Below are positions 1 to 64,000 of a stretch of DNA of 64,000 nt, one piece after another. Source of the DNA: Planctomycetota bacterium. GTDB lineage: Bacteria; Planctomycetota; Phycisphaerae; WQYP01. The notes under the pieces are model-generated. The model searched no databases. It worked only from the letters and a program-made list of their open reading frames with translations, and had not been told where the DNA came from. The translations under genes were made by a program, and so were the position numbers. How positions within the stretch are numbered: position 1 is the first letter of the stretch; the number at the start of each line of letters is the position of its first letter. The stretch covers positions 380 through 64,379 of the forward strand of contig JAKBMM010000011.1 of NCBI GenBank assembly GCA_021831565.1. The letters are read 5' to 3'.

Positions 1-39
1 TTCTGAACTTGGGTTTTCTTACAACACAGGGGTATTCTC

Positions 40-3000
40 ATGAACCGCACCAATCGTAAGAACAAAACCGTATCGACATCCCAATCATCCACATCGCGCG
101 ACAAGTCGCGCTGGAATCAGCTTGCCGGGCGAACCCTTATCCTCGCCGCGGCGGGTTTGGCCGTCGCCGGCACGCTGGCCATGCCGCAGAAGGCGCGGGC
201 CGTAACGGCTACTTGGTCGGGTGCCACCAACAACGACTGGAATACCAATACCAACTGGAGTACCAGCCTCGTGCCGGTCGCATCCGACACCGCTCTGTTC
301 AACAGCACGCAGGCAAATATTTTGCCCAATCTCAGCACCAGCAGCAGCATCGGCAACATTATTTTCGATACATCCAACGCCGCGAGCTACACCATCAGCA
401 GCGCCAGCACACTCGTTAACCTGACTCTCAGCAACAGTGGGACTGTGCAGATCACCAGCGCCGTGGTCAACGCCCAGACCATATCCGCTCCGATCATCCT
501 GGGCACTGGTGCCGCCGCCTTCACCTTCAGCAACGACGCCGTGAGCAGTTCCACGACGTTGAACGTTAGCGGCTCCATTACCGGCAGCGCGGCTGCTGCG
601 GGCAGCGATACCCTTACGCTGGCGGGGACAAACACCGGCGCCAATACTCTCAGTGGCGTCATCGGTGACGGCGCTAGCGGCGGCAACGTGGCGCTTGCGG
701 TGTCCGGTGGCGGTTGGACGCTCACCAACGCCAACACCTACACCGGTGCGACCAACATTACTTCCGGCACGTTGGCGCTTTCCGGCGCTGGGAGCATTGC
801 GACTTCGAGCGGCGCTACTTTGAGCAGCGGAGCGACCCTTGATATTTCACAGACCACCACGGGCGCAACTCTCTCTGGACTGGGCGGTGCAAGCGGTACA
901 GTGGCGCTGGGATCAAAAGCGTTGACGGTGGATGTCGCCACCGGAACCGACACTTTTGGCGGGGTGATTCAGGACGGCGGTATAGGCGGTGGGGCGGGCG
1001 GCAGCCTGACCAAGTCCGGCGCCGGTACCCTGACGCTCTCCGGCGCCAATACCTACACCGGCGCGACAACAATCTCCGCCGGCACGCTGAAACTCGCCGG
1101 CGATACTTCAGGCCTGACCGGCGCAGTGACGGATAGCTCGGCGTTGGTCTTTGCCCAGACAGCCAACAGCAGTCTATCGGGCGTGATTTCCGGCCTGGGT
1201 AGCGTTACGGAGAATGGAGCAGCCGGAACCACGCTGACACTTGCCGGCGCCAACACTTACACCGGTGGCACCACGGTTACCAGCGGTACGCTGAACCTGA
1301 CCGGTTCACTGGCCACCACCGGCAATCTGACGGTTAATGGCGGAACATTTCAAGTCAACAATGGCACGGGTCAGACCATAGCCGCCTTGGGCGGAACGGG
1401 TGGAACAATTAACCTGACCGCGGCCGCGGACAATCTGACAGTTAACAGCGGCGGCAGTTTCGCGGGCGCTATCAGCGGCGCCGGCGGTCTGAATCTCGCC
1501 GGCGGGACGTTGACGCTTTCCGGCGCCAACACCTATACCGGTGGAACCACTCTCACCACCGGTACGTTGGACCTTACCGGTTCACTGGCTGGCACCGGCA
1601 ATCTGACGGTTAACGGCGGAACATTTAAGCTCGACGGCGGTGCCGCGCAGACGGTCGCCGCCCTGAATAGTACTTCGACAGGCGCGATTGATCTGGTTGC
1701 CACTACAGATGTTCTGACCGCCACCGGGGGCGGTACGGTCGCGGGCGTTGTTAGCGGCCTGGGCGGCCTGACCGTCAATGGCGGTACGCTGACGCTTTCC
1801 GCCGCCAATACTTACACCGGTGGCACCACGGTTACCAGCGGTACGTTGGACCTTACCGGTTCACTGGCCAGCACCGGCAATCTGACGGTTAACGGCGGAA
1901 CATTTCAAGTCAACAATGGCGCAGGACAGACCATAGCCGCCTTGGGCGGAACGGGTGGAACAATTAATTTGACCGCGGCCGCGGACAATCTGACAGTTAA
2001 CAGCGGCGGCAGTTTCGCGGGCGTTATCAGCGGCGCCGGCGGTCTGAATCTCGCCGGCGGGACGTTGACGCTTTCCGGCGCCAACACCTATACCGGTGGA
2101 ACCACTCTCACCACCGGTACGTTGGACCTTACCGGTTCACTGGCTGGCACCGGCAATCTGACGGTTAACGGCGGAACATTTAAGCTCGACGGCGGTGCCG
2201 CGCAGACGGTCGCCGCCCTGAATAGTACGTCGACAGGCGCGATTGATCTGGTTACGGCTGCGGATGTTCTGACCGCCACCGGGGGCGGTACGGTCGCGGG
2301 CGTTGTTAGCGGCTTGGGCGGCCTGACCGTCAATGGCGGTACGTTGACGCTTTCCGCCGCCAATACTTACACCGGTGGCACCACGGTTACAAGCGGTACG
2401 TTGGACCTTACCGGTTCACTGGCTGGCACCGGCAATCTGACGGTTAACGGCGGAACATTTAAGCTCGACGGCGGTGCCGCGCAGACGGTCGCCGCCCTGG
2501 ATAGTACGTCGACAGGCGCGATTGATCTGGTTACGGCTGCGGATGTTCTGACCGCCACCGGGGGCGGTACGGTCGCGGGCGTTGTTAGCGGCTTGGGCGG
2601 TCTGACCGTCAATGGCGGCACGTTGACGCTTTCCGCCGCTAATACTTACACCGGTGGCACCACGGTTACCAGCGGTACGTTGGACCTTACCGGTTCACTG
2701 GCTAGCACCGGCAATCTGACGGTTAACGGCGGAACATTTAAGCTCGACGGCGGTGCCGCGCAGACGGTCGCCGCCCTGAATAGTACGTCGACAGGCGCGA
2801 TTGATCTGGTTACGGCTGCGGATGTTCTGACCGCCAACGGGGGCGGTACGGTCGCGGGCGTTGTTAGCGGCTTGGGCGGTCTGACCGTCAATGGCGGCAC
2901 GTTGACGCTTTCCGCCGCCAATACTTACACCGGTGGCACCACGGTTACCAGCGGTACGTTGGACCTTACCGGTTCACTGGCCAGCACCGGCAATCTGACG

Positions 3001-6000
3001 GTTAATGGCGGAACATTCCAAGTCAACAATGGCGCAGGACAGACCATAGCCGCCTTGGGCGGAACGGGTGGAACTATCAATCTGCTTGCGGCTGCGGATA
3101 ATCTGACCGTCGATAGCGGCGGCAGCTTTGCGGGCGTTATCAGCGGTCTCGGCGGCCTGAATCTCGCCGGCGGTACGCTGACTCTTGCCGGCGCCAACAC
3201 CTACAGCGGTACGACCACCATCACCAGCGGGACGCTGAACCTCACCGGCAGCACTGCGGGGCTGACCGGCAATGTGACGGATAACTCGGCGTTGGTCTTT
3301 GCCCAGACAGCCAGCAGCAGCCTGACCGGTGTGATTTCCGGTACCGGCGGCGTAACCGAGAATGGAGCAGCCGGGACTACACTGACCCTCTCCGGCGCCA
3401 ACACCTACGGCGGTACAACCACCATCACCAGCGGGACGCTGAACCTCACCGGCAGCACGGCGGGTCTGACCGGCAATGTGACGGATAATTCGGCGTTGGT
3501 CTTTGCCCAGACAGCCAGCAGCAGTCTGTCCGGCGCTATCTCCGGAACCGGCAGCGTAACCGAGGCCGGAACCGCCGGAACCATCCTGACTCTTTCCGGC
3601 GCCAGCACTTACACCGGTGGCACCACGGTTACCAGCGGTACGCTGAACCTGACCGGTTCGCTCGCCAGCACCGGCAATCTGACGGTTAATGGCGGAACAT
3701 TCCAAGTCAACAATGGCACGGGTCAGACCATAGCCGCTCTGAACGGAACGGGTGGAACTATCAACCTGGTTGCGTCCGCGGACGATCTAACTGTTGATAG
3801 CGGCGGCAGTTTTGCGGGCGTTATCGGCGGTCTCGGCGGTCTAAATCTCGCCGGTGGCACGCTGACTCTTTCCGGTACGAACACCTACACCGGCGGAACC
3901 ACGATTACCAACGGAACTCTGGACGTAACCGGCTCCATCGGCGGCACGGTCAATGTCAACGGTGGGACGTTTGAAGTGAATAATGCCGCCGGTTTCACCA
4001 TCGGCGACCTCAACGGCCAAGCCGGCAGTACGCTGAACCTCGCCCTCGGTACGCTCACCGTAACTCCCACCACCACGGACACCTTCACCGGCGCGGTTAC
4101 CGGCGCGGGTGGCTTGACTCTCAACGGCGGCCAACTGACCCTCAATGGCAGCCTGACGGGTTATACAGGCCTGAGCACCATTGAGAATAGCGGAAAATTG
4201 CTCGTCAGCCTCACCGGCGGCCTGCCGTCAACAAATGCCTTTACCTTCACCAACAGCGGCACGCTGGACTTTATCAATGGTTCCGGCGCCGCGCAAACCA
4301 TCGGCGCGGTTGACATCACGGATACCACCGGCAACACCACCAATATCATCGACGCCGGCGGGGCGACCAACACCATTACGCTTGGCGGCGCAATTACCAG
4401 CAATAACACCGGTGTGGGCACCAAGAACACGCTGGTGCTTCAGGACGGTACTTTTGTGCTGGGTTCGACCAGCAATAGCACCACGTTCACTGGGAACGGC
4501 AATCTTCAAATCGGCAACGGCAGTGCCCAGACAACGGTCACGTTTGGCGCTTCGACTAATCTTCCAAGTTCCGGCGTCGGCATCACTCTGGGTGACGGTA
4601 CGCTGGCTTATACCGGCGCCGGGGCTGCAACCGTTGGCAACAACATCGCCGTCGTCGGTGCCACCGGCAACATCATTAACGGCGGCGGCCTGAGCCTGCC
4701 CAATGCTCTCGCCTTCACCGGCAATATGAGTTCAAACGCCAATTCGGTGCTGGAATTTACGAATGGCGTGATCGCGTTGGATCCTTCCACGGGAAATAAC
4801 AATACCGGCTTCATCGGGACAATGGATCTGAATTCTCAGCACGGCGCCAAGCCCGTGAATCTGTTTATCGACTCCGCCGCCGCTCTGCCGGCTACAACCG
4901 CCGTCTTCGAATTCGACGGCGGCACGCTTAGCAACGGTACCGCTGCCGGAACCGGTTTGGCCATCGCCAACAACATGCTTGTCAATTCCTCCGGTGGTAC
5001 GTTCAGTGATCTAGGTAGCGGAACTTCCACCACCCCAACCGCTCTAAACGGCAACATCACCGGTCCGGGAACGCTTACCATCTTGGGAAACGGCCAGACA
5101 AGCGATTTTGTTTCGCTTACCGGGACCAACGGCCCCGGCTCGGCCAGCACGCCCGGCTTTGTGTTTGAGAATGTGACGGTGGAAGCGTCTTCGGCCGCGA
5201 ATCTCGGCCCGAACCAGATCAATTTGAACAACGGCGCCCTTCTGGGAACCGCCGCCTTTACCTCTTCCAATAACATGCAGCTTCAGGGAACCAGTGACAC
5301 ACTGGAAGTAGGCGGCGCATTTACCGACGTGTTCCAGGGCGCCATCGGCGGTTCCGGGGCGCTGGTGCTCACCACCACCTCCGCCGGTACCGGCGTGATT
5401 GGTCTTACCAACGCCTCCAACAGCTACGGCTCCCCCACCTTGGGAACCACTGTGGAAAATGGCGTAACCGCGGAATTTAACACATCCAGTTCATTCGGCG
5501 GAAATCCCATCCAACTGGGCGCCACGGGGGCTGTCGGCGGCGAGCTGGCGCCGACGGTTTCAGGCCTGGTTTTGACCAACAATATTATCCTCCATGACGC
5601 AGTGACCTCCACGGTGGCGACATCCGATGTGTATGACACCAACGGAACCACAACCTCGCTTAATGGAATTATCAGTGGTACCGGAGGTATGCTGGTCAAC
5701 AACGGCGGCAGTGTCGTAGGTACCGTCACGCTCAACGGCGTGAACACCTATTCCGGTGGGACCATTATCGACGCCCCGACCATTGTTATTTTCACCAATG
5801 CCAGCAGCCTGGGCAGCGGCACGGTTACGCTGGGAATAGGCGGCGGCGAGTTGGAGGCCGGCCATACGGGTATAACCCTGGCCAATAACATCGTTCTGAG
5901 CGACACTCTTACCGGCGGCACACCGGACATTTACAGCACCGGTTTGGCCAGTTACACCGATACGCTTTCCGGCATTATTTCCGACGCCACCGGCGTTAGC

Positions 6001-8886
6001 GGCGGCTTGGCGATCACCGGTGGCGGAACGGTGAATCTCAACGGTGTGAATACCTATTCCGGCGGCACGTTGATTCAGGACCAGACCACCGTCGGCTTTA
6101 ATAACGCCGCCAGCTTCGGTACCGCCGGTATCACCATCGCCAACAATGGCTTTGTCAATAATGGCACAATCCAGGCCGAAACCGGAAATGGCGCACTTAC
6201 ATTGACCAACAACCTGACCCTTACCGGCAACGGTACGTTCGATACCAACGCCGCCACGACCACGCTCAGCGGGTTGGTTTCCGGCGCCGGTTCGTTGATC
6301 GTGACCGATTCGTCCGGCACGCATTCCGGCGTGCTGATCCTGACGAATTCCAACACTTATGGCGGTACCGTAGGCACGGAGATTGAAAATGGCGCGACGG
6401 TGCAATTTAATACCGCCACCGCACTGGGTTCCAACCTGATCCTCATGGGTGGTTCCGGCGCTCCCGGTGCAACGCTCCAAGCGGGTGTAACCGGTCTGAC
6501 TTTAACCAACAACATCCAGCTTAATGACACGATCACGTCGCTTACCAATTCCGATGTGTTCAACACCAATGCCTTTAGCACCACGCTCACCGGAACCATC
6601 AGCGGCTCCGGCGGATTGGTGGTTGATGGCGGCGGCACGCTTACGCTGGCCCCCATCAGTCTTGCCAACACTTACAGCAACGGCACCACTATCGAAGGCG
6701 CCGCAACGCTGGATGTAAGCACCGATGCCGATCTGGGTAATTTCACGCCATCCACCGGCGGCATCTCCTTCAATAATGGCACGCTTGACCTTACCGGCAC
6801 AACTTTTTCCACTTCGCGCAGCGTTGGTTTACAGAGCGGCGGTGGAACCATCACCACCGCCGGTACGGCTGATTTCCTCGGTTCCGTCAGCGGCTCAGGG
6901 GCTTTGACCCTGACCGGCGGCGGAACCATTCTGCTCAACGCCGCCAACAGTTATTCCGGTGGAACCGCCGCCGGCACCACCGCCAGCGGCGTAACCGCTG
7001 TGGCCGGAGATAAAACTTCCTTCGGCACGGGTACGCTCACCATCGGAACAACAACCGGACCTGGCTCCACGCTGGAAACCAGCAACGAGTTGAGCTTTGC
7101 CAACGGTGGGGCGATTGGAACCGGTATCCAGATGGATATCGGCAATAATTTCACCATGAATGGCGGAACCTCTCCCTCCACTCTTGTATTGACGTTGTCG
7201 GGTCGTCCGTCCACACTCGGCTCACCGTCAACCGGAAACTACGATTCGGTCAACCTGACCAATGCCGCCGCCAACACCGCGGCGTTCACCGGTGCTGATA
7301 CGCTTACTCTCCGCTCCAATTCCGGATTTAAACCGGGCGATTTTGATCGCTATATCGTGGTCGGAACCGCGGGAACCGTCAGTGCCGCGGCTAATGCCAC
7401 CGGCCAGAAGATTCCATTTACTCCCGATCCCACTTTTACGACCACCGCCGGTTCGTTGGCGGTGCGGTTGCCCAGCACCACGGATCCGAACTTCTCCACC
7501 GATCATCTGTATTATTTTGAAAGCGTGGTTCCCGGTACTGGCGTGGTGGTAACAACTCAAACTCTTTTCGCACCGTTCGCCACAACCCCCAACGAAACGG
7601 CTGTGGCCAATTATCTTGATACCTACGCCAACCCATCGGTCAATGTGCCGTTGAATCTTCAAAGTCTGCTCTCGCAATTGAGCCTGTTGGCGCCCACTTC
7701 GACCAATCCGGCCAACGAAATCGGCCCGGCACTGGATCAGCTCACGCCGCAGAACGAACAGGCCCTGGGCAACATCGGAATTCAGAACGGCATATTTGAA
7801 AGCCAGAGTGTCTTCTCCCAGATATCCAACCAGTTTAACGGCATGACCGGCTTCAACGCCGCCGGCTTGTCCATGCTTGATACGCCCAACGCCGATCCGT
7901 TCACCACCGCGCTGGACTCGGCCATGCAGTCGGTCGCCCAGGCGAATAATCAGAATACGACCAGCTCAATGGACGTATTCAACGGCGAGCCGTCGCAGGG
8001 CGGGGCCGTGCCGGTTCCCGGGCGGGAATCGCAACGGAATACGCTCTCCGGCTTTGTCAGCGGCAATGTGATTTTGGCTGATCTGCCCGGTACGGCGGCT
8101 GGCCAGACCGGAAACTTCACCACCGGCGGCGTGATCACCGGTGTGGATTACAACATGGCCTCGCATCTGGCCATCGGACTGTTGTTCTCCTACGCGAATA
8201 CCAGCGCCACGCTCGACAGCCACGGCAGTTCATTAAATGACCAGAGTTATTCGCCGGGCATTTACCTTGGCTTCCGCAAGAGCCACTTCTACGTGGACGC
8301 TTTGGGCAGCTATACCTACAACGGTTACAAAATGCACCGGAACATTACCTTCACCAACCCCCAGTCCGTCGCCAGCAGCACGCCGCACGCCAACCAGTTC
8401 GACCTCAACGCCATGCTGGGTTACAACTTCCACCTGCGGCATGGCTTGAAGCTCGGCCCGGCGGTGGGCGTGGGCTATACCCACATGAATATTTCCGGGT
8501 ATACCGAAACCGGCAGCCCGGCGGACCTGACCGTCTCCCCGATGTCGGTTGATTCACTGCGTTCACTTGTGGGCGGCCGCATTGAATATGCCTGGCATCC
8601 GGCTGGCTTGTCCTTGCCGGTGGACTTCAGTGCCAACGCCTTCTGGCAGCATGAATTTCTCAACGGCAGCCGGGGTATCACCGCCAGCTTCACCGAGCTG
8701 GGCACGGGATCGTTTGTGATCGATACCGCCGGCCCGGCACGTGATTCGGCTCTGCTGGGCGCCGGAGTCAGCGGCAACGTGACCAAAAATATCACCCTGT
8801 TCGTGAATTACGAGTCGGATATCAGCGCCGGCCAGGGCGGACTAGCCCAGAGCGTGATGGCCGGTGTGGCGATCGCGCTGCGGTAA
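40..8886 (+). CDS. Giant autotransporter adhesin with passenger-associated beta-strand (PATR) repeats
   Basis: 2948 aa; extended signal peptide ending KARA; many GTLTLSGANTYTGGTT repeats; C-terminal autotransporter beta-barrel (GVDY, WQHEF, D-S-A-LLGAG). Confidence 0.92.
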   Translation: MNRTNRKNKTVSTSQSSTSRDKSRWNQLAGRTLILAAAGLAVAGTLAMPQKARAVTATWSGATNNDWNTNTNWSTSLVPVASDTALFNSTQANILPNLSTSSSIGNIIFDTSNAASYTISSASTLVNLTLSNSGTVQITSAVVNAQTISAPIILGTGAAAFTFSNDAVSSSTTLNVSGSITGSAAAAGSDTLTLAGTNTGANTLSGVIGDGASGGNVALAVSGGGWTLTNANTYTGATNITSGTLALSGAGSIATSSGATLSSGATLDISQTTTGATLSGLGGASGTVALGSKALTVDVATGTDTFGGVIQDGGIGGGAGGSLTKSGAGTLTLSGANTYTGATTISAGTLKLAGDTSGLTGAVTDSSALVFAQTANSSLSGVISGLGSVTENGAAGTTLTLAGANTYTGGTTVTSGTLNLTGSLATTGNLTVNGGTFQVNNGTGQTIAALGGTGGTINLTAAADNLTVNSGGSFAGAISGAGGLNLAGGTLTLSGANTYTGGTTLTTGTLDLTGSLAGTGNLTVNGGTFKLDGGAAQTVAALNSTSTGAIDLVATTDVLTATGGGTVAGVVSGLGGLTVNGGTLTLSAANTYTGGTTVTSGTLDLTGSLASTGNLTVNGGTFQVNNGAGQTIAALGGTGGTINLTAAADNLTVNSGGSFAGVISGAGGLNLAGGTLTLSGANTYTGGTTLTTGTLDLTGSLAGTGNLTVNGGTFKLDGGAAQTVAALNSTSTGAIDLVTAADVLTATGGGTVAGVVSGLGGLTVNGGTLTLSAANTYTGGTTVTSGTLDLTGSLAGTGNLTVNGGTFKLDGGAAQTVAALDSTSTGAIDLVTAADVLTATGGGTVAGVVSGLGGLTVNGGTLTLSAANTYTGGTTVTSGTLDLTGSLASTGNLTVNGGTFKLDGGAAQTVAALNSTSTGAIDLVTAADVLTANGGGTVAGVVSGLGGLTVNGGTLTLSAANTYTGGTTVTSGTLDLTGSLASTGNLTVNGGTFQVNNGAGQTIAALGGTGGTINLLAAADNLTVDSGGSFAGVISGLGGLNLAGGTLTLAGANTYSGTTTITSGTLNLTGSTAGLTGNVTDNSALVFAQTASSSLTGVISGTGGVTENGAAGTTLTLSGANTYGGTTTITSGTLNLTGSTAGLTGNVTDNSALVFAQTASSSLSGAISGTGSVTEAGTAGTILTLSGASTYTGGTTVTSGTLNLTGSLASTGNLTVNGGTFQVNNGTGQTIAALNGTGGTINLVASADDLTVDSGGSFAGVIGGLGGLNLAGGTLTLSGTNTYTGGTTITNGTLDVTGSIGGTVNVNGGTFEVNNAAGFTIGDLNGQAGSTLNLALGTLTVTPTTTDTFTGAVTGAGGLTLNGGQLTLNGSLTGYTGLSTIENSGKLLVSLTGGLPSTNAFTFTNSGTLDFINGSGAAQTIGAVDITDTTGNTTNIIDAGGATNTITLGGAITSNNTGVGTKNTLVLQDGTFVLGSTSNSTTFTGNGNLQIGNGSAQTTVTFGASTNLPSSGVGITLGDGTLAYTGAGAATVGNNIAVVGATGNIINGGGLSLPNALAFTGNMSSNANSVLEFTNGVIALDPSTGNNNTGFIGTMDLNSQHGAKPVNLFIDSAAALPATTAVFEFDGGTLSNGTAAGTGLAIANNMLVNSSGGTFSDLGSGTSTTPTALNGNITGPGTLTILGNGQTSDFVSLTGTNGPGSASTPGFVFENVTVEASSAANLGPNQINLNNGALLGTAAFTSSNNMQLQGTSDTLEVGGAFTDVFQGAIGGSGALVLTTTSAGTGVIGLTNASNSYGSPTLGTTVENGVTAEFNTSSSFGGNPIQLGATGAVGGELAPTVSGLVLTNNIILHDAVTSTVATSDVYDTNGTTTSLNGIISGTGGMLVNNGGSVVGTVTLNGVNTYSGGTIIDAPTIVIFTNASSLGSGTVTLGIGGGELEAGHTGITLANNIVLSDTLTGGTPDIYSTGLASYTDTLSGIISDATGVSGGLAITGGGTVNLNGVNTYSGGTLIQDQTTVGFNNAASFGTAGITIANNGFVNNGTIQAETGNGALTLTNNLTLTGNGTFDTNAATTTLSGLVSGAGSLIVTDSSGTHSGVLILTNSNTYGGTVGTEIENGATVQFNTATALGSNLILMGGSGAPGATLQAGVTGLTLTNNIQLNDTITSLTNSDVFNTNAFSTTLTGTISGSGGLVVDGGGTLTLAPISLANTYSNGTTIEGAATLDVSTDADLGNFTPSTGGISFNNGTLDLTGTTFSTSRSVGLQSGGGTITTAGTADFLGSVSGSGALTLTGGGTILLNAANSYSGGTAAGTTASGVTAVAGDKTSFGTGTLTIGTTTGPGSTLETSNELSFANGGAIGTGIQMDIGNNFTMNGGTSPSTLVLTLSGRPSTLGSPSTGNYDSVNLTNAAANTAAFTGADTLTLRSNSGFKPGDFDRYIVVGTAGTVSAAANATGQKIPFTPDPTFTTTAGSLAVRLPSTTDPNFSTDHLYYFESVVPGTGVVVTTQTLFAPFATTPNETAVANYLDTYANPSVNVPLNLQSLLSQLSLLAPTSTNPANEIGPALDQLTPQNEQALGNIGIQNGIFESQSVFSQISNQFNGMTGFNAAGLSMLDTPNADPFTTALDSAMQSVAQANNQNTTSSMDVFNGEPSQGGAVPVPGRESQRNTLSGFVSGNVILADLPGTAAGQTGNFTTGGVITGVDYNMASHLAIGLLFSYANTSATLDSHGSSLNDQSYSPGIYLGFRKSHFYVDALGSYTYNGYKMHRNITFTNPQSVASSTPHANQFDLNAMLGYNFHLRHGLKLGPAVGVGYTHMNISGYTETGSPADLTVSPMSVDSLRSLVGGRIEYAWHPAGLSLPVDFSANAFWQHEFLNGSRGITASFTELGTGSFVIDTAGPARDSALLGAGVSGNVTKNITLFVNYESDISAGQGGLAQSVMAGVAIALR
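1048..3880 (+). repeat. Near-identical intragenic tandem repeat units of 204, 276 and 279 bp
   Basis: NTY-x-G motifs recur at about 1048, 1252, 1528, 1807, 2083, 2362, 2641, 2920, 3196, 3400, 3604 and 3880, with near-identical DNA between them. Confidence 0.9.
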
Positions 8887-8923
8887 AAAGTGGCCTCTAC
8901 CGTGCTCTGCGCCTGCTCCGCGC

Positions 8924-9060
8924 TGCAAAATCCGATTCAACGGATGTCATTTACCGCAGGGGCCGCAGAGGACCGCAGAGGTTTATAGCTTCTTGACCAG
9001 CCGCTTCTACCCTCCGCGTTCCTCTGATTCCTCCGCGGTGTAAAATCCGGGCTAATCACG
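8924..9060. repeat. Dispersed CCGCAGAG/CTCTG hairpin repeat (MITE-like)
   Basis: Near-identical to 14207-14342 and partly to 42910-43010; imperfect inverted repeat. Confidence 0.8.
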
Positions 9061-9197
9061 AACCACCTGGAAGGCAAACGACGTATTGGCGATCCGTCCC
9101 ACCGCTTGTTCGTCGTGGGCGTCGAAGCCTTTGCTGCATGTCTGGTTGAACGCATAGCCGTCGCCCACCTCCACCGCCAGGTGCTGGCGGATGTCCT

Positions 9198-9290
9198 CAC
9201 CCGCCCGAATCAGGAAAAATCCCTCGAAGCTGATGAATCAGCCTCATTTTTACAGTGATTTTTTCCCCACCTGGAAAAATTGCCACACCG
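9198..9290. repeat. 93-bp dispersed intergenic repeat, copy 1
   Basis: Aligns ungapped to 58680-58772 with about 15 mismatches by hand count. Confidence 0.75.
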
Positions 9291-9316
9291 GACTATTTCT
9301 GAAGTGAAGCTTCGGC

Positions 9317-9505
9317 TTGGCATCGGGATCGGGCCAGATGATAAGCCGCACCAAATCATCTGGGGAGTATGCGAGCAGAAGATACCGGCGCGGTGGCTTG
9401 ACTTATGGATCAGGCCGTCTTATAAGACGCGGCAATCGGTTGGGGAGCAAACGAGAAAAAAAACCGGCGCGGTGGCTTGACTTATGGATCGGGCCACCTT
9501 ATAAG
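9317..9505 (+). promoter_or_regulatory. Three tandem sigma70-like promoter units of about 80 bp
   Basis: TTGACT-N17-TATAAG at 9398-9426 and 9477-9505; degenerate TTGGCA-N17-GATAAG at 9317-9345. Confidence 0.65.
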
Positions 9506-9603
9506 ACGCGGCAGTTAGCAGTTAATCGTTCGGGGGTATATGAAGGCGCACAATATCGCCTTGGTTATGAACTTGGTTTTTCTTACAACACAGGGGTATT
9601 CTC

Positions 9604-12600
9604 ATGAATCGCACCAATCGTAAGAACAAAACCGTAGCCACGTCCGCATTGCTCAACAAACCGCGCTGGAATCAGCTTGCCGGGCGAACCCTTATCCTCG
9701 CCGCGGCGGGTTTGGCCGTCGCCGGCACGCTGGCCCTGCCGCGGGCGGCGCGGGCCGCGACCGATACCTGGGCCGGCACGGGCTCCACCACCTTTACCAA
9801 CAACTGGAATCTCGGCACCAATTGGAGTTCCAACCCCTCCGTACCGGGTGCAGCCGATACCGCCCTGTTCAACAGCGCGCCCACGAATACCGCGCCCACT
9901 CTCAGCGCCAGCAGCTTCATTGGCAACATCACTTTTGATACCTCCACCGCCGCGGCCTACAACATCGGCGGTGGCGGGTTTAACCTGACGCTCAGCAACA
10001 GCGGGACTGTGCAGATCACCGGCACCGTGGTCAACGCCCAGACTATCTCCGCCCCGCTTATCCTGGGTGGTAATGGCACCTTCAACAATCTTGCCACCAG
10101 CAGTTCCGCGACGTTGAACGTAAGCGGCTCCATCACCGGCAGCGCGGCTACGGGCAGCGATACCCTTACGCTGGCGGGTACAAACACCGGCGCCAATACT
10201 CTCAGTGGTGTCATCGGTGACGGCACTTTCGGCGGCAACGTGGCGCTTGCGGTGTCCGGTGGCAGTTGGACGCTTTCCGCCGCCAACACTTACACCGGTG
10301 GCACCACGGTTACCAGCGGTACGTTGGACCTTACCGGTTCACTGGCTAGCACCGGCAATCTGACGGTTAATGGCGGAACATTTCAAGTCAACAATGGCGC
10401 GGGGCAGACCATAGCCGCCTTGGGCGGAACGGGTGGAACAATTAATTTGGCCGCGACTACGGACAATCTGACAGTTAACAGCGGCGGCAGTTTCGCGGGC
10501 GCTATCAGCGGCGCCGGCGGTCTGAATCTCGCCGGCGGCACGTTGACGCTCTCCGGCGCCAACACCTATACCGGTGGAACCACTCTCACCAGCGGTACGT
10601 TGGACCTTACCGGTTCACTGGCTAGCACCGGCAATCTGACGGTTAACGGCGGAACATTTAAGCTCGACGGCGGTGCCGCGCAGACGGTCGCCGCCTTGAA
10701 TAGTACGTCGACAGGCGCGATTGATCTGGTTGCCACTACGGATGTTCTGACCGCCACCGGGGGCGGTACGGTCGCGGGCGTTGTTAGCGGCCTGGGCGGT
10801 CTGACCGTCAATGGCGGCACGCTGACCCTTTCCAATGCCAACACCTATACCGGTGGAACGACTCTCACCAGCGGCACTTTAAGTATCAGCGCCGCCAATA
10901 ACTTGGGAACCGGAGGCATTACTCTCAATGGTGGCACATTGTTGACCACGGCGGGGATAACCGACAGCGCTACGGTTGGCCTTGGCGTCGGCGGCGGCAC
11001 GATCAGCGATGGTGGCAACAGTGATACGTTCTCCGGCGTGTTTTCGGGCGGCGCCGGCACCGGCGTTTTGACCCTCACCGGCGGCGGCACGCTGACGCTT
11101 TCCGGCGTTAACACCTATTCCGGCGGGACCATTATTGACGCCCCAACCATTGTTATTTTCACCAATTCCAGCAGCTTGGGCAGCGGCTCGGTAACGCTGG
11201 GACCAGGCGGCGGTGAGCTGGAGGCTGGCGCCACAGGTATCACCCTGGGCAACAATATCGTTCTGAGCGACACCCTTGCCAGCGGTACACCGGATATTTA
11301 CAGCACCGGTTCGGCCAGTTTCACCGATACCCTTTCCGGCATTATTTCCGACGCCGCCGGCGTTAACGGCGGTTTGGAGATTACCGGCGGCGGTACGCTG
11401 ATTCTCAATCCGACTTCCGGCGGTTTGTCTGTCAATAACACCTATTCCGGTGGCACAACCGTCAACGGCGCAACCTTGGTCATCGATTCATCCAACGCTC
11501 TTGGTTCCACGCTCGTGGCGAATGAACTCACAAACAATGTGAACCTCACCAATGCCGCCACGCTTGAAACCAACAACGGTTTGGGGGCTATTGGTACCGG
11601 CATCACCATCAATGTCGGTGGCAATTACACGCAAAGCGCCAACTCCACATTGCTCCTGACATTCTCTGGAACGGCGGCCAGTGGCAACTATGACTTCGTG
11701 AAGCTGGTTAATAACCAGTCCGCGGCTCTGAATGGCGGCACTCTCAAAGCCGAGTTCGCGCCGGGTTTCACGCCGAAGGACTTTGATGTATATACCGTTG
11801 TGAAAACTACGGGCTCAGTGGCCAGTAATTTCTCCACGCCGCTGGATATTACGCCGAATAATGCCAACCATAGTGAAGACCATGTGCTGGCCCTCTTCGC
11901 GGGCCACAATGCCACCGGCGAGACCATGACCGTCCAGACCGACTTTCTCTCCTTCCCCAGCGTTTTGACGCCCAACGAGCGGTCCGTGGCGACTTATCTG
12001 AATACCTACGCCACGCCGGCCAACACGCCGCCAAACCTGCAAACTCTGCTCTCCCAGTTGAGCCAATTGCCTGCGGTTCAATTCGGACCAGCGTTGGATC
12101 AGCTCACGCCCCAGGCCGAGCAGGCCATGGGCAACCTCGGAATTGAAAACGGCATTTTTGAAAGCCAGACGGTATTTTCCCAGATATCCAACCAGTTTAA
12201 CGGCATGACCGGCTTCAATGCCGCCGGCTTGTCCATGCTTGATACGCCCAACGCCGATCCGTTCACCACCGCGCTGGACTCGGCCATGCAGTCGGTCGCC
12301 CAGGCGAATAATCAGAATGCGACCAGCTCGATGGACGTATTCAACGGCGAGCCGTCACAGGGTGGGGCCGTGCCGGTTCCCGGGCGGGAATCGCAACGGA
12401 ATACGCTCTCCGGCTTTGTCAGCGGCAATATTATTCTGGCTAATCTGCCCGGCACGGCCATTGGCCATGCCAACTTCACCACCGGCGGCGTGATCACCGG
12501 CGTGGATTACAACATGGCTTCGCACTTGGTGATCGGGGCGCTGTTCTCCTACGCCTATACCGGCGCTAAATTAGACAACGCCGGCAGCGCCCTGCAGGAC

Positions 12601-13242
12601 AACAGTTATTCACCGGGTATTTATCTGGGCTTCCGCAAGCACGGCTTCTATGTCGACGCCTTGGGCAGCTATACCTACAACGCCTACACCATGCACCGGA
12701 ACATCACGTTTACCGCTCCCGAGTCCGTCGCCAGCAGTTCACCGCATTCCAACCAGTTCGATCTCAACGCCATGGCGGGTTACAACTTCCACCTGCGGCA
12801 TGGCTTGAAGCTCGGCCCAGCGGTGGGCGTGGGCTATACCCACATGAATATTTCCGGGTATACCGAAACCGGCAGCGCGGCGGACCTGACCGTCTCCCCG
12901 ATGTCGGTTGATTCACTGCGTTCACTTGTGGGCGGCCGCATTGAATATGCCTGGCATCCGGCCGGTTTGTCCGTGCCGGTGGACTTTAGCGCCAACGCCT
13001 TCTGGCAGCATGAATTTCTCAACGGCAGCCGGGGTATCACCGCCAGCTTCACCGAGCTGGGCACGGGATCGTTTGTGATTGACACCGCTGGCCCCGAGCG
13101 TGATTCGGCCCTGCTGGGCGCCGGCGTCAGCGGCAACCTGACTCGGAATATTACCCTGTTCGTGAATTACGAGTCGCAGCTCGGCCCCCGGAGCATGTTC
13201 GCGCAGAGTGTGTTGGCCGGTGTGGCGATCGCGCTGCGGTAA
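9604..13242 (+). CDS. Autotransporter with PATR repeats, paralog of 40..8886
   Basis: 1212 aa; near-identical 5' leader, similar signal peptide, shared repeat units, near-identical linker and barrel. Confidence 0.92.
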   Translation: MNRTNRKNKTVATSALLNKPRWNQLAGRTLILAAAGLAVAGTLALPRAARAATDTWAGTGSTTFTNNWNLGTNWSSNPSVPGAADTALFNSAPTNTAPTLSASSFIGNITFDTSTAAAYNIGGGGFNLTLSNSGTVQITGTVVNAQTISAPLILGGNGTFNNLATSSSATLNVSGSITGSAATGSDTLTLAGTNTGANTLSGVIGDGTFGGNVALAVSGGSWTLSAANTYTGGTTVTSGTLDLTGSLASTGNLTVNGGTFQVNNGAGQTIAALGGTGGTINLAATTDNLTVNSGGSFAGAISGAGGLNLAGGTLTLSGANTYTGGTTLTSGTLDLTGSLASTGNLTVNGGTFKLDGGAAQTVAALNSTSTGAIDLVATTDVLTATGGGTVAGVVSGLGGLTVNGGTLTLSNANTYTGGTTLTSGTLSISAANNLGTGGITLNGGTLLTTAGITDSATVGLGVGGGTISDGGNSDTFSGVFSGGAGTGVLTLTGGGTLTLSGVNTYSGGTIIDAPTIVIFTNSSSLGSGSVTLGPGGGELEAGATGITLGNNIVLSDTLASGTPDIYSTGSASFTDTLSGIISDAAGVNGGLEITGGGTLILNPTSGGLSVNNTYSGGTTVNGATLVIDSSNALGSTLVANELTNNVNLTNAATLETNNGLGAIGTGITINVGGNYTQSANSTLLLTFSGTAASGNYDFVKLVNNQSAALNGGTLKAEFAPGFTPKDFDVYTVVKTTGSVASNFSTPLDITPNNANHSEDHVLALFAGHNATGETMTVQTDFLSFPSVLTPNERSVATYLNTYATPANTPPNLQTLLSQLSQLPAVQFGPALDQLTPQAEQAMGNLGIENGIFESQTVFSQISNQFNGMTGFNAAGLSMLDTPNADPFTTALDSAMQSVAQANNQNATSSMDVFNGEPSQGGAVPVPGRESQRNTLSGFVSGNIILANLPGTAIGHANFTTGGVITGVDYNMASHLVIGALFSYAYTGAKLDNAGSALQDNSYSPGIYLGFRKHGFYVDALGSYTYNAYTMHRNITFTAPESVASSSPHSNQFDLNAMAGYNFHLRHGLKLGPAVGVGYTHMNISGYTETGSAADLTVSPMSVDSLRSLVGGRIEYAWHPAGLSVPVDFSANAFWQHEFLNGSRGITASFTELGTGSFVIDTAGPERDSALLGAGVSGNLTRNITLFVNYESQLGPRSMFAQSVLAGVAIALR

Positions 13243-13364
13243 ATGAAAATTGGGAGCGCGGCTGCTCGCAGCCGCCAAAGAAAATGTATTTGATGCGGTT
13301 GAGGACATCTGCGCCCCAACGGCCCGTTTCGGCAGTCTGCGCTAAAACATCGGCGTTTAGAGCA

Positions 13365-13733
13365 TCAAGGTCCGGGATCGGGGTCGGGCGGCGGCTTTGG
13401 TACAAGTCCTTGTAAAGACGACACCAACGCGGGCAGATGAATTTGCAGAACGCGCCAGATAATTTCGTCCTGTATGTCGGCGTAATCGTGCGCCAATTTA
13501 TGGCGTTGCCGGACGATCTTGTCCCAGGGAATTTCCGTGTGTGCGGCCTTGAAGTCCGCAGAGACACAGCGCGCCGCTTCCCCGATAATTTCGATCTCGC
13601 GCTCCACGGCGCGACGTGTGCGCCGATCGCCGGCGTACCGTTCAAATTCCAAACCGTTGACCATATTCAAGGCGGATTGGGCCGATTCAAGCATGTCCCA
13701 GAGAAATGCCGCATCGCCGCGCTCATGCCGCAT
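13365..13733 (-). CDS. HepT-like HEPN ribonuclease toxin (DUF86)
   Basis: AVER..EIIGEA, IPW..I..R..LAHDY (R-x4-H) motifs; overlaps the upstream MNT gene. Confidence 0.88.
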   Translation of the reverse strand: MRHERGDAAFLWDMLESAQSALNMVNGLEFERYAGDRRTRRAVEREIEIIGEAARCVSADFKAAHTEIPWDKIVRQRHKLAHDYADIQDEIIWRVLQIHLPALVSSLQGLVPKPPPDPDPGP

Positions 13734-14028
13734 AAATCACCCGCCGCGTGGTCAGTATCTCGTGTCGTCGGAAGGGATTGCGAAGTCCACCTTTGGTGAC
13801 CAAATCCACCGGGCGATGGAACATCGCGGATAATTCATCCTGCATATCCAGCAGGTCAAAAAGACTCCACGGATGGCCCGGTTGAAAACTCACCAGGACA
13901 TCCACATCGCTGTCCAGTCGGAAATCATCACGAAGAACCGAGCCGAATAATGAGAACTCCCGAACCATCCATTTCCGGCAGAACCGTTCGATCTGCTCTG
14001 CGGGCAAAACAATGGGCAGCGTGTGCAT
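13723..14028 (-). CDS. Minimal nucleotidyltransferase (MNT) antitoxin
   Basis: FGSVLRDDF..DSDVDVLV motif; start set at MHTLP (14028) behind an AGGGGAG RBS. Confidence 0.88.
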   Translation of the reverse strand: MHTLPIVLPAEQIERFCRKWMVREFSLFGSVLRDDFRLDSDVDVLVSFQPGHPWSLFDLLDMQDELSAMFHRPVDLVTKGGLRNPFRRHEILTTRRVIYAA

Positions 14029-14206
14029 AGAGGCTCCCCTTATAAAATACCTCGGCAACGTTGCCGAGGCGCCCGCTATCTTAACATACGCGGCGTTGCG
14101 CAGAACGCGGACGGCACGGCTACGGTCTATTTTCACCGGCTCCACTTTTTCGCGGTGCAGCCGCGTTCGGGGGTCGGGCGTCCTGCCAGACATCGTGTAT
14201 CCGCGG

Positions 14207-14342
14207 TGCAAAATCCGATTCACCGGACGTTATTTACCGCGGACGCGGAGGGCCGCAGAGGTTTATAGCCTTTTTTGACCAGCCGCTTCTACCCTCCGCG
14301 TTCCTCTGATTCCTCCGCGGTGCAAAATCCGGGCTAATCACG
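14207..14342. repeat. Dispersed hairpin repeat, direct copy of 8924-9060
   Basis: Near-identical sequence; overlaps the stop codon of the GT fusion gene. Confidence 0.8.
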
Positions 14343-17300
14343 GCGCAATACCCGGGCCAGGCTTTCGGGCGCGATGCCCAGGCTATGCCCCATGAGAATG
14401 AGTTGATGTCGGAGCGTAGTGGTCCAAAATCCGTCCACGAGCCAGCGGCGGGCGGAAGTGATTACCGCTGCTGGGATAACCACGACGCGTCCTGCGCGTG
14501 CGGCCTTCTTCACGAAGGCCAGGTCTTCCAGGATCGGCCATTCGGGAAATCCACCTAAACGGTAATACATCGTGGCTTGTAAAAAGAAGGCTTGATCGCC
14601 ATAGGGCCGATGCCAATATCTCGATCGCCAGTACACCATTTTCTCCATAATTCGAAAACGAAGACCTGCCGGAGCAACGCGAAGGGAAAATGCCCCGATT
14701 GACACACGCGGTTGCGCGAGTGCGGAACATACCCGTTGCGGATAATTGGGCGGGAGTAAGGTATCGGCGTGCAGGAACAGCAGAATGCCGCCCCGGGCGG
14801 CGGCGGCGCCCGCGTTCATCTGGCGACTGCGCCCGGGAGGACTATTAATAATTGCGGCTCCGGCGCCGCGGGCGCGGGCTACGGTTTGGTCCGTGCTGCC
14901 GCCGTCCACGATCAGCACTTCCACACCAGGCGCCGTGGCCGCTGCAATCGTGGCGGCAATATTCGATTCTTCATTCAAGGTGGGAATGATGACCGAAACC
15001 ATCGGATCTGATGGTGTGGTTCCGGCGCCAATGGCATCCCAGATAGGCAGATCGCAGGGACGATCGACATCCCCCAGAGGTCTAAGCAAATGGACCGATA
15101 AACCGGCGAGTTCCGCGGCCTTAAGTGTTTGGGAGAGAACGGACCGTCTTCCCCATGAGATATTGGTAAATAGTTCCTCACAGGGGCGGCCCAGGCCGAT
15201 AAGGTAATAGCCTCCATCCCTGGCGGGTCCCAGCACGAGATCGTGAGTTTTCAGGGCGGCGAAAGCCTCATGCAATATTTCCGGTGTGATGCCCGGCGAA
15301 TCGGTGCCGATGATCAGAACGCATCCAGCGCCGTCCTGGAAAGCGTCGCGCATGGCGCGCCGCATCCGGCGCCCCAGGTCGCCGGCGCCTTGCGGGTTAT
15401 ATATCCAGGTTTCTCCGTACCGCTGCGCCATGGCCGGCGCGCCGCCATCGGTCCCGGTGAAGCGAACTTCGATGCGCTCGGCCCGGGCGACGTTCCAAGC
15501 CGCGGCTTGCGCCAGCGTATGGCGGGTCATCGCATCCTGCAGCGCCGCGGCGCCTTGGGCGCCGAGATGTCCAATCAGTCGCGTTTTCGTCCGGCCCGGC
15601 GTCGGATAGCGTGCGAAAACGATCAGGTGTCGGTGCGCCGAGCCGGACGGATGCGCCGCCGGCCGCCAGCGCATTTCGGTAAGGATGGAGGAAAGGATTC
15701 TGGCGCCGGCGCCAAAAACGCCGCGCCATGTTCCGGATATTTTAGATATACCGATGCGCCGCCGATAACGCACGGGAACTTCCGCGACCTCCAGCCCCAG
15801 CCGGGCGGCGCGCAGTTGCATTTGAATCGTCCAGCCGTAGCCGCGGGCGTCCAGCTGCAGCCGGCGCAGGGCACAGAGCCGGATCGCGCGGAACGGACCG
15901 AGATCGGTGTAACGCACGCCCCAGAAAAGGCGCATCAACCAACAGGCCAGGGCGTTGCCCCAACGCTGCGGGAGGCGCAACGCTCCGGCTTCGGGCCGGC
16001 CGAGTACACGCGAACCTATGACCATATCTACATCACCACGTGCTATCGGCCCGACCAGGCGGTCCATCCGCCGTGGATCATCGCTCCCATCCGCATCCAG
16101 GAATACGACCACATCGGGATTTTGCAACGCCGCCATACCCGCCAGGCACGCCGCCCCGTAGCCCCGCCGGGGTTCAAAAACAACCTGTGCGCCACCGGCT
16201 TGGGCTATCGGCACCGTGCGATCCGTTGAGCCGTTATCCACCACGATGATTTGCTTGACCCATGGCGGCACGGCCGCGAGAACTCCCGCGATGGACCTTT
16301 CTTCATTCAGAGCGGGGATCACCACGGCCACCTGCGCCGCGCCGCCGCCGGCCGCCGCGGCATCCGCGGTTAATCGCTGGATTACACAGCGGTGGCGACA
16401 CCCCATGGCCGTGCGAGCGTCCCACGCCAGAAGAGCCAGAACCGGCAGATGTTCCAGCCAGATATCATGGTAATAATACAAGGGTAAAAGCATGGTATAG
16501 AGCAGCAGCGCGCGTTGCGGACGAAGCGCCAAAAGTGGAACCAGCCAGAGGTAGTACCAGGGGAACTCGGTGGGGCTTAATAGAAATGCCGCGGCAACAA
16601 TGAAAAGCGCGGCGGTCAACAACTGGGCGGCTTTCGGAAGCGGGCGCCGTGTGAGATAAAAAATCCACGCGGCAAGCAATAACAGAGCCGTTGCGCGGGC
16701 CAGCAGGGGCGCCATCCAGCCGGTAAATATGCTCCATATAGCCTGCTGGATGCGAAACAGGCAGTCGTTGTCTCCCCACCGCAGGGCGTAGGCTACCGCT
16801 CCGGAATGGGAATGAAGGGTCGCCAGGGTATATGGCAGCAGGATCATTACCGAAAGAAACGCGAAAAGCAGCAATGGACCGATGCGCTTGCCGCGTCTTT
16901 TCGCCTGCCAGCAGACCGGCAGCAGAACCACCGGCCAAAGTTTGGCGCCGGCGGCCATGGCCAGCCAGAACATGCTGCGCCATGGCGCGCCGCGCAGCGC
17001 ATAGAGCAATGCCGCCAGAACCAGCGGCGCGACGATCACGTCCAGATGAGCGCCCACGTATGTCATCTGAATCAATAATGGATTCCACCAGTAAAGAAGC
17101 ACCGCACAGCGTGGCCGCGCCACTTCGGCGAGCAATCGCGCCAGCAGAAAAAACGCCGCCAGATCACACGCCAGCAGCACCACCCGCCACGCCGTAACGC
17201 TAAAAGGACCAAGCCCGTACGCCACGGCAAAGGCTCCCTGCGCCACCGGTGGATAAATCGTGGTCAATTGCGGATAAATGACATGGCGGAGCGTTTTAGC

Positions 17301-17750
17301 CCCCCGGGGTTCATCCGCCAGCCGCCGGAGTTTTGCGGGAATGGATACTTGGCCCTGGCGGATCGCCTGTGGACTGTAGGCGTAAGGGTTCACGCCATGT
17401 GCGGTCACGGCTCCGTCCCACAGGTAACGATAATAATCCACTTCCAGCAGCGGCCGCGAGGGGATGAGCACCAGCCGCGCTGCCAGTCCAACGGCAAAGA
17501 TGAGATAGAACAGTCGTTGTGAATCCCGCACGTGGCCAACGGCCCATACGGCGCCAAGGTACAGTGCGCCCAGCAATATACTTGCGGCGACATAGACGGC
17601 TAACGCCGGCGGTTGATGCAACACCGTGGCAAGTTGGTTGGACCACAGCGCTACCACGCCCGCGCCCGCCAGAATGGAGCCGCCGGCCGCCGCCAGGCAT
17701 ATCCTTGCGATTCGTGTCGCTGGCGCGACGGCGGGTTCTCCTGACGACAT
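14334..17750 (-). CDS. Four-domain fusion: membrane GT87-like + GT2 + TIGR04282-like (DUF2064) + TIGR04283-like glycosyltransferases
   Basis: DYYRYLWDG/NPY/YPP (GT-C); VIPALNEE/DNGS/DADGSD (GT2); FARYP.PG.TKTRL/QG.GDLG.RM/IGTDSP/GPA.DGGYYL; IIP.LNEE/FLHADT/YGDQ/TSARRW. Confidence 0.82.
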   Translation of the reverse strand: MSSGEPAVAPATRIARICLAAAGGSILAGAGVVALWSNQLATVLHQPPALAVYVAASILLGALYLGAVWAVGHVRDSQRLFYLIFAVGLAARLVLIPSRPLLEVDYYRYLWDGAVTAHGVNPYAYSPQAIRQGQVSIPAKLRRLADEPRGAKTLRHVIYPQLTTIYPPVAQGAFAVAYGLGPFSVTAWRVVLLACDLAAFFLLARLLAEVARPRCAVLLYWWNPLLIQMTYVGAHLDVIVAPLVLAALLYALRGAPWRSMFWLAMAAGAKLWPVVLLPVCWQAKRRGKRIGPLLLFAFLSVMILLPYTLATLHSHSGAVAYALRWGDNDCLFRIQQAIWSIFTGWMAPLLARATALLLLAAWIFYLTRRPLPKAAQLLTAALFIVAAAFLLSPTEFPWYYLWLVPLLALRPQRALLLYTMLLPLYYYHDIWLEHLPVLALLAWDARTAMGCRHRCVIQRLTADAAAAGGGAAQVAVVIPALNEERSIAGVLAAVPPWVKQIIVVDNGSTDRTVPIAQAGGAQVVFEPRRGYGAACLAGMAALQNPDVVVFLDADGSDDPRRMDRLVGPIARGDVDMVIGSRVLGRPEAGALRLPQRWGNALACWLMRLFWGVRYTDLGPFRAIRLCALRRLQLDARGYGWTIQMQLRAARLGLEVAEVPVRYRRRIGISKISGTWRGVFGAGARILSSILTEMRWRPAAHPSGSAHRHLIVFARYPTPGRTKTRLIGHLGAQGAAALQDAMTRHTLAQAAAWNVARAERIEVRFTGTDGGAPAMAQRYGETWIYNPQGAGDLGRRMRRAMRDAFQDGAGCVLIIGTDSPGITPEILHEAFAALKTHDLVLGPARDGGYYLIGLGRPCEELFTNISWGRRSVLSQTLKAAELAGLSVHLLRPLGDVDRPCDLPIWDAIGAGTTPSDPMVSVIIPTLNEESNIAATIAAATAPGVEVLIVDGGSTDQTVARARGAGAAIINSPPGRSRQMNAGAAAARGGILLFLHADTLLPPNYPQRVCSALAQPRVSIGAFSLRVAPAGLRFRIMEKMVYWRSRYWHRPYGDQAFFLQATMYYRLGGFPEWPILEDLAFVKKAARAGRVVVIPAAVITSARRWLVDGFWTTTLRHQLILMGHSLGIAPESLARVLRRD

Positions 17751-17759
17751 AAAATCCTC

Positions 17760-19295
17760 TTAGCGCCGCCACGCCAGAACCTGCCGGCAGAGTCGTTTCA
17801 GGAGGGGCGTAAGGCGGGCGCGATTATAGGCGTCCGCGGCCTTTTTTATGACTTCCGCCTGCGTGGGATAAGGATGAATGGCGTTGGCGATTTTGGCCAG
17901 ACCCACACCGGCGGTCATGGCCAGGGAGAGTTCACCGATGATGTCACCCGCATGTCGAGCCACGATTGTTGCGCCAAAAATCCGATCGGTTCCCTTGCGA
18001 ATGTGTATCTTCAGAAAGCCTTCCTCCTCGCCATCGAGTATGGCGCGATCCACCTCTTTCATTTCGATGGTGAAACTTGTCACGGGAATTTTCGCTTCCA
18101 GCGCATCTTGCTCGTACCCACCAACATGGGCGATTTCGGGATCGGTGTAGGTGCACCAGGGAATCGTCAGGGCGCTGGCTTTGGCGCGGCCCAGAAAAAG
18201 CGCATTCCGGATCACCATCCGCGCCATGGCATCGGCGGCGTGGGTGAACTTGTACCGGGAGCAGATATCTCCGGCGGCGTAGATATGCGGATTGGTGGTT
18301 CGCAGGCGATCGTCCACCAGAACGCCCGCACGCGGGTCGTACGCCACACCCGCCGTTTCGAGATTCAAACCTTCGACATTGGGCTTGCGGCCGACGCCGA
18401 CAAGTATGGCGTCAACGGCAAACTCATGCTTTTCTCCGTGGCAATCGAGATGGAATACCTTTTCATTTCCGTTCCGGACGATTTGGGTCGTTTTTCCGCC
18501 GCAGATGATCTTTACCCCGTCGCGTTCCAACGCCGCTTCGATGCGGCGGGCGGCATCATCGTCCTCGCGGATTAGAATCCGTTGGTCGGACTCAATCAGC
18601 GTCACTTGCGAACCAAAGCGGGCAAAGGCCTGAGCCAGTTCACAGCCGATCGGGCCGGCGCCAAGGACCGCCAGACGCAACGGCAAGCGGGTCAGGGTGA
18701 ATATCGTCTCGTTCGTGTAATATTCGGCTTCCGCCAGACCTTGGATAAATGGGGTTGACGCCCGCGCGCCGGCGGCAATGACCGCCCGTGCGAACCGCAG
18801 CATCTTTCCGCCCGCTTCGATGGTGTTCGAATCAGTAAATCGCCCCTGGCCCAGAAATACATCCACACCCAATTGTTTGAACCGCTGGACTGAATCATGT
18901 GGACTGATATGCGAGCGTAAATGGCGCATGCGCTCCATGACGGCGGGGAAATCCACGGTGATGGGACCGCCAACCCGTACGCCGAAGCGCGATCCGTCCC
19001 GCGCTTCGAACGCAGCGCGAGCGCAGCGAAGTAGAGCTTTCGACGGCACACAACCTGTATTCAGACAGTCGCCACCCATCCGATCTTTTTCGATTAAGGC
19101 CACCGTCGCTCCAAGCCCCGCCGCCCCCGCGGCGGTGACCAGACCCGCGGGCCCGGCGCCTATCACCACGAGATCATAGCGTGGTTTCGGTATCGGATTG
19201 GTCCAACCGGGCGGGTGAACATTTCGCATCCATTCCTGGTTACATGAGTCCAGAGGCTCCATCGCCGGTGGCGTAAAATTAACTGCGTTGGTCAT
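17760..19295 (-). CDS. Class I pyridine nucleotide-disulfide oxidoreductase (mercuric-reductase-like, arsS-associated)
   Basis: GAGPAG, GGDCLNTGCVPSK, GAGPIGCE and HPYPT motifs; lacks the MerA C-terminal Cys-Cys. Confidence 0.85.
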   Translation of the reverse strand: MTNAVNFTPPAMEPLDSCNQEWMRNVHPPGWTNPIPKPRYDLVVIGAGPAGLVTAAGAAGLGATVALIEKDRMGGDCLNTGCVPSKALLRCARAAFEARDGSRFGVRVGGPITVDFPAVMERMRHLRSHISPHDSVQRFKQLGVDVFLGQGRFTDSNTIEAGGKMLRFARAVIAAGARASTPFIQGLAEAEYYTNETIFTLTRLPLRLAVLGAGPIGCELAQAFARFGSQVTLIESDQRILIREDDDAARRIEAALERDGVKIICGGKTTQIVRNGNEKVFHLDCHGEKHEFAVDAILVGVGRKPNVEGLNLETAGVAYDPRAGVLVDDRLRTTNPHIYAAGDICSRYKFTHAADAMARMVIRNALFLGRAKASALTIPWCTYTDPEIAHVGGYEQDALEAKIPVTSFTIEMKEVDRAILDGEEEGFLKIHIRKGTDRIFGATIVARHAGDIIGELSLAMTAGVGLAKIANAIHPYPTQAEVIKKAADAYNRARLTPLLKRLCRQVLAWRR

Positions 19296-20929
19296 GGATG
19301 CCTCCCATGGCGGGCCTGGTTTTTCACGCTGTTGAGATTCCAGTTGTAATTCATGAATTCCACCCGCGGCGGCCTGCCCGCGGCGAGTTCGGCGGCCAAT
19401 GGCTTGTTGTAGCGGGCGACAAATTTCAGGACGGATCCCGCCGCCTGGCGAAAATCGCCGGCATACCAGTCGTAAAGCATGGTCAGATGAAGCACGCGGC
19501 CATGATTGCTAAAACGTACCCAGCGCGGATCATTGTTTAACAAAATCTCCTGTTGGTGCAGTTGGCTGTTGACCTTGGCGGCTTCGTAGGCTTCCCGGCT
19601 CAACGGCGGGCAACCGATGGAAGCGCAGACGATGGCTGAATGAATCCGCGGATCGGCGAAATCAGAGCGGAGCATCCATTCGATACGGTCGAGGCTGTAT
19701 ATCTTGCCGCCGATGTTCCAGCGTTTGTCTTCCCAACGTTTGGCTGCGGGAATATCTTCAATGGACTTGATATGCGGATAATAGTCCAGAATCAGCCGCA
19801 GCGTACAGGCGTTGTAGGCGTTGAGCAGAAGGGCCAGCTTCTGGTTGCGGCCAAGCCGGGCGAACGGAGCTTGCGCCAGCGATTGGATATAAGCATCAAG
19901 CTTTTGCGGGTGCGCGGCCAGTGCGGCGTAATTCACCCAACCGCCGGGATGAACCACTTTCTTCACCACCATATTGAAAAGAGAATGATTGAACTTTGGG
20001 CCATGAGGGTGATGGTGGAACTTGTTGACCATTTTCACCGGCGGTGGGCCGAAAAGTCCGGCCCACGTGTTGTGCTGCCACCAGATGCCGGCGGTGAGAA
20101 CCACCATCACCAGGGCGCTCAGCGCCCAGACCGTGGTTCTGTGTGATTTTGGCGGATCGTCATTGTTGCTGTATTGCTGTGCGGGAGCATCCATGGACGC
20201 CTCCGTTTGCCGCGCCAAGGCGCGTTTGGCAAGAAGTGTGATGTAAGCGGTCACGCCAATCGTGGCCAGAAGTCCGATGATTGTGAACACCAGTTGCAGC
20301 CGGCCGCCTGCGAATAGGCCGCCGAGCCCGCTTCCCACCCCCTGAATCACCTGGCCGGCGGTATAACCGAGATAGGCATAAAGAAATCCTCCGGGAATCA
20401 TGGTGAGCCAGGTTGTCAGGGCATAAGGGAAGAATCCGATGGGCGTTAAGCCGAACAGATAATTAACCAGAATAAAGGGAAACACCGGGGCTAACCGCAC
20501 CAGGGCGACAATTTTCCAGCCGCCTTGGCCGATCGCCCGATCTATGGCGGCGAAGCGTGGATATTGGCGGGCGCGTATTTCCACTTTCCGCCGCAGGGCG
20601 TAGCGGGCGATCAGATAGGCCAGACACGCTCCCACCGTGGCCCCCGTTGATGCCAGCAGCGTTCCCCAGAACAGGCCGTAAATGGCTCCCGCGGCCAGCG
20701 TCAAAGCCGAACCGGGAATCAATAGAACTGTGGCCAATATATAAATACCGATAAAAGCCACCCGGCCATATATGCCCCAGCCAAGCAGTTTACCTTGCAG
20801 CAGATTCACGCCTCTGCCTATCGGTAGAAAATGGATGATTGCCGGCAGGCAGGCCGCAATAACGGCAATGGAAACCATCCGCACCACCCGGGCCGCGCGA
20901 TGTAAAGTTGGCGCATTCTTTGGCGGCAT
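19292..20929 (-). CDS. VTT (TVP38/DedA) membrane domain fused to DUF547
   Basis: PGS.LTL.AG..YG and RL.P.FPF...NY..G (VTT); LA...NAYN, DPRIH.A.VCAS.GCP and YNW.LN (DUF547). Confidence 0.85.
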   Translation of the reverse strand: MPPKNAPTLHRAARVVRMVSIAVIAACLPAIIHFLPIGRGVNLLQGKLLGWGIYGRVAFIGIYILATVLLIPGSALTLAAGAIYGLFWGTLLASTGATVGACLAYLIARYALRRKVEIRARQYPRFAAIDRAIGQGGWKIVALVRLAPVFPFILVNYLFGLTPIGFFPYALTTWLTMIPGGFLYAYLGYTAGQVIQGVGSGLGGLFAGGRLQLVFTIIGLLATIGVTAYITLLAKRALARQTEASMDAPAQQYSNNDDPPKSHRTTVWALSALVMVVLTAGIWWQHNTWAGLFGPPPVKMVNKFHHHPHGPKFNHSLFNMVVKKVVHPGGWVNYAALAAHPQKLDAYIQSLAQAPFARLGRNQKLALLLNAYNACTLRLILDYYPHIKSIEDIPAAKRWEDKRWNIGGKIYSLDRIEWMLRSDFADPRIHSAIVCASIGCPPLSREAYEAAKVNSQLHQQEILLNNDPRWVRFSNHGRVLHLTMLYDWYAGDFRQAAGSVLKFVARYNKPLAAELAAGRPPRVEFMNYNWNLNSVKNQARHGRHP

Positions 20930-20935
20930 AATTAT

Positions 20936-21961
20936 TTATCCCGCCTCCGCCGCGCGCATCGCACCGGCCGTGTAGTCCTTGGTCACCAGGCTGCCGCCGC
21001 AGGATGAGCCACAGCCGGCCGTGCAGCCGAAGCAGTGCGGGCCGGTGACGATGCGGCGGGCCAGAAATTCCGCCGGATCAAAATCGCGAATGTGGCTTAT
21101 CGCGCCTCTCACCGGTAGTTTCTGAGCATAATTAAAATCGCAATCATACAGGGCGCCGTCCCAACCGACATGCAGTTGGTGGCGGCACATCAACTGCGAT
21201 ATTGTGGATGGATTGAAAGTCCTCTCCAGCAGATCCTGATATTTCCCGGCGTACCCCTGCCGGTGCAGATCCTGCTTAAATCGACCAATCGGTATATTTG
21301 TAATTGTATATAAATGCGTGAAATGAATGCCGAAACGCGCGGAAAGTTCCCGTCGATACGCCGCCTCCAGCACCCCCTGTTCCGGCGGCAGGGTGGGACC
21401 GCCGGGGTTGTACACCAGGTCCAGCGGCAATTCGCTTTTGACGCCGTAACCCTTGGCGTTGAGCCGCTGGAGCGCCTCTATGCTCTCCCGGTACACATGT
21501 TTGCCGCGCTGCCTGTCCACGTTGGTGGGGAGGTAGCAGGGCAGGGACGCGATCAGATGCACTTGCTCGGCGGCGAAAAATTCCGGTAAATCCTGATAAT
21601 TCCCGTCCAGCATAATGGTCAGATTGGTGCGGACCATCACTTCCCATCCAGCGCGACGGCCCGCCCGCACAAAGCGCCGGAAATGCGGGTGCATTTCCGG
21701 CGCTCCACCGGTGATGTCGATGGTTGCGGCGCCGGCCTTTTTCGCCGCCGCCAGAACCAGTTCCATCGTTTCCCACGTCATTTCCTCCGTGCGTTTCGGG
21801 GATGATTCCACATGGCAGTGACGGCAGGCCAGATTGCACTTGAGGCCGATGTTCACCTGCACCGTGCGGATGCTTAATCCATTGAATTGCCCGGTATCCG
21901 CATTGCGCAGGCGCTGATCAAAACGGTTCGGGCTGGGAGAGTTTAGAATTGATAACTTCAC
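20936..21961 (-). CDS. arsS: Arsenosugar-biosynthesis-type radical SAM protein ArsS
   Basis: CNLACRHC, DITGGAPE, ASLPCY, VD.QRG, LVYNP, YDCDFN and C-terminal HCFGCTAGCGSSCGG. Confidence 0.88.
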   Translation of the reverse strand: MKLSILNSPSPNRFDQRLRNADTGQFNGLSIRTVQVNIGLKCNLACRHCHVESSPKRTEEMTWETMELVLAAAKKAGAATIDITGGAPEMHPHFRRFVRAGRRAGWEVMVRTNLTIMLDGNYQDLPEFFAAEQVHLIASLPCYLPTNVDRQRGKHVYRESIEALQRLNAKGYGVKSELPLDLVYNPGGPTLPPEQGVLEAAYRRELSARFGIHFTHLYTITNIPIGRFKQDLHRQGYAGKYQDLLERTFNPSTISQLMCRHQLHVGWDGALYDCDFNYAQKLPVRGAISHIRDFDPAEFLARRIVTGPHCFGCTAGCGSSCGGSLVTKDYTAGAMRAAEAG

Positions 21962-22024
21962 GGTAAATTCCTTTCCTTACAAGAAAGCCGGGATTTTTCA
22001 GTATTTGCCCGAAGTAAACCGGAA

Positions 22025-22627
22025 TTACCGCGGTTGCGCGGGCAGGCGACAGAACCCCTGCGCGGGTATGTCCAGAGCGGAGTTAAATTTTGCGGACAGG
22101 TTCTGAAATGCGATCAGTCCGGTCAATTCTACCAGCGCGTCGCCATCCCATTGCCGCTGCAATCGTTGCCGCAGGTTGTCATCGACTTTGTTCAAAGTCA
22201 CCGCTTCGGCGTATTCCAGGGCCAGGCGTTCCTGGGGTGTAAACAATGGGCTGTTTTGCCAATCGCGCAAGGCGTGAATCTTATCCATGGGCACGGCATG
22301 TTTCACCAGGGTCGCCGAGTTGATATCCACGCAGAAAGCACAATGGTTGATCTGTGAAACTTTCACGGCTATGAGAGATCGAAGCACGGGATCGATCGGG
22401 GAGGACCGACGGTCCAGCGCGCCATAAAGCAAGGCTACCGCCGCGAACACCCATGGCGATCGCCCCCAAAGCAAACCTGGGTCCAGTACACGCCCGTACT
22501 TTCGTTTTTGCTTCCAGAAAAACAGCCGAATCATCCACGGGTAATCGGAAATATTCCTGGCGCCGACGGTTCGCATCCGGGCGGAGGACGTTAACCACTT
22601 TGGCTCTGCGGCGGTAACTTTGACCAT
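22025..22627 (-). CDS. Carboxymuconolactone decarboxylase / AhpD family protein
   Basis: VSQINHCAFCVD, ER.AL.YAE.VT and KFNSAL; start trimmed because the ORF 5' extension is a MITE; 22576 is an alternative start. Confidence 0.85.
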   Translation of the reverse strand: MVKVTAAEPKWLTSSARMRTVGARNISDYPWMIRLFFWKQKRKYGRVLDPGLLWGRSPWVFAAVALLYGALDRRSSPIDPVLRSLIAVKVSQINHCAFCVDINSATLVKHAVPMDKIHALRDWQNSPLFTPQERLALEYAEAVTLNKVDDNLRQRLQRQWDGDALVELTGLIAFQNLSAKFNSALDIPAQGFCRLPAQPR

Positions 22628-22650
22628 ACTTTCTCCAACCAGGGCGAATC

Positions 22651-22804
22651 GCAACCATCCACGCACCGGATGTTTTCCGCGTACGTCCCGGCGGGCACGG
22701 GTTTTCTCGGTGTACCGGGACCGCCAATCACCGCGCCGCCCCAGACACGCAGCCGCGTGGATCGCAATCCCGCGGCCGTTTTCCGCGCCGCCGTGAACGG
22801 TCAC
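22651..22804. mobile_element. 154-bp MITE-like element, degenerate terminal inverted repeats
   Basis: Near-identical to 36593-36746 and 58455-58608. Confidence 0.8.
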
Positions 22805-22812
22805 GGCGAATC

Positions 22813-23082
22813 TTATTGGATTTCCTTTCTCATTCGCTGGTACTCCTCCTGATTGATCTCGCCTCGGGCATAGCGCCGATCAAGGATGTCCCGCGCGCTG
22901 TCTTCCTTCGGATATGTCCTATGGCCTCCGCACATCGGACCGCCGCCCCGGAGCATCCATACCAGCAGCGCCGCCAGACACATCAGAAAAATAAAAGGAA
23001 ATATCAACATCCACGGAAACCAATTCTCCGTTCCATACATCCACATCATCGGGTTGTCTCCTCGGCTCTCGCGGATTTCCAT
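22813..23082 (-). CDS. Small membrane protein with SHOCT domain
   Basis: One TM helix followed by A.DIL..RYARGEI..EEY. Confidence 0.8.
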   Translation of the reverse strand: MEIRESRGDNPMMWMYGTENWFPWMLIFPFIFLMCLAALLVWMLRGGGPMCGGHRTYPKEDSARDILDRRYARGEINQEEYQRMRKEIQ

Positions 23083-23178
23083 CTACTACTCGGCTCCAGC
23101 CGATTATAGGCAACGAGCCTGCAATCGGACCCCGTCGCCCCTCGCCGCGTCTGAGCTTTCCGTCGTTCCGCGGCGATC

Positions 23179-25176
23179 TCAACGCGCCGCCGCATGAATA
23201 TCCCGAATGACCTCGCGCTGGGTGTAGAGATCCCGAAGAATTTCCGGCGACAACGGCCGGTGCGGAGATAAAATCGCCAGGTAGGGCACAGCCCGCCCGC
23301 CGAATTTGAGCCATAACGCCTTGGGAACCGGCTGGTCAATGTCCGCGCTTAGCAGCACCGCGCCGGTCTGGGCGTAAACCTTGCGCACCGCCGGAGCATC
23401 CAATACCGTGGTCTTGATAAACTTGCAGTTGATGCACCACGGAGCGCCAAAATCGATCAGCACCGGATGCCCGGCCGCCAGCGCCGCATCCATTCGCCCC
23501 AGCGTGACGGTCTGCCACCGGTTCACCTGAAATGTGCGCGAATACAGATCGCCCACGCCGGCCGCCGGGGAGGAGATTTCCCCACCCTGGATTCCCCCCA
23601 TCCATCCAATAAATAAGGCCCCGGCGATAATTCCCGCTCCCACAAACCCGCCGCGGATCATCCATATTTGTCGGCCGCCCATGTTCCCATCGGGCCAGCG
23701 CCCCCAACCCCAGCAGACCATCGCCAGAATCACCGCCAGCCCGAAGCCCACGACAATCTGCGAACGATCTTGAGTGCTCAATAGCAGATAGACCGCTACC
23801 CCCACCATTACCAGCCCCAATGCTTCTTTGAGCAATTCCGACCATCGACCGGCGTGGGGAATTCGATCCAGCAGGGCTGGAAACGCCGCCAGCAGAACAT
23901 AAGGCCACGCCATGCCGATTCCAATCAGCGCAAAAAACAGGGCCACGATCCACGTGGGTTGGAGCAAAGCCCAGGCCAGCATGACACCAAGAAATGGCGC
24001 GCTGCATGAGGAGGCCAATAGGGTCGCCAGCAAACCGGTTCCAAAGGCGCCGGCCAGGCCGCCGCCGGATGTATTGATCGCGTAAAGCGAGCGCGGCGGC
24101 TGGATGGTCCACACGCCCAGCATCGACAACGCCAACGCCAGCACCACCAGCGCAATGGCGATCAGAAACCAGGGGTGTTCAAACTGCATCCCGTAAGTCA
24201 GCGTCTGGCCGGTCGCCGCGCGATAGATGCCCATCGCTATCGCCAGTATCAGAAAAAGCGACACGATGCCGGCTGCAAACACCAGCGCGTGCCGCACCGC
24301 GCGCGGACGCGATCCGTGCGCTTGTTGCACCATCGCCAGAACTTTCAGCGGAATCACCGGTAAGACACACGGCATGACGTTGAGGATCAGCCCGCCCAGC
24401 AATGCAAACAGAATCAGCAGCCACACCGGCTCATGCATCTGGGATACCTGATAGGGCCGGGCGTTGATTTTTTGAATCTCCCTGGCGACGGCAGCGCCGC
24501 CGTTGCGGGTGTGTGCCGGCCCGGCGCCGCCTTTGGCCAAGTGAGTTACCGCAACAGCCCAGGGCTTTTTACTCGGCGATGTTGCAAGCGGTATCCCCTG
24601 TGCGGGAGTGATTCGTAGAAGCGTACGGAGATGCACACTCCGCGGCATCAGGCAGGATTGGTCGTTGCAGGCCTGGAATGTGAGTTGCGCGGTAATTTCC
24701 CGCCGGCCCACAGTGGCCGTATCCAGCGCCTTGAACGGAACCGTAATGTTGAACCGCCCCTCATAGACCGAGAGCTTTCCTTGCCTGGTAATTTGCCTGG
24801 ACACGGGGATGATCACCGCCGCCGGGTAATGCGCCGCACCAAAAATAATACCCGTCGACGGCAGGAGTTTTACAGATGCCGGAATAAGAAAATTCTCCAG
24901 TGGATGATGGCTCTGGATGTGGTAGCCCGCGGCCACGGCGAGATGAATCACAATAACGCCGTGGCCCGACACCGCAACATTACCCGGTACAGCGCGAATA
25001 TGAGCTTTTACGACATGCCGCGGCGTCAATCCGACTCCCGCCGCTCGGACCCCGGCGCGGGGGTTGGGCGGCGGTATCCCAACCATTTCAGTAATTATGC
25101 ATACGGCGACCAGCAGAGCCAGAGCCGTGGCTCTGGCGCCAAAACGTGATGTTAAATCTCCCACCCTGTGCGGCAT
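23179..25176 (-). CDS. dsbD: DsbD-like thiol:disulfide interchange protein
   Basis: N-domain QACNDQSC; TM LNVMPCVLPV and SCSAPFL; thioredoxin domain WCINC. Confidence 0.85.
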   Translation of the reverse strand: MPHRVGDLTSRFGARATALALLVAVCIITEMVGIPPPNPRAGVRAAGVGLTPRHVVKAHIRAVPGNVAVSGHGVIVIHLAVAAGYHIQSHHPLENFLIPASVKLLPSTGIIFGAAHYPAAVIIPVSRQITRQGKLSVYEGRFNITVPFKALDTATVGRREITAQLTFQACNDQSCLMPRSVHLRTLLRITPAQGIPLATSPSKKPWAVAVTHLAKGGAGPAHTRNGGAAVAREIQKINARPYQVSQMHEPVWLLILFALLGGLILNVMPCVLPVIPLKVLAMVQQAHGSRPRAVRHALVFAAGIVSLFLILAIAMGIYRAATGQTLTYGMQFEHPWFLIAIALVVLALALSMLGVWTIQPPRSLYAINTSGGGLAGAFGTGLLATLLASSCSAPFLGVMLAWALLQPTWIVALFFALIGIGMAWPYVLLAAFPALLDRIPHAGRWSELLKEALGLVMVGVAVYLLLSTQDRSQIVVGFGLAVILAMVCWGWGRWPDGNMGGRQIWMIRGGFVGAGIIAGALFIGWMGGIQGGEISSPAAGVGDLYSRTFQVNRWQTVTLGRMDAALAAGHPVLIDFGAPWCINCKFIKTTVLDAPAVRKVYAQTGAVLLSADIDQPVPKALWLKFGGRAVPYLAILSPHRPLSPEILRDLYTQREVIRDIHAAAR

Positions 25177-25437
25177 AACACTTTTTCCTTTCTTATCTGG
25201 CCGGAAGAACCGAATTTATTTTATTCGCGGAATTTCATTCTAAACAGTGACCCTGTATGTCCATACGAACCGGCGGGGAAGAGGTGCGGAAAAATCAGCC
25301 ATGGCTGGGCGGAAAGTCCGCACCGGTCGCTTTGCCGCCGGATGTGGGATGTCGGACGGGTCCGGGCCTCGGTAACATCGAACATGATTGTATTATGCGG
25401 CGTCATCCCCCCGATGGCACAGTGTGAAATTAACGAC

Positions 25438-25476
25438 TTGACCGCGGATGGTGGTTATTATACAATTGATTGATTG
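25438..25476 (+). promoter_or_regulatory. Sigma70-like promoter of the sqr operon overlapping a CAAT-N6-ATTG palindrome
   Basis: TTGACC-N17-TACAAT (25438-25466); the palindrome over the -10 is a plausible ArsR operator (inference). Confidence 0.5.
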
Positions 25477-25533
25477 AGTAGTTGAGCAGAGCCGGGCGTG
25501 CCTGCGAACGAATGTTTTTTCAGATGGATCATC

Positions 25534-26751
25534 ATGGTTCAACGCCAGCGCATCGTGATTGTCGGCGGATCCTTCGGCGGGATCAACGCCGCCTGGGAAC
25601 TCCGCAGACAACTCGGCCGGCAGGCGGACATTACGCTCATCTCCAGAGAATCAACATTCACTTTCACACCGTCCTTGCCTTGGCTGGTGATGGGCTGGCG
25701 GAAGCCGCAATCGCTCCAGGCGCCTCTCGCCCAACCGCTTAAACGACGGGGAATTCGTTTCGTGCATGGCAACGTGGACGCCCTGGATCCGGAAAAATGT
25801 CTTATCAGCGCCGGGGCGGAAAGATTTCCTTACGATGTGCTGCTGTTGGCGACGGGAGCGGAGCTCGACTACGCTGCGGTTCCGGGGCTTGGACCGCAAG
25901 CGGGCCACACACAGTCCATCTTTAGTGTCGCGGAGGCCGGCAAAGCTCATACCGCCCTTGCCGAGGTATTGGGGCGCGACCAAGGGCGTATTGTTATTGG
26001 TGCGGCGCCCGGAGCCAGTTGCATCGGGCCGGCTTATGAACTGGTCATGATGATAGACACCCTGCTCAAGCGGGCGAGGAAGCGCCACCGGTTTGCGCTT
26101 ACCTACCTCACGCCGGAGCCATTTATCGGGCATTTCGGCATTGGCGGCGTCGGTAATTCACCACGAATAGTTCAGGATGAGTTTGCCGCACGGAGCATTG
26201 AAACCGTTGCCAATGCCCGAATCGTTCAAGCGGATACCAACCGTCTGATTCTTGCGGATGGTCGGGAGTATGGATTTGATTTCTCCTTGGTGATTCCCGC
26301 GTTCCTGGGGAGCGGCTTTGTGCGTGCGGTCAGTGGGCTGGCGAATCCCAAGGGCTTTATTCCCGTTACGCCGAATCTTGCCAGCGCCAAATATCCAAAT
26401 ATTTATGCGGTGGGCGTGGCGGTGGCGATACCATCCCCTTTTCCGACAACGGTTCCCGTGGGCGTGCCGAAAACAGGTCACATGACTGAACTGATGGCCC
26501 GTGCCGCCGCCCACAATATCGCCGCGGAATTTCGGGGACGCCCAATGATCGACGGCCTGTCGCTCCCATCGCTCTGCATAGCTGATGCGGGAGACACCGC
26601 GTTCTACATGTCGGCGGATCCGTTTCTCCCGCCGCGCAACAAGACCGTTATCAAACGCGGGAAATGGGCCAGATACTTGAAGTTGATCTTCGAGCGCTAC
26701 TATCTGGCGCGAATCCGATACCGTTTGCCCGCCCTTCATTTTGGCTGGTAA
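25534..26751 (+). CDS. sqr: Sulfide:quinone oxidoreductase
   Basis: GGSFGG FAD loop, ASCIGPAYE, PEP.IGH.G, PKTG.M.E and CIADAGD; both catalytic Cys motifs present. Confidence 0.8.
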   Translation: MVQRQRIVIVGGSFGGINAAWELRRQLGRQADITLISRESTFTFTPSLPWLVMGWRKPQSLQAPLAQPLKRRGIRFVHGNVDALDPEKCLISAGAERFPYDVLLLATGAELDYAAVPGLGPQAGHTQSIFSVAEAGKAHTALAEVLGRDQGRIVIGAAPGASCIGPAYELVMMIDTLLKRARKRHRFALTYLTPEPFIGHFGIGGVGNSPRIVQDEFAARSIETVANARIVQADTNRLILADGREYGFDFSLVIPAFLGSGFVRAVSGLANPKGFIPVTPNLASAKYPNIYAVGVAVAIPSPFPTTVPVGVPKTGHMTELMARAAAHNIAAEFRGRPMIDGLSLPSLCIADAGDTAFYMSADPFLPPRNKTVIKRGKWARYLKLIFERYYLARIRYRLPALHFGW

Positions 26752-26760
26752 GGGGCCACC

Positions 26761-27432
26761 ATGGACACGGACCGGCAGTTCAAAGATCGCATTTATGAGC
26801 AGTTTGCGCGCATTGGAAAGGCTCTTTGCAGCCCCAAGCGGCTGGAACTCCTTGAATTGCTCTGCCAGGCGCCCAAGAACGTGGAGGTTCTCGCCCGGCA
26901 GGCCAACCTTACGCTCGCCAACACATCCCGGCACTTGCAGGTGCTGCGTGGCGCCGGGCTGGTGGAAGGAAGAAAGGATGGCTTGCACGTGGTCTACCGC
27001 ATCACGGATGGGGCGGTCTGCGTTTTTCTCATGGAATTGCGGGGCTTGGCCGAGCGCCAACTTGCGGAGATTGACCGCATCAGAAAAGCCTTTCTGGCGG
27101 GGCGTACCGGCCTGGAGCCGGTAAACCGGGAGGAATTGCTGGCGCGCGTGCGGAGCGGCAAGGCGATGGTCATCGATGTGCGGCCCAGCGATGAATTTAA
27201 TGCCGGGCATATCGCCGGAGCGGTTTCGATTCCGCTTACGCAATTGGAAGCGCGGCTGTCCGAATTGCCCAGGGGAAAACACATAGTGGCCTATTGCCGC
27301 GGACCCTATTGCGTCTTGTCCATCAAGGCCGTGGAGTGGCTAAGTGCCAGGGGATATCGGGCCTTTCGGCTCGAAGACGGCGTAAACGATTGGCAGGCCC
27401 ATGGCTTTCCCGTGACACGGGCGGCGGGATAA
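26761..27432 (+). CDS. ArsR/SmtB HTH fused to rhodanese
   Basis: KAL.SP.RLELL, S.HL..L, DVRP..E...GHI.GA and YCRGPYC. Confidence 0.9.
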   Translation: MDTDRQFKDRIYEQFARIGKALCSPKRLELLELLCQAPKNVEVLARQANLTLANTSRHLQVLRGAGLVEGRKDGLHVVYRITDGAVCVFLMELRGLAERQLAEIDRIRKAFLAGRTGLEPVNREELLARVRSGKAMVIDVRPSDEFNAGHIAGAVSIPLTQLEARLSELPRGKHIVAYCRGPYCVLSIKAVEWLSARGYRAFRLEDGVNDWQAHGFPVTRAAG

Positions 27433-27557
27433 CGCCGTCCGCCCGCCGGCGCTGATTTTATTTCGCCGGCCGCGTTGGCCTCCGTGGTCGTGCGGTGCGG
27501 TCGAAGGGCTCACTGGAAGCAAACCGGATTGAATTGTTTTTCTAAAAGGTTCGTTTT

Positions 27558-27917
27558 ATGTCACAGGTGATTTTAATAATTCTCGGCCACACCCCCTACG
27601 ACGGTTCTGATGCGGCGTGGAATGCGCTGCGTCTGGTTGGCCAGTTACACAAGGATGGCGCCGTGGTGCGCCTGTTTTTGATGAACGACGCGGTAGATCT
27701 GGCCCGTGAAAGCGTCAAACCGCCGGAGGGCTATTTTGATCTGGTGCGGATGGTCAAAGAGTTGATTGCCGCCGGGGTACTGGTGCGTGTGTGCGGCACC
27801 TGCCAGGGGCGCTGCGGTGTGGCGAAAGGCGAGCCGTACTACCCGGGCGCCGACAAGTCGTCGATGACTGAATTATCTCAATGGGTACGCACCAGCAACC
27901 ATATTCTGACGTTTTGA
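27558..27917 (+). CDS. DsrE/DsrF-like (YchN-type) protein
   Basis: PY......NALRL, FLM.DAV and CGTC..R motifs. Confidence 0.85.
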   Translation: MSQVILIILGHTPYDGSDAAWNALRLVGQLHKDGAVVRLFLMNDAVDLARESVKPPEGYFDLVRMVKELIAAGVLVRVCGTCQGRCGVAKGEPYYPGADKSSMTELSQWVRTSNHILTF

Positions 27918-27928
27918 TTTGAACCGGA

Positions 27929-29188
27929 TCATCCCCCGTTGGCGGACGGTTCTTCCTGGCCGAAAAATCTGAAGTACAGGTAGATATTCGCCGCCATGAC
28001 GGCGGCGTAGATGAAAAACGGCGCTTCCATGGCGGACAGGTCAAAGAGATAACCCGTGCACAGAACCGCCCCCGATGCCGCCGAAAGCCGCGCCACCTGA
28101 TTGATCGCCAAGGCCCGGCCTATATCATCGGAATGAACACGGCTGGTCAGGGCGGTTTGCTGCGCCGGCAAAGCCGCGATGCGCAGGGCCGGCGTCAACA
28201 CATAAATGGCCAGCGCCGGCCACAAATGGTGCCACAGGGCCAGCACCAGCAAAAGCGCCGTCCCCAGCGCTCGTGTAAAAGTAACGCTGCGCACAAAACC
28301 CAGTCTTTTTTCCAGCGTGGGAGCGGTCAGCAGCGCAACGGCGCCCACAATGGTCGCGGCGGCGGTATAGACCGCCATATAGGATTTGCTTACGTGATAG
28401 ACGATAACAAAAAAAGGTATCAGAAATGGCGTAATCAATCCCTGGCTCAACCCATTGAGCGCGCCGGTGATGCTGAAATGACCGATGACTTTACGCGAGC
28501 GAGTCCCGCGCCGCGCCGCCGGCCGGCGCCGCGGTGCGCGCAGCGGCGGCAGTAAAAATACTCCGAGCGCCGAAATGATTCCCGCCGCCAGAAAAGTGTT
28601 TGGAATCGAAAAGAATCGGACCAGCAGCGCGCCTCCGGCGCCGGCCATGCCGCTCAGGAACGCCAGCGTGGAATAGTAAAACGTGCGATTCCCCGGTGTG
28701 GTCAAGTCGGCAATCATGGCGCTTTGTACCGGCTGTGCCGCGCCGCCCATGCCGCCGCCGATCAGCGAGCCTGTCGCGGCGAAGCCTCCGATAACCGACG
28801 CCACGTACAGCAACGGTAAAACGGGAAACGCGAATACCAGAAAAGCGCTGATCGGAACCATCAGGGCGGTGATCATCAGCATTCCCTTGCGGCTCCAGGT
28901 ATCGGACAGATGACCCACCGCCAGTCCCAGCAGGGCGGTGGCCACAATCCCCGTCGTATACAATGAGCCAAGCACCAGACTTCCATATCCCAGAGTTTTC
29001 AGAACCAGATAGGGCAGGGCCACCGCCATCATGCCGCTGGCCACGCCGCGGCTGATGCGAAACAAAACCAGCAACAGCAAGCTCTTGCGATCCATTCGGA
29101 GGGCTGCGCCGGGTGGAGGATTGTCCGCCGAAACGTCTGTGGCGGTGGGGGGCGATGAATCTCGCTGGATAGACTTCATTGGCTGCAT
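27929..29188 (-). CDS. MFS transporter
   Basis: About 12 hydrophobic segments; motif A-like GHLSDTWSRK. Confidence 0.85.
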   Translation of the reverse strand: MQPMKSIQRDSSPPTATDVSADNPPPGAALRMDRKSLLLLVLFRISRGVASGMMAVALPYLVLKTLGYGSLVLGSLYTTGIVATALLGLAVGHLSDTWSRKGMLMITALMVPISAFLVFAFPVLPLLYVASVIGGFAATGSLIGGGMGGAAQPVQSAMIADLTTPGNRTFYYSTLAFLSGMAGAGGALLVRFFSIPNTFLAAGIISALGVFLLPPLRAPRRRPAARRGTRSRKVIGHFSITGALNGLSQGLITPFLIPFFVIVYHVSKSYMAVYTAAATIVGAVALLTAPTLEKRLGFVRSVTFTRALGTALLLVLALWHHLWPALAIYVLTPALRIAALPAQQTALTSRVHSDDIGRALAINQVARLSAASGAVLCTGYLFDLSAMEAPFFIYAAVMAANIYLYFRFFGQEEPSANGG

Positions 29189-29395
29189 TGTAGCACGAAC
29201 TTGGGGAAAATTTAATTAGATAATGCAACTAAATACAGTGGTCGGCGTAATACCCTGTATGTGGTCTAATGATTCTTCCGATGTGGGCCTGGTTGTGCAA
29301 ACAGTGGATAATAAACCTGTATGGACGTATGATCGATATGTTATGCCGAGCGGGAAGAAGAATATTTCCTGATTGCGAAATTATAAAGTGCTTCC

Positions 29396-29902
29396 ATGTT
29401 GAAACAAAATAAAAGCCTCGCGTCGTTGCTTGCGGATTCCGGCCGGGTCGCCGGCCCCCTGGCGGTTGATGCGGATATGCTCGCCGGCGCCTTCCTTTCG
29501 CTGATTCCGCAAATGATGGGAACGCTGCGGCGGCATATCAAAGCGATCGGGGGGCGGGAACTTCGCGTGGGACAGTTTCGCATGATGCTGGCCATTTACA
29601 TGCGGAAAGAGATTTCGATTTCCCAGACGGCGCAATGTATGGGTTTGACGTTGCCGTCCGCATCCAAAATGGCGGATGATCTGGAGCGGCAGAAACTCAT
29701 TCGGCGCCAAGCCGACAAAAAAGATCGCCGGCGGGCGCTGCTCTCGCTCACGCCGCGGGGCGGGGAAGTGCTCCGGAATGTGATGCTCTCCGCCCAAAAA
29801 CATCTGGCGAAAATATTTGGATCGCTCACGCCCATGGAACGGGCCTTTTTATTTTGCGCGGCCCAAACGTTGCGCCCGCTGTTCGAGCCGACCCCAAGAT
29901 AA
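29396..29902 (+). CDS. MarR family transcriptional regulator
   Basis: HTH followed by DRR..LL.LT..G. Confidence 0.85.
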   Translation: MLKQNKSLASLLADSGRVAGPLAVDADMLAGAFLSLIPQMMGTLRRHIKAIGGRELRVGQFRMMLAIYMRKEISISQTAQCMGLTLPSASKMADDLERQKLIRRQADKKDRRRALLSLTPRGGEVLRNVMLSAQKHLAKIFGSLTPMERAFLFCAAQTLRPLFEPTPR

Positions 29903-29926
29903 GGGGCCGTCAATAAATGGGATGAC

Positions 29927-31249
29927 ATGATGAAAACCGCAATAAAAGTAATTCTGATCGTTGTGGCGGCGGCTCTGGTGGTTGATTGGGGCTGGACCTG
30001 GTGGGCGGGTCGCGCCCCCACGCCTGTCGCTTTCAAGACCGCGCCCGTCACGGTGGGAACTCTTCGCGCCACCGTCAGCGCCACCGGCACGCTCGAACCG
30101 CGGGACGTGGTGGACGTCGGCGCGCAAGTCAGCGGAAGGATTGCGTCTTTCGGTTTGGACGCCAGGGGCCATGAGGTTGATTATGACTCACCCGTGAACA
30201 AAGGAACCGTTCTGGCGCGGATCGACCCGTCGCTTTATGCCGCCGATGTGGTCTCGGCCGGGGCCGCACTGGCCCAGGCGCAGGCCAACGTGGAGGCCGC
30301 TAAAGCTAATTTGGAAAAAGATCGGGCGCAATATATTGACGCCCGGGCCGATTGGGAGCGGGCCAAGCGGCTGGGGCGAAAATCCGTGGCGCTTTCCGCC
30401 AGCCAGTATGACGCCTATCAATCAACCTACGATCAGTCCCGGGCCAATGTGGACGTGGGCAAGGCGTCCGTGGACCAGGCCCGCATGGCGGTGCGGGCGG
30501 CGGCTGCCGCCCTGGCCCGCGCCCGGATAACGCTCGGCTACTGCACGATCGCCTCGCCGGTCAAGGGTGTGGTGATTGATAGACGCGTGGAAATAGGCCA
30601 GACCGTCGCTTCGAGCTTCAATACGCCCAGTCTGTTTCTGATCGCCGAGGACCTGAGTAAAATTCAAGTATGGTTATCTGTTAATGAAGCCGACATCGGC
30701 CGCGTGCATGTGGGCGATCCGGTGACGTTCACGGTTGATACGTTCCCCAACCGGATGTTTCGCGGCGTGGTGTCGCAGGTTCGCCTCAACGCCACCATGG
30801 TGCAGAACGTGGTCACGTACACGGTGGTGGTGGATACCAATAATCCGGGCGGAAAACTGCTGCCTTATCTGACCGCCCAGGCGGATATCCTGGTGGCCCG
30901 GCGCCGGCATGTCATGATGGTTCCCACCGCGGCCCTGCGCTGGGTGCCGCGCACGGACGAAATTCTTCCCGCGGTTCGGACGGCTCGTCCCCGCGGCGCA
31001 ACCGCTACCGGTCCCGCGGCCGGGACGCAACCGCTCCATCGGAACGGAACCGTCTGGTTGCCGGCAAATGGTTACGTTCGCCCGCTCACTGTGACGGTTG
31101 GCCTGGCTAACAACTATCAAACCGAAATTATTTCCAAAACGCTTAAACCCCCCATGCGCGTGGTGGTCGGAGAACAGAAAAGTCGCACGGCGGGTGCGGC
31201 GGGCGGCAATCCATTTATTCCGCAGCCGTTTGCCCATCATCATAAATAA
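29927..31249 (+). CDS. MacA-like periplasmic adaptor subunit
   Basis: VSATG.LEP, VGAQVSG, I.SPV.GVV, GQTVASSFNTP.LF and EADIG. Confidence 0.9.
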   Translation: MMKTAIKVILIVVAAALVVDWGWTWWAGRAPTPVAFKTAPVTVGTLRATVSATGTLEPRDVVDVGAQVSGRIASFGLDARGHEVDYDSPVNKGTVLARIDPSLYAADVVSAGAALAQAQANVEAAKANLEKDRAQYIDARADWERAKRLGRKSVALSASQYDAYQSTYDQSRANVDVGKASVDQARMAVRAAAAALARARITLGYCTIASPVKGVVIDRRVEIGQTVASSFNTPSLFLIAEDLSKIQVWLSVNEADIGRVHVGDPVTFTVDTFPNRMFRGVVSQVRLNATMVQNVVTYTVVVDTNNPGGKLLPYLTAQADILVARRRHVMMVPTAALRWVPRTDEILPAVRTARPRGATATGPAAGTQPLHRNGTVWLPANGYVRPLTVTVGLANNYQTEIISKTLKPPMRVVVGEQKSRTAGAAGGNPFIPQPFAHHHK

Positions 31250-31283
31250 GGGCAAATGTTGATGGGACCGCAGGTTCTGAGAA

Positions 31284-32018
31284 TTGAACATGGATCTGAT
31301 TCGCACCGAAAATTTGTATAAAACCTACCGCCTGGGCGGGGGCGATCTGTCCGTGCTCAAGGGCGTTTCCATGGCTCTTAAGCCCGGCGAACTGGTGGCG
31401 TTGATGGGCGTTTCGGGGTCCGGAAAAACCACGCTGATGAACATCCTGGGCTGCTTGGACCGGCCCACTTCCGGCCGGTACTTTTTTGATGGCGATGAAA
31501 TTTCGCGCCTCTCGCCCAACCAGCGGGCGGTGGTGCGCAACAGCAAAATCGGATTCGTTTTCCAGAACTTTAACTTGTTGCCGCGCACTTCAGCGCTGGA
31601 GAACGTCCTGTTGCCGACCGCTTATGCTGACAGCGGCCTGACCACCAGGGATCTTCGCCGGCGCGCCGTGGAGATTCTCCAACGCGTGGGCCTGGGCGAT
31701 CGGCTGGATCATGAACCGTCGCAGCTTTCCGGCGGTCAGCAGCAACGCGTGGCCCTCGCCCGGGCGCTGGTGAACAACCCGCGGCTGGTGCTGGCGGATG
31801 AACCGACGGGAAATCTGGACTCGCATACCAGCGAAGAGGTGCTCCAGATGTTTCAGCAGCTCAATTCCGAGCAGGGAATCACTATTCTTCTGGTCACCCA
31901 CGACGCCAATGTGGCCGCCCACGCCCAGCGGGTGATTCATATTCGTGATGGATTGATCGAGGCCGGCTCTGTTGCATCGGCGGCGGGTCACGGGACTCTC
32001 GCCACAGGTGACGCATGA
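31284..32018 (+). CDS. MacB-type ABC transporter ATP-binding subunit
   Basis: GVSGSGKT, LSGGQQQRV, LADEPTG; true start may be ATG 31290. Confidence 0.92.
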   Translation: MNMDLIRTENLYKTYRLGGGDLSVLKGVSMALKPGELVALMGVSGSGKTTLMNILGCLDRPTSGRYFFDGDEISRLSPNQRAVVRNSKIGFVFQNFNLLPRTSALENVLLPTAYADSGLTTRDLRRRAVEILQRVGLGDRLDHEPSQLSGGQQQRVALARALVNNPRLVLADEPTGNLDSHTSEEVLQMFQQLNSEQGITILLVTHDANVAAHAQRVIHIRDGLIEAGSVASAAGHGTLATGDA

Positions 32019-33379
32019 TAAAGATCACCACGACACTGAAAACTTCTTTTCGCGCTCTGCGCCGCAATCCGATGCGCTCGGCTCTGACCACACTGGGCAT
32101 CATTATCGGTATCGCGTCGGTTATTGCGATGGTGCAGATCGGCGAAGGTTCGTCCGCGGCCATCAAACAGACCATCGCCAACATGGGCGCCAACACGCTG
32201 ATTGTATTTCCCGGCGCCGCCGCCAGCGGCGGGGTCACCTTCGGTGGCGGCAGCGCGGTGACGCTGACCTCGCAGGATGCCACGGCCATCGCCCGCGATT
32301 GCCCGTCGGTTCAAGCCGCGGCGCCCCAGGTTCATGCGCGGTTGCAACTAGTTCGCGGAAACCAGAACTGGGTTCCTCAGTTTATCTACGGAACCACGCC
32401 GGCGTACCTGAAAATTCGTGATTGGCCGATCGCCCAGGGCCGGGCGTTCACCAATGGGGATGTCTTGGGCGCCAACGAGGTTTGCCTGCTGGGCCAGACC
32501 GATGTGAAAGAGCTTTTCCCCAGCGGTAAGGCCGTGGGAAAGACCATCCTGGTTCAGAACGTACCGCTGCGAGTCATCGGCGTGCTGGCCAGAAAAGGCG
32601 CCAACATGATGGGAATGGATCAGGATGACGTGCTGATTTTACCCTGGACCACGTTGAAATATCGTATTTCAGGCACCGCCCTGCAAAATCAGAATCAAAA
32701 CACTTCGTCTTCCTCGTCCACCATTTCGACGAATCAGTTGTATCCGGAGACTTCCCAGAATCTTTATCCGACACCCTCGGCCGTTGAACAGCAGGATCTG
32801 CCGCAGCCGGTAAGTTTTCCCAACGTAAATGCGATCTTTGTGGCGGTTCCAACCGCATCGCAGATTCCCCAGGCCATCAAGGAAATAACCGTGCTGCTGC
32901 GGCAGAGGCATCATTTGCAACCCGGCCAGCCCAATGATTTTAACATTCGCAACATGGCGGAAATCTCCAACGCCCTCGGATCGACTTCGAAGATGATGAC
33001 CAATCTACTCACGGGCGTGGCGCTGATATCGCTGCTGGTCGGTGGCGTGGGCATTATGAACATTATGCTCGTGTCGGTGACGGAGCGTACGCGGGAAATC
33101 GGCCTGCGCATGGCGGTGGGCGCCAAGCCGCGCGACATTTTAAGCCAGTTTATTCTGGAGGCCATCGTGCTGTGTCTTTGCGGTGGTGTCTTGGGCATTC
33201 TGGTCGGCCAGGGGCTTTCCAGCGCGGTCAAAAACCTGCTCGGTTGGCCCATCGCCCTTTCCGTGCCGGCTGTAGTCGCTTCCGTGGCGGTGTCCGCCGG
33301 CGTGGGACTTATCTTCGGCTATTACCCGGCGTGGAAGGCGTCGCGCCTGGATCCCATTGAGGCGCTGCGATATGAATAA
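32015..33379 (+). CDS. MacB-type ABC permease
   Basis: RS.LT.LGIIIG, GGVGIMNIMLVSVTERTREIG and A.RLDPIEALRYE. Confidence 0.92.
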   Translation: MIKITTTLKTSFRALRRNPMRSALTTLGIIIGIASVIAMVQIGEGSSAAIKQTIANMGANTLIVFPGAAASGGVTFGGGSAVTLTSQDATAIARDCPSVQAAAPQVHARLQLVRGNQNWVPQFIYGTTPAYLKIRDWPIAQGRAFTNGDVLGANEVCLLGQTDVKELFPSGKAVGKTILVQNVPLRVIGVLARKGANMMGMDQDDVLILPWTTLKYRISGTALQNQNQNTSSSSSTISTNQLYPETSQNLYPTPSAVEQQDLPQPVSFPNVNAIFVAVPTASQIPQAIKEITVLLRQRHHLQPGQPNDFNIRNMAEISNALGSTSKMMTNLLTGVALISLLVGGVGIMNIMLVSVTERTREIGLRMAVGAKPRDILSQFILEAIVLCLCGGVLGILVGQGLSSAVKNLLGWPIALSVPAVVASVAVSAGVGLIFGYYPAWKASRLDPIEALRYE

Positions 33380-34865
33380 ATCTATTTTGATCCTGGCTCT
33401 GCTCTTCGGCGGCTGTTTGCTCTTCGGCGGCTGCATGGTCGGCCCCAACTATCACCGGCCGAAAATAGCCATGCCGGCGAAGTGGTCCGGTGCGGCGGTG
33501 GAAAAAAAGACCGCCGGTCCCGCGCCGCTGAGCGTTGTGGTCACGCAACCGGCGAATCTGGATACCTGGTGGCGGCGGTTGAAAGATCCCCAACTCACGT
33601 CATTGATTCACCGCGCCTTGGCCGGCAATCTCAATCTGCAACTGGCCGCGGCGCGCGTCCGCCAGGCCCGGGCGGCCATGCAAATCGTCGCGGCGAATCT
33701 GGGGCCTTTTGTCACCGCTGGCGCTTCTTACCAACGCAGCCAGGCCAGCGCGGATCTGACCCGGCCCGGACAAAGCGCGCCACCGCGGGATAATTACACT
33801 ACGGGTCTCAACGGCACGTGGAACCTGGACCTGTTCGGCGGCGTGCGGCGCAGCGTACAAGCCGCCCAGGACAGCATCGAAGCGGCCATCGACAATCAGC
33901 ACAATACCCGCGTGGCGCTGGTGGGCGAGGTTGCCGCCGATTACATCACCCTGCGCGGCGTGCAGCAGGAAATCCAGCTCGTGCGTCAAACCATCCGCAC
34001 GCAGCGGCGGACCGTGGACCTGGCTCGGCTGCAGGTGGGCGCTGGTTTTTCAACCCAGCTCAACATCGCCAACGCCAGAGCTTTGCTGGCCAGTGTGCAG
34101 TCCCAGATGCCCCCGTTGCAAATCCAGCAGCATCAGCTCATCTACGCCCTGAGCGTATTGCTGGGCAGGTCGCCGGGAGCCTTGGTGCGCCAACTATCTG
34201 CGCCGCACGCCATTCCCCCTGTGCCGCCGCGTGTGCCCATCGGTCTGCCGGCCCAATTGCTGTTGCGCCGGCCCGACGTGCGAAGTGCCGAGCGACAACT
34301 GGCCGCCGCCACAGCCCAGATCGGCGCGGCCCAAGCGGACCTGTTCCCCCAGATCACCATCAACGGTAATCTGGATTTTGCCGCGCAGAATGCCGCCGAC
34401 TGGTTCGATTCCCACAGCATTGCCTGGGGTGTCGGGCCGAGCGTTTCTTGGGCCATTTTCAGTTCCGGGCAAATTCAGGCCAACATCCGCCAGCAGGAAT
34501 TCTTGCGCGATCAAGCTTACCTTACGTACCGCCAGACGGTTTTGGACGCGCTCCAGCAGGTGGAAAACGCCTTGGTCGCCTACCGCCAGGAGCAGTTGCA
34601 CCGCCGCGCCCTGGAAAAGGCGGTGGTTGAAAATCGTATCGCGGTAAGACTTTCACAAGAGTTGTTCCGCAACGGGCTGACGGATTTCACCAATGTTCTT
34701 CTGGCCCAGAACGCGCTATTGAACTCGCACAGCGCCCTGGTTCAGAGCGACCTGACTTTGTCCAACGACTTGGTGTCGCTGTACGTGGCCCTCGGTGGCG
34801 GCTGGAATGCCCCCGTTGCCGGCGCCCCGGCGACGCGCCCGGCGACCATAACCAAAAATCGGTAA
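33372..34865 (+). CDS. Outer membrane efflux lipoprotein (NodT/OprM family)
   Basis: Lipobox GGC-MVGPNY, W.LDLFG, RRPDVR.AE, LY.ALGGGW. Confidence 0.9.
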   Translation: MNKSILILALLFGGCLLFGGCMVGPNYHRPKIAMPAKWSGAAVEKKTAGPAPLSVVVTQPANLDTWWRRLKDPQLTSLIHRALAGNLNLQLAAARVRQARAAMQIVAANLGPFVTAGASYQRSQASADLTRPGQSAPPRDNYTTGLNGTWNLDLFGGVRRSVQAAQDSIEAAIDNQHNTRVALVGEVAADYITLRGVQQEIQLVRQTIRTQRRTVDLARLQVGAGFSTQLNIANARALLASVQSQMPPLQIQQHQLIYALSVLLGRSPGALVRQLSAPHAIPPVPPRVPIGLPAQLLLRRPDVRSAERQLAAATAQIGAAQADLFPQITINGNLDFAAQNAADWFDSHSIAWGVGPSVSWAIFSSGQIQANIRQQEFLRDQAYLTYRQTVLDALQQVENALVAYRQEQLHRRALEKAVVENRIAVRLSQELFRNGLTDFTNVLLAQNALLNSHSALVQSDLTLSNDLVSLYVALGGGWNAPVAGAPATRPATITKNR

Positions 34866-34878
34866 AACGGGAAAAACT

Positions 34879-35074
34879 CTAGCCCGAACATTTCACCGCC
34901 GAGACGCCGAGATCGCAGAGGTTGTTGAAATGAAAGACCTTATAAAGTTTTTTTCCACAACACCGCCGCTACAGACTCTCTGCCATCTCATCATTCCTAT
35001 CTCTTTACTCCTGCGTGGTCTCGGCGCACTCTGCGCCTCCGCGGTGCAAAATCCGGTGCAAAATCCAGGCCTAG
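34879..35074. mobile_element. CTAG-flanked MITE-like element
   Basis: CTAG at both ends; related copy at 45789-45955 shares the internal sequence. Confidence 0.65.
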
Positions 35075-35169
35075 CCGGCCCACGGTCCTTTGGAGTATCA
35101 TCCTCTCCTAAAGCCCATCTTCAAAGATGGCTCTCTCGATGGCGTCGCATACACGCAATGAGTTGAGTT

Positions 35170-35443
35170 CTAGTGCTCTGTCAGCCGTGTAATGATGGAT
35201 TGACGGCGGGCCAGAGGGCCGTGGGCGCGAAGCGAGGAGGATGGCGTATGCAAACATACGTTGACGACGAGCGACAAAGCCCACGGCCCTCTGGCCCCCG
35301 CCCGCAGGGTTGGCCGGAAACGGGCCATCTGCGGCGTCGCGGCGGCTCAAGGGGTCTACGGCCCCGGTTTTCGCCGCTGGCTCCTTGCATCTGGCCCATT
35401 TCCGGCCAATCAATCCATCATTACACGGCTGACAGAGCACTAG
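35170..35443. mobile_element. MITE with 34-bp perfect terminal inverted repeats including CTAG
   Basis: CTAGTGCTCTGTCAGCCGTGTAATGATGGATTGA ... TCAATCCATCATTACACGGCTGACAGAGCACTAG. Confidence 0.85.
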
Positions 35444-35467
35444 GCGTTCACGTGGAGAAAAAACACC

Positions 35468-35872
35468 ATGCCGGAAACTTCAGGGGGCAACGGCGAAATA
35501 CGCCGTGATCCCATGACCGAAATGGCCGCCGAACGCACCATGCTGGCCTGGATTCGCACCGGCCTGGCGCTGATGGGATTTGGGTTTGTGGTGGCCAAAT
35601 TCGGACTGTTTTTACGAAAACTCTCGGAATTGCGCGGCCTGCATATCCAGGTTCCCAAGAATCAATCAATGTCGTTATGGAGCGGCGTGGCCCTGGTGCT
35701 GCTGGGCGTGGCGGTGAATGTAACCGCGGCGATACGCTTTGCGCGCCTGATCCGGCGGCTGGGGCGGGGACTGCGGCCCGCCGCCGCCAACTGGAAAGCG
35801 GCGGTGATTGTGGCCGTTGTCATGGCGGGCATCGGCGTGGCGATCGCCGCGTACCTGGTGCGATTGGGGTAA
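35468..35872 (+). CDS. YidH/DUF202 membrane protein
   Basis: A.ERT.LAWIRTG.ALMGFG; three TM helices. Confidence 0.88.
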   Translation: MPETSGGNGEIRRDPMTEMAAERTMLAWIRTGLALMGFGFVVAKFGLFLRKLSELRGLHIQVPKNQSMSLWSGVALVLLGVAVNVTAAIRFARLIRRLGRGLRPAAANWKAAVIVAVVMAGIGVAIAAYLVRLG

Positions 35873-35874
35873 GT

Positions 35875-36531
35875 ATGAAAATTTATATGAACACGGGTGG
35901 ACTGGCGGCGACCAACGGCTACCTGGTTGCCAATGAGACCGCCGCCCAGGCGATCATCATTGACGCGCCACACAAAACCGTCGCGCCTCTTCTGGACATC
36001 GCCCGGCGCAACCAGTGGCGAATCATTTACCTGATTCTTACGCACGGCCACTGGGATCATATCGGCGATCATCAGGTGGTTACCGATGCCTTTCCGGAGG
36101 CAAAAGTTCTGATCCATCGCCTGGACGAACCCCGGCTGATGAAACCCGAGAGCATGTTCTTTCCGCTGCCGTATCGGATTCCCGCGCGCCGTGCCGATGC
36201 CTGCCTGGAAGATGGGCAAACCATCGCTCTGGGCGATTTGACCTTCTCTCTGATGCACACGCCCGGTCATTCGCCGGGACACGTGGTGTTGCATTGCGCG
36301 GGTGAATCGCTTCTGCTGGCCGGCGATTTGCTTTTCGCCCGGTCGATCGGGCGGACCGATCTTCCCGATTCCAATTCCGCCGATATGCGCCGCTCGCTCC
36401 AGCGTGTCCTGGCGTTGCCGGAGAACACGGTGGTTCGCCCGGGTCATGGTCCGGCTACCAGCATCGGTGCGGAGAAGAACTCCAATCCGTTTTTGGCGCA
36501 GCTCGACTCCTCCACCCATTTCCAAAAGTAA
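35875..36531 (+). CDS. MBL-fold metallo-hydrolase (glyoxalase II / YcbL-like)
   Basis: THGHWDH, HTPGHSPG, GD.LF and PGHG. Confidence 0.9.
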   Translation: MKIYMNTGGLAATNGYLVANETAAQAIIIDAPHKTVAPLLDIARRNQWRIIYLILTHGHWDHIGDHQVVTDAFPEAKVLIHRLDEPRLMKPESMFFPLPYRIPARRADACLEDGQTIALGDLTFSLMHTPGHSPGHVVLHCAGESLLLAGDLLFARSIGRTDLPDSNSADMRRSLQRVLALPENTVVRPGHGPATSIGAEKNSNPFLAQLDSSTHFQK

Positions 36532-36592
36532 TTTCCGCCGTGCCAGAGCGCTAGGATGGCGCCGGGAGAATGCCCCGTGCATATCTTTTTCC

Positions 36593-36746
36593 GTAACCGT
36601 TCACGCCCCGGATGTTTTTCGCGTACATCCCGGCGGGCACGGGTTTTCCCGGTGTGCCGGGACCGCCAATCACCGCGCCGCCCCAGCCACGCAGCCGCGT
36701 GGATCGCAATCCCGCGGCCGTTTTCCGCGCCGCCGTGAACGGTTAC
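36593..36746. mobile_element. 154-bp MITE with 13-bp terminal inverted repeats
   Basis: GTAACCGTTCACG ... CGTGAACGGTTAC; multicopy in this window. Confidence 0.85.
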
Positions 36747-36776
36747 CTTTTCCCCGCTCCGCCTATATCTGGAGCA

Positions 36777-37316
36777 ATGGATGAAAAACCGCCGGTGATT
36801 CTCAGCGTCCCGCTCTCCTCGGTTCAGCCCGACCCGGCCAATGTGCGGCGTCATGGCGCGCGGAACCTCGCGGCGATCCAGGCGAGCCTGCGCCGCTTCG
36901 GCCAGCAGAAGCCGATCGTGGTGGACGAGCGGGGCGTGATCCGGGCCGGCAACGGAACTTATGAGGCGGCCCGGCAACTTGGCTGGACGCATATCCATAT
37001 CATTCGCACGCCATTAACCGGTCCGGACGCCATCGCGTACGCCATCGCCGACAATCGCACGGGCGAGTTGGCGCAATGGGATGAGGAGGCGTTAAACCGC
37101 CAGATCGCCGCCCTGGATGGCGATCTCCTCAGCGCCGCCGGTTTTAACCAGGCCGAACTGGCCAAACTGATGGAAACCGGCCGGAACGAACCCGTGGAGA
37201 AAATGCCGCCGGTGATTTATGAGCTCGCGGTTGGTTGCGCCAACGAGGCGGACCAGAAGCAATTGTTCGAGCGGCTTACCGGCGAGGGACGAACATGCCG
37301 GGTGCTGACAATATGA
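36777..37316 (+). CDS. Phage-type ParB N-terminal (ParB/Srx) domain protein
   Basis: P.N.R.H, SL..FG...PIVVD, AGNG..EAA..LG and IADNR..E...WD; GGAG RBS before ATG 36777. Confidence 0.82.
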   Translation: MDEKPPVILSVPLSSVQPDPANVRRHGARNLAAIQASLRRFGQQKPIVVDERGVIRAGNGTYEAARQLGWTHIHIIRTPLTGPDAIAYAIADNRTGELAQWDEEALNRQIAALDGDLLSAAGFNQAELAKLMETGRNEPVEKMPPVIYELAVGCANEADQKQLFERLTGEGRTCRVLTI

Positions 37317-38389
37317 AGATCGAAGCGGAAGTTTCATGTCCAATCGTGGATTCATTCCGGGTTCGCCAGATCGCGGGGATGTTTGATCTGCCGGTAAATG
37401 GCGTAAGTTCTCAGCGGTTCTCCGTTGAAGTTCCGGGTCTGGATGAGCCTTGGCAAATCGGGCTGATTGTCGGCCCTTCCGGCAGCGGAAAAACCACGAT
37501 CGCCCGCCAGGCGTTTGGAGCGGCGCTGCGGGACCCCCCGCCCTGGCCGGCGGACCGGGCGGTGATTGATTGTCTGGGAGACACGGATATCCGCCAAACC
37601 ACGCGGGTTCTGGCGGCGGTTGGCTTTTCCAGCCCGCCGGCGTGGCTGCGGCCCTGGCACGTACTTTCCAATGGCGAGAAATTCCGCTGCGACCTGGCCC
37701 GGTTGCTGTTGGGAGAAGGGGGAGAATCAAAAGACAAATTGGCTCTCATGGACGAATTCACCAGTGTGGTGGATCGTACCGTCGCGCGGATTGGTTCGGC
37801 GGCTCTGGCCGGGGCGATCCGCGGTGGAGCCGTCGCCAGGCGTTTTGTGGCGGTCTCTTGTCATTACGACATTGTTCCCTGGCTATGCCCGGATTGGGTG
37901 GTGGATATGGCCACGCAATCGCTGGCAAGGGGGAAGCTTCCGCGACCGTCCATCCGCCTGGAAATCCGGACCTGCGATAAAGGCCTTTGGGCCATGTTCC
38001 AGCGTCATCATTATCTGAACGGCCATCTTCCGTCCTGCGTGCGCTGCCGCGTGGGTTTGGTGGAAAATGAACCGGTGGCGTTCGCGGCGATCGCTCCGGT
38101 GGCGGGTTACCGGGGCTATCAACGTTTCAGCCGGGTGGTGGTGCTGCCGGATTATCAGGGCATTGGCATCGGCGGAAAATTTCGCGACGCGGTGGCGGCT
38201 TTGGAAGCCCCGCGTTGCCGGCGTTTGAGCCTTGTGACGAGCCATCCGGCGATGATTCGCTCGCTGGCGCACAGCGGGCGATGGCGATTGCGGTCGGTCG
38301 GCTTTTCGCACCCGGACGCCGCCGGACTTAAGGCCAAGCCGGTCGGTTGCCGGAGCCGGCGGGTGTGTTCTTTCGTATGGAAAAACTAA
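37313..38389 (+). CDS. ABC-type ATPase fused to a GNAT acetyltransferase domain
   Basis: GPSGSGKT, LSNGEKFR, MDEFTSVVDR and SCH; then F..HHYL, RVVVLPDYQGIGIG (acetyl-CoA motif) and TSHP. Confidence 0.82.
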   Translation: MKIEAEVSCPIVDSFRVRQIAGMFDLPVNGVSSQRFSVEVPGLDEPWQIGLIVGPSGSGKTTIARQAFGAALRDPPPWPADRAVIDCLGDTDIRQTTRVLAAVGFSSPPAWLRPWHVLSNGEKFRCDLARLLLGEGGESKDKLALMDEFTSVVDRTVARIGSAALAGAIRGGAVARRFVAVSCHYDIVPWLCPDWVVDMATQSLARGKLPRPSIRLEIRTCDKGLWAMFQRHHYLNGHLPSCVRCRVGLVENEPVAFAAIAPVAGYRGYQRFSRVVVLPDYQGIGIGGKFRDAVAALEAPRCRRLSLVTSHPAMIRSLAHSGRWRLRSVGFSHPDAAGLKAKPVGCRSRRVCSFVWKN

Positions 38390-38742
38390 TGAAATCAGCG
38401 GAGAGAATAGAATCGCCCGGCGGCTTAACAACCGCCGTTACTCAAGCGGATGTGGAAAAGCTCGCCGCCGGCGGGGCGCCGGATGAGGACATCGCCGACC
38501 TGCTGGACATCAGCCGCTCCCAGCTCAGGAAACGCTTTGGCCGGGCGCTGCGCCGCGGCCGGGCGTCGCTGCGCGTCAATCTGCGCCGCGGTCAGCTTGT
38601 CCTGGCCCTGGGCCGGGCGCCCGACGTGCGCATGCTGCTGTGGCTGGGGCGGCAATATCTGGGCCAGAAGGATGACTCGGCCCCGCCCGGCGCGCCGCCA
38701 TTGGAAAAGACATATCTCAACGTGGACACAGACAAGGTATGA
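38389..38742 (+). CDS. Putative terminase small subunit / HTH protein
   Basis: HTH (EDIADLLDIS) and ML.WLG.QYLGQKD; coupled directly upstream of TerL. Confidence 0.62.
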   Translation: MKSAERIESPGGLTTAVTQADVEKLAAGGAPDEDIADLLDISRSQLRKRFGRALRRGRASLRVNLRRGQLVLALGRAPDVRMLLWLGRQYLGQKDDSAPPGAPPLEKTYLNVDTDKV

Positions 38743-40169
38743 AAAGCTCCCGGCGATCCCGCCGACACCCGGAACCGGATGCGGCCGCGGAAAAAACACC
38801 GGACCGGCTTGATCCCGCACGCCGGCCCTATCGTCCGTGGGGGGCGGCGGAAAAATTATGTTACGCCCGGGACCGCGAAATTCTTCTGGCGGGACCGGCG
38901 GGTACGGGTAAAACCCGCGCCGCCCTGGAAAAAATCTTCCTGTGCCTCCAGAAATATCCCGCCATGCGCGCCTTGCTGGTCCGAAAAACGCGGGCCAGCC
39001 TCACCCAGTCCGTCCTGGTCACCCTGGAGGAAAAAGTTTTTCCTCGGGGGCATCCGGCGCTGGGCGGTCCCGGCCGCGGCTACCGGCACGGTTACCGATT
39101 GGAAAACGGCGCCGAGTTGGTGCTCGGCGGGCTGGACAACCCCGATCGGATCATGTCCAGCGAATACGACATGGTGCTGGCCTGCGAAGCCACCGAATTG
39201 ACCATCGAAGACTGGGAAAAACTTCTCACCCGCCTGCGAAACGCCGTGCTGCCCTACCAACAGGCCATCGCCGAATGCAACCCGGCCCATCCCGGCCACT
39301 GGCTTAACGCCCGGGCGGACGCCGGCTTGATGCTGCGTCTCGTGAGCCGGCATCAGGATAATCCGACGCTTTTCGATCGCTCCACCGGACGCTGGACCGG
39401 CGCCGGCGAGAACTATTTGCATACGTTGCGGCGGCTTTCCGGAGTGCGGCGCAAACGGCTGCTCGACGGCCTCTGGGCGGCGCCGCAGGGGCTGGTTTAT
39501 GAAATGCTGCCCGATCACGTGATTTCCATTCCGCCGCCGCAAGGCCGAACGCTTCGCTGTTACGCCGGCATCGACTGGGGTTGGCGTGATCCCACCGCGG
39601 TAGTGGTCGGCCTGTTGTGCCGGGATTCGTGCCTGTACGTGGTGGACGAGCTTTATGAAAGCCGCCTGCCGCTGGAGGAATTGGCCCGCCGGCTCGACGC
39701 GTTGGTGCGGCGATGGGATATCGAGATATTTTTTGCCGACCGCTCGCGGCCGGAATTGATAGACCATCTCCGCCGGCGCGACATTGCCTGCCGGCCCGTC
39801 CCGGCGCACGGCATTGAATCCGGTATTGCCATGGTCGAATCGCGCCTGCTGGCGGGGGGGTTGAAGATTTCCGCCCGCTGCCGCCGGCTCATCGACGAAG
39901 CGAGCCAATACCAATATGCGGCCGATGCTCCAACCACGGGCAACTCCCTTCCCATACCCCTTAACGATCACGCCATGGATGCCCTGCGTTACCTGGTGGC
40001 GGCGATGGATATGGGCCGCTCCGATCCCGCCGCGTTCGAGCCGGTTTCTTCCGTCGCCTCCCTCCCGTCGTCCGCGCCGAAAAGTGCCGCAGGAGATTTG
40101 CCAAACGCCGCTATGGAGAATACCCGTTCGCACGAGCGATTGAATTTCAACCAAATATGGGGAGAATAA
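38739..40169 (+). CDS. Terminase large subunit (PBSX-like)
   Basis: GPAGTGKT, VRKT..SL, G.D.P..I.S.E, EATE, CNP; nuclease motifs GIDWG..DP, AD.S.P and DHAMDALRY. Confidence 0.88.
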   Translation: MKSSRRSRRHPEPDAAAEKTPDRLDPARRPYRPWGAAEKLCYARDREILLAGPAGTGKTRAALEKIFLCLQKYPAMRALLVRKTRASLTQSVLVTLEEKVFPRGHPALGGPGRGYRHGYRLENGAELVLGGLDNPDRIMSSEYDMVLACEATELTIEDWEKLLTRLRNAVLPYQQAIAECNPAHPGHWLNARADAGLMLRLVSRHQDNPTLFDRSTGRWTGAGENYLHTLRRLSGVRRKRLLDGLWAAPQGLVYEMLPDHVISIPPPQGRTLRCYAGIDWGWRDPTAVVVGLLCRDSCLYVVDELYESRLPLEELARRLDALVRRWDIEIFFADRSRPELIDHLRRRDIACRPVPAHGIESGIAMVESRLLAGGLKISARCRRLIDEASQYQYAADAPTTGNSLPIPLNDHAMDALRYLVAAMDMGRSDPAAFEPVSSVASLPSSAPKSAAGDLPNAAMENTRSHERLNFNQIWGE

Positions 40170-40183
40170 AGGTGAATGTAGAG

Positions 40184-40274
40184 CAAGGAAAACGGTGTTT
40201 AACGGGTCAGCCTGCTGACCGTGTCACCAAGGAAAACGGTGTTTAACGGGTCAGCCTGCTGACCGTGTCACCAA
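40184..40274 (+). repeat. Two tandem 44-bp hairpin repeats
   Basis: CAAGGAAAACGGTGTTTAACGGGTCAGCCTGCTGACCGTGTCAC twice, directly upstream of truD. Confidence 0.9.
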
Positions 40275-40294
40275 TAAAACTCGGCGGTATAGGT

Positions 40295-41590
40295 ATGCCC
40301 CATTCCTATTTAACGGCTGACCTGCCCGGCGTGGGCGGGCTTATCAAGGCTCAGCCGGACGATTTTCTCGTGGAAGAGTTGCCGCTCTATCCGCCCGCCG
40401 GCCAGGGCGCCCACTGTTATTTTGTCATTGAAAAGCGTGGAATTTCCACGCTGCACGCCGCGAACCTGCTGGCCCGGGCGCTGGGACGCCGGGCGATCGA
40501 CATCGGCTACGCCGGCCTGAAAGATGCACAAGCCGTGGCCCGCCAGACATTCTCGATTGAACTGGAAACCGAAGATCGAATCCGCTCTCTGAGCCTGCCC
40601 CAAGTGCGCATCCTGGAGGTTTCCCGCCATCGCAACAAGCTTAAAATCGGCCACCTGGCGGGCAATCGCTTCACCGTTAAAATCCGCAACGACGACTGGG
40701 CCAAACCCGGCGGTTCGGTGGAAGAGGCCCGCCTCCGGGCGCGGGCGACGCTGGATTCTCTGGGTCGTAGCGGCGTGCCGAATTTTTTCGGTCCGCAGCG
40801 CTTCGGTATGCGCGGCGATAATCATTGGTTGGGCGCGGCGCTGTTGCGCGGCCAAAGTGAAGAATTTCTGCGGCGCTGGCTGGGCGAACCGGACCCGCGG
40901 GTGGATCATGGCCCGGTGCTCCAGGCGCGCCGCCACTTTGCCCATGGCCGGATGGACCTTGCCTTGGCCGACTGGCCCGGTCATTTGTCCATGGAACGCC
41001 GGGCGTTGGCTATCCTCGCCCGCAATCCCGCCCACGGCGCGCGGGCCATGCGGTCGGTTGACGTGCGTCTCAAACGCCTGCTGGTCAGCGCGCTCCAGGC
41101 GCATCTGTTCAATGAAACCCTGCTTCGCCGGCTCAAGCGGCTGGATCGAATTCTCCCCGGCGACCTGGCTTGGAAGCACGACAACGGCGCGGTGTTTGAG
41201 GTGGGAATGTCACAGCTCCACGCCGCCGCCGAACAGCCGCGTTGCGACGCCCATGAAATTTCTCCCTCCGGTCCCATGTTCGGCTACCGCATGACGCCGG
41301 CGCAGGGCGAGCCGGGACAAATGGAGGACGAAGTCCTCGCCGCCCACGAGCTTACGCCGCGGAGTTTTCATCAACCACGATTTGCCGCCGGCGGGAGCGG
41401 CGCTGCGGGGGGGGCGGAAAAATCCAAAGGCTCCCGGCGGGCAATGCGTTTTTTCCCGACCGAACTGGACCTCGCCTCCGGCGCGGACCAGCGCGGGCCG
41501 TTCCTGCAGCTTCGTTTTGTGCTGCCGCCGGGGTGTTTCGCCACCGTTCTGCTCGGCGAGATCATGAAAACCGACCTGGCGGTGGATTAG
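40295..41590 (+). CDS. truD: tRNA pseudouridine(13) synthase TruD
   Basis: DF.VEE, AGLKDA.AV..Q, GHL.GNRF, PNFFGPQRFG and F.LP.G.FAT. Confidence 0.93.
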   Translation: MPHSYLTADLPGVGGLIKAQPDDFLVEELPLYPPAGQGAHCYFVIEKRGISTLHAANLLARALGRRAIDIGYAGLKDAQAVARQTFSIELETEDRIRSLSLPQVRILEVSRHRNKLKIGHLAGNRFTVKIRNDDWAKPGGSVEEARLRARATLDSLGRSGVPNFFGPQRFGMRGDNHWLGAALLRGQSEEFLRRWLGEPDPRVDHGPVLQARRHFAHGRMDLALADWPGHLSMERRALAILARNPAHGARAMRSVDVRLKRLLVSALQAHLFNETLLRRLKRLDRILPGDLAWKHDNGAVFEVGMSQLHAAAEQPRCDAHEISPSGPMFGYRMTPAQGEPGQMEDEVLAAHELTPRSFHQPRFAAGGSGAAGGAEKSKGSRRAMRFFPTELDLASGADQRGPFLQLRFVLPPGCFATVLLGEIMKTDLAVD

Positions 41591-41736
41591 CGGCGCCGCC
41601 GCAGCTCTACTGTCAACTGTTCACCTGCTCTACTTTCTCGCGGCGCAGCCGCGGGGGACGCAGAGGTCGCAGAGGTTTATTTTTATTGGTGACACGGTCA
41701 GCAGGCTGACCCGTTAAACACCGTTTTCCTTGTGCT

Positions 41737-42567
41737 CTATTGTCTACTTTCAACTGTTCTACTTTCTCGCGGCCTTGCCGCGTGCTCTACTATCTTTCTC
41801 CGCCGCGTCAGCAATCCCAACCCGCCCACCGCCAGCAAGGCCGCCGTAGCCGGTTCGGGGATCGTTTCCGTCGGGAACTCGGTCTTCGTGGTTCCAGTGT
41901 ATTTCTGCACGTTCGCCTTGGGCGATAGCGTAAAGTCCACCACATTCGTGAGCGAATAAGCCAACTGCGTTTTGTTGAGCGTTACCAGCGGCGGTGGGGC
42001 AAGCGTGAAAGTCTCGGAGTTGCCGGAGTATGACTCGGAACTTATCCCTGTTGCGGCGACGCCCGTTCCGGATGTCGTGTTCTGTCCGTTATACGGATCG
42101 GCGAAGCTCTGCATGGTCATGGCGAGAGTGCCTTTGGCGAATTCCCCGTCGCCGCTTTGAGCAAGAATCAGGGTGAAGGAGGAATTGGCGCCGGGACCCG
42201 TCAGGCCGGTATCTCCCAGGAGCAGCTCCAGGCTGGCTGTCGATGAGGTATTATTATTGGTCAAGTTGCGCGTGGCGAAGGTGATATAAGACGATGAGGA
42301 CGTGGCGATGATCGTCGCGTCTACGGCGCCCGAAAAGTCGCCGAATGAAAAGGTCCCGGAGCTTGGATAGTTAAAAAACGTGGAAGTGGTGTCCACGACG
42401 TTCACCAGTGCGCCCCCGTTGACGCTGGATTCGGACAGATCAAGTTCAAAATCAGCTTTGGCGCTTGTCGATGGGAGTAATGCGGCACCCGCCGCCAGAG
42501 ACAGGAAAACGATTCCCGGAACCAAAGTTCCCTTAAGGATCAGCCGGAACCTTGCCGCCGTGGTCAT
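41737..42567 (-). CDS. PEP-CTERM protein, paralog of 46813..47592
   Basis: Signal peptide; S/T-rich body; IPEPATAALLAVGGLGLLTRRRK. Confidence 0.9.
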   Translation of the reverse strand: MTTAARFRLILKGTLVPGIVFLSLAAGAALLPSTSAKADFELDLSESSVNGGALVNVVDTTSTFFNYPSSGTFSFGDFSGAVDATIIATSSSSYITFATRNLTNNNTSSTASLELLLGDTGLTGPGANSSFTLILAQSGDGEFAKGTLAMTMQSFADPYNGQNTTSGTGVAATGISSESYSGNSETFTLAPPPLVTLNKTQLAYSLTNVVDFTLSPKANVQKYTGTTKTEFPTETIPEPATAALLAVGGLGLLTRRRKIVEHAARPRESRTVESRQ

Positions 42568-42692
42568 GATGTGTCTCCTTGTATGGAGAGTGGCGGTATC
42601 CCCGCCCGCGGCGCCGCCGCCGCTCTGCGCTCAACTTTCTACTCTCCCGCTGCTCTACTTTCAACTATATACTTTCTTCCGCGGCGACGCAT

Positions 42693-42814
42693 TAGCAGCC
42701 TGTCGGACTTAGGACATGCTTGCCAGCAATGCTAACGTAGGAGGCATGAGTACGACACGAATGGTAAATGTAGATCGGAACACACCAATGCTGTTGCCCC
42801 CGGATCTGCGTGAC
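42693..42814 (+). mobile_element. Truncated IS1182-family element (left end and transposase N-terminus)
   Basis: AGGAGG RBS, then ATG 42746 MSTTRMVNVDRNTPMLLPPDLRD, resembling the IS1182 start (DR..x.LLPP.L.DW); cut off by a repeat. Confidence 0.65.
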
Positions 42815-43060
42815 TTATCCCGAACATTTCACCGCCGAGACGCAGAGATCGCAGAGGTTTATTTTTATTGGTGACACGGTCAGCAGGCTGACCCTTTAAA
42901 CATTATCCGCTTCCACCCTCCGCGTTCCTCTGTTTCCTCCGCGGTGCAAACTCGATTTACCGGACGTTATTTACCGCGGACGCGGAGTACCGCAGAGGTT
43001 TATAGCTTGTTAACCATCCGCGCGGTCTTGGCGTCTTGGCGGTTAATTCCGTGTGAACAC

Positions 43061-44293
43061 TTACCAACTTTCCACTCTCTTCCGCCTTCGCGCCAGCAGT
43101 CCCATTCCGCCCACGGCCAGCAAAGCCAGCGTGGCCGGTTCGGGTGTGGATAGGCTGAAGATCGTGCCGTAATCGCTGCTTCCGCCATGGAGGGTCATTC
43201 CATACAAGGTCGAGCCGGATTGGATCAGCGAGCCGTAGGGCCATGCGCCATCCGCGGCCCCGCCGGTAAATGAATGCAGGACCTGAAAGCCGGTTCCAAT
43301 GTCGGCGATGGAAAAGATCGTGCCATCACCGCCTCCGCCATTGGAGGTCATTCCATACAGGGTCGAACCGGATTGGATCAGCGAGCCGAGGGGACCTGCG
43401 CCATCCGCGCCGGTAAATGAATGCAGAAGCGTAATAGGTCCCCCGGCGGCAGGGATGGAAAAGATCGTGCCGAAATTGCCGCTTCCGCCGGCGTAGGTCA
43501 TTCCATACAAAGTCGAGCCGGATTGAATCAGCGAGCCCCAGAGGGGATATGCGCCATCCGTGGCCCCGCCGGTAAATGAATGCAGAAGCGTAACGGTTCC
43601 CCCGGTGTAAGGTATGGAAAAGATCGTGCCGAAATTGCTACTTCCGCCGGCGGAGGTCATCCCATACAAGGTCGAGCCGGATTGGATCAGCGAGCCTTGG
43701 GGATATTTGCCATACGTGAATGAATGCAGAAGAGAATCGGCTCCACCGGTGTCAGGTATGGAAAAGATCGTGCCGGTAGCAGCGCTCCCGCCACTGGTGG
43801 TCATCCCATACAAAGTCGAGCCGAATTGGATCAGCGAGCCGTAGGGATTTTCGCCGTCCGCGGACCCGCCGGTAAATGAATGCACAAGCGTAGGGTTCCC
43901 ACCACTGGTGCTCTCGGAAAAGATCGTGCCATAATTGCCGCTTCCGCCAAAGAGGGTCATTCCATACAAGGTCGTACCCGATTGGATCAGCGAGTCCCAG
44001 GGATTTGCGCCATCCGCGGTCCCGCCGGTAAAGGAATGCAGAAGCGTAAAACTATTTCCAGTGTCCGCGATGGAAAAGATCGTGCCTTTATTATTGCCGC
44101 TTCCGCCATCGGAGGTCATTCCATACAAGGTCGAGCCGGATTGGATCAGCGCGCCTCTGGGATATGCGCCATCCGCGGTCCCGCCGGTAAATGAATGCAG
44201 CACCTGAAAATTGCTGGCTTGGGCATAACCGACCCCCGCCGCCAACGCGCCGCATAATCCGGTTGCCAGCATTGCCTTTTGAATCGTTTTCAT
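43061..44293 (-). CDS. PEP-CTERM protein with 7 GloVer (TIGR03803-like) repeats
   Basis: Seven LHSF.G...GA.P...LIQSGSTLYGMT..GG....GTIFS units; TPEPATLALL tail. Confidence 0.9.
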   Translation of the reverse strand: MKTIQKAMLATGLCGALAAGVGYAQASNFQVLHSFTGGTADGAYPRGALIQSGSTLYGMTSDGGSGNNKGTIFSIADTGNSFTLLHSFTGGTADGANPWDSLIQSGTTLYGMTLFGGSGNYGTIFSESTSGGNPTLVHSFTGGSADGENPYGSLIQFGSTLYGMTTSGGSAATGTIFSIPDTGGADSLLHSFTYGKYPQGSLIQSGSTLYGMTSAGGSSNFGTIFSIPYTGGTVTLLHSFTGGATDGAYPLWGSLIQSGSTLYGMTYAGGSGNFGTIFSIPAAGGPITLLHSFTGADGAGPLGSLIQSGSTLYGMTSNGGGGDGTIFSIADIGTGFQVLHSFTGGAADGAWPYGSLIQSGSTLYGMTLHGGSSDYGTIFSLSTPEPATLALLAVGGMGLLARRRKRVESW

Positions 44294-44562
44294 GGTTTTC
44301 TCCCTAATGTCCATAGACGACCAGCAGGCTGGCCGGTTAACCAAATTTACTTTCCGACTCGCACCGCTCGCGGCTTTGCCGGCGCATTATCCCGAACATT
44401 TCACCGCCGAGACGCAGAGGTCGCAGAGGTTTATTTTTATTGGTGACACGGTCAGCAGGCTGACCCGTTAAACACAGTTTTCCTTGTGCTCTACTTTCTT
44501 TCGCCGCAGCCCGGCCCGTGCATGCCACGGGCCGGGCCAAGTTGAATAGCTTGAATAGCCGT

Positions 44563-45570
44563 TCAAGCTATTGCCTTCCGCCTGCGCTTAAGCAGCAATC
44601 CCAACCCGCCCACGGCCAGCAAAGCCAGCGTGGCCGGTTCGGGGACAGTGCCAAGCTGCGCTGACACGTTGTCAATTGCCAGGTTGTTGCCGGCAAAATT
44701 AGTTTGCCAGTTGGTGGGCCAGAGGTAATTGGTGCCACCGAGAGTGGAACTTGGCGCTCCGTTCGGAAAATTAAGTGCCGCGGTAGTCAGAAGACCACCT
44801 GTGAGCCCTAGTTGATTGCCTGAATTATCGTAAACCGCAAAAGCAACACCGGCGGGATCGGTAGTACCATTACCTGTTTTGCTATATGCCAGAGTAAAGG
44901 TATACCAGCCGTTCTTGGTGATTGTGACAAAAGGCGTGTTTGGCGTGGTGCCGCCGTTTGCATTCACATCTACAGTTCCCGCAGTTGGCACGGTGAATTG
45001 AAAATCGGACTCCGTCGCCCAGTTCGGGGCGCCAGTGGTATCACTTGCGGTTTCGTCGATCTCGAAAGCAGTACCACCACCAGTAGGCGGCGCCCACGCC
45101 CCGGTCCCGGTAACAGGCACATAAACACTCACAGATTGAGTAAATGCACCGGGATAAGTAGCCATCATGCCGGCGTATGCAGGGGTATCAGTGGAAGTGC
45201 CGAATAGGCTGTAACCCGCGTCGCCTCCATTGTGAATGTTGCCATTGATATTATTTCCAAGCACCGCATAGGAGGAGCTACCGCCGGCGCCGCCAATCAA
45301 ACCAAGTGGTGATGTGCCATTACCACTACCCGGTCCATATCGGGTGATGGAATAAGTGCCGGTACTTGTTGCCACACTTTGGCTCTGACCTATGCCTGTG
45401 GCTGTGCCGCTAAACCACCAACCGCTTACACCATTGGCTGAATTTTCATATCCTCTGGAATAAGGAACATCCGCCTTGATGATTCCGGCGGACAACAGGG
45501 CTATTCCCGCCGCCGCCGCAGCGCCTAAGCCGAGCATGGTTTTGGTTGAGGATGATTTGTTCTTAAACAT
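44563..45570 (-). CDS. PEP-CTERM protein (MFKNKSSSTK leader family)
   Basis: Signal peptide and VPEPATLALLAVGGLGLLLKRRRKAIA. Confidence 0.9.
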   Translation of the reverse strand: MFKNKSSSTKTMLGLGAAAAAGIALLSAGIIKADVPYSRGYENSANGVSGWWFSGTATGIGQSQSVATSTGTYSITRYGPGSGNGTSPLGLIGGAGGSSSYAVLGNNINGNIHNGGDAGYSLFGTSTDTPAYAGMMATYPGAFTQSVSVYVPVTGTGAWAPPTGGGTAFEIDETASDTTGAPNWATESDFQFTVPTAGTVDVNANGGTTPNTPFVTITKNGWYTFTLAYSKTGNGTTDPAGVAFAVYDNSGNQLGLTGGLLTTAALNFPNGAPSSTLGGTNYLWPTNWQTNFAGNNLAIDNVSAQLGTVPEPATLALLAVGGLGLLLKRRRKAIA

Positions 45571-45788
45571 GGTTTACTCCTTAATGTCCATAGATGGCCA
45601 GCAGGCTGGCCGGTTTACCAAACCGACTCGCAACACGCGGGTCGGAACTTTCCTGTGGCAGGCTTTCTCGCCTGCGTTTGTTTTCGCGGGCACTCGCGCC
45701 CGCCTATCCCATAGCCGCTCCGCTGTGCCTCCTTTCGCGGCTTTGCCGCCGCTCTACTTTCAACTTTCTACTCTCTTTCGCCGGCGCA

Positions 45789-45955
45789 TTAGCCCCAACA
45801 TTTCACCGCCGAGGTTGTTGAAATGAAAGACCATATAGAGATTCTTTCCCACAACACCTCAGATACAGACTCTTTGCCATCTCATCATTTCTATCCATTT
45901 ACTCCACCGTGGCCTCAGCGCACTCTGCGCCTCTGCGGTGCAAACTCCGGGTTAG
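45789..45955. mobile_element. TTAG-flanked MITE-like element
   Basis: Related to 34879-35074; flanked by 56-bp imperfect direct repeats of a PEP-CTERM gene tail. Confidence 0.6.
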
Positions 45956-45977
45956 CGGCTTTGCCGCCGCTCTACTT

Positions 45978-46691
45978 TCAACTCTCTACTCTCTTCCGCC
46001 GCCGCATTAGCAATCCGAGTCCGCCCAGAGCCAGCAGCGCCAGCGTGGCCGGTTCGGGGGCGGTGGTTGTATAGCTGAGGGTGACATTCGATCCGCCCGC
46101 CAGGCTCAGTTCCAGGGTATTACCCATGGAAAAGGGATTGCTTCCATTGGGACTGAACCCAGCCGTTTGCTGAACCAGTGTCTGCGTTTGGGGAAAACCG
46201 CCGCTTGAATAGGTCACGGTGTATGAAGGCGTCTGCACCGGCGGCGGCGTGGTCAGAGAGAATTGGCCGTCGGCCGAGTCGGCGCCGCTGACATAAGTGG
46301 CGGAGTCGCCGCTGGTGGCGGCATTGAACGTCACGCTGCCGGAACCGGCCAGGGTCATGGAGGAGCCGACCGGCGAGAAACCGGTATCCCATAAATTGAT
46401 CGCCAATATATCGGGCCCCACTGTCGTGTCAGTATTCTTTACGCCCACACTAATGGCACTGATCTGCGGCGTATTCGAAGAGCCGGAATTGGATGTGGCG
46501 TCGTAGATGGTGATGTCAAATGTGCCGACCGTAACATTCGACTGATTAATAACGCCGCCACTGCCCGTGAAACTGGTAATTGGGCCGCCGTTGGCTTCGA
46601 ACTGCGCCACAAAGCTCGCCTGGGCCGCCGAGGCGGCCAAACTCATCGCTGCCGCGGCGAGCACCATAGATCCGAAAATCTTGAATTGCAT
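45978..46691 (-). CDS. PEP-CTERM protein
   Basis: Signal peptide ending AQA; APEPATLALLALGGLGLLMRRRK. Confidence 0.9.
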   Translation of the reverse strand: MQFKIFGSMVLAAAAMSLAASAAQASFVAQFEANGGPITSFTGSGGVINQSNVTVGTFDITIYDATSNSGSSNTPQISAISVGVKNTDTTVGPDILAINLWDTGFSPVGSSMTLAGSGSVTFNAATSGDSATYVSGADSADGQFSLTTPPPVQTPSYTVTYSSGGFPQTQTLVQQTAGFSPNGSNPFSMGNTLELSLAGGSNVTLSYTTTAPEPATLALLALGGLGLLMRRRKRVES

Positions 46692-46812
46692 AAAAAACTC
46701 CCTTGTAAAAAGCATTGTTATTTTTTCTTGGTGACACGGTCAGCAGGCTGACCCGTTAAACATCGTTTTCCTTGTGCTCTACTTTCTCGCGGCTTTGCCG
46801 CGTGCTCTACTT

Positions 46813-47592
46813 TCAACTCTCTACTCTCTTTCTCCGCCGCGCCAGCAATCCGAGTCCGCCCACAGCCAGCAACGCCAGTGATGCCGGTTCGGGGATTGTT
46901 CCCGACGGGTTCTCGGTCAGCGTGGTCCCGTTGTAGTTGAGCTGGCTTACATTTATGTTTGCCCCGGATGATAGCGTGATGTCCACCACATTCGTGAGCG
47001 AATAGTCCAACTGTGTTTTGGTCAGCGTCGCCGTGGTCGGATTCGATAAAAGCGTGAAAGATACGGGGCTGGTGGTGTTGTTTGTCAATGATAACACCGA
47101 GCTTACCGGTGTCGCGGCGACGCCCGATCCGGATGTCGTGTTCTGGCCGTTATGCGGATCGGCGAAGCTCTGCATGGTCATGGTGAGAGTGCCGTTGGTG
47201 AGTTCACCGCCGCCGCTTTGGGCGAGTTCTAGAGTGCCGGTATTTGTGGGGCCGGGTCCCGTAAAACCTGTATCTCCCAGGAGCAGTTCTATGGTGGCTG
47301 GGTTTGGGCCCGTGTTATTATTGGTCAGGTTGATCGTGGCGAAGGTGATGTAACCCGACGACGCGCCGGCGGCGGGATCATTGGTTGCCGCGCTTACGGA
47401 TCCCGAAAAACCGCCGAATCCACCGGTGGGGGTGGAATAGGACAAAGAGGTGGACGGAGTACTTGCTACGTTCACCAGTGTGCCCCCGCTGGGCACGGCC
47501 AGATCAAGTTCAAAAGCAGCTTTCGCGCTGTTCGGCAGAAGCAACGCCGCGCCCGCCGCCAGGCATAAAATTTTCACTGTGATGTTTGGCAT
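46813..47592 (-). CDS. PEP-CTERM protein, paralog of 41737..42567
   Basis: Shares YITFAT.NLTNNN, ELLLGDTG and MTMQSFADP.NGQNTTSG; IPEPASLALL tail. Confidence 0.9.
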   Translation of the reverse strand: MPNITVKILCLAAGAALLLPNSAKAAFELDLAVPSGGTLVNVASTPSTSLSYSTPTGGFGGFSGSVSAATNDPAAGASSGYITFATINLTNNNTGPNPATIELLLGDTGFTGPGPTNTGTLELAQSGGGELTNGTLTMTMQSFADPHNGQNTTSGSGVAATPVSSVLSLTNNTTSPVSFTLLSNPTTATLTKTQLDYSLTNVVDITLSSGANINVSQLNYNGTTLTENPSGTIPEPASLALLAVGGLGLLARRRKRVES

Positions 47593-47664
47593 GTTAAGAC
47601 TCCTTAAGATTCCTTACATAGTTGTCAGCTACCTCGTGGTAGCCGCGGCATTCCGCCGCGTCGC

Positions 47665-47717
47665 GTAATGCAGGCTTCCAGCCTGCTTATTCCGGCGGGC
47701 GAGACGCCCGCTCCACA
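47665..47717. repeat. REP-like inverted hairpin pair
   Basis: GCAGGCTTCCAGCCTGC and GCGGGCGAGACGCCCGC-TCCACA; a similar hairpin lies at 51106-51132. Confidence 0.45.
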
Positions 47718-47854
47718 ATTCCACAATTCCATTCTCCAGGCTTTTCATGTCTCGGCGGTGAAAGCCCCGAAAACCTTACGCGGCCGTTCCACAAAACCCG
47801 GCGGAGCGGGAGAGTAACGCCCCGCCGGGTCAGAGTGGATATTGGCCGGGCCGT

Positions 47855-48013
47855 TCAAGTGCGATGCCGGCGAATGTCCGGCCACCAGTCGCATTGAACC
47901 ATCATCCAGATCAACCACCCCAGAACCGGCGCCGCCGCCGCCAGTGGCAGGGAAACGATTCGCCGGGCCAAGGGTTGATTCACGCTCATGGAAAACCGTG
48001 CCGTGGTAGTCAT
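47855..48013 (-). pseudogene. Degenerate 5' end of a PEP-CTERM paralog
   Basis: AAGGAG RBS then MTTTARF...L...IVSL.LAA.A..L, resembling the MTTAARF... leader of 41737..42567; stops early with no PEP-CTERM tail. Confidence 0.5.
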
Positions 48014-48182
48014 GACAGTTTTCTCCTTTACGTTTTCCGGGCCCCAGCCCGGCCCGTGTCTCAAAACACGGACCGGGCCATTCTCCCGGCTCGCTGGGGA
48101 CCTGATCCGTACGCGCCGGAATTGAGCCGTTTCTTCGCGGGCGGGGCCTTTTTAAGAGGTTGGCCCACGAAGTCATCAAACT

Positions 48183-48827
48183 TCAAGCCAGGCTTTTATG
48201 GCGACGCCGGACCAGCAATCCCAAGCCGCCCAGGCTTAGCAAACCGAGCGTGGCTGGTTCGGGGGTGGCATACTGGACTCCCTGCGGGCCTACTGTCCCT
48301 GTGTCTATGCCGTCAATGGAAGGTGGTGTCCAGCCGGGGACGCTCGCGTCATTGCTGTTAAGCCAGTTCAACACGAGATCCTGGTTGTTCGCCGAGGTGT
48401 CGTAGATATCGCCCAGATCATAAACATTTGGAAATGGCGAGGCGCTGGCATTACTGCTGTTTAGGATAACATACGGGGGCGTCGAACCAGCTGTTGAAAA
48501 ACTCGACAGATTGCCTTCGGCAACATACGAAGATGTCGATGTGAGCACGCCCCAGCCGCCGGCGGCGTCATACTTCGTCAACGGCTCTTGGTAATTAGCA
48601 ACGAGAAATTGATTAGCGGTGGAAGTTCCGTCAGCAGTCGTAGTGACACCATAACCACCAAATTCGACATTGTTACCCACAAAGAGGGTATCGCCCGTGA
48701 CGGTGTTGACCCAGAGGGTCATCTGTCCGGATGGCGGCGGCGCGAAGCTGTTGCCGGCAAAAGCAGCGCCGGTGGAAAGCATGCATCCCGCGGCCAGCGA
48801 GGCCATAAATGGAAGTTTACGTGACAT
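48183..48827 (-). CDS. PEP-CTERM protein
   Basis: Start MSRKLPF behind AAGGAG; TPEPATLGLLSLGGLGLLVRRRHK. Confidence 0.9.
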   Translation of the reverse strand: MSRKLPFMASLAAGCMLSTGAAFAGNSFAPPPSGQMTLWVNTVTGDTLFVGNNVEFGGYGVTTTADGTSTANQFLVANYQEPLTKYDAAGGWGVLTSTSSYVAEGNLSSFSTAGSTPPYVILNSSNASASPFPNVYDLGDIYDTSANNQDLVLNWLNSNDASVPGWTPPSIDGIDTGTVGPQGVQYATPEPATLGLLSLGGLGLLVRRRHKSLA

Positions 48828-49238
48828 GATTTTCTCCTTATTGTCCATAGACGGCCAGCAGGCTGGCCGGTTTACCCCCGGCTCGCAACACACGAGCCGG
48901 GACGGCCAGCAGGCTGGCCGGTTAACCAACCCGACTCGCAACACGCGGGTCGGAACTTTACTGTGGCAGGCTCTCTCGCCTGCGTTTGTTTTCGCGGGCG
49001 CTATCACCCGCCTATCCCATATCCGCTCCGATGTACCTCCTTTCGCGGCGCTGCCGCCGCTCTACTTTCTTCCGCGCCGCCGCATTAGCCCGAACATTTC
49101 ACCGCCGAGACGCAGAGAGCGCAGAGGTTTATTGGTGACATGGTCAGCAGGCTGACCCGTTAAACACAGTTTTCCTTGTGCTCTACTTTCGCCCCAGCCC
49201 GGTCCGTGCATGCCACGGGCCGGGCTGTGAATAGACTT

Positions 49239-50153
49239 TTAGGCTATTGCCTTGCGTCTGCGTTTGAGCAACAATCCCAATCCGCCCACGGCCAGCAAAG
49301 CCAGCGTGGCCGGTTCGGGGACTACTGCAATGCTGTCCGGGTAATCCAACCCCGTGACCAGTGAGGCATTCACCGTACCGCCGGCAGTGGTATATTCTCC
49401 AATCGTGTTGTTGGCCGTATTCAGCTCAAACAGGTCTGATCCCGAAACGGCAATGCCGTTCGGTTCTCCCAACCCCGTGACCAGAGAGGCGTTCACCGTG
49501 CCGCCCGAGGTGGTATATTCGCCGATCGTGTTGTTGCCTTCATTTGTGACAAACAGGTCTGATCCCGACACGGCAATGCCGGACGGGCCATTCAACCCCG
49601 TGACCAGCGAGGCATTCACTGTGCCGCCCGTGATGGTATATTCGCCGATCGTGTTGTTGCCATAATTCGAGACAAACAGGTCTGAGCCCGAAACGGCAAT
49701 GTCGGTCGGGCTATTCAACCCCGTGACCAGTGAGGCATTCACCGTGCCGCCCGTGATGGTATATTCGCCGATCGTGCTGTTGCCATAATTCGAGACAAAC
49801 AGGTCTGAGCCCGAAACGGCAATGCCGGACGGGCCATTCAACCCCGTGACCAGAGAGGCATTCACCGTGCCGCCCGTGATGGTATATTCGCCCATCGTGC
49901 TGTTGCCATAATTCGCGACAAACAGGTCTGATCCCGAAACGGCAATGCCGTTCGGTTCATCCAACCTCGTGACCAGAGAGGCATTCACCGTACCGCCGGC
50001 ATTGGTATATTCGCCGATCGTGTTATTGGAAAAATTCGTGACAAAGATGTTTCCGCGCGCGCTCGCAGGCATGAGCGCCGAACCCGTCGCTAACGCCGCC
50101 GCGGCGCCTAAGCCGAGCATGATTTTGGTTGAGGATGATTTGTTCTTAAACAT
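49239..50153 (-). CDS. PEP-CTERM protein with six 41-aa NHL-like repeats
   Basis: Six LFV.N....TIGEYT..GGTVNASLVTGL..P..IAV units (123-bp period); MFKNKSSSTK leader. Confidence 0.9.
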   Translation of the reverse strand: MFKNKSSSTKIMLGLGAAAALATGSALMPASARGNIFVTNFSNNTIGEYTNAGGTVNASLVTRLDEPNGIAVSGSDLFVANYGNSTMGEYTITGGTVNASLVTGLNGPSGIAVSGSDLFVSNYGNSTIGEYTITGGTVNASLVTGLNSPTDIAVSGSDLFVSNYGNNTIGEYTITGGTVNASLVTGLNGPSGIAVSGSDLFVTNEGNNTIGEYTTSGGTVNASLVTGLGEPNGIAVSGSDLFELNTANNTIGEYTTAGGTVNASLVTGLDYPDSIAVVPEPATLALLAVGGLGLLLKRRRKAIA

Positions 50154-50210
50154 GGTTTACTCCTTAATGTCCATAGATGGCCAGCAGGCTGGCCGGTTTA
50201 CTTGTTTGTG

Positions 50211-50244
50211 CCGGCCCGGCCCGTGCAAAAACACGGGCCGGGCC
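50211..50244 (-). terminator. GC-rich stem-loop downstream of a PEP-CTERM gene
   Basis: GGCCCGGCCCGTG..CACGGGCCGGGCC; relatives at about 44509-44538, 48046-48079 and 49197-49225; no U-tract, so it may be a stabiliser instead. Confidence 0.45.
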
Positions 50245-50258
50245 AACTTAATAGCCGT

Positions 50259-50987
50259 TTAAGCTATTGCCTTGCGTCTGCGTTTGAGCAGCAATCCCAG
50301 GCCGCCCACGGCCAGCAAAGCCAGTGTGGCCGGTTCGGGAGTGGAGGTGATACTCATTGAACTAATATAGGCGGTTGCATTATTGCCACTTGAGCCATAT
50401 GCGCCAATAGAGGCCCACGCGGCATTTACCATCATATCGCCATAATCAATCCCATTATATGGAGTATCATAAATGCTTGACAACTGCACGTTCTGCTCTG
50501 CCCACGTATAGGTCTTGGTATTCCATACCCCTACTGTTGATGAGCCGTCCAGTGTATAGGCGTTGGTGTTGCTTCCAAAGTTAATGATATCAAAATTGTC
50601 TCCATTGACATCACTGACGCCAAAAAGGGTATACGGCTGGCCAGGTCCCGTAGTACTAGGCACAGTAATAGACATACTGTCATATCTTAGAGCACCTAGA
50701 TTACCATTGTATGCGGGAGGTGTTCCAACCCATGCTTCCGTCCAATAAGCACTATTGGTAATAGTCATAAGAGCGGATCCACCATAACTGCTAGAATAAC
50801 CGGCACTATATGAATCGGTGCCGCCCGTAGTCTTATAACCACCATATGACACGATATTATTTGTCGGAACCCAACCGGTGCCGCTAATTGTCGTTGTATT
50901 CGCAAACAATGACCCGGCTGACAAAAAAGCCGCCGCGGCGCCTAATCCGAGCATGAGTTTGGTTGAGGATGATTTGTTCTTAAACAT
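50259..50987 (-). CDS. PEP-CTERM protein (MFKNKSSSTK leader family), AT-rich body
   Basis: TPEPATLALLAVGGLGLLLKRRRKAIA. Confidence 0.9.
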   Translation of the reverse strand: MFKNKSSSTKLMLGLGAAAAFLSAGSLFANTTTISGTGWVPTNNIVSYGGYKTTGGTDSYSAGYSSSYGGSALMTITNSAYWTEAWVGTPPAYNGNLGALRYDSMSITVPSTTGPGQPYTLFGVSDVNGDNFDIINFGSNTNAYTLDGSSTVGVWNTKTYTWAEQNVQLSSIYDTPYNGIDYGDMMVNAAWASIGAYGSSGNNATAYISSMSITSTPEPATLALLAVGGLGLLLKRRRKAIA

Positions 50988-51275
50988 GGTTTACTCCTTA
51001 ATAATGTCTATAAACGGCCAGCAGGCTGGCCGGTTAACCAGGTATCCTCACCGACCCGCAACACACGGGCCGGGACGGCCAGCAGGCTGGCCGGTTTACC
51101 GGGTCGGCGGCCTGGAAGGCCGCCTCCCATACAGGGGCCGTTCGCATGTCTCTGGCGGGGGGCCGCGTGGGGCGGGGGGAGGAAAGAGGGGTGTGAGTGT
51201 GAGTGTCAGTCAGTGTAAGCGCCCCGAGTGAGCGGCCGCGCGTCAGAGACACGCGAACTATTCAGCGAGCCATAT

Positions 51276-51785
51276 TCAATTGTTTGCTTTTGCCAGTTTC
51301 GTCCCCTTTCGACGCCGCGAGGCGTCCATCCGTTGTGAATAATCGGGTGCGGGCGCCCGCGGTCGCGGTCGGCCGGCGGCAACGGACTCAGTCGCCTGTT
51401 CCACAGCGGCGCCCGCTTTGTTAAGGTCCAGCAGCCCGGCCACCACGGCCGGCGCCTGCTCGCAATCGTTCAGGTAGCAGGTGGCGCCGGCGGCCAGGAC
51501 GGCCCGCTCCAACGCGGGCCGATCCGGCCGGCCGATGGCGACGCACCAAGTGGGTCGCCAGAGCCTTCGCAATCCCCGGATCAAGGTCAGATCGCCGGCG
51601 CCGGCAAGTTCCAGCACGACGACCCGCACCCGGCAACGCGCCACACGGCGAATCAAGGCCTCGATGGCGTCGGTCGGGCCGGGGGTTGCAATCATCCATC
51701 GCCAGTGGGCGGCCAAGGAGCGCAGCTCGCGGCATTGGCCGCGGCTGATCACCAGCACGCTACTGCGAGCCATATCGCCCATCAT
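51276..51785 (-). CDS. Atypical receiver (REC)-like domain protein
   Basis: Alternating beta/alpha pattern with VVVLE, LIR.LR and A..AGA..YL; canonical Asp and Lys absent. Confidence 0.5.
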   Translation of the reverse strand: MMGDMARSSVLVISRGQCRELRSLAAHWRWMIATPGPTDAIEALIRRVARCRVRVVVLELAGAGDLTLIRGLRRLWRPTWCVAIGRPDRPALERAVLAAGATCYLNDCEQAPAVVAGLLDLNKAGAAVEQATESVAAGRPRPRAPAPDYSQRMDASRRRKGTKLAKANN

Positions 51786-51859
51786 TGCCCGTCTCCATAT
51801 CGCGCCGCGGCCACCGTCCCTCCGGCGGTTACGAGCCGCATTGAATAATCAGTTGTATG

Positions 51860-51876
51860 AGCAACAGACGTGCCAC
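51860..51876 (-). promoter_or_regulatory. Sigma54 (-24/-12) promoter
   Basis: Minus strand reads TGGCACGTCTGTTGCT, matching TGGCAC-N5-TTGC. Confidence 0.8.
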
Positions 51877-51989
51877 AGGCCGCCGGCGAATGGGCCATTA
51901 GAGCGCAAGTGCTTATATAGCACTATGTTATAAATATATTGATGATGAATTCGTGTATTTTAGAGCGGGGACCGTCCGCGCCCGGTCCA

Positions 51990-52092
51990 GTACCATTTTG
52001 GTACACGCATGGTGCGAATTATGCGGCCGATAAACACGCAAGGCGGTTTTTGGGAGTCAGTACCATTTTGACGGTCAGTACCATAATGGTAC
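51990..52092. promoter_or_regulatory. Putative enhancer-binding-protein sites
   Basis: GTACCATTTTGGTAC (51990-52004), GTACCATTTTGAC (52060-52072) and GTACCATAATGGTAC (52078-52092), 115-217 bp upstream of the sigma54 site. Confidence 0.7.
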
Positions 52093-52099
52093 ATGCGGT

Positions 52100-52283
52100 C
52101 AAGGAAAACGGTGTTTAACGGGTCAGCCTGCTGACCGTGTCACCAAGTGAACAGTTGACAGGAGAGCTCCAGGAAACGGTGTTTAACGGGTCAGCCTGCT
52201 GACCGTGTCACCAAGTGAACAGGTGACAGGAGAGCACAAGGGAACCGGTGTTTAACGGGTCAGCCTGCTGACCGTGACACCAA
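52100..52283 (+). repeat. Three tandem copies (about 69-bp period) of the GGTCAGCCTGCTGACC hairpin repeat
   Basis: Same unit as 40184-40274; the linkers are nearly identical to each other. Confidence 0.9.
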
Positions 52284-52468
52284 CAAAATAAACCTCTGCG
52301 GCCCCCTGCGTCCCCCGCGGTAAATAACGCGGTGAGCAGGGCACATGGAAATTGATTTACTTTGGGTAGCCGAAATCGCTACAATAAGGGCGACTGGAGA
52401 TTCGGGCGCCAAAAGACCAGGGCGTAACTCCGGGTGGAAAGATTTGCTTTACCGCGAGGTATTCGACC

Positions 52469-52765
52469 ATGATCGGGCCAATCCATGTCATGACGCTTGG
52501 TTTGTTTCAGAACTTTTTCGACGGCCCGGACATTCTGATTGTGGCGCTGGTCGCCCTGCTGTTGTTCGGCAAAAGGCTGCCGGATATCGCCCGCAGCCTG
52601 GGACGAACCATTGTTGAATTCAAAAAGGGTCTTAACCAGACTTCCGATGAAATCAACCGGGCTTCGCAGGAAGATACGCCGCCGGAAAAGCCGACCATTG
52701 CCGCGCCCACCTCGGCGAACCCCCGCCAGATCAAGCAGGTCACCAACGTCAGCGAAGAACCGTGA
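52469..52765 (+). CDS. tatA: Twin-arginine translocase TatA/TatE subunit
   Basis: LLLFG.RLP..ARSLG....EFKKG. Confidence 0.9.
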   Translation: MIGPIHVMTLGLFQNFFDGPDILIVALVALLLFGKRLPDIARSLGRTIVEFKKGLNQTSDEINRASQEDTPPEKPTIAAPTSANPRQIKQVTNVSEEP

Positions 52766-52807
52766 ACACCCGCGCCAACCCCGGCGGAGGCGGATATCAA
52801 AAGTTGC

Positions 52808-52973
52808 TAACCGTTCACGGCGGCGCACAAAACGGCCGCGGGATTGCGATCCTCGCGGCTGCCCCATGGTCGCCATCCCCCGCAGCCGTGGATGGAAATC
52901 CACGGCCGTCCTTAACCGCAAACCATCATGCCTCGTAATCCAACCACCGCTCGATTACCATCCACGAGCGTGA
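52808..52973. mobile_element. Partial copy of the long GTAACCGTTCAC MITE
   Basis: Matches the left part of 55004-55321. Confidence 0.75.
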
Positions 52974-52980
52974 CCGGAAG

Positions 52981-54804
52981 TTATTTTTCAGAATTGTTAT
53001 ACGTGCTCGAAGAGCATACTTCGGTGGGTTCCTCCGGCCGGCCGGCGGCGGCGGGATGGAGCGCGCGCTCAATTCCCGGCAGTACATAGTCGCGGGCGAC
53101 CACTTCCCAGCTCATCCGGTCCGCCAGTTCGTAGCCGTTTTCCAGAAGGTTCGCAAACTGTTGTTCCGTTCGTGGCAACCGGCGATAAATCTCCGCGGCG
53201 GCCTGGGCGGCAACCGCGGCCTCCATCTTATCGCGAGTCTTGCGATCCACGGCCAGGCAATCGTGGATGTCGTTGAATGTCCAGCCGGGCGCGGCGGTAT
53301 AATCCAGTTCCAGAACGTTTTGAGTTCCACGGCCCGCCGTGGCATGGCGCACGAAACCGGCGCAACCACACAACGCGGTGCATACACACAGGCCGCCGAA
53401 AGAGAGCGTTTCGAGCTGGGCAATGCCGAAAGGTTCATAAACCGACTGTCCGAACTCCACGTCGGAACCGTGCCGGATATCCATGAACTCCATATCCACG
53501 GGCGCGCGGTCGCCGCAGGCGCGGCGATCGAATCCGAACTGGTTGATATAGACAATTTTGGCGTTGCGGGCGCGGGCATTGAATTCCTGTACGCCGGCGT
53601 AGAAGGCGGCCTCGCCGCCCGTCAGGTCGGGATAGCCCTCGCGATGCGCCACCGGCCACTTGTAGCCGGCTTCCATGCTGCGGACGTCGTCGCCGCGCCG
53701 CGCCGCGGTCTCGGTGGAAAGAACGAAGAGCACCGCCGATTGGTTGTCCGCCCGGAGCAGCTTTTCCAGGTGTTCCATCATGGTGATGTCGCGCCAAAGT
53801 CCTTTGGAAAGCACCATCCGGGTGACGTGGGTGAAAATGAAATCAGGCTGGTAACCGAGCAAATGAACGCAGTATTGCCGCAGGCGGCGGCGGGCGGAGA
53901 ACTTTTCCTCCAGGGGCAGGCGGAAGGCGGGCACGCCGTTGTACGCCAGGTCGATGGGGCGGTTCTCGAAGGCGCGGTCCAGGAATCGCAATTCATCCAG
54001 CACGTAATCGCCGACGGCGAAAATGTTGTCGCAGAATCGCGCCGCGTCCACGAGCGGGTATTTATAGAAGAATTTCTGGGAGCCGAACACGTCGTTGACG
54101 GAAAGATTCCGCTGCGCGGCCAGGCGCAGCGCGTTGTAAAAGGTTACGTCGTGACCGGGATGGGACTCGACCAGCCGGCGCATCGGCGCGACCTCGTGTG
54201 CGTAGAAAATGGTGCGAAAATGCCGGGGGGCGTTGAGCTGGGCGGCCAGGACGGTGGGCATGCCCATGTATTCGTGCGCGAGGATAAGGGCCGGCTCCGC
54301 TCCGCCGGCGGCGCCCAGGGCCTCGAGGACTTCGACGGCCGGCTCCGCCAGGCGGCAATATTGCTCGTAATCCCAAATCCATTCATATTGATTTGATTGT
54401 ATGCCGAAGCGTTCGAAAAGCCGCCATTTGAAGTTGTCGATGCGGGATGGATCGTAATGGTTCACGTTGATCAGCACCGCCTCGGGATGCGCGGTGATGC
54501 CCGTGAACCGGTCGTGAAAAACTTTTCGCCCGTAGACGATGTCCACGTGGTACTTGCGCTCCACCGCCGCCAGCGCCGCGGCCAGCGGATGGCGCACCAA
54601 CCCGTCCCGCGAGCTGTAAAGCACCTCTCCGCCCTCGCCGAGGCGCGACTCCAGCGCGCCATCGGTGCTGAAAAGCGGGCCGATGAGAACATCCCGGTCG
54701 ATCGCCTCGCCATAGGTGCGGGAGGTCAGCAACCCATGCAGCACCGCGCCGATTCCGCCTATTTTCTGGACAATTTCATGGGTGACGTGAACAACGGTTC
54801 TCAT
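52981..54804 (-). CDS. Glycogen-synthase-like GT-B glycosyltransferase (GT3-like)
   Basis: HE...KIGGI, AHEY, NG, KG and S.YEPFG...LE motifs. Confidence 0.7.
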   Translation of the reverse strand: MRTVVHVTHEIVQKIGGIGAVLHGLLTSRTYGEAIDRDVLIGPLFSTDGALESRLGEGGEVLYSSRDGLVRHPLAAALAAVERKYHVDIVYGRKVFHDRFTGITAHPEAVLINVNHYDPSRIDNFKWRLFERFGIQSNQYEWIWDYEQYCRLAEPAVEVLEALGAAGGAEPALILAHEYMGMPTVLAAQLNAPRHFRTIFYAHEVAPMRRLVESHPGHDVTFYNALRLAAQRNLSVNDVFGSQKFFYKYPLVDAARFCDNIFAVGDYVLDELRFLDRAFENRPIDLAYNGVPAFRLPLEEKFSARRRLRQYCVHLLGYQPDFIFTHVTRMVLSKGLWRDITMMEHLEKLLRADNQSAVLFVLSTETAARRGDDVRSMEAGYKWPVAHREGYPDLTGGEAAFYAGVQEFNARARNAKIVYINQFGFDRRACGDRAPVDMEFMDIRHGSDVEFGQSVYEPFGIAQLETLSFGGLCVCTALCGCAGFVRHATAGRGTQNVLELDYTAAPGWTFNDIHDCLAVDRKTRDKMEAAVAAQAAAEIYRRLPRTEQQFANLLENGYELADRMSWEVVARDYVLPGIERALHPAAAGRPEEPTEVCSSSTYNNSEK

Positions 54805-54908
54805 AATGGTGAAAATCCTTTGAGAAATTTCGACGGCTCCTGGCCCTGGCGATTCAGGTCCTTTATACATCGGCAATTGGCGCGGCGAGCGTCAATCTTA
54901 TTGCCCCC

Positions 54909-54974
54909 AGTGCTCTGTCAGCCGTGTAATGCTGGCCCGCCGTCAATCCATCATTACACGGCTGACAGAGCACT
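54909..54974. mobile_element. Collapsed MITE (fused terminal repeats of the 35170 family)
   Basis: AGTGCTCTGTCAGCCGTGTAATG ... CATTACACGGCTGACAGAGCACT. Confidence 0.75.
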
Positions 54975-55003
54975 GCCCGGAACAGAGTCCCAAAAAGCCG
55001 GAC

Positions 55004-55321
55004 GTAACCGTTCACGGCGGCGCGGAAAACGGCCGCGGGATTGCGATCCTCGCGGCTGCCCAATGGTCGCCCCCCCCGCAGCCGTGGATGGAAATCCACG
55101 GCCGTCCGTAACCGCAAACCATCATGCCTCGTAATCCAACCACCGCTCGATTACCAACCACGAGCGTGAAAAGCCGCCCGGAGGTGGACGCAAAACGACC
55201 GCGGGATTCCACCACGCAGATGCATAACCGGGGCGGCGCGGTGATTGGCGGTCCCGGCACACCGGGAAAACCCATGCCCGCCGGGACGTGCGCCAAAAAC
55301 ATCCGGTGCGTGAACGGTTAC
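55004..55321. mobile_element. 318-bp long form of the GTAACCGTTCAC MITE, inverted
   Basis: Same terminal repeats and ends as the 154-bp copies, plus an internal segment. Confidence 0.8.
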
Positions 55322-55525
55322 TGCCGGACAAGCGCGGCTCCCCGGGTAAATAAAAGCGCGGCAAAAAATGCCGGGCAGTGTTATCCTGATGGGCGGATGG
55401 AAGGGTGGGCCGGACGCGGAAAAAGCGGCCCGGGGATGGATCGGTCGCCGATCGCCCCCCGGAACCGGGCGGGACGCGGGCCGGATTGAATTCGCCGCGC
55501 CGGCGGCTGGTCTTGTGGAGGAATT

Positions 55526-56653
55526 ATGCAGGCGGGTTTTGCCAATCAACCCCCGGAGCGGCATTCGCCATGGCGGACGGCTCCGCCGGCGTATTACTCC
55601 ATGGTGGTCCCCATGTATAACGAGCGGGATTCCGTCGCGCCGCTGCACGCGGGTTTGACGCGCAACCTCGCCCGCCTGGATAAACCTTATGAAATTATCT
55701 ATATTGATGATGGAAGCCGGGACGATACCTACGCACGCCTCTGCGACGTGGCGCGGGACGATCCCCGCGTGCTGGTGATCAAGCTGCGCCGCAATTTCGG
55801 CCAGACCCCGGCCCTGGCCGCGGGCTTCGACCATGCACGCGGCGAAATCATTCTGGCCATGGACGGAGACTTGCAGCACGATCCGGATGAAATTTCCAAA
55901 TTTATCGAAAAAATTGAGGAAGGCTACGATGTGGTGTCCGGCTGGCGGCAGCGGCGCGCGGACGGGTTTCTGCTGCGGCGCCTGCCCAGCACGACCGCCA
56001 ACTGGCTGATCCGCAAAATATCCGGCGTGGAAATTCACGATTTCGGCACCACGTTCAAAGCGTACCGCCGCGACGTAATCGAGCACTTGAATCTCTACGG
56101 CGATTCGCACCGCTTCATTCCCGCCCTGGCCGCCATGGCCGGCGCGACCATTACCGAAGTACCCATCCGGAACATCAAGGCCCCGTACCGACCGTCGAAT
56201 TACGGCATCGGCCGCACCGGGCGCGTGCTGCTGGACCTGCTGACGATCAAATTTCTCAGCAGCTACCTTACGCGGCCGCTGCACCTTTTCGGCAAGGTGG
56301 GCCTGGTGAATCTGGCCGGGGCGGTCCTGATCGGCGCCTATCTGGCGTACGAAAAAATCCGCGGCAGGGAGATTCTTCGCGCCCATGGCCCACTGCTGAT
56401 TCTAGGCGTCATGCTGATGATGATGTCGCTGATGTTTTTTTCCACGGGTTTGCTGGCCGAAATGATCTCGCGCGTATATTTTGAGACGCAGCGCAAAGCC
56501 GTTTACACGGTGCGCGAAATTAGACGTGGAACGCGGGTGTGGCCGGGGCGGCCCGGCCGGCCGCAGTTGATTCCCTGCCCGCCGGCCGTAACAACGAATC
56601 ATGAACTTTCGCAAACGGACGACGAGAAACGATTCGAACAGGACGCGCCCTGA
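55526..56653 (+). CDS. GT2 polyprenol-phosphate glycosyltransferase (ArnC/GtrB-like)
   Basis: VVP.YNE, DDGS.D, RNFGQ..A, DGDLQ.DP and HRFIP; two C-terminal TM helices. Confidence 0.88.
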   Translation: MQAGFANQPPERHSPWRTAPPAYYSMVVPMYNERDSVAPLHAGLTRNLARLDKPYEIIYIDDGSRDDTYARLCDVARDDPRVLVIKLRRNFGQTPALAAGFDHARGEIILAMDGDLQHDPDEISKFIEKIEEGYDVVSGWRQRRADGFLLRRLPSTTANWLIRKISGVEIHDFGTTFKAYRRDVIEHLNLYGDSHRFIPALAAMAGATITEVPIRNIKAPYRPSNYGIGRTGRVLLDLLTIKFLSSYLTRPLHLFGKVGLVNLAGAVLIGAYLAYEKIRGREILRAHGPLLILGVMLMMMSLMFFSTGLLAEMISRVYFETQRKAVYTVREIRRGTRVWPGRPGRPQLIPCPPAVTTNHELSQTDDEKRFEQDAP

Positions 56654-56739
56654 AAACCGAACCTTCCATATCCGCCAACAACACACGGCAGGATGGCCAT
56701 TGCCGCGCCGCTTGGAACCCGTCGCACGGTTGGGCGCTG

Positions 56740-58458
56740 TTGTTGATCGCGCTTTATGCGCTGCCCCTCTTTCTGATATGTCTCGGTACGGGCGCCGCCC
56801 GCGACATGATGGAACTATTCAACCTGATTCCAGTACGCGAGGCTTTCCGCGACGGGCACTGGCTTATACCAACGCTGGGCGGTCTGCCCCGCCTGGTAAA
56901 GCCGCCGCTGCCGGTGTGGATTCCCGCGGGACTCGCGGCGCTGTTTCATAGCGACAACCTCTGGATTCTGCGGATACCCTCGGTGCTGCTGGGTCTGGCC
57001 ACCTGCTGGGGAACGTACGCCATCGGCTGCGTTACCTCCCGTGACCGCCGTCTGGGCCTGTTCGCCGCATTGGCACTGGCCTCCATGGTGGTGTTCATCC
57101 GCCAGTCCCGTCTGGCGTCTTACGATATTTACGCCACCGCCTTTACCACGCTGGGACTCCTGGCCCTGCTGGTTGCCGCCGAACGCCCGCAACGCTGGTG
57201 GCTCTGGTCATCCGCGGCGGGCGTGGCGCTGGGGCTTTCCGTTTTAAGCAAGGGGCCGGTTCCGCCGATGTACGTGTTGCTTCCCTACGGAATATGGCTT
57301 TTGCGCTATCATGTTCGCGAAGTCCGGGTATGGTGGGGACTGGGGTTGGCCCTGCTCGTGTCGGTGGCGGTATTTCTTCCCTGGCTGGTGGCGGTGAACC
57401 AGCAGTACCACGCCCAGTACGGGGGCAACGCCTGGGCGATCTGGACGCGGCAATTCGTACGCTATGTCGCTGCGCCCGGCCGCCAGTACGAACAGACACG
57501 CTGGTATTACCTGGCCATGGTGGGCTGGGTGTTTCCCTGGACACCGGCGATTATCGCGGGGCTGGCCATGCCCTTTTTTCCGACCCGATCCGATCCGGCG
57601 CCGACCAGTCAAGAACGCCGCGGCCGTTGGCTTTTCTGGTTGATCCTGGTGCTGGGACTGGCGCTGCTGACAATTCCCCATCAGAAAAAGCAGCGCTACG
57701 CCCTGCAACAGTTTCCCTTCGCGGCGCTGCTGATCGGGGCGGTATGGCAGGAATTTGCCCGCCTGCGCAAAGAATCGCCGCTGGAAGCGCCGGCGAAAAT
57801 TTTGTTGGCCGCCCAGGCGATTTTGATGGCCGGCATCGGTATTGGAATCGCGGTGCTGATTCCCTTGATCTTGTTTGCCCATCGCGCCTCGTCTTTCCAG
57901 ACAAGCCCTTGGACACTTATGCAAACGCTGGCCGTACTCAGGCCGGGGCTGGCCGTGCTCGGGCCGGTTGGCTGGGGACTCCTGGCCATGCTGCTGATGG
58001 CCCTGGGCGTGGGGGTATGGCGGTGGCAGTTTCAGCGGCGGTTTAATCGGGCTTTTCTGGCTTATGCCGCCGCCGGCTGGCTGTTCATGTTCGGTTGTTA
58101 CTGGGCGTACGCCGCCGGAAAGGGTTATCAAGTCAGCCGTTACCGTAAGCCCACAAAACAAATGGTGCAACTCGCCGGCGGCCATACCATATATACATTG
58201 ACCGGCGATGAGCCGTGGCTGGGAGTGTTATATTACGCCAACGAAATTTTGCCGCAGGTAACGCCCGCCGAGTTGCGGGCGATTGCCGCCAAAAATCCGC
58301 AGCAGCCGATTTTTGTGCTCACACGCGACAAGCCGCCATTCAAGGCGGACATCGCCGGTGTTCGCCGGGCGACGCGCCGCCATGGCCGCGTGCTCGATAG
58401 GATCAACGACGGCCATTATCGACAAACGCTCTTTGAGCTGTTGCCGGCCGGTTCGTAA
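56740..58458 (+). CDS. ArnT/GT39-like membrane glycosyltransferase
   Basis: G.WL.P, KPPL..W, R.PS, L.KGP, PW and RY; the frame is open back to a CTG at 56650, so the start is uncertain. Confidence 0.82.
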   Translation: MLIALYALPLFLICLGTGAARDMMELFNLIPVREAFRDGHWLIPTLGGLPRLVKPPLPVWIPAGLAALFHSDNLWILRIPSVLLGLATCWGTYAIGCVTSRDRRLGLFAALALASMVVFIRQSRLASYDIYATAFTTLGLLALLVAAERPQRWWLWSSAAGVALGLSVLSKGPVPPMYVLLPYGIWLLRYHVREVRVWWGLGLALLVSVAVFLPWLVAVNQQYHAQYGGNAWAIWTRQFVRYVAAPGRQYEQTRWYYLAMVGWVFPWTPAIIAGLAMPFFPTRSDPAPTSQERRGRWLFWLILVLGLALLTIPHQKKQRYALQQFPFAALLIGAVWQEFARLRKESPLEAPAKILLAAQAILMAGIGIGIAVLIPLILFAHRASSFQTSPWTLMQTLAVLRPGLAVLGPVGWGLLAMLLMALGVGVWRWQFQRRFNRAFLAYAAAGWLFMFGCYWAYAAGKGYQVSRYRKPTKQMVQLAGGHTIYTLTGDEPWLGVLYYANEILPQVTPAELRAIAAKNPQQPIFVLTRDKPPFKADIAGVRRATRRHGRVLDRINDGHYRQTLFELLPAGS

Positions 58459-58608
58459 CCGTTCACGCACCGGATGTTTTTGGCGCACGTCCCGGCGGGC
58501 ACGGGTTTTCCCGGTGTGCCGGGACCGCCAATCACCGCGCCGCCCCAGCCACGCAGCCGCGAGGATCGCAATCCCGCGGCCGTTTTCCGCGCCGCCGTGA
58601 ACGGTTAC
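58455..58608. mobile_element. 154-bp MITE supplying the stop codon of the ArnT-like gene
   Basis: Terminal repeat GTAACCGTTCACG; its TAA is 58456-58458. Confidence 0.85.
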
Positions 58609-58679
58609 GCCGGTTCCGACGCTGGGCGTAATCATTGAAACTTCGGGATCGTTCGTCAAAGAGGGAGCGCGGGTGTCCC

Positions 58680-58772
58680 CACCCGACCGAATCAGGAAAA
58701 GGCCATCGAAGATGCTCAAGCCGCCTCATTTTTACGGTGATTTTCGCCCCACCCGGAAAAATTGCCGCGCCG
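58680..58772. repeat. 93-bp dispersed intergenic repeat, copy 2
   Basis: Aligns with 9198-9290. Confidence 0.75.
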
Positions 58773-58792
58773 TTTTGTTGGCGGCGGCGTCT

Positions 58793-61327
58793 TCAATTTG
58801 CGCCGCGCCGGTAGGAAGCGATGATGAGCCGCCGATGGTAAATCGCCACATGCACCGCGCCGGTGCGGCGCGTTTGAATGAAACGTCCGCCCAGAGCCGC
58901 CAGTTGTTGGCGATCATGCCGGCAGGCGGCTCTGGTTTCGCCACAGGCGATGACATACCGGGGGTGGGCGCGCAAAAGCCAACCTGCCAGTGCCGGTTTG
59001 AGATTTCCCGGACCGGTTAATATCACGGCGGCGATTGCCGGAGGAAAGACAACATGGTTCAGAACGCTCCGCACCCCCTGCGTGCGACCGATGATCAGCA
59101 CGTTTTCCCGGCCATATTTTACCAAGAGGATGCAGCCGCGCCATTTCCAGGGAATCTTGCCACTCGCCGGCGGCCAGAGAATACGAATCCGCAGATGATC
59201 CGGGGTAACCAGGGTCCGGCCGGCTTCCAGCGGCTTGAATGCCAGCCCCACCCCGGACGCGGCGGAAAAAAATCGTTCCAGAGGCCGTCGGCGGCGCCGG
59301 TCGTTGATATCGCGCCAATCACAAAAACCGATTATCCCCGGATGGCGGACGCCCAGCGCGGGCAGGGCGCTGGCATGGTTGGAATCAATCTGATCGGTGA
59401 TGGCCGCGCTGATTTGCCAAAGCCCCTCGCGGCGGAGCAGGGTGTTGACCGATGCGGCCAGTCGCTGGGGCGAGCCCAGCGAACCGGCGTTGATCAGCAG
59501 CACGCGGCCGGTGGGCGATTGTACTGCCAGAGCATCGCCGCCGCCGGCATCCATCACCCACACATGAACCGCCTGATATCGCTCGGTCAATGCGTACCAA
59601 CCCGTGAGAATGGTCGCCCAAGCCACAAACGCCACCATCATACTGGCCCGGCTGGCGCGCAGACGCCGCCGCAACACCCATAGCAGAACCAGCAGATAAA
59701 AACCCGCGATCAACCATCCCGGCGGGGCGCGCACCACAATGTTGCTGATCGGCAATTGCGCCATCCGTTCCACCAGCCAGGAGAGTAGATTCGCCACCGG
59801 TGCGCCGATCATGGCGGCCGCGCGGCCCAGCCCCGGCGCCAGCAATCCCGCACTCATTTGAATAAGTCCCGCCACCAGCGCCGCGCTCACCAGCGGCAGG
59901 AGAATCAGTCCGTTGATTACCGCCAGGGGGTTAATCTGGTTGTAGTGATAGGCCACCAATGGAAAGGCCAGCAGCGAGCCAATCAGGTTGGCGATGAAAG
60001 CCGCGGCGATAAATTGCTTGATCCGCAGGGTCAGGAATGTCCACCAGCGGTCTTTCGCCCGCGCGATCTCGCCCTGCCGTCTGCTCCACTTGCCCAGCAG
60101 GGCTTCGTAAACCCGCGGTCCCAGCGTAATCAAGCCCAGCGTGATCAGAAAACTCAATTGAAACGGCGCCTCAAATACTTCGGCCGGGGTCCCTGACACC
60201 ACGATGATCGCCGTGATCGCCAGGATGTTGAGGATCCGCGGAGGCCGGCCCCGCAGCAACATGAACAGTACCAGAGCCGTGCCGACGGCCGCCCGCACCA
60301 CCGGCGGGCCGCAGGGAGTAAGCAGCATGTAGCCCAGCAGCAGCAGCATGGTCAGAATGGCGCGCGGGGTGGGGCGGCTGATGAACAATCGCAGCAGAAA
60401 CCATATAGCCGCGGCGATGATTACGACGTGCAGGCCGGAAAGGGCCAGCAGGTGGGCGGCGCCGGCCAGGGAAAACGCCCGCGCCACCGATCGCATCGAC
60501 GGATCGCGATATCCCAGTAAAAGCGCCACCAGCGCATGGCCCGCGGGCCTGTTCCCGCGCGACTGTTCGTACAGCAACCGGTGCCGCAGCGTTCGCCGCC
60601 ACGCATCCAGCCAGCCGGTCAATGGAAACCATCGCCGGTGGCGGTTTATCAGCCGAATTTGCTCCGGATACCTTGCGGTGATGGACCCGAAAATGCGGTA
60701 TTTGTCCAGGTATCGCCGATAGTTGAAGGCCCCGGGATTGAACGCGGCCGCCGGACGGCCCAGCCATCCTTCAATTCGCACGGTTTGGTTATTTTTCAGT
60801 CCCGGCAGATAACCCGCCGCGCGTACCGCCACCTTCCCCGTTACGTTCCGCCAACGGCCCTGGACGCGGCTTTGCAGCACTCGGGCGAAGAAAGTGGTGC
60901 TGGGCGCGACGGCGCTGTAGAGGACGGTTTTACGAGAGGTCTGGTGAAATTGCGGAGCCGAAATAATCAACAGTCGCGCGGCGATCAGCGTCCGCGCTCC
61001 GGGCCGTGCCGGCACGGCCCGGGCAATGTTGTTTGACGCGATCCGCCGCTGGTTGACCTGCCAGAGCAGTACGCCGGTAAAACCGATCGACCCGGCCAGA
61101 AAAATCTGACCGATGATGTTGATCCAATGGTTTTGGCCGGTCGCGACCGCTGCATCTTTGCGTGTGGACGCGCCTCTCTGGGCGCCAAGCACAGGCAGGC
61201 GCAGGCCGATCGAGAACAGCCAGAGCAGCCAACAGGCCAGCGCCGCCGCCAGGGCGATGGTCGCGGGCGGTGACCAGACGCGGCCGAGAAGCACGCCGGA
61301 AATCAGCAGCGCCGCGGCGGGAAGCAT
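58793..61327 (-). CDS. comEC: ComEC/Rec2 competence protein
   Basis: NPG.F.Y, G..HLLA.SGLHV, V.RA and FQLSF; degenerate C-terminal MBL fold; start uncertain (frame open to 61459). Confidence 0.88.
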   Translation of the reverse strand: MLPAAALLISGVLLGRVWSPPATIALAAALACWLLWLFSIGLRLPVLGAQRGASTRKDAAVATGQNHWINIIGQIFLAGSIGFTGVLLWQVNQRRIASNNIARAVPARPGARTLIAARLLIISAPQFHQTSRKTVLYSAVAPSTTFFARVLQSRVQGRWRNVTGKVAVRAAGYLPGLKNNQTVRIEGWLGRPAAAFNPGAFNYRRYLDKYRIFGSITARYPEQIRLINRHRRWFPLTGWLDAWRRTLRHRLLYEQSRGNRPAGHALVALLLGYRDPSMRSVARAFSLAGAAHLLALSGLHVVIIAAAIWFLLRLFISRPTPRAILTMLLLLGYMLLTPCGPPVVRAAVGTALVLFMLLRGRPPRILNILAITAIIVVSGTPAEVFEAPFQLSFLITLGLITLGPRVYEALLGKWSRRQGEIARAKDRWWTFLTLRIKQFIAAAFIANLIGSLLAFPLVAYHYNQINPLAVINGLILLPLVSAALVAGLIQMSAGLLAPGLGRAAAMIGAPVANLLSWLVERMAQLPISNIVVRAPPGWLIAGFYLLVLLWVLRRRLRASRASMMVAFVAWATILTGWYALTERYQAVHVWVMDAGGGDALAVQSPTGRVLLINAGSLGSPQRLAASVNTLLRREGLWQISAAITDQIDSNHASALPALGVRHPGIIGFCDWRDINDRRRRRPLERFFSAASGVGLAFKPLEAGRTLVTPDHLRIRILWPPASGKIPWKWRGCILLVKYGRENVLIIGRTQGVRSVLNHVVFPPAIAAVILTGPGNLKPALAGWLLRAHPRYVIACGETRAACRHDRQQLAALGGRFIQTRRTGAVHVAIYHRRLIIASYRRGAN

Positions 61328-61638
61328 GGGATCGGTCGCCGGCCCAGGCCCTTGGCGGGCGTGATCCGCGTGTCCCGCCTGTATCGCCGCCGCCGCTTCC
61401 AATAAACCCCCAACGCCACGAATCGTGTAACGGCAAAAATCTCCCGATCCAAGCCGCATGATCCAGCCGGATTGCTTACGCTGTCAAGGGCGTGGCAATT
61501 TTTTCGCAAGCAGGCGGAGAATCTCGATAGTGATCGGAATCGCCGGCCGGCAGCTATCGGGATTCCCTCTTCCACCATGGCGCAACGGTCCATTCTTACC
61601 ACAAGGTGACACGAAGAAATGAATGGCATTAGAATAAA

Positions 61639-63816
61639 ATGGAATATTCAGTTCCGTTTTGGCCGGGAGATGGTGGGAGGGCGTTGCGGGTGGTTTGGGG
61701 TGATAGCGGCATGTTTGTAAGAGCCATCCAGAGCGACGCCACAGTGCAATCCGGCGTTCGGGCGTTGGAGGCGCCCCTGCAGTTCGCCACGGGCGTCGGC
61801 CCGCAGCGAGCCCGGTTGTTCGCCAAACTGGGCGTTGCGACTTGCGGCGATATGCTGAATTATTATCCGCGTGATTATGTTCAGTTCCAGGGCCATATCC
61901 GCGTGTCGGAGCTTCGCCCCGGCCAGCACGCCACCGTTCAGGGACGGATTATTCAAACCCGCCTCATCCGCCGGAGGCCCATGCGTTTCGAGGCGCTGCT
62001 GGAGGAAGAATCAGGCCGCTGTGCTCTGATCTGGTTCAACCGGCGCGACCTTTCCGAGAAAATTACGCTCGGAATTTCTCTTCGTGCCACGGGAGCAGTG
62101 AATATTTATAACGGCCGGCCGCAATTGCTCCAGCCCCGTTTTGAACCTGTGGATCGCGATTCCGCGGCCGATGCTGCTCCATGCCTGGAACCGTTGTACG
62201 GCGCCATCGCCGATCTGCCTTCCGGAACGATCCATCGCATTATTGCCGGGAATCTGGATCGGCTTTTGGCGCATGTGGCGGAATGGTTTGAACCAGCGTT
62301 TCTCGCCGAACGCAATCTTTTTACACTTCGGCGCGCGCTGCAGCAAATTCATTGCCCTTTGGATTTCATCGCCGTCGGCCAGGCCCGCCGCACGCTGGCC
62401 TACCACGAATTTTTTCTGTACCAACTGGTTGTCGGCATCAAGCGCTACCATCAGAGGAACCTTGTTGGCGCCATGCCGCTTCGCACCGACGATGTCGTGG
62501 ACGCGCGCATCCGCGCGTTGCTTGATTTTACTCTTACGGCCGCCCAGGACCGCGTGATTGCTCAATTCCGCCGCGATTTGGCCCAAAACCGCCCCATGAA
62601 CCGGCTTTTGCAGGGTGACGTCGGCAGCGGTAAAACGGTCGTCGCTCTCTACGCCATGCTTTTGGCCGTGGCCTCCGGCGGTCAAGCCGCCATGCTCGCT
62701 CCCACCGAGGTTCTTGCCGAGCAGCACCTTCTTACCCTGGAGCGTTACCTTTCTCGCAGCCGGGTGAAAATAGGCCTGTTGACCGCCGGAGTCACCTCGG
62801 CCGAGCGCCGCGCCACCCTGGCCGGTCTGGCCGATGGCGCATTGGGTATCCTGATCGGTACGCACGCACTTCTCCAGGATGACATCCGTTTTAAAAAATT
62901 GGCCTTGCTGGTGGTGGATGAGCAGCATAAGTTCGGCGTGCGCCAACGCGCCGTGATCCGCGACCGCTACGCCGGCGTTCATACCCTGATCATGACCGCC
63001 ACTCCCATTCCACGCACCCTGGCCATGACGCTTTTCGGCGATCTGGACGTATCCACCATCGACGAGCTGCCGCCGGGGCGTCGTCCCGTGGCCACGCGCG
63101 CCGTCGCTGCGACGCGCCGCGCGGAAGTTTACGAATTCGTCCGCGGCCGGTTGGCGCAGGGGCGGCAGGCGTATGTCGTGGCGCCGGCCGTAGATGAAAA
63201 CACTCATGAACTTCAGAACGTGGTGCAACTGCACCGGGAGTTGCAGTCCCTCTGGTTGAAGGATTACCGCGTCGGCCTTTTGCATGGCCGGATGCCCGGC
63301 GCCCAGCGCCGCCAGGTGATGGATGATTTTCGTAGCGGCCGGATCCACGCGCTGGTGTGCACCACGGTCATTGAAGTGGGTGTGGACGTGCCCAACGCCA
63401 CCCTGATGATCGTCGAACATGCCGACCATTTCGGCCTGGCGCAGCTCCACCAGTTGCGCGGTCGTATCGGGCGGGGAGAGCACCAATCGCTGTGCGTTCT
63501 GCTTTCCGATCAGCCTGCGGACCAGTCGCTTTCCCGCCTGGACGCGATGGTAAAATACGCCGGTGGTTTCAAAATTGCCGAGGAGGATCTCAAGCTGCGC
63601 GGCATGGGCGAATTGATCGGAACCCGCCAAAGCGGCCATCCCGATTTTCACTTCACGGATCTATTGTTTGATCCGGTTCTTCTGCCGCTGGCGCGACGCG
63701 ATGCACTGGCCGTGGTGGCGGCGGACCCGCACCTGATTGCGCCTTCCCACGCTGTTTTGCGTCACGAAGCGGTGCGGCGATTCGGCCGGGCGATCGCGCT
63801 GGCGGACGTGGGCTGA
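61639..63816 (+). CDS. recG: ATP-dependent DNA helicase RecG
   Basis: QGDVGSGKT, DEQH, TATPIPR, QLRGRIGR and RQSG; start may be 61711. Confidence 0.95.
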   Translation: MEYSVPFWPGDGGRALRVVWGDSGMFVRAIQSDATVQSGVRALEAPLQFATGVGPQRARLFAKLGVATCGDMLNYYPRDYVQFQGHIRVSELRPGQHATVQGRIIQTRLIRRRPMRFEALLEEESGRCALIWFNRRDLSEKITLGISLRATGAVNIYNGRPQLLQPRFEPVDRDSAADAAPCLEPLYGAIADLPSGTIHRIIAGNLDRLLAHVAEWFEPAFLAERNLFTLRRALQQIHCPLDFIAVGQARRTLAYHEFFLYQLVVGIKRYHQRNLVGAMPLRTDDVVDARIRALLDFTLTAAQDRVIAQFRRDLAQNRPMNRLLQGDVGSGKTVVALYAMLLAVASGGQAAMLAPTEVLAEQHLLTLERYLSRSRVKIGLLTAGVTSAERRATLAGLADGALGILIGTHALLQDDIRFKKLALLVVDEQHKFGVRQRAVIRDRYAGVHTLIMTATPIPRTLAMTLFGDLDVSTIDELPPGRRPVATRAVAATRRAEVYEFVRGRLAQGRQAYVVAPAVDENTHELQNVVQLHRELQSLWLKDYRVGLLHGRMPGAQRRQVMDDFRSGRIHALVCTTVIEVGVDVPNATLMIVEHADHFGLAQLHQLRGRIGRGEHQSLCVLLSDQPADQSLSRLDAMVKYAGGFKIAEEDLKLRGMGELIGTRQSGHPDFHFTDLLFDPVLLPLARRDALAVVAADPHLIAPSHAVLRHEAVRRFGRAIALADVG

Positions 63817-63837
63817 GCGCCGGCGTCGCCTTGCGCT

Positions 63838-64000
63838 TAGTGCTCTGTCACAGCTACAAATTGGGGTTGATTGGCCGGAAACGGGCCAGATGCAAGGAGT
63901 CAGCGGCGAAAACCGGGTCCGTAGACCCATTAAGCCGTTGCGACGCCGCAGATGGCCCGTTTCCGGCCAACCCTGCGAGCGGGGGCCAGGGGGCCGTGGG
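63838..64000. mobile_element. MITE of the TAGTGCTCTGTCA family, truncated by the window edge
   Basis: Begins TAGTGCTCTGTCA; interior matches the reverse complement of 35170-35443. Confidence 0.75.

Follow-up and report, generated by a model that had tools for sequence, protein, structure and literature searches.

What does a phage-type DNA-packaging operon do in a planctomycete chromosome, between two host genes? We addressed this question for the window, by which we mean the whole 64-kb stretch of DNA that was analyzed, and for the 2.8-Mb genome to which it belongs (G000). An initial annotation had described the operon as an orphan without portal, capsid or integrase and had suggested that it is domesticated, for instance as the packaging part of a split gene transfer agent (GTA). 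Gene transfer agents are known from few lineages, each an independent taming of a phage, and in Planctomycetota genetics is hard and the mechanisms of horizontal transfer are poorly known. We describe the gene content, intact motifs, purifying selection, module co-distribution, vertical descent and dispersal of the gene set to which the operon belongs. We believe that the operon probably serves as the packaging module of a GTA-like (viriform-type) particle system that is dispersed and vertically inherited, and for which we infer particles and cargo.

Four overlapping genes between host genes

The operon consists of four co-directional genes in the order ParB-N, ABC/GNAT, HTH/TerS-like and TerL, between a gene for an MBL hydrolase and truD (Table 1). 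Consecutive genes overlap at all three junctions (ATGA at 37313-37316, TAATG at 38387-38391, and ATGA at 38739-38742), and the initial description of four intact overlapping genes between an MBL hydrolase and truD was borne out by the coordinates and by the Pfam matches of the flanking genes. The cassette is at least 24 kb from both ends of its 64.9-kb contig (C50), and its GC content is similar to that of the flanks. The annotation had also reported no other phage genes in the window, and we found none among the ORFs scanned (37 of the 51 ORFs of at least 70 aa by Pfam, and five further unknowns by PHROGs; a 2948-aa ORF at 40-8886 and small ORFs were left out).

Table 1. Features of the packaging operon and its flanks (positions in the window).
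Feature	Position	Strand	Remarks
Metallo-beta-lactamase-fold (MBL) hydrolase gene, upstream flank	35875..36531	+	Host gene outside the module; PF00753 at 9e-33
MITE-like dispersed repeat, ~155 bp, inverted ends	36592..36746	.	30 bp upstream of the ParB start
ParB-N (predicted ParB/sulfiredoxin-fold) protein, 179 aa	36777..37316	+	phrog_620 at 3e-37
ABC-type ATPase (aa 1-~210) and GNAT acyltransferase (aa ~220-358) fusion	37313..38389	+	phrog_11143 at 1.2e-88
Small helix-turn-helix (HTH) protein, 117 aa, in TerS position	38389..38742	+	phrog_309 (terminase small subunit) at 1.3e-5
Terminase large subunit TerL, 476 aa; predicted N-terminal packaging ATPase and C-terminal RNase-H-like nuclease	38739..40169	+	PF04466 (Terminase_3), 36.7 bits (cut-off 23.2)
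Tandem pair of a ~45-bp dispersed repeat that contains a palindrome, REP-like	40185..40275	.	Immediately 3' of the TerL stop codon
truD (tRNA pseudouridine synthase D), downstream flank	40265..41590	+	Host gene; PF01142 at 3.3e-99

Both ends of the cassette carry dispersed repeats. The MITE-like repeat had 104 blastn matches (self counted) in 45 G000 contigs, and its site coincided with depth spikes and unitig breaks in four metagenome runs; the locus was found in no RNA run. It was missing from the equivalent spot in a genome of the same genus (G001), where the MBL gene is syntenic and 94% identical and where the intergenic region is only the 54 bp between that gene and the ParB start. Unitigs also broke at the REP-like repeat. 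We considered this repeat as a possible att site and rejected it: its 16-nt core occurs 11 times in seven G000 contigs, and there were 42 blastn matches.

The ABC/GNAT and TerL proteins retain their motifs

The ATPase, acetyl-CoA and nuclease motifs noted initially were invariant in alignments of 18 ABC/GNAT rows and 12 TerL rows. In the ABC part, these were Walker A (GPSGSGK), the signature LSxGE (here LSNGE), Walker B (D147-E148) and H184; in the GNAT part, the acetyl-CoA motif QGxGxG (YQGIGIG; Q282, G283, G285, G287). Matches to Pfam were below cut-off, just so for ABC_tran (22.8 versus 25) and also for GNAT families. A profile search of the PDB found ABC nucleotide-binding domains (NBDs) at 3e-19, and Foldseek searches with an AF2 model (pLDDT 93.6) found both NBDs and the GNATs 1y9k, 9mto and 2ae6 (TM by target of 0.65-0.70 for GNATs). 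Based on motifs and predicted fold, the protein combines an ABC-type ATPase with a GNAT acyltransferase. The match to phrog_11143, a family of phage ABC-GNAT proteins without assigned function, was full-length (residues 1-328 aligned to profile positions 1-317 of 357).

TerL is single-copy in G000 and, by family score (Table 1; also phrog_2 at 7e-33), Walker A (GPxxTGK, here GPAGTGKT), E150 and the acidic nuclease triad D279/D334/D414, all of these residues being invariant, is a terminase large subunit. Its assignment as a PBSX equivalog was rejected (NCBIfam TIGR01547, 48.1 versus an equivalog cut-off of 105). Across the whole clade, including the colinear phage-like copies described below, Cys or Phe takes the place of the usual Walker B Asp.

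The 117-aa HTH protein is probably TerS. Its matches in Pfam were generic HTH families below cut-off, and a search of the PDB with its profile gave LuxR-type HTH proteins at weak scores (E about 0.05) as well as designed repeat proteins, and no TerS structure. The assignment is supported by gene position and translational coupling to TerL, and the gene is conserved in 16 loci.

ParB-N scored 21 bits against Pfam ParB_N (PF02195), below the cut-off of 26.3, and matched 11 other PHROG ParB-like families besides phrog_620. It has a conserved C-terminal domain of ~35 aa, and over the protein 61 alignment columns are invariant among 17 orthologues. ParB-N and ABC-GNAT are linked, as judged from gene order and from natural fusions of the two in P0039 (E 2e-30) and P0047 (hhalign 85%).

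The same cassette begins head-packaging operons in phages

As stated in the initial annotation, ParB-terminase loci with ABC-ATPase/GNAT genes occur in phages. Gordonia phage Ligma (genes 1-4) and Lactococcus phage P335 (orf23-28) have the same order of ParB-like protein, ABC-GNAT, small protein and TerL, and their ABC-GNAT proteins belong to the same PHROG and are 36-40% identical to ours. The protein was present in 61 of 50,697 phage records. In both phages, portal and head genes directly follow TerL, whereas here truD does, and the Phycisphaerae copy is chromosomal, single-copy and co-diverging with its host. Portal was detected in 52 of the nearest 80 IMG/VR TerL loci (at most 46% full-length identity) and was directly after TerL wherever it was found among the 33 listed loci longer than 12 kb. 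From these comparisons, the cassette appears to be of phage origin. The earlier statement that such loci are proposed to modify DNA as part of packaging agrees with a prediction in PMC4738411.

Other phage-type modules are in the same genome

The claim that the operon is an orphan held for the window and the contig. It did not hold for the genome: the search for isolated portal and capsid genes proposed in the initial annotation found both, as well as connector genes. Contig C58 encodes a portal (PF04860, 1.6e-39), an S78 prohead protease, an HK97 capsid (PF05065, 145 bits) and a phage-type GT2 glycosyltransferase, a homologue of which lies between the capsid and adaptor genes of colinear elements. 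Contig C36 has genes for an adaptor, head completion and tail completion (gp17), and for a 128-aa tube-like protein, the model of which matched mainly tail-tube proteins, including RcGTA 6tba, although weakly (E of 3e-3 and above, pLDDT 70). Each module sits alone among housekeeping genes. The three contigs have the head-tail genes at five or more sites. In this fragmented assembly, the cassette is at least 24 kb from any other structural gene.

There was no integrase on C50, C58 or C36; the five tyrosine-recombinase matches in the genome were all on other contigs. The tape-measure/major-tail families PF10145, PF06199 and PF04630, the three tail families that we tried, had no match in G000 (95% complete; divergent genes may be missed), nor did we identify any gene for a baseplate, for lysis or for a regulator in it. 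Spread over three contigs, with no adjoining integrase and with flank-like GC content, the gene set looks neither self-packageable nor mobile.

The cassette is under purifying selection and co-diverges with the host

dN/dS was 0.06-0.29 for all four cassette genes in five within-genus pairs (0.06-0.29 for ParB-N and 0.06-0.20 for TerL), indicating purifying selection on each of them. Between G000 and G001, dS was 0.31-0.38 for the cassette and 0.18-0.34 for the shared flanks, and dN/dS was 0.21-0.26 for the cassette, somewhat above the 0.09-0.19 of the flanks. In 12 genomes, the ABC-GNAT tree and the RecG tree had all supported groupings in common and similar branch lengths. Capsid was more conserved than RecG, with identities of 96% within the genus and 67-82% between genera, compared to 93% and 56-69% for RecG. 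The trees, shared flanks and dS values indicate vertical inheritance of the cassette and co-divergence with the host. The synteny and dN/dS check suggested in the initial annotation thus came out on the side of a domesticated module, as did the genome search. The annotation had set against domestication an absence from this locus in relatives with relaxed selection, or a full prophage there. The flanks were shared within the same genus (G000 and G001) and not with other genera, and the cassette is at this locus in one genus only; selection was not relaxed, and no full prophage was found.

Packaging and head modules are found in the same genera

We examined 36 genomes of the family and 24 of other families, all of which are fragmented metagenome assemblies. 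ABC-GNAT had strong matches (E<1e-60) in half of the family genomes (18 of 36). At E<=1e-5, with some matches weak or partial, capsid, portal and TerL were each found in 23 of the 36 and adaptor in 22. All five markers were found together in eight genera (g1, g2, g3, g6, g7, g8, g11 and g13), and every genus with the cassette also has capsid, portal and adaptor. Outside these eight, a ninth genus had a single set that is colinear and prophage-like, and all other matches found were weak or partial; the 24 genomes of other families had no portal or adaptor matches and two weak capsid matches.

Gene order differed among relatives. In G033, protease-portal, cassette and connector are neighboring blocks but inverted, and DUF4143 and DUF2961 genes interrupt them. 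Portal-protease alone adjoins the cassette in G028 and G018. Head genes were beside the cassette in three genomes (two of g3 and one of g2), and never as a full prophage. Together with the arrangement in G000, this series appears to reflect progressive scrambling of a gene set. HEPN/DUF499 and Fic genes also adjoin the cassette in G018, and a primase-helicase (D5_N/Prim-Pol) gene beside ParB in G020 hints at a mobile context in that genome. TerL was not found in G001, the contig of which stops 268 bp past ABC-GNAT. Internal stops were found in portal (one each in G003 and G021) and in TerL (one in G019), and these orthologues may be broken.

Three genomes have colinear sets of 19-22 kb (G033:C66, G015:C110 and G032:C147) in the order TerS-TerL-portal-protease-capsid-glycosyltransferases-adaptor-terminator, in which no tape-measure gene was seen. 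These are second, more distant copies (33-55% identity for G033:C66 and G032:C147, and 41-70% for G015:C110). Some of the marker counts above could come from these prophage- or satellite-like sets.

Alternative explanations

We consider it unlikely that the cassette works alone, without the capsid genes of the host, as an anti-phage or packaging-interference system that would subvert or spoil the procapsids or DNA of incoming phages, or as a chromosomal DNA or protein acylation system with a leftover terminase. In favor of this reading, the four genes are compact and translationally coupled and change genomic context as one block, the cassette is apart from all head genes in G000, and HEPN/DUF499 and Fic genes adjoin it in G018. 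A search of PADLOC-DB 2.0 found no matching defense system; there were partial domain-level matches only, of ParB-N to a methyltransferase (MTase_II) N-terminus, of the ABC part to the mad3/mad8 ATPases, and to REase_I, and this weak likeness did not make the gene set fit any system model. Capsid, portal and adaptor accompany the cassette in every genus, head genes adjoin it in G033, G028 and G018, and in real phages it begins the head-packaging operon, all of which argue against independent function.

It is very improbable that the genes are decaying debris from one or more ancient prophages and serve no function today. Scattering and interruption by host and defense-type genes, the failure to find tail, lysis and regulator genes, and the few internal stops are as expected of decay, but the four genes are intact with low dN/dS in five independent pairs, catalytic motifs are invariant across eight genera, and capsid is better conserved than RecG. 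Least of all do we credit a still-mobile element, an inducible prophage or a satellite of the type of capsid-forming phage-inducible chromosomal islands (cf-PICIs), the pieces of which would only seem scattered through assembly fragmentation and insertions: the colinear sets do resemble capsid-forming satellites, and contigs of many relatives stop near the cassette, but these breaks are accounted for by the dispersed repeats at both cassette ends, the colinear sets are distant second copies, the G000 cassette is flanked on both sides of one contig by host genes common to G001, no integrase is on the three contigs, and the cassette tree is congruent with that of the host.

A candidate gene transfer agent

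We favor a GTA-like particle system. The operon is probably the packaging unit of an old, virus-derived set that a clade of Phycisphaerae genera has inherited and scattered over the chromosome, which makes it a candidate part of a gene transfer agent. Phage-type head, packaging and connector genes are in the host chromosome (C50, C58 and C36), and inheritance is vertical under purifying selection. A complete particle set with tail and release functions was not found: the three tail families tried had no match, and tape-measure, baseplate, lysis and regulator genes were not identified.

In such a system, procapsids would be built from the C58 portal, protease and capsid. The HTH/TerS-like protein and TerL would dock on the portal, where the RNase-H-like nuclease would cut DNA and the ATPase would pump it in; the C36 adaptor, head-completion, tail-completion and tube-like proteins would then seal the head and join it to a tail. 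ParB-N and ABC-GNAT would be an accessory pair, retained from the phage ancestor and inherited, that modifies DNA or protein during packaging. ParB-N may bind or clamp DNA at the packaging site and bring in the ATP-driven ABC-GNAT, which would use acyl-CoA to acylate DNA or a packaging protein. It is an unlikely possibility that the pair is an ATP- and acyl-CoA-dependent machine that is loaded at the packaging site and acylates a DNA base in the course of packaging, or the terminase/portal complex, such that host-owned particles export chemically marked DNA. If true, this would be a new kind of DNA modification enzyme, in the first gene transfer agent of Planctomycetota.

RcGTA-type GTAs ("viriforms") are found in Rhodobacter capsulatus and other Alphaproteobacteria. 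Like the Phycisphaerae set, RcGTA has HK97-type genes for head, portal, protease, terminase, adaptor, stopper, terminator and tube that are inherited with the host, descends vertically under purifying selection, lies at several loci, and lacks adjoining integrase or replication genes. In contrast, the Phycisphaerae set is of independent origin in another phylum, its head-tail genes are at five or more sites rather than in one main cluster with accessory loci, its packaging operon keeps ParB-N and ABC-GNAT, which are not known from RcGTA, and no tape-measure, baseplate, lysis or regulator gene was identified in it. cf-PICIs also encode TerS, TerL, portal, protease, capsid and connector proteins of their own and have no recognizable long-tail module. 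Unlike them, the Phycisphaerae set has no integrase, excision or replication genes, is non-contiguous and vertically inherited across genera, and has tail-completion and tube-like genes.

A literature search listed no description of a Planctomycetota gene transfer agent. A well-supported candidate would extend GTA gene exchange to this phylum, and the case shows how far a phage-derived set can scatter while under selection.

There are precedents for the proposed accessory pair. TmcA and NAT10-type enzymes are ATP-dependent nucleic-acid acetyltransferases, a precedent for ATP-coupled base acetylation, and like ABC-GNAT they have a P-loop ATPase and a GNAT domain in one polypeptide. Their ATPase is helicase-type, whereas ours is predicted to be ABC-type, and a TmcA-type structure (2zpa) ranked 29th in Foldseek with poor superposition (TM 0.29, rmsd 12.8); the likeness is an analogy of architecture and not membership. 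According to a preprint (bioRxiv 10.1101/2025.08.14.668559), some phage DNA thymidine dioxygenases need a ParB-like partner encoded near terminase genes. There, the neighboring DNA-modifying enzyme is a TET/JBP-type dioxygenase, whereas here it would be ABC-GNAT. ABC-GNAT belongs to a large uncharacterized phage protein family tied to ParB-like proteins, and its proposed packaging role is directly testable; 595 cluster representatives in 1.84 billion were of the phrog_11143 type at E<=1e-30.

The four-gene cassette is intact and co-directional

The cassette consists of four overlapping, intact genes between a gene for a metallo-beta-lactamase (MBL)-fold protein and truD. This arrangement, proposed in the initial annotation, was confirmed by the sequence itself, by profile scans and by invariant motifs. 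The genes are co-directional and are joined, in order, by overlaps of the form ATGA, TAATG and ATGA, and the GC content of the cassette is the same as that of its flanks. The Pfam ParB_N model scored 21 bits against gene 1, below its cut-off. Gene 2 (ABC-GNAT) is by profile scan a full-length member of a phage family that has no assigned function. For gene 3 (TerS-like), the terminase-small-subunit family was the sole specific profile match; PDB profiles returned only designed repeat proteins, which were spurious, and weak LuxR-type helix-turn-helix proteins, and they were rejected as a route to a TerS identity.

The motifs expected of the two larger proteins are conserved. In alignments of ABC-GNAT orthologues, the Walker A motif, the ABC signature LSxGE, the Walker B D-E, the H-loop histidine and the GNAT motif QGxGxG were all invariant, as were the Walker A motif, E150 and three nuclease aspartates in the alignment of orthologues of the terminase large subunit (TerL). 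The AlphaFold model of ABC-GNAT was confident (pLDDT 93.6) and matched ABC nucleotide-binding domains and small GNATs in a fold comparison; the family profile matched solved ABC domains at 3e-19.

Features of the window, of other contigs of the same genome (C58, C36) and of loci in relatives
Feature	Location	Strand	Evidence or remark
Gene 1, ParB/Srx N-terminal-domain protein (ParB-N), 179 aa	window 36777-37316	+	phrog_620, 3e-37
Gene 2, ABC-type ATPase half and GNAT half, 358 aa	window 37313-38389	+	phrog_11143, full-length, 1.2e-88
Gene 3, small helix-turn-helix protein, 117 aa	window 38389-38742	+	terminase-small-subunit PHROG, 1.3e-5
Gene 4, terminase large subunit, 476 aa	window 38739-40169	+	Pfam Terminase_3, 36.7 bits (cut-off 23.2); phrog_2, 7e-33
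Upstream flank, metallo-beta-lactamase-fold gene			Pfam
Downstream flank, truD			Pfam
MITE-like element, ~155 bp	window 36592-36746		inverted ends; 30 bp upstream of ParB start
REP-like repeat, ~45 bp	window 40185-40275		GGTCAGC...GCTGACC palindrome; tandem after TerL
Further REP-like repeat sites	window ~52100-52290 and other intergenic spots
Second dispersed repeat, ~275 bp	window 35150-35520		34-nt inverted ends; between OEP and DUF202 genes
PEP-CTERM-anchored secreted protein genes, at least seven	window 41737-50984		3' of truD; interleaved with REP-like repeat
HepT-like RNase and MNT nucleotidyltransferase pair	window 13365-14220		type VII toxin-antitoxin by family names
GT2 glycosyltransferase	C58 12.1-13.6 kb		match to ORFs of colinear contigs
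HK97 capsid gene, one copy	C58 18.8-20.2 kb		family search, 145 bits
FRG-domain, N6/N4 DNA methylase (823 aa), nucleotidyltransferase and ResIII helicase (890 aa) genes	C58 ~21.2-28.0 kb		in protease-capsid gap
Portal and S78 protease	C58 29.2-31.5 kb		tblastn
Adaptor / head-completion / tail-completion block	C36 23.4-25.6 kb		tblastn
D5_N/Prim-Pol primase-helicase (801 aa) and SNF2 helicase (1104 aa)	L038 (G020:C70, genus g6) 10424-16585		directly beside ParB
Colinear phage-like sets, 19-22 kb	L077 (G033:C66), L079 (G015:C110), L080 (G032:C147)
ABC-like ATPase gene 2-3 kb from TerL-like gene, other families of the class	G042:C1 ~1.174-1.178 Mb; G043:C66; G060:C2; G051:C7; G055:C127; G046:C199		26-36% identity, single domains only

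Head and connector genes lie on other contigs of the genome

The operon had been called an orphan, which holds for its contig and fails for its genome: the portal, protease and capsid genes are on C58 and the connector genes on C36. Within the window, where 37 of the 51 ORFs were searched with Pfam and five unknowns with PHROGs, there were no other phage families. We searched the genome (G000; 2.8 Mb in 86 contigs, 95% complete, with the window making up nearly all of contig C50) by tblastn with the portal, protease and connector proteins that adjoin the cassette in relatives, and by family search for the capsid. Approximately 9 kb separates the capsid and protease genes, and TerL and ABC-GNAT are each single-copy.

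We also searched the ORFs of three colinear phage-like contigs from relatives against all of G000. They matched only the known phage sites on C58 and C36, the GT2 glycosyltransferase gene and two non-phage genes. The last protein of the C36 block (128 aa; model moderate, pLDDT 70) had mainly tail-tube proteins as its best fold matches (monocin, Sf11, lambda gpV and the RcGTA virion), all weak (E >= 3e-3). Three Pfam tail families, the tape measure and two tube families, had no match in the genome. Five tyrosine-recombinase matches were found, all on contigs other than C50, C58 and C36.

Several neighbouring genes were considered separately. The block between capsid and protease on C58 looks like a restriction- or defence-type island. 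Two proteins are encoded 3' of the capsid gene: one of 678 aa is genus-limited (the same-genus relative G001, and one 35% match in G019) and was therefore placed outside the conserved set, and one of 500 aa is pectate-lyase-like and tail-spike-like. A 356-aa protein beside the C36 connector genes was rejected as a phage part; it looks like a secretin and falls in a large cluster of Planctomycetota proteins.

The cassette and the head genes are distributed together in the family

We surveyed 60 relatives, 36 from the family of G000 and 24 from other families. ABC-GNAT was matched strongly and over its full length (E<1e-60) in 18 of the 36 family genomes, in genera g1, g2, g3, g6, g7, g8, g11 and g13; the remaining matches among the 60 were weak and covered no more than the ABC half. 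With a threshold of E<=1e-5, at which some matches were weak or partial, capsid, portal and TerL were each found in 23 of the 36 family genomes and the adaptor in 22. Among the 24 genomes of other families there were two weak capsid matches, seven weak TerL matches limited to the nuclease part, and no portal or adaptor match. The eight genera with ABC-GNAT have all five markers. Genera g5, g9, g10, g12, g14 and g17 had no match to TerL, capsid, portal or adaptor at E<=1e-5, g16 had one weak TerL match only, and g4 had weak matches only. A stand-alone defence or interference function for the operon is considered unlikely; it was contradicted by at least one test.

Colinear elements are present in some relatives. 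In g15, a single 19-kb contig carries capsid, portal, TerL and adaptor in colinear arrangement; their identity is lower, ABC-GNAT is absent, and the set has the look of a related yet separate element. A second, more distant colinear copy is present in each of G033 and G032. The sets at L077, L079 and L080 encode a sigma-like regulator; TerS and TerL; portal, protease and capsid; a pair of GT2 glycosyltransferases with an FkbM methyltransferase; and adaptor and terminator, alongside small ORFs. A tape-measure gene was not seen in any of them. They may represent prophages that glycosylate their capsids, or else capsid-forming satellites, akin to the ancestor from which the scattered set derives. 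Several loci in other families of the class have an ABC-like gene near a TerL-like gene; three of these loci were examined and had no head genes within 10 kb. These distant pairs may be an older or parallel form of a lone packaging island.

The cassette has descended with its hosts and is under selection

We compared maximum-likelihood trees of ABC-GNAT and RecG from the same 12 genomes. Every supported grouping was common to both, and branch lengths were similar. The shared groupings were (G000, G001) with (G007, G021); (G003, G019); (G013, (G002, G018)); and (G022, G008), and G020 was on a long branch in both trees. Capsid identity to G000 (96% within the genus, 67-82% elsewhere) was higher than that of RecG (93% and 56-69%), in broadly the same order. 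Between G000 and G001, dS was 0.31 for ParB and 0.38 for ABC-GNAT, similar to the 0.18-0.34 of four flanking host genes. That the genes belong to a still-mobile prophage or capsid-forming satellite is considered unlikely; this reading was contradicted by at least one test.

For the same pair, dN/dS was 0.21-0.26 in the cassette, compared with 0.09-0.19 in the flanks, and each cassette gene gave 0.06-0.27 in four other within-genus pairs. As possible exceptions, a single internal stop interrupts the portal match in G003, the portal match in G021 and the TerL match in G019, whether as a genuine break or as an error of assembly. The alternative that the genes are debris is considered unlikely; it was contradicted by at least one test.

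Relatives keep the gene order at 51-65% protein identity, in different surroundings. The MacB-OEP-DUF202-MBL side is common only to G001; there the contig stops 268 bp past ABC-GNAT, and no TerL was detected in the genome (91% complete). G033 has the protease-portal block, the cassette and the connector block side by side, in mixed orientations and with DUF4143 and DUF2961 genes breaking up the run. Of these blocks, portal-protease alone is next to the cassette in G028 and G018, and G018 has TerL on a separate contig and HEPN/DUF499 and Fic genes after TerS. Helicase genes beside ParB were found only in one g6 genome. Based on the kept gene order, the differing flanks and the varied neighbours of the blocks, the picture is of a single ancestral cluster that each lineage has broken up in its own way.

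ParB-N and ABC-GNAT are paired in phages and in natural fusions

ABC-GNAT was present in 61 of 50,697 phage records, at 36-40% identity. Genes 1-4 of Gordonia phage Ligma are those for a ParB-like protein, ABC-GNAT, a small ORF product and terminase; portal comes a few genes later. Lactococcus phage P335 encodes the ABC and GNAT halves separately, 5' of TerS, TerL and portal, and in the Mu-like phage phiE255 a formyltransferase-like gene is beside ABC-GNAT. Portal was detected at 52 of the 80 loci in IMG/VR with the nearest TerL relatives (at most 46% identity over the full length) and, among 33 listed loci longer than 12 kb, was directly 3' of TerL wherever found; none of the 80 had ABC-GNAT at E<=1e-5.

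The family has 595 cluster representatives at E<=1e-30 among 1.84 billion, and approximately 10 of the best 150 have an N-terminal extension of at least 200 residues. We compared four extended representatives with ParB-N. P0039 aligned with the entire protein (E 2e-30) and P0047 with the ParB profile (hhalign 85%); P0061 and P0013 had only a short C-terminal domain in common with it, weakly. That they occur naturally fused and as conserved neighbours speaks for a joint action of ParB-N and ABC-GNAT. Phage ParB-terminase loci have been predicted to modify DNA during packaging (PMC4738411), and one class of phage thymidine dioxygenases requires a ParB-like partner (bioRxiv 10.1101/2025.08.14.668559).

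The operon as the proposed packaging module of a dispersed particle system

From these sequence comparisons, we consider it rather likely that the operon serves as packaging module for a phage-derived particle system of the gene-transfer-agent type, one that is dispersed and has been passed on vertically. This reading has comparative support from gene content and intact motifs, from selection, and from the co-distribution, host-like descent and dispersal of the genes; our confidence is held at a moderate level because tape-measure, baseplate, lysis and regulator genes were not found. In such a system, capsids would be made from the scattered phage-derived genes, TerL would fill them, probably with host DNA, and ParB-N/ABC-GNAT may modify DNA or a protein during packaging. 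Among titles and abstract openings, we found no description of a gene transfer agent in Planctomycetes or Phycisphaerae.

Dispersed repeats and other features of the window

Two families of dispersed repeats bracket the cassette, and many assemblies therefore break beside it. The MITE-like element had 104 blastn matches in 45 contigs of G000, and depth over it spiked 50-fold in metagenome unitigs; it is missing from the corresponding spot in G001 and may supply or disturb the operon promoter. The ~275-bp repeat had 48 matches in 23 contigs. Sequencing runs that contain this DNA come from mine-drainage or sediment habitats, and none of the 20 runs listed is an RNA run. In metagenome contigs of four runs, joints at the cassette had short sides (20-34 nt) at dispersed repeats; as candidate excision or absence variants they were rejected and read as assembly-graph links between repeat copies. 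No single piece in these contigs spanned the whole 9 kb. The direct repeat after TerL was rejected as an att site, since it is genome-wide: the exact 16-nt core of the REP-like repeat occurred 11 times on 7 contigs, and several diverged copies were between the PEP-CTERM genes.

Follow-up and report, generated by a model that had tools for sequence, protein, structure and literature searches.

The hairpins of this locus are most probably REPs (probability about 0.78), belonging to a superfamily tied to one RAYT-like Y1/HUH clade in this Phycisphaerae family, whose two local forms, type A and type B, would have spread inside larger units, mainly a MITE-like element for type A and a gene leader for type B. 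A REP is a short hairpin formed by DNA and preceded, on its 5′ side, by a tag that stays unpaired. This REP family is new, and the kind of element to which it belongs is already known; a striking pattern is accounted for, and effort on a supposed riboswitch-like RNA is spared.

Within the window (the whole stretch of 64,000 nucleotides that was analyzed), GGYCAGCCTGCTGRCC is present as 16 exact copies and one copy with a single mismatch, spanning positions 40205-52273, whereas 100 shuffles of the sequence gave an expectation of 0 exact matches. All 17 hairpins of the initial annotation (ten GGTCAG and seven GGCCAG) exist, the lone mismatch being in copy 44319, where CTGGTC creates a G.T pair in the stem. 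The compensatory stem change and invariant center reported there were confirmed: the T-A/C-G swap between the two forms is compensated on both sides, and the CCTG loop is unchanged in 17 of 17 copies. The head, described as TWAAC-S, is present in 16 of the 17, the exception being copy 42878 (TTTAAAG). The GGTCAG copies had been placed at the start of a longer conserved module and not of the 16-nt core; the cores start at 40205, 40249, 41696, 42878, 44450, 46738, 49142, 52121, 52189 and 52258. The rest of the window holds no further copies, only one chance-like site with two mismatches, at 63508.

These copies represent two different elements, type A (GGTCAG, n = 10) and type B (GGCCAG, n = 7), which are arranged as follows.

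40184-40272, plus strand: two head-to-tail modules of the putative REP type A (cores 40205-40220 and 40249-40264), in the gap between a terminase-like gene and truD, whose likely start is an in-frame ATG at ~40295
41686-41733, minus strand: type A module in the gap that separates truD from the PEP-CTERM gene 41737-42567, which are convergent; core 41696-41711
42868-42915, minus strand: type A module whose head is the variant TTTAAAG (core 42878-42893), ~310 nt upstream of the PEP-CTERM gene ending at 42567
44294-44344, minus strand: type B leader cassette (core 44319-44334, the G.T variant, then a Shine-Dalgarno sequence), with ATG 44293 directly after
44440-44487, minus strand: type A module (core 44450-44465), preceded by a GC-rich hairpin after the stop of gene 44563-45570
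45571-45655, minus strand: type B leader, composed of a CCGACCCGCGTGTTGCGAGTCGG hairpin, GGTAAACC, the core (45596-45611) and a Shine-Dalgarno sequence; ATG 45570
46728-46775, minus strand: type A module, its core (46738-46753) ending 46 nt upstream of the probable PEP-CTERM ATG 46691
48828-48945, minus strand: two type B copies arranged head to tail (cores 48853-48868 and 48904-48919) and separated by a second hairpin; ATG 48827
49132-49179, minus strand: type A module (core 49142-49157)
50154-50204, minus strand: type B leader cassette (core 50179-50194); ATG 50153
50988-51102, minus strand: two type B copies, again arranged head to tail (cores 51016-51031 and 51077-51092); ATG 50987
52100-52283, plus strand: three type A modules arranged head to tail with a period of 68-69 nt (cores 52121, 52189 and 52258), with tatA ~200 nt downstream

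The identity of the surrounding genes (truD, tatA and the PEP-CTERM array) was confirmed by Pfam, and the strands originally assigned to the hairpins proved correct: five copies lie on the plus strand (two before truD and three before tatA, 52469-52765) and 12 on the minus strand, all of the latter inside the PEP-CTERM array. The four clusters are head-to-tail, with spacings of 44, 51, 61 and 68-69 nt. The 17 copies are not independent events, as larger shared blocks or leaders carry them; four array copies of type A, for example, are embedded in common blocks of ~85 to 200 nt.

The supposed restriction of the hairpins to 40-52 kb holds for the window but not for the genome, which contains 30 exact cores and one variant, 14 of the exact ones being located on ten other contigs. 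These 14 copies are all of the GGTCAG form, and 12 of them are cargo of a MITE-like element of ~330 bp with 13-bp inverted repeats at its ends. Type A is a dispersed module (roughly 44-65 nt), while type B is confined, within the genome, to this locus. With gene starts set by Shine-Dalgarno sequences and Pfam domain limits (the ORF calls being crude), all 31 copies of both types are intergenic. The claim that the hairpins are always in sense orientation was borne out in the window (17 of 17) and not elsewhere: the genome-wide check gave 5 sense and 3 antisense among eight informative copies, and a sister subfamily, C, sits antisense before prepilin-type genes. The uniform orientation in the window is due to the block copies and is not a rule of the element.

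The two types belong to a larger set. Among perfect hairpins with a 6-bp stem in the genome, those with a CCTG loop number 58 (the average loop sequence has 13), and in 38 of the 58 the tag T[TA]A[AG]C[CG] lies immediately 5′ of the stem. A covariance model, R1, gave 49 matches in this genome (a rough count, with 150 first-look candidates scored). At each of the six stem pairs both bases vary, and pairing holds in 97.9% of cells, a covariation count that is partly circular because the alignment rows were picked for pairing.

The link to a RAYT was provided by contig C71, which carries a 192-aa Y1/HUH gene with HVH and Y motifs. Its product passes the Pfam Y1_Tnp cut-off of 23 with 26.1 bits, and it matches NCBIfam REP_Tyr_transpos (E 7.5e-17; 61.6 bits, under the curated cut-off of 80). 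Its best solved relative is the TnpA-REP structure 4ER8, a weak match, and a single-sequence comparison with solved structures gave no significant match. On both sides of the gene there are inverted clusters of GTTTAGCG followed by a GC-rich palindrome, e.g. GTTTAGCG with the stem GGCGGG/CCCGCC and the loop CCTG. A second flanking hairpin, located 440 nt from the gene (head TAAACC, stem GGCCAC/GTGGCC, loop CCTG), is the nearest to types A and B. These have the same layout, with GTTTAACG before GGTCAG/CTGACC in type A, TAAACC before GGCCAG/CTGGCC in type B, and CCTG as the loop of both. Common to all three are the head T[TA]A[AG]C[CG], the 6-bp stem and the CCTG loop; the tag is TTAA or TAAA in types A and B, and TTAG or TAAG in the REPs adjoining the RAYT. 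No exact type A or type B copy adjoins a RAYT gene, and the link consequently rests on the common architecture and on co-occurrence across genomes.

Such co-occurrence was observed in relatives. Eleven of their RAYT loci (33.5 kb) contain 19 sites in which TTAGC[CG] is followed by a hairpin, the background being 0.0135 per kb, and R1 matches were obtained in 10 of 15 RAYT-bearing relatives vs 0 of 15 RAYT-less ones, although these counts are rough and the relatives are not independent. The matches read T[TA]AGC[CG], stem, CCTG, stem, GCGT, and the exact type B core is among those of two genomes, G001 and G018. Inverted hairpin doublets lie on either side of a RAYT paralogue (C32) of genome G003, and the RAYT of G038:C91 is likewise flanked by inverted copies from the hairpin superfamily; inverted doublets were seen nowhere but beside RAYT genes of relatives. 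The initial annotation had named copies flanking a RAYT transposase as the sign of an ordinary REP, and a RAYT, both in this genome and in its relatives, is indeed flanked by hairpins that agree in head, geometry and loop.

The conserved flanks admit a different interpretation, in which they form an ECF-sigma-type promoter (AAC, 16 nt, CGT) with the palindrome as its spacer, each copy driving the downstream gene. The distance from AAC to CGT (CAT in three copies) is indeed exactly 16 nt in types A and B, and a type B transcription start would fall ~18-20 nt before the ATG. We nevertheless consider this very improbable: the sister subfamilies carry AGC and not AAC, some copies are antisense or aimed into gene 3′ ends, and a sigma-70 scan gave nothing at the motif. 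Moreover, a comparable motif is present upstream of at most 1 of 15 sigma-70-family genes, so that an autoregulated ECF promoter of this kind is absent.

Under the REP reading, the RAYT nuclease would, by analogy with E. coli TnpA-REP, recognize both the folded single-stranded hairpin and the tag at the base of its stem. Recognition of this kind would account for stem changes in compensated pairs, with the tag and loop fixed, and a structure-recognizing nuclease would maintain the compensatory change. Two subfamilies with A for G in the tag, types A and B, would then have expanded in this genome: type A mainly as MITE-like cargo and within a bigger intergenic block of mosaic structure, and type B inside one PEP-CTERM array, in a leader copied or homogenized together with the genes.

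The type B leader (~85 nt) is common to five PEP-CTERM genes. Five copies had been reported ~25-30 nt before start codons, and five type B cores do end 25-28 nt before an ATG and ~11-14 nt before AAGGAG (GGGAG in one leader). Over 55 nt the leaders are 80-91% identical, while the proteins downstream are only ~30-43% identical locally. The fixed distance to the ATG, and a leader more conserved than the proteins, also fit selection for leader function.

The single-copy leader is no more stably folded than shuffled sequence (z -1.71), and its minimum-energy fold lacks the 6-bp hairpin; the tandem pair before ATG 48827 can fold as one long hairpin (z -4.3). An Rfam search yielded 0 matches at the gathering score, the best weak one having an E of 0.47. 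In G001, a member of the same genus, the MFKNK orthologue has kept the leader layout, the neighboring hairpins and the Shine-Dalgarno sequence, but type B is replaced by a unique 5-bp hairpin. These results, together with the mixed orientation elsewhere and the antisense subfamily C, speak against the undescribed cis-regulatory RNA that had been proposed; as the identity of the hairpins it was rejected in favor of a REP, given their tie to a RAYT-like gene.

A contig from a metatranscriptome library covers 48490-49322 with no differences and includes type A copy 49142 and type B copies 48853 and 48904. Eleven bins over 39900-44563 were empty in the same run. An element acting only as a promoter would be expected to leave a gap in such a contig, unless there was read-through, and the unbroken course of this one across all three copies also counts against the ECF promoter. 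The one type A and two type B copies at 48853-49157 could secondarily affect mRNA fate.

It is possible, though unlikely, that type B is a co-opted REP acting as a cis-regulatory signal for the five PEP-CTERM genes, either as a 5′-UTR stem-loop (mRNA stability or translation) or as the palindromic operator of a dimeric regulator. Since this proposal concerns function, it is compatible with a REP origin. The fixed position and the leader identity described above are in its favor, as is the finding that C61:222 and C69:288, paralogues of two type B genes, lack the element, and the RNA-library contig spans both type B copies before gene 48827; PEP-CTERM genes of Proteobacteria reportedly have common upstream cis-regulatory DNA (PMC1569441). 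The unique hairpin of the same-genus orthologue, the poor fold of the single-copy leader and RNA contigs without strand or 5′ ends weigh against it, as does the presence of type B at only 5 of the 39 PEP-CTERM genes of the genome.

The last of these counts also separates the hairpins from the PEP-CTERM system of Proteobacteria, with which they share single genes behind long intergenic regions and a conserved upstream sequence in common; the motif is found, in addition, beside unrelated genes and in MITE-like elements. In that system, Haft et al. (2006) reportedly described a sigma-54 site in the cis-regulatory DNA upstream of the genes; inspection of the hairpin motif by eye revealed no sigma-54 GG-N10-GC spacing.

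The single-strand recombination site also suggested in the initial annotation came near the mark, given that RAYT nucleases act on REPs as single-stranded DNA. In its full form, that the hairpins bracket PEP-CTERM genes as cassettes which a RAYT or another single-strand recombinase adds, deletes or shuffles in an attC-like manner, the idea appears extremely unlikely. Every array gene does have a hairpin on one or both sides in a single orientation, and the three MFKNK paralogues vary in the middle but are constant at their ends. Contig X12, from another metagenome, joins 50178 to 51016, exactly between two type B copies, with one gene removed; this joint lies within ~85 nt of near-identical leader and 5′ coding sequence, and homologous recombination or assembly collapse fit it equally well. 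The likeness to attC extends to imperfect hairpins, single-stranded DNA, one element per gene and one orientation along the array. The elements described here differ in having no paired R′′/R′ core sites (by eye, type A has a RYYYAAC-like heptamer without a matching GTTRRRY partner), in being genome-dispersed, and in being tied to a Y1/HUH gene and not to an IntI-type tyrosine recombinase.

A combined version, in which type B has been domesticated as a switch, at the level of RNA or as an operator, that is common to the five PEP-CTERM genes and so to part of the cell-surface protein repertoire, and in which it possibly provides, with type A, cassette borders for reshuffling by the RAYT, seems improbable. 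If true, variation of surface proteins in Planctomycetota would be connected with a family of selfish hairpins.

As REPs, the hairpins resemble the REP/RAYT systems (“REPtrons”) of published classifications (PMC2817692, PMC3733652, PMC6006769; E. coli yafM, PDB 4ER8) in several respects. They are short, extragenic, form several subfamilies per genome and have a conserved unpaired tag at the 5′ foot; a Y1/HUH gene lies between inverted copies from the superfamily, hairpin and gene co-occur across genomes, and tag and loop are constant beside covarying stems. They differ in the tag, which is T[TA]AGC[CG] (TTAAC/TAAAC in types A and B) and not the canonical GT[AG]G or CGTC (PMC3733652, PMC6006769; REP surveys also list CnGA). 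Further differences are the low copy number (tens), the head-to-tail and not inverted clusters of the window, the expanded types A and B that do not flank a RAYT, and a RAYT under the NCBIfam cut-off. We found no literature naming both Phycisphaerae and REPs. What is added to the known systems is limited. The superfamily, tied to a RAYT clade of Phycisphaerae, combines a tag that is not canonical with a CCTG loop that is conserved; REPs are carried within a MITE-like element; and REPs are part of the leaders in a surface-protein array, the one place where a function could still merit testing.

BIMEs and REPINs, known from E. coli and Pseudomonas, are REPs joined in mosaics or doublets (PMC3116915, PMC3337134). 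In the present case, the partners are near-perfect palindromes repeated in the same direction, and type A lies inside a TIR-bounded MITE-like element, which distinguishes both from those structures. The likeness consists in the combination of REPs with other short repeat modules in long intergenic regions, in the ability of tandem type B copies to pair into one long hairpin, and in the inverted doublets beside the RAYT paralogue of G003.

A pattern search of the window for GGYCAGCCTGCTGRCC returned 16 exact copies, all within 40205-52273, where 100 dinucleotide-preserving shuffles of the window gave an expectation of 0. A 17th copy, at 44319, differs by one mismatch (CTGGTC) that leaves a G.T pair in the stem. 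All copies have the same CCTG centre, and in each the T-A to C-G change in the stem is compensated, so the 17 covarying hairpins described in the initial annotation stand, as 16 exact copies and one imperfect one. Its statement that they always lie on the sense strand also holds within the window: five copies are on the + strand and 12 on the − strand, in each case the strand of the adjacent genes, which were identified with Pfam as follows.

38739-40169 (+), terminase-like gene
40265-41590, truD
between 41737 and 50987 (−), eight PEP-CTERM genes
52469-52765, tatA

The first of these is a lone gene resembling a phage terminase large subunit and located directly 5′ of truD; its matches to Pfam Terminase_3 and an NCBIfam PBSX-type family are both weak, and the two ORFs immediately upstream match no family.

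When all copies were compared together with their flanks, the GGTCAG-stem hairpins (type A) and the GGCCAG-stem hairpins (type B) proved to have unrelated contexts; the hairpins of the window are two elements, not one. Type A is a module of 44-65 nt, with the structure CAAGGAAAACGGTGTTTAACG – core – GTGTCACCAA(TAAAAATAAA), usually placed far upstream of the next gene and in two cases found 3′ of a GC-rich hairpin that itself trails the previous stop codon. In the PEP-CTERM array, four type A copies are embedded in shared blocks of approx. 85 to 200 nt, which indicates that the uniform orientation seen in the window arose by copying of blocks together with genes and not by 17 independent events. 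The mosaics of the long intergenic regions that carry type A (41600-49240 on the − strand, and also on contigs C7, C70 and C73) contain other short repeated modules, among them GAAAGTAGAGC / AGTTGAMAGTAGA units, AAACCTCTGCGAYCTCTGCGTC followed by GGCGGTGAAATGTTCGGG, and a GC hairpin with a 12-bp stem after stop codons.

Type B is a piece of a leader of approx. 85 nt, composed in order of a second hairpin (CCGRCYCG...CGRGYCGG), GGTWAACC, the core, RTCTATGGACATTAAGGAG and ATG. In five genes, 25-28 nt separate the end of the core from the start codon, which agrees with the spacing of about 25-30 nt noted earlier for five copies. Across these five genes the last 55 nt ahead of the ATG show 80-91% identity, and the proteins only about 30-43% in local alignments. 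This fixed position ahead of divergent genes could result from gene conversion or from selection, and because of the latter we retain a co-opted leader function for type B as the main rival explanation, while considering it improbable. Type B is restricted to this array genome-wide and is absent from every other PEP-CTERM gene of the genome (39 PEP-CTERM matches in total), including paralogues of two of the five type B genes. The upstream DNA shared by PEP-CTERM genes in another study reportedly contains a sigma-54 site; our scan for sigma-70 promoters and terminators found nothing at the motif. A second PEP-CTERM gene family (G000:C1:17689 and 18988 in the window's own genome; G001:C9:8634-11786 in a relative of the same genus) has a different conserved leader with its own hairpin, ending in ...TTCTTTGTGAGGAGGAATTTCC before the ATG (TTCCTTATAGGGAGGAATTTCC in one copy) and kept in both genomes of the genus.

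The window (contig C50) belongs to an assembly of 86 contigs (2.81 Mb, 59% G+C) that contains 30 exact cores. The initial annotation, which covered the window, had seen none outside 40-52 kb; however, 14 further exact cores, all of type A, are located on ten other contigs. Twelve of these 14 occupy the middle of a unit of approx. 330 bp with 13-bp inverted repeats, GTAACCGTTCACG and CGTGAACGGTTAC, at its ends. The repeat GTAACCGTTCACG occurs 119 times on 53 contigs of the genome. The basic form of this MITE-like element is approx. 154 bp long, and in composite forms of approx. 320-330 bp the centre is occupied by cargo that varies. Several copies are found at the ends of contigs, where repeats that break an assembly should be. 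Copies in the window are located as follows.

36593-36746, MITE-like element
55004-55321, composite MITE-like element, with a different cargo in the position occupied elsewhere by type A
58455-58608, MITE-like element

A genome-wide search with the Pfam Y1_Tnp profile revealed, on contig C71, a gene resembling a REP-associated tyrosine transposase (RAYT; REP, repetitive extragenic palindrome). Its product of 192 aa contains both HVH and Y motifs, scores 26.1 bits against Y1_Tnp (cut-off 23), and matches the NCBIfam model "REP-associated tyrosine transposase" with E 7.5e-17, yet under the curated cut-off. As a single sequence it matched no solved structure at E 0.01 or better; the best solved relative of a profile of seven orthologues was E. 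coli TnpA-REP (4ER8), a weak match (E 0.029). Inverted clusters of palindromes that start with GTTTAGCG lie on either side of the gene, and one palindrome reads GTTTAGCG-GGCGGG-CCTG-CCCGCC; another flanking palindrome, 440 nt from the gene, reads TAAACC-GGCCAC-CCTG-GTGGCC. In tag position, stem length and loop these are identical to both type A (GTTTAACG-GGTCAG-CCTG-CTGACC) and type B (TAAACC-GGCCAG-CCTG-CTGGCC). At the level of the wider hairpin family, the alternative that the initial annotation had set against its own reading, REPs beside a RAYT gene, is what the genome shows; the flanking palindromes are sister forms and not exact copies of type A or B.

Related subfamilies of these repeats are dispersed across the genome. 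Its perfect hairpins of 6-bp stem and 4-nt loop include 58 with a CCTG loop, the average for a loop sequence being 13; in 38 of the 58, T[TA]A[AG]C[CG] immediately precedes the stem on its 5′ side. The same head followed by any hairpin was not enriched over scrambled heads (79 vs 90, 75 and 52), so the family is defined by the head together with the CCTG loop. A RAYT paralogue on contig C19 (G000:C19:2900-3900), 54% identical to the C71 protein, was rejected as a partner, since the repeat of approx. 60 nt that flanks it on both sides (CGTATGGCGCCAAGCCGGGCCGCCGCGAC...) differs. The Y1_Tnp gene on contig C65 likewise has its own palindrome, different from this family.

RAYT orthologues are present in 20 of 40 related genomes. 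Eleven of their RAYT loci, 33.5 kb in all, contain 19 sites with TTAGC[CG] plus a hairpin; the window's own genome has a background of 0.0135 per kb. A covariance model built from 31 copies was searched against 30 relatives (150 candidates scored per genome) and matched in 10 of the 15 with a RAYT and in none of the 15 without one, these relatives not being independent. The matches read T[TA]AGC[CG], a 6-bp stem, CCTG (sometimes CTTG or CCCG), the stem and GCGT. Paired cells made up 97.9% and all six pairs had changed on both sides, in rows pre-chosen for pairing. Two relatives (G001 and G018) have the exact type B core behind a TAAGC head, and a RAYT paralogue of a third (G003) has inverted doublets of TAAGCC-GGCCAC-CCTG-GTGGCC on both sides. 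The exact AAC-headed motif gave one stray site in 60 relatives, 15 single sites in 185,579 species genomes and 11 in JGI metagenomes; we read the single sites of the latter two collections as chance occurrences, all their flanks being unrelated. A strain-specific motif was overturned by the covariance model, as the requirement for an AAC head had hidden the TAAGC- and TTAGC-tagged copies of relatives. A loose pattern (TTAGCS...GCG) gave fewer matches than the control in four relatives and was uninformative. The AGC heads of sister subfamilies also contradict an ECF-type promoter (AAC, 16 nt, CGT), for which there is no support: upstream of 15 sigma genes we found at most one weak site.

PMC3733652 classifies REPs by their GTAG or CGTC tags and describes them as mostly downstream of genes and plausibly transcribed. 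According to PMC6006769, the supplementary tables of which may list related tags, most TnpA-REP subclasses have GT[AG]G tags, class 3 (mainly Planctomycetes) has a CnGA foot, and subclass 2.6 has atypical structures. Our literature search found no paper naming Phycisphaerae together with repetitive extragenic palindromes. The hairpins are most probably a REP family of an already known kind, the particulars of which are a non-canonical tag, a head-to-tail local arrangement, MITE-like carriage and a foothold in PEP-CTERM leaders.

The undescribed cis-regulatory RNA proposed initially is not borne out. No Rfam family was found at the gathering score in the whole window, nor at E up to 1 over 39900-52600, where the only weak match was Pseudomon-groES (E 0.47). 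Single copies of either type fold no better than shuffles (z approx. −1.7), and the only fold to stand out was that of two tandem type B copies able to pair mutually (z −4.3). Beyond the window, orientation is mixed: among the eight copies with informative neighbours, five are sense and three antisense (Pfam confirmed the neighbours of all three antisense copies and, for the five sense copies, only two PEP-CTERM genes). A sister subfamily, GGTTAGCC-GCGGGA-CCTG-TCCCGC-GCGT, is found in antisense orientation just 5′ of the coding start of four prepilin-type (GFTLIEL) genes.

G000:C85:16900-22500 and C8:4827 (antisense to the genes), prepilin-associated sister subfamily, among CGCCAAGA and GCGGAGGCGCGGAG repeat modules

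In G001, moreover, the orthologue of a PEP-CTERM gene whose protein begins MFKNK has the same leader layout, including the ribosome-binding site and the hairpins nearby, and a sequence unique in that genome stands in place of type B. A contig from a metatranscriptome library (48490-49322), with no differences from the window, spans one type A and two type B copies, and these copies therefore probably occur in RNA. The same run gave no cover over 39900-44563, a stretch covered by DNA runs; uncovered parts are not evidence of silence.

The case for recombination of cassettes at the hairpins is a single joint, seen in a different metagenome, that links two type B copies; ordinary homologous recombination or assembly collapse accounts for it equally well. 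The repeats interrupt the DNA contigs of three metagenome runs or make them jump, and these joints are unusable as evidence of mobility. The three MFKNK paralogues (44563-45570, 49239-50153 and 50259-50987, − strand) have in common their first 10 residues (MFKNKSSSTK) and last approx. 25 and differ in the middle, where one of them contains NHL repeats; constant ends around a variable middle give them a cassette-like layout.

Elsewhere in the window, 13365-14223 (−) encodes a toxin-antitoxin pair resembling HepT/MntA (type VII), each member scoring under its curated cut-off. Two very large ORFs with autotransporter-type beta-strand repeats (TIGR02601) occupy 40-13242 (+), the first ending at 8886. 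The region 14334-29188 contains a cluster with markers of arsenosugar biosynthesis, namely an ArsS radical SAM protein and a large fusion carrying TIGR04282 and TIGR04283 glycosyltransferase domains; several neighbouring genes have matches to families designated (seleno)proteins (YciW-related, DsbD/TsoB-like and type III SQR-like).

Follow-up and report, generated by a model that had tools for sequence, protein, structure and literature searches.

Few surface proteins of environmental bacteria are as numerous and as little understood as the PEP-CTERM proteins, and the turnover of their repertoires is poorly documented. In the PEP-CTERM/exosortase (EpsH/Xrt) protein-sorting system as described by Haft et al. 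(2006; PMC1569441), the PEP-CTERM region is a modular domain, far more alike within than between species, and the proteins have a C-terminal PEP motif, helix and basic tail as well as N-terminal signal peptides. The bodies vary widely and seldom belong to known families, a genome contains many copies beside one exosortase, most genes form units of their own preceded by sizeable intergenic stretches, and some homologs carry the tail whereas others lack it. The array described here, which lies in a window (the whole stretch of DNA analysed) of 64,000 nucleotides from an uncultured member of the Phycisphaerae (Planctomycetota), resembles that system in these respects, its signal peptides being putative. 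In contrast to that description, likeness is here shown at the DNA level and for both gene ends together (upstream DNA plus leader, and tail plus hairpin), and a strain-level deletion is bounded by one of these ends. The array reveals no new mechanism. It does provide a clean case, at the single-base and strain level, of an export leader and an exosortase tag behaving as portable modules, the repetition of which would make whole passenger domains gainable and losable through ordinary recombination.

Shared upstream-plus-leader DNA followed by divergent mature parts is also found in Borrelia lipoproteins (the upstream homology box), Mycoplasma vsp/vlp and streptococcal emm-like families. The middles of these families mostly vary a single protein or are sets of repeats, and in some of the systems site-specific recombinases or one expression site are at work. 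Like them, the array combines ends conserved for expression and export with middles that diverge, and its members recombine; but its bodies differ in fold, none of its genes is partial, and an exosortase signal serves as the C-terminal module. Antigenic variation by gene conversion works with one expression site and silent, promoterless, partial donor cassettes whose middles are variants of one homologous protein, whereas here all eight units are complete and the bodies of the three genes with shared ends are mutually unrelated. Integron arrays likewise consist of co-directional units of unrelated content with repeated, palindrome-containing junction DNA and presence or absence of whole units among strains. 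Unlike in integrons, however, no integrase was found among the window ORFs scanned, a ribosome-binding site (RBS) and an upstream element belong to every single unit, both ends of the repeated junction consist of coding DNA, and the palindrome is dispersed over the genome and located at 5' ends rather than being cassette-specific.

The array belongs to a 2.81-Mb, 86-contig metagenome assembly (G000) and consists of eight genes, g1 to g8, all on the minus strand, as are all features located below. Each is a complete ORF with start codon (picked by RBS), RBS and sorting tail, and all eight exceed the cut-offs of PF07589 (22.3-27.8 bits; cut-off 20.7) and TIGR02595 (23.3-28.3 bits; cut-off 16), the latter with 40 matches over cut-off across the genome, of which these are eight. 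Judged by eye, all eight N-termini have a basic n-region, a run of hydrophobic residues and a site resembling Ala-X-Ala. The sole exosortase match in the genome (PF09721, 175.1 bits) lies outside the window on another contig (C78, 25192-25965), and the proteins are probably exported and processed by exosortase. A preliminary description, made from the letters of the window, had likewise recorded eight co-directional PEP-CTERM genes and no exosortase in the window.

Five of the genes have ends of other types. The only paralogs within the array are g1 (41737..42567, 276 aa) and g5 (46813..47592, 259 aa), with 57% amino-acid identity. The g2 protein (43061..44293, 410 aa) contains seven GloVer repeats (TIGR03803, 259.7 bits in seven stretches; cut-off 44) and has a paralog on contig C69 (77% nt); g6 (48183..48827, 214 aa) has one on C61 (83% nt), and g4 (45978..46691, 237 aa) is duplicated together with g5 on C10 (84% nt over 1657 nt) and C7 (78%). 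These paralogs of g2, g4, g5 and g6 (77-84% nt) show segmental duplication to be active in this genome. Upstream of the array lies ORF169 (51276..51785), a receiver-like protein kept beside related arrays: it is 37% identical (E 2e-20) to an ORF of genome G015, whose PF00072 match is below cut-off, and a homolog adjoins a g3 homolog in G024.

The remaining three genes, g3 (44563..45570, 335 aa), g7 (49239..50153, 304 aa) and g8 (50259..50987, 242 aa), carry what is here called class-I arms. Their leader reads MFKNKSSSTK(T/I/L)MLGLGAAAA and their shared C-terminal end PEPATLALLAVGGLGLLLKRRRKAIA, and among 41 regex candidates and 40 HMM hits in the genome only these three have a leader and tail of this type. 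The 5' arm is made up of about 47 nt of upstream DNA and the first 21 codons, and in g3 (45508..45617) contains a palindrome-bearing upstream element (repeat families D8 and D10) and the RBS. It is 98% identical to that of g7 (50091..50200) over 108 nt, including 47 of 47 upstream non-coding bases, while the arm of g8 (50925..51037, with the upstream element present once more at 51048-51100) is 91% identical to that of g7 over 113 nt and 84% to that of g3 over 148 nt. The 3' arm comprises 26 sorting-signal codons, the stop codon and a GC-rich hairpin, and is located at 44505..44643 in g3, 49190..49319 in g7 and 50209..50339 in g8; the 3' arm of g8, a 105-nt spacer and the 5' arm of g7 form one continuous junction of about 250 nt. 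From PEP motif to stop the tails are 90-94% identical in DNA and have the same residue at 26 of 26 positions, and the likeness runs on into the hairpin (81-86% over 129-217 nt), a simple perfect GC stem without a T-run (folds of -35.4, -28.9 and -39.4 kcal/mol and z of -3.7, -4.0 and -6.4 in g3, g7 and g8, respectively). The other five genes are only 54-69% (3') and 44-69% (5') identical to these arms. Down to their non-coding and synonymous positions, the arms of g3, g7 and g8 thus share descent at the DNA level. Because the tails carry 5-7 synonymous changes, their identity in protein is upheld in part by selection and not by recent copying alone.

The palindromic element is carried by five of the eight genes and absent from three. 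Besides the three arms, a type B copy precedes g2 (44290..44342; family D10, 89%), whose signal peptide is its own, and two type B copies precede g6 (48824..48927). It is a lineage-specific repeat dispersed over the genome and not confined to the cassettes, and among the genomes compared it lies in the arms in G000 only.

Between these arms the bodies are unrelated: no pair among g3, g7 and g8 shows similarity (blastp E > 1). The g7 body is a beta-propeller of tandem NHL repeats (PF01436, 67.5 bits, cut-off 20; PF24684, 61.3 bits, cut-off 50), with five to six internal repeats of 123 nt in its DNA, and those of g3 and g8 are two other all-beta bodies. The preliminary description had seen near-identical leaders and tails around unrelated bodies in these three genes, and both halves of that observation hold.

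Comparison with other genomes separates the history of the ends from that of the bodies. In other genera the body families of g3, g7 and g8 have different, genome-specific ends. The 5' arms, 84-94% identical among the three genes in this comparison, are 46-56% identical to those of the body homologs in G015 and G002, and the tails are 90-94% identical within G000 vs 56-75% across genomes. A leader, a tail and intergenic DNA peculiar to G015 are common to its g8 and g3 homologs and two unrelated neighbours there (tail 85%, downstream 94%). Conversely, in the sister species G001, of the same genus, the class-I leader type, an identical KRRRKAIA tail and the class-I hairpin enclose a body without tblastn match in G000, and a second gene combines the leader with a different body and a different tail. 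(Sequences of G001 that match g2, g4 and g5 lie dispersed over short contigs, at about 75% nt, and its TatA flank runs into dut; it was therefore unusable for array synteny.) The NHL bodies of five other genomes end without a PEP-CTERM tail, and others have one. Ends thus cluster by genome and bodies by protein family.

We therefore regard the locus as probably, although with considerable room for doubt, an ordinary cargo array of the PEP-CTERM/exosortase system, in which general homologous recombination keeps the short end modules alike and moves them between genes. Each gene would be a separate unit, in which a 5' module (short upstream element, RBS and start of a Sec-type signal peptide) and a 3' module (PEP motif, transmembrane helix, basic tail, stop codon and GC-rich hairpin) enclose an unrelated passenger body. 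Because the modules are short, functionally constrained and repeated many times per genome, general homologous recombination would keep copying them from gene to gene by gene conversion, and crossover between repeated modules would produce unequal exchange. Neighbouring unrelated genes would in this way acquire near-identical ends, and in the course of time whole bodies would enter or leave the array or come to lie between other ends, with g3, g7 and g8 carrying one common version of both modules. The process is likely of the RecA type rather than the work of a dedicated enzyme: at E <= 1e-5, no match to an integrase, a recombinase or a transposase family occurs in the 29 window ORFs or in the array and flanking ORFs scanned, in agreement with the preliminary description. 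Gene conversion and unequal crossover suffice, and nothing points to a dedicated swapping machine.

Variation among strains is consistent with such exchange. In the strain of run X13, a contig joins position 50178 to 51016, leaving out 837 nt, and the 5' arms of g7 and g8 lie exactly this distance apart. The shorter side of the joint measures 92 nt, only 20 letters are shared, and there is no depth over the g8 body; the variant is based on one contig, of depth about 5, in one run. The arms act as crossover sites, the breakpoint of this loss of g8 lying inside the repeated 5' arm. Other joints were rejected: those with sides under 31 letters (among them 45783>50214, 41732>51108 and 45939>49085), and one (48014>49259) that fits a paralogous locus, contig C3 containing an 89% copy of 47720-48029. 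Run X14 lacks depth over the g7 and g8 bodies but has low coverage and no contig joining across them, and gives no evidence. The absence of g8 in X13, the fourth body in G001, the different ends in other genera and the tail-less NHL bodies show leader, body and anchor to be reassorting modules, with the arms as recombination substrates. A breakpoint in an arm, for which the preliminary description had proposed to compare strains, is thus found, and neither of the observations that it held would speak against it, i.e., a static array and a fixed pairing of bodies with ends, applies, so that its interpretation survives in part.

That description went further and proposed that the middles are foreign domains swapped between conserved arms. 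In this explanation, bodies from other lineages would be brought in by double crossover with the arms as homology anchors, making the array a platform for surface-protein diversification. Base composition speaks for it. As had been noticed by eye, the g3 and g8 bodies are more AT-rich than their ends, with a GC3 of 0.49 and 0.41, respectively, vs 0.60-0.71 in their own arms; both values are below the 1st percentile of the genome (0.50; median 0.68; 1422 ORFs of at least 350 aa), the arms are not, and the shift is located near the arm boundaries. In a ranking of 36 PEP-CTERM ORFs by GC3, g8 comes last and g3 third from last. The low GC3 of these two bodies, next to native-looking arms, is not explained by conversion alone and fits import. 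The body in G001 that carries the same arms and is not found in G000, the ComEC competence gene in the window and a cassette-scale mosaic in X13, with differences of about 3-4% in the pieces of g3 and g6 but of 0.1-0.3% in those over g1 and g4, also favour it. However, g7 has a native GC3 (0.69), and the homologs of g8 and g3 in G015 are GC3-poor as well (0.40 and 0.46 vs 0.52-0.64 in neighbours), so that low GC3 may be a trait of these gene families.

The search for a donor also argues against import. The closest relatives of all three bodies are already PEP-CTERM proteins of the same Phycisphaerae family, with similar leader types (MFSNKS.. in G002, MLSNRSS.. in G019, MFMKKS.. in G015). Homologs of g3, a rare Phycisphaerae family, occur in 10 and those of g7 in 15 of 45 genomes of the family, G000 being counted in both, and g8 has homologs in G015 (53%) and G019 (40%). 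No closer donor was found among 5.8 billion protein clusters, where the best non-self match is 54% for g3 and 36% for g8. In G015 the homologs of g7, g8 and g3 share one contig beside the ORF169 homolog; as those of g3 and g8 adjoin there next to this same receiver-like gene, their pairing is old. On these comparisons, the g3, g7 and g8 bodies are old residents of the bacterial family. Import from other lineages is accordingly unlikely: of the original proposal, the reassortment of modules in a non-static array stands, and the foreign origin is doubtful, the best matches of the bodies leading to the same family and partly to a syntenic array instead of a foreign donor. Conversion of ends and replacement of middles would leave the same pattern, which makes the direction of exchange ambiguous.

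A related and still more doubtful idea is that the class-I arms, instead of being just passively homogenised repeats, constitute together with palindromic element and hairpin a standing landing frame that in this planctomycete lineage captures passenger domains from relatives, which would then be expressed, exported and sorted without further adaptation. If true, this would be a recombination-based, integron-like but integrase-free platform for surface-protein turnover, visible among strains as arm-bounded presence or absence and as allele mosaics.

Very improbable is an account without recombination, in which common descent and strong purifying selection on signal peptide, sorting signal and regulatory DNA maintain the ends. 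The absence of amino-acid changes in the tails vs several synonymous ones is a mark of purifying selection, and MF.NKS leader types are kept across genera on these body families. However, whole-gene common descent is excluded because the bodies are unrelated, and selection on function fits poorly with the fully identical non-coding stretch of g3 and g7 when the arms of body homologs elsewhere are unalignable, or with a lineage-specific palindromic element found in arms only in G000; constraint on each single base of that stretch throughout the PEP-CTERM genes of this lineage is contradicted by three of the eight array genes, which lack it. That the pattern is an artefact of assembly, with repeats causing bodies and ends to be wrongly stitched or different ends to be collapsed, is hardly credible in spite of the fragmented assembly, the public contigs of the population that break at every arm and several short-sided joints with ambiguous assembly graphs, since contigs of runs X1 and X5, from two different studies, cover the g3 (44617-45569) and g8 (50288-50987) bodies into both arms with 0 differences, the three copies of each arm differ and are hence not collapsed, and the independent G015 and G001 assemblies have the same architecture. 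The gene order itself, which those public contigs cannot confirm, relies on a metagenome assembly that had to pass repeats as long as about 110 nt. As a practical warning, such arms break short-read assemblies, so that metagenome-assembled genomes probably give under-assembled PEP-CTERM repertoires or a wrong order of the genes.

With regard to structure, AlphaFold2 models of g3 (mean pLDDT 54.0, 6-row alignment) and g8 (54.6, 4-row alignment) are poor. Matches to AcrF2, L21, CIS12 and Vgb lyases in Pfam/NCBIfam were below exception cut-offs and set aside. Neighbours in the ESM Atlas, to be taken as leads only, are beta jelly-roll, lectin or CBM-like clusters (TM 0.5-0.65).

The upstream element may be a promoter- or operator-like site. 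Known RNA families do not explain it (an Rfam scan of the whole window gave 0 matches at gathering score), and an RNA-structure role of the type B element is not supported, its 6-bp hairpin being no better than shuffles (z -0.4 to -0.8). Scans for sigma-70 and terminator consensus sequences found nothing at the arms. Unlike proteobacterial PEP-CTERM genes, those of the array are not preceded by a sigma-54 motif, no array intergenic region matching the -24/-12 site with up to 2 mismatches to a proteobacterial-type consensus; five of the eight have the palindromic element instead. With 271.6 bits, the activator next to the array of G015 is below the TIGR02915 cut-off of 502.6, and the array does not appear to form a PrsK/PrsR sigma-54 regulon. 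The single perfect match to the sigma-54 consensus lies at 51860-51875, upstream of ORF169.

PEP-CTERM proteins carry a signal peptide that takes them across the inner membrane and a PEP-CTERM helix that retains them there, and an exosortase has been proposed to cleave and transfer them (Haft et al., 2006, PMC1569441). In the assembly under study (G000; 2.81 Mb, 86 contigs, 59% GC), where the window covers positions 380-64379 of contig C50, eight genes on the minus strand, g1 to g8 by rising coordinate (41737-50987, 9.3 kb), are bordered by truD (40265-41590, +) on one side and by the receiver-like ORF169 (51276-51785, -) on the other. All eight are co-directional, as the preliminary description had it, and 8/8 pass both PF07589 and TIGR02595. 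The g2 body consists of seven GloVer repeats and that of g7 of an NHL-repeat propeller, and no family match was found for the other bodies. The whole genome holds 40 PEP-CTERM matches and a single exosortase, which lies on a different contig from the array; none was found in the window, in line with what had been noticed before, and integrase and transposase families were likewise not found among the window ORFs scanned.

The near-identical ends described for g3, g7 and g8 (class-I arms) are borne out, as both arms are common to all three genes while the bodies between them give blastp E values above 1. The 5' arm extends from about -47 to codon 21, and between g3 and g7 it is 98% identical over 108 nt, including 47/47 upstream bases, with the g8 copy at 84-91% identity to the other two. 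The 3' arm begins at the PEP codons and encodes 26/26 same residues in the three genes, at 90-94% DNA identity with all differences synonymous, and beyond the stop codon the likeness extends into a GC-rich hairpin (14-17 bp, -29 to -39 kcal/mol). No further copy of the class-I leader and tail was found in the G000 genome outside these three genes, and the arms of the other five array genes are clearly less alike to them. Segmental duplicates of g2, g4, g5 and g6 are present elsewhere in the genome.

The comparison with other genomes of the bacterial family separates the history of the ends from that of the bodies. In G015, which belongs to a different genus, homologs of g7, g8 and g3 share one contig: after dnaE and the g7 homolog come a sigma-54 activator and a receiver-like ORF (37% identity to ORF169), followed by an unrelated PEP-CTERM gene, the g8 homolog, then the g3 homolog and finally another PEP-CTERM gene. 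As they sit together there too, g3, g8 and the receiver-like gene are neighbours of long standing. The g8 and g3 homologs and their unrelated neighbours in G015 have a leader (MFMK..) and a tail (..KRKRKMVSV) of their own in common, and the DNA between these genes is nearly identical as well. The g7 homolog, which lies away from the other array genes, has its own ends, whereas g7 of G000 lies inside the array and bears class-I ends. When homologous bodies are compared across genomes, their arms are hardly alignable (5' arms 46-56%, tails 56-75%), against 84-94% for 5' arms and 90-94% for tails among g3, g7 and g8 within G000. Both address labels and the flanking non-coding DNA are common to unrelated genes and clustered by genome. 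Arms clustering by genome and bodies by family is the signature of ends that evolve in concert. In the G015 array (L002 ~285-300, contig C62), a run of eight A in the shared leader of the fourth gene places this leader out of frame relative to those of its neighbours; the run is a tract prone to slippage or else an error in the assembly.

Arms also reassort with bodies. In the sister species G001, one gene has the class-I leader type, a tail identical to that of class I (..LLLKRRRKAIA) and, at its 3' end, the same hairpin, with arms at ~62-79% nucleotide identity to the class-I arms and a body without any tblastn match in G000. A second G001 gene joins the same leader type to yet another body and a different tail, and a g3-like body of this species (40% identity) also ends in a different tail. 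Bodies with NHL repeats, as in g7, carry a PEP-CTERM tail in G019, G047 and G015 and lack it in five other genomes. Leaders of the MF.NKS type recur on the g3, g7 and g8 body families in other genera, which makes the leader an old module with local homogenisation.

At the strain level, the arms bound a deletion. The array stretch was found, whole or in part, in 17 listed runs of 7 studies on metagenomes from mine drainage, tailings and sediment; one of these runs may be the source. Contigs of four runs, each belonging to a different study, were aligned to the array. In runs X1 and X5, a contig with 0 differences covers each body and ends inside the arms, which break the assembly graph. In X13, which represents a related strain, a single contig connects 50178 to 51016 and omits 837 nt, exactly the spacing between the 5' arm copies of g7 and g8; the joint has 20 letters in common and at least 92 letters on either side, and depth over the g8 body is zero. 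This single contig, at depth ~5, is read as a g8-less variant that would have arisen from a crossover between the g7 and g8 5' arms, and it indicates that the array is not static. Divergence in X13 is uneven, with differences at 1/853 positions in the g1 piece and 1/383 in the g4 piece, and at 18/598 in the g3 piece and 21/727 in the g6 piece, plus gaps, a pattern that on these thin data fits cassette-scale allele exchange. Other contig joints, which either have short sides or fit paralogs, were left out.

The proposed driver is general homologous recombination among the short end repeats. Gene conversion would homogenise the end modules, unequal crossover would delete or duplicate whole units, and occasional recombination would pair a body with new ends. 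ComEC, the DNA uptake channel (58793-61483, -), and the RecG helicase (61633-63816, +) are encoded within the window, 8-13 kb from the array, and bear on DNA uptake and recombination here only circumstantially.

The composition of the bodies is less readily explained. The AT-richness suspected for two of them is real, with GC3 at 0.41 in g8 and 0.49 in g3 versus 0.60-0.71 in their arms (genome median 0.68, 1st percentile 0.50); the sliding profile rises at both ends of these genes and is flat in g7, and in a ranking of 36 PEP-CTERM ORFs from this genome g8 comes lowest and g3 third lowest. Gene conversion alone leaves these values unaccounted for. They may point to bodies imported from a relative of lower GC, but the g3 and g8 homologs in G015 are likewise GC3-poor relative to their neighbour genes, and low GC3 may be a trait of these gene families. 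All three body families are patchily present within the same bacterial family, with g3 homologs in 10/45 genomes (38-55% identity) and g7 homologs in 15/45, G000 being included in both tallies, and with g8 homologs in two of 41 relatives, G015 (53%) and G019 (40%). The g3-family relatives that bear names are Planctomycetota/Phycisphaerae metagenome-assembled genomes. Searched against 5.8 billion protein clusters, the g3 body retrieved 10 proteins only (best non-self 54%) and the g8 body two, itself and one at 36%, and no closer donor was found there for either. The foreign origin attributed to the bodies is not borne out by these searches.

Five of the eight genes (g2, g3, g6, g7 and g8) are preceded, 28-50 nt before the start codon, by a conserved element whose core is a 16-nt palindrome; the element is doubled before g6 and g8. 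A sister form of this core is dispersed through G000 as a repeat with 31 exact copies, and 25 relatives have 0-2 one-mismatch copies each. About half of the copies fall in a 12-kb stretch of the window (40204-40290, 41680-41745, 42860-42927, 44430-44499, 46720-46787, 49125-49191 and 52120-52300); others lie on contigs C3, C7, C11, C18, C36, C43, C61, C70, C74 and C85, and elsewhere in the genome the core is embedded in a ~240-nt repeat, often at contig ends. This lineage-specific repeat may be a MITE- or REP-like element. As RNA, the upstream element folds no better than shuffled sequence, and no sigma-54 site was found before the array genes; it may be a promoter, an operator or no more than a repeat carried along with the arm. 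Across the 64 kb, the sigma-54 -24/-12 consensus is matched without any mismatch at one site only (51860-51875, -), ~75 nt upstream of ORF169. The G015 homolog of ORF169 comes after the sigma-54 activator, immediately ahead of the related PEP-CTERM array, and the G000 copy of this activator (58% identity) is on contig C33.

The sorting system and the modular principle are already known. Haft et al. (2006, PMC1569441) reported that PEP-CTERM regions resemble one another much more within a species than from one species to another, that homolog pairs with and without the tail exist, making the tail modular, and that most PEP-CTERM genes stand alone, each with a long intergenic region in front. 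No literature pairing 'PEP-CTERM' with 'gene conversion' was found, and the matches listed for 'PEP-CTERM' and 'recombination' include, by their titles and abstract starts, no study of recombination among PEP-CTERM genes. The g1-g8 case contributes the DNA-level view of both ends, the cross-genome contrast and the strain variant. Overall, the initial observation is confirmed and its interpretation as domain swapping between the arms is partly supported, the array being an ordinary system in which modular recombination has left a clear and instructive trace.

Several further features were noted in the window. The g7 and g2 bodies are built of tandem DNA repeats (49324-50115, 123-nt units, 72-85% identity; 43102-44245, 144-159-nt units, 71-87% identity) and are therefore prone to internal recombination too. 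Between g6 and g5, a 52-aa ORF (47855-48013, -), preceded by an RBS of its own and encoding a single hydrophobic helix and a Trp-rich end, has a paralog on contig C3 (89% nucleotide identity) and a look-alike downstream of a PEP-CTERM gene in G001 (contig C207, L049 1869-2171), and may encode a small membrane protein travelling with PEP-CTERM arrays. Directly before truD, a lone ORF (38739-40169, +) resembles the large subunit of PBSX-type phage terminases (TIGR01547, 48 bits, below cut-off; PF04466, 36.7 bits), and no further phage genes were recognised near it. Two giant PATR-repeat proteins are encoded at 7-8886 and 9571-13242 (+), the second with an autotransporter beta-domain. Finally, the TatA/glycosyltransferase flank (52348-53893) is 91-93% identical in nucleotides to G001 contig C47 (L012), which continues past it with dut and an amidotransferase; in G000 both genes are on contig C53, so that synteny breaks off at the border of the array region.
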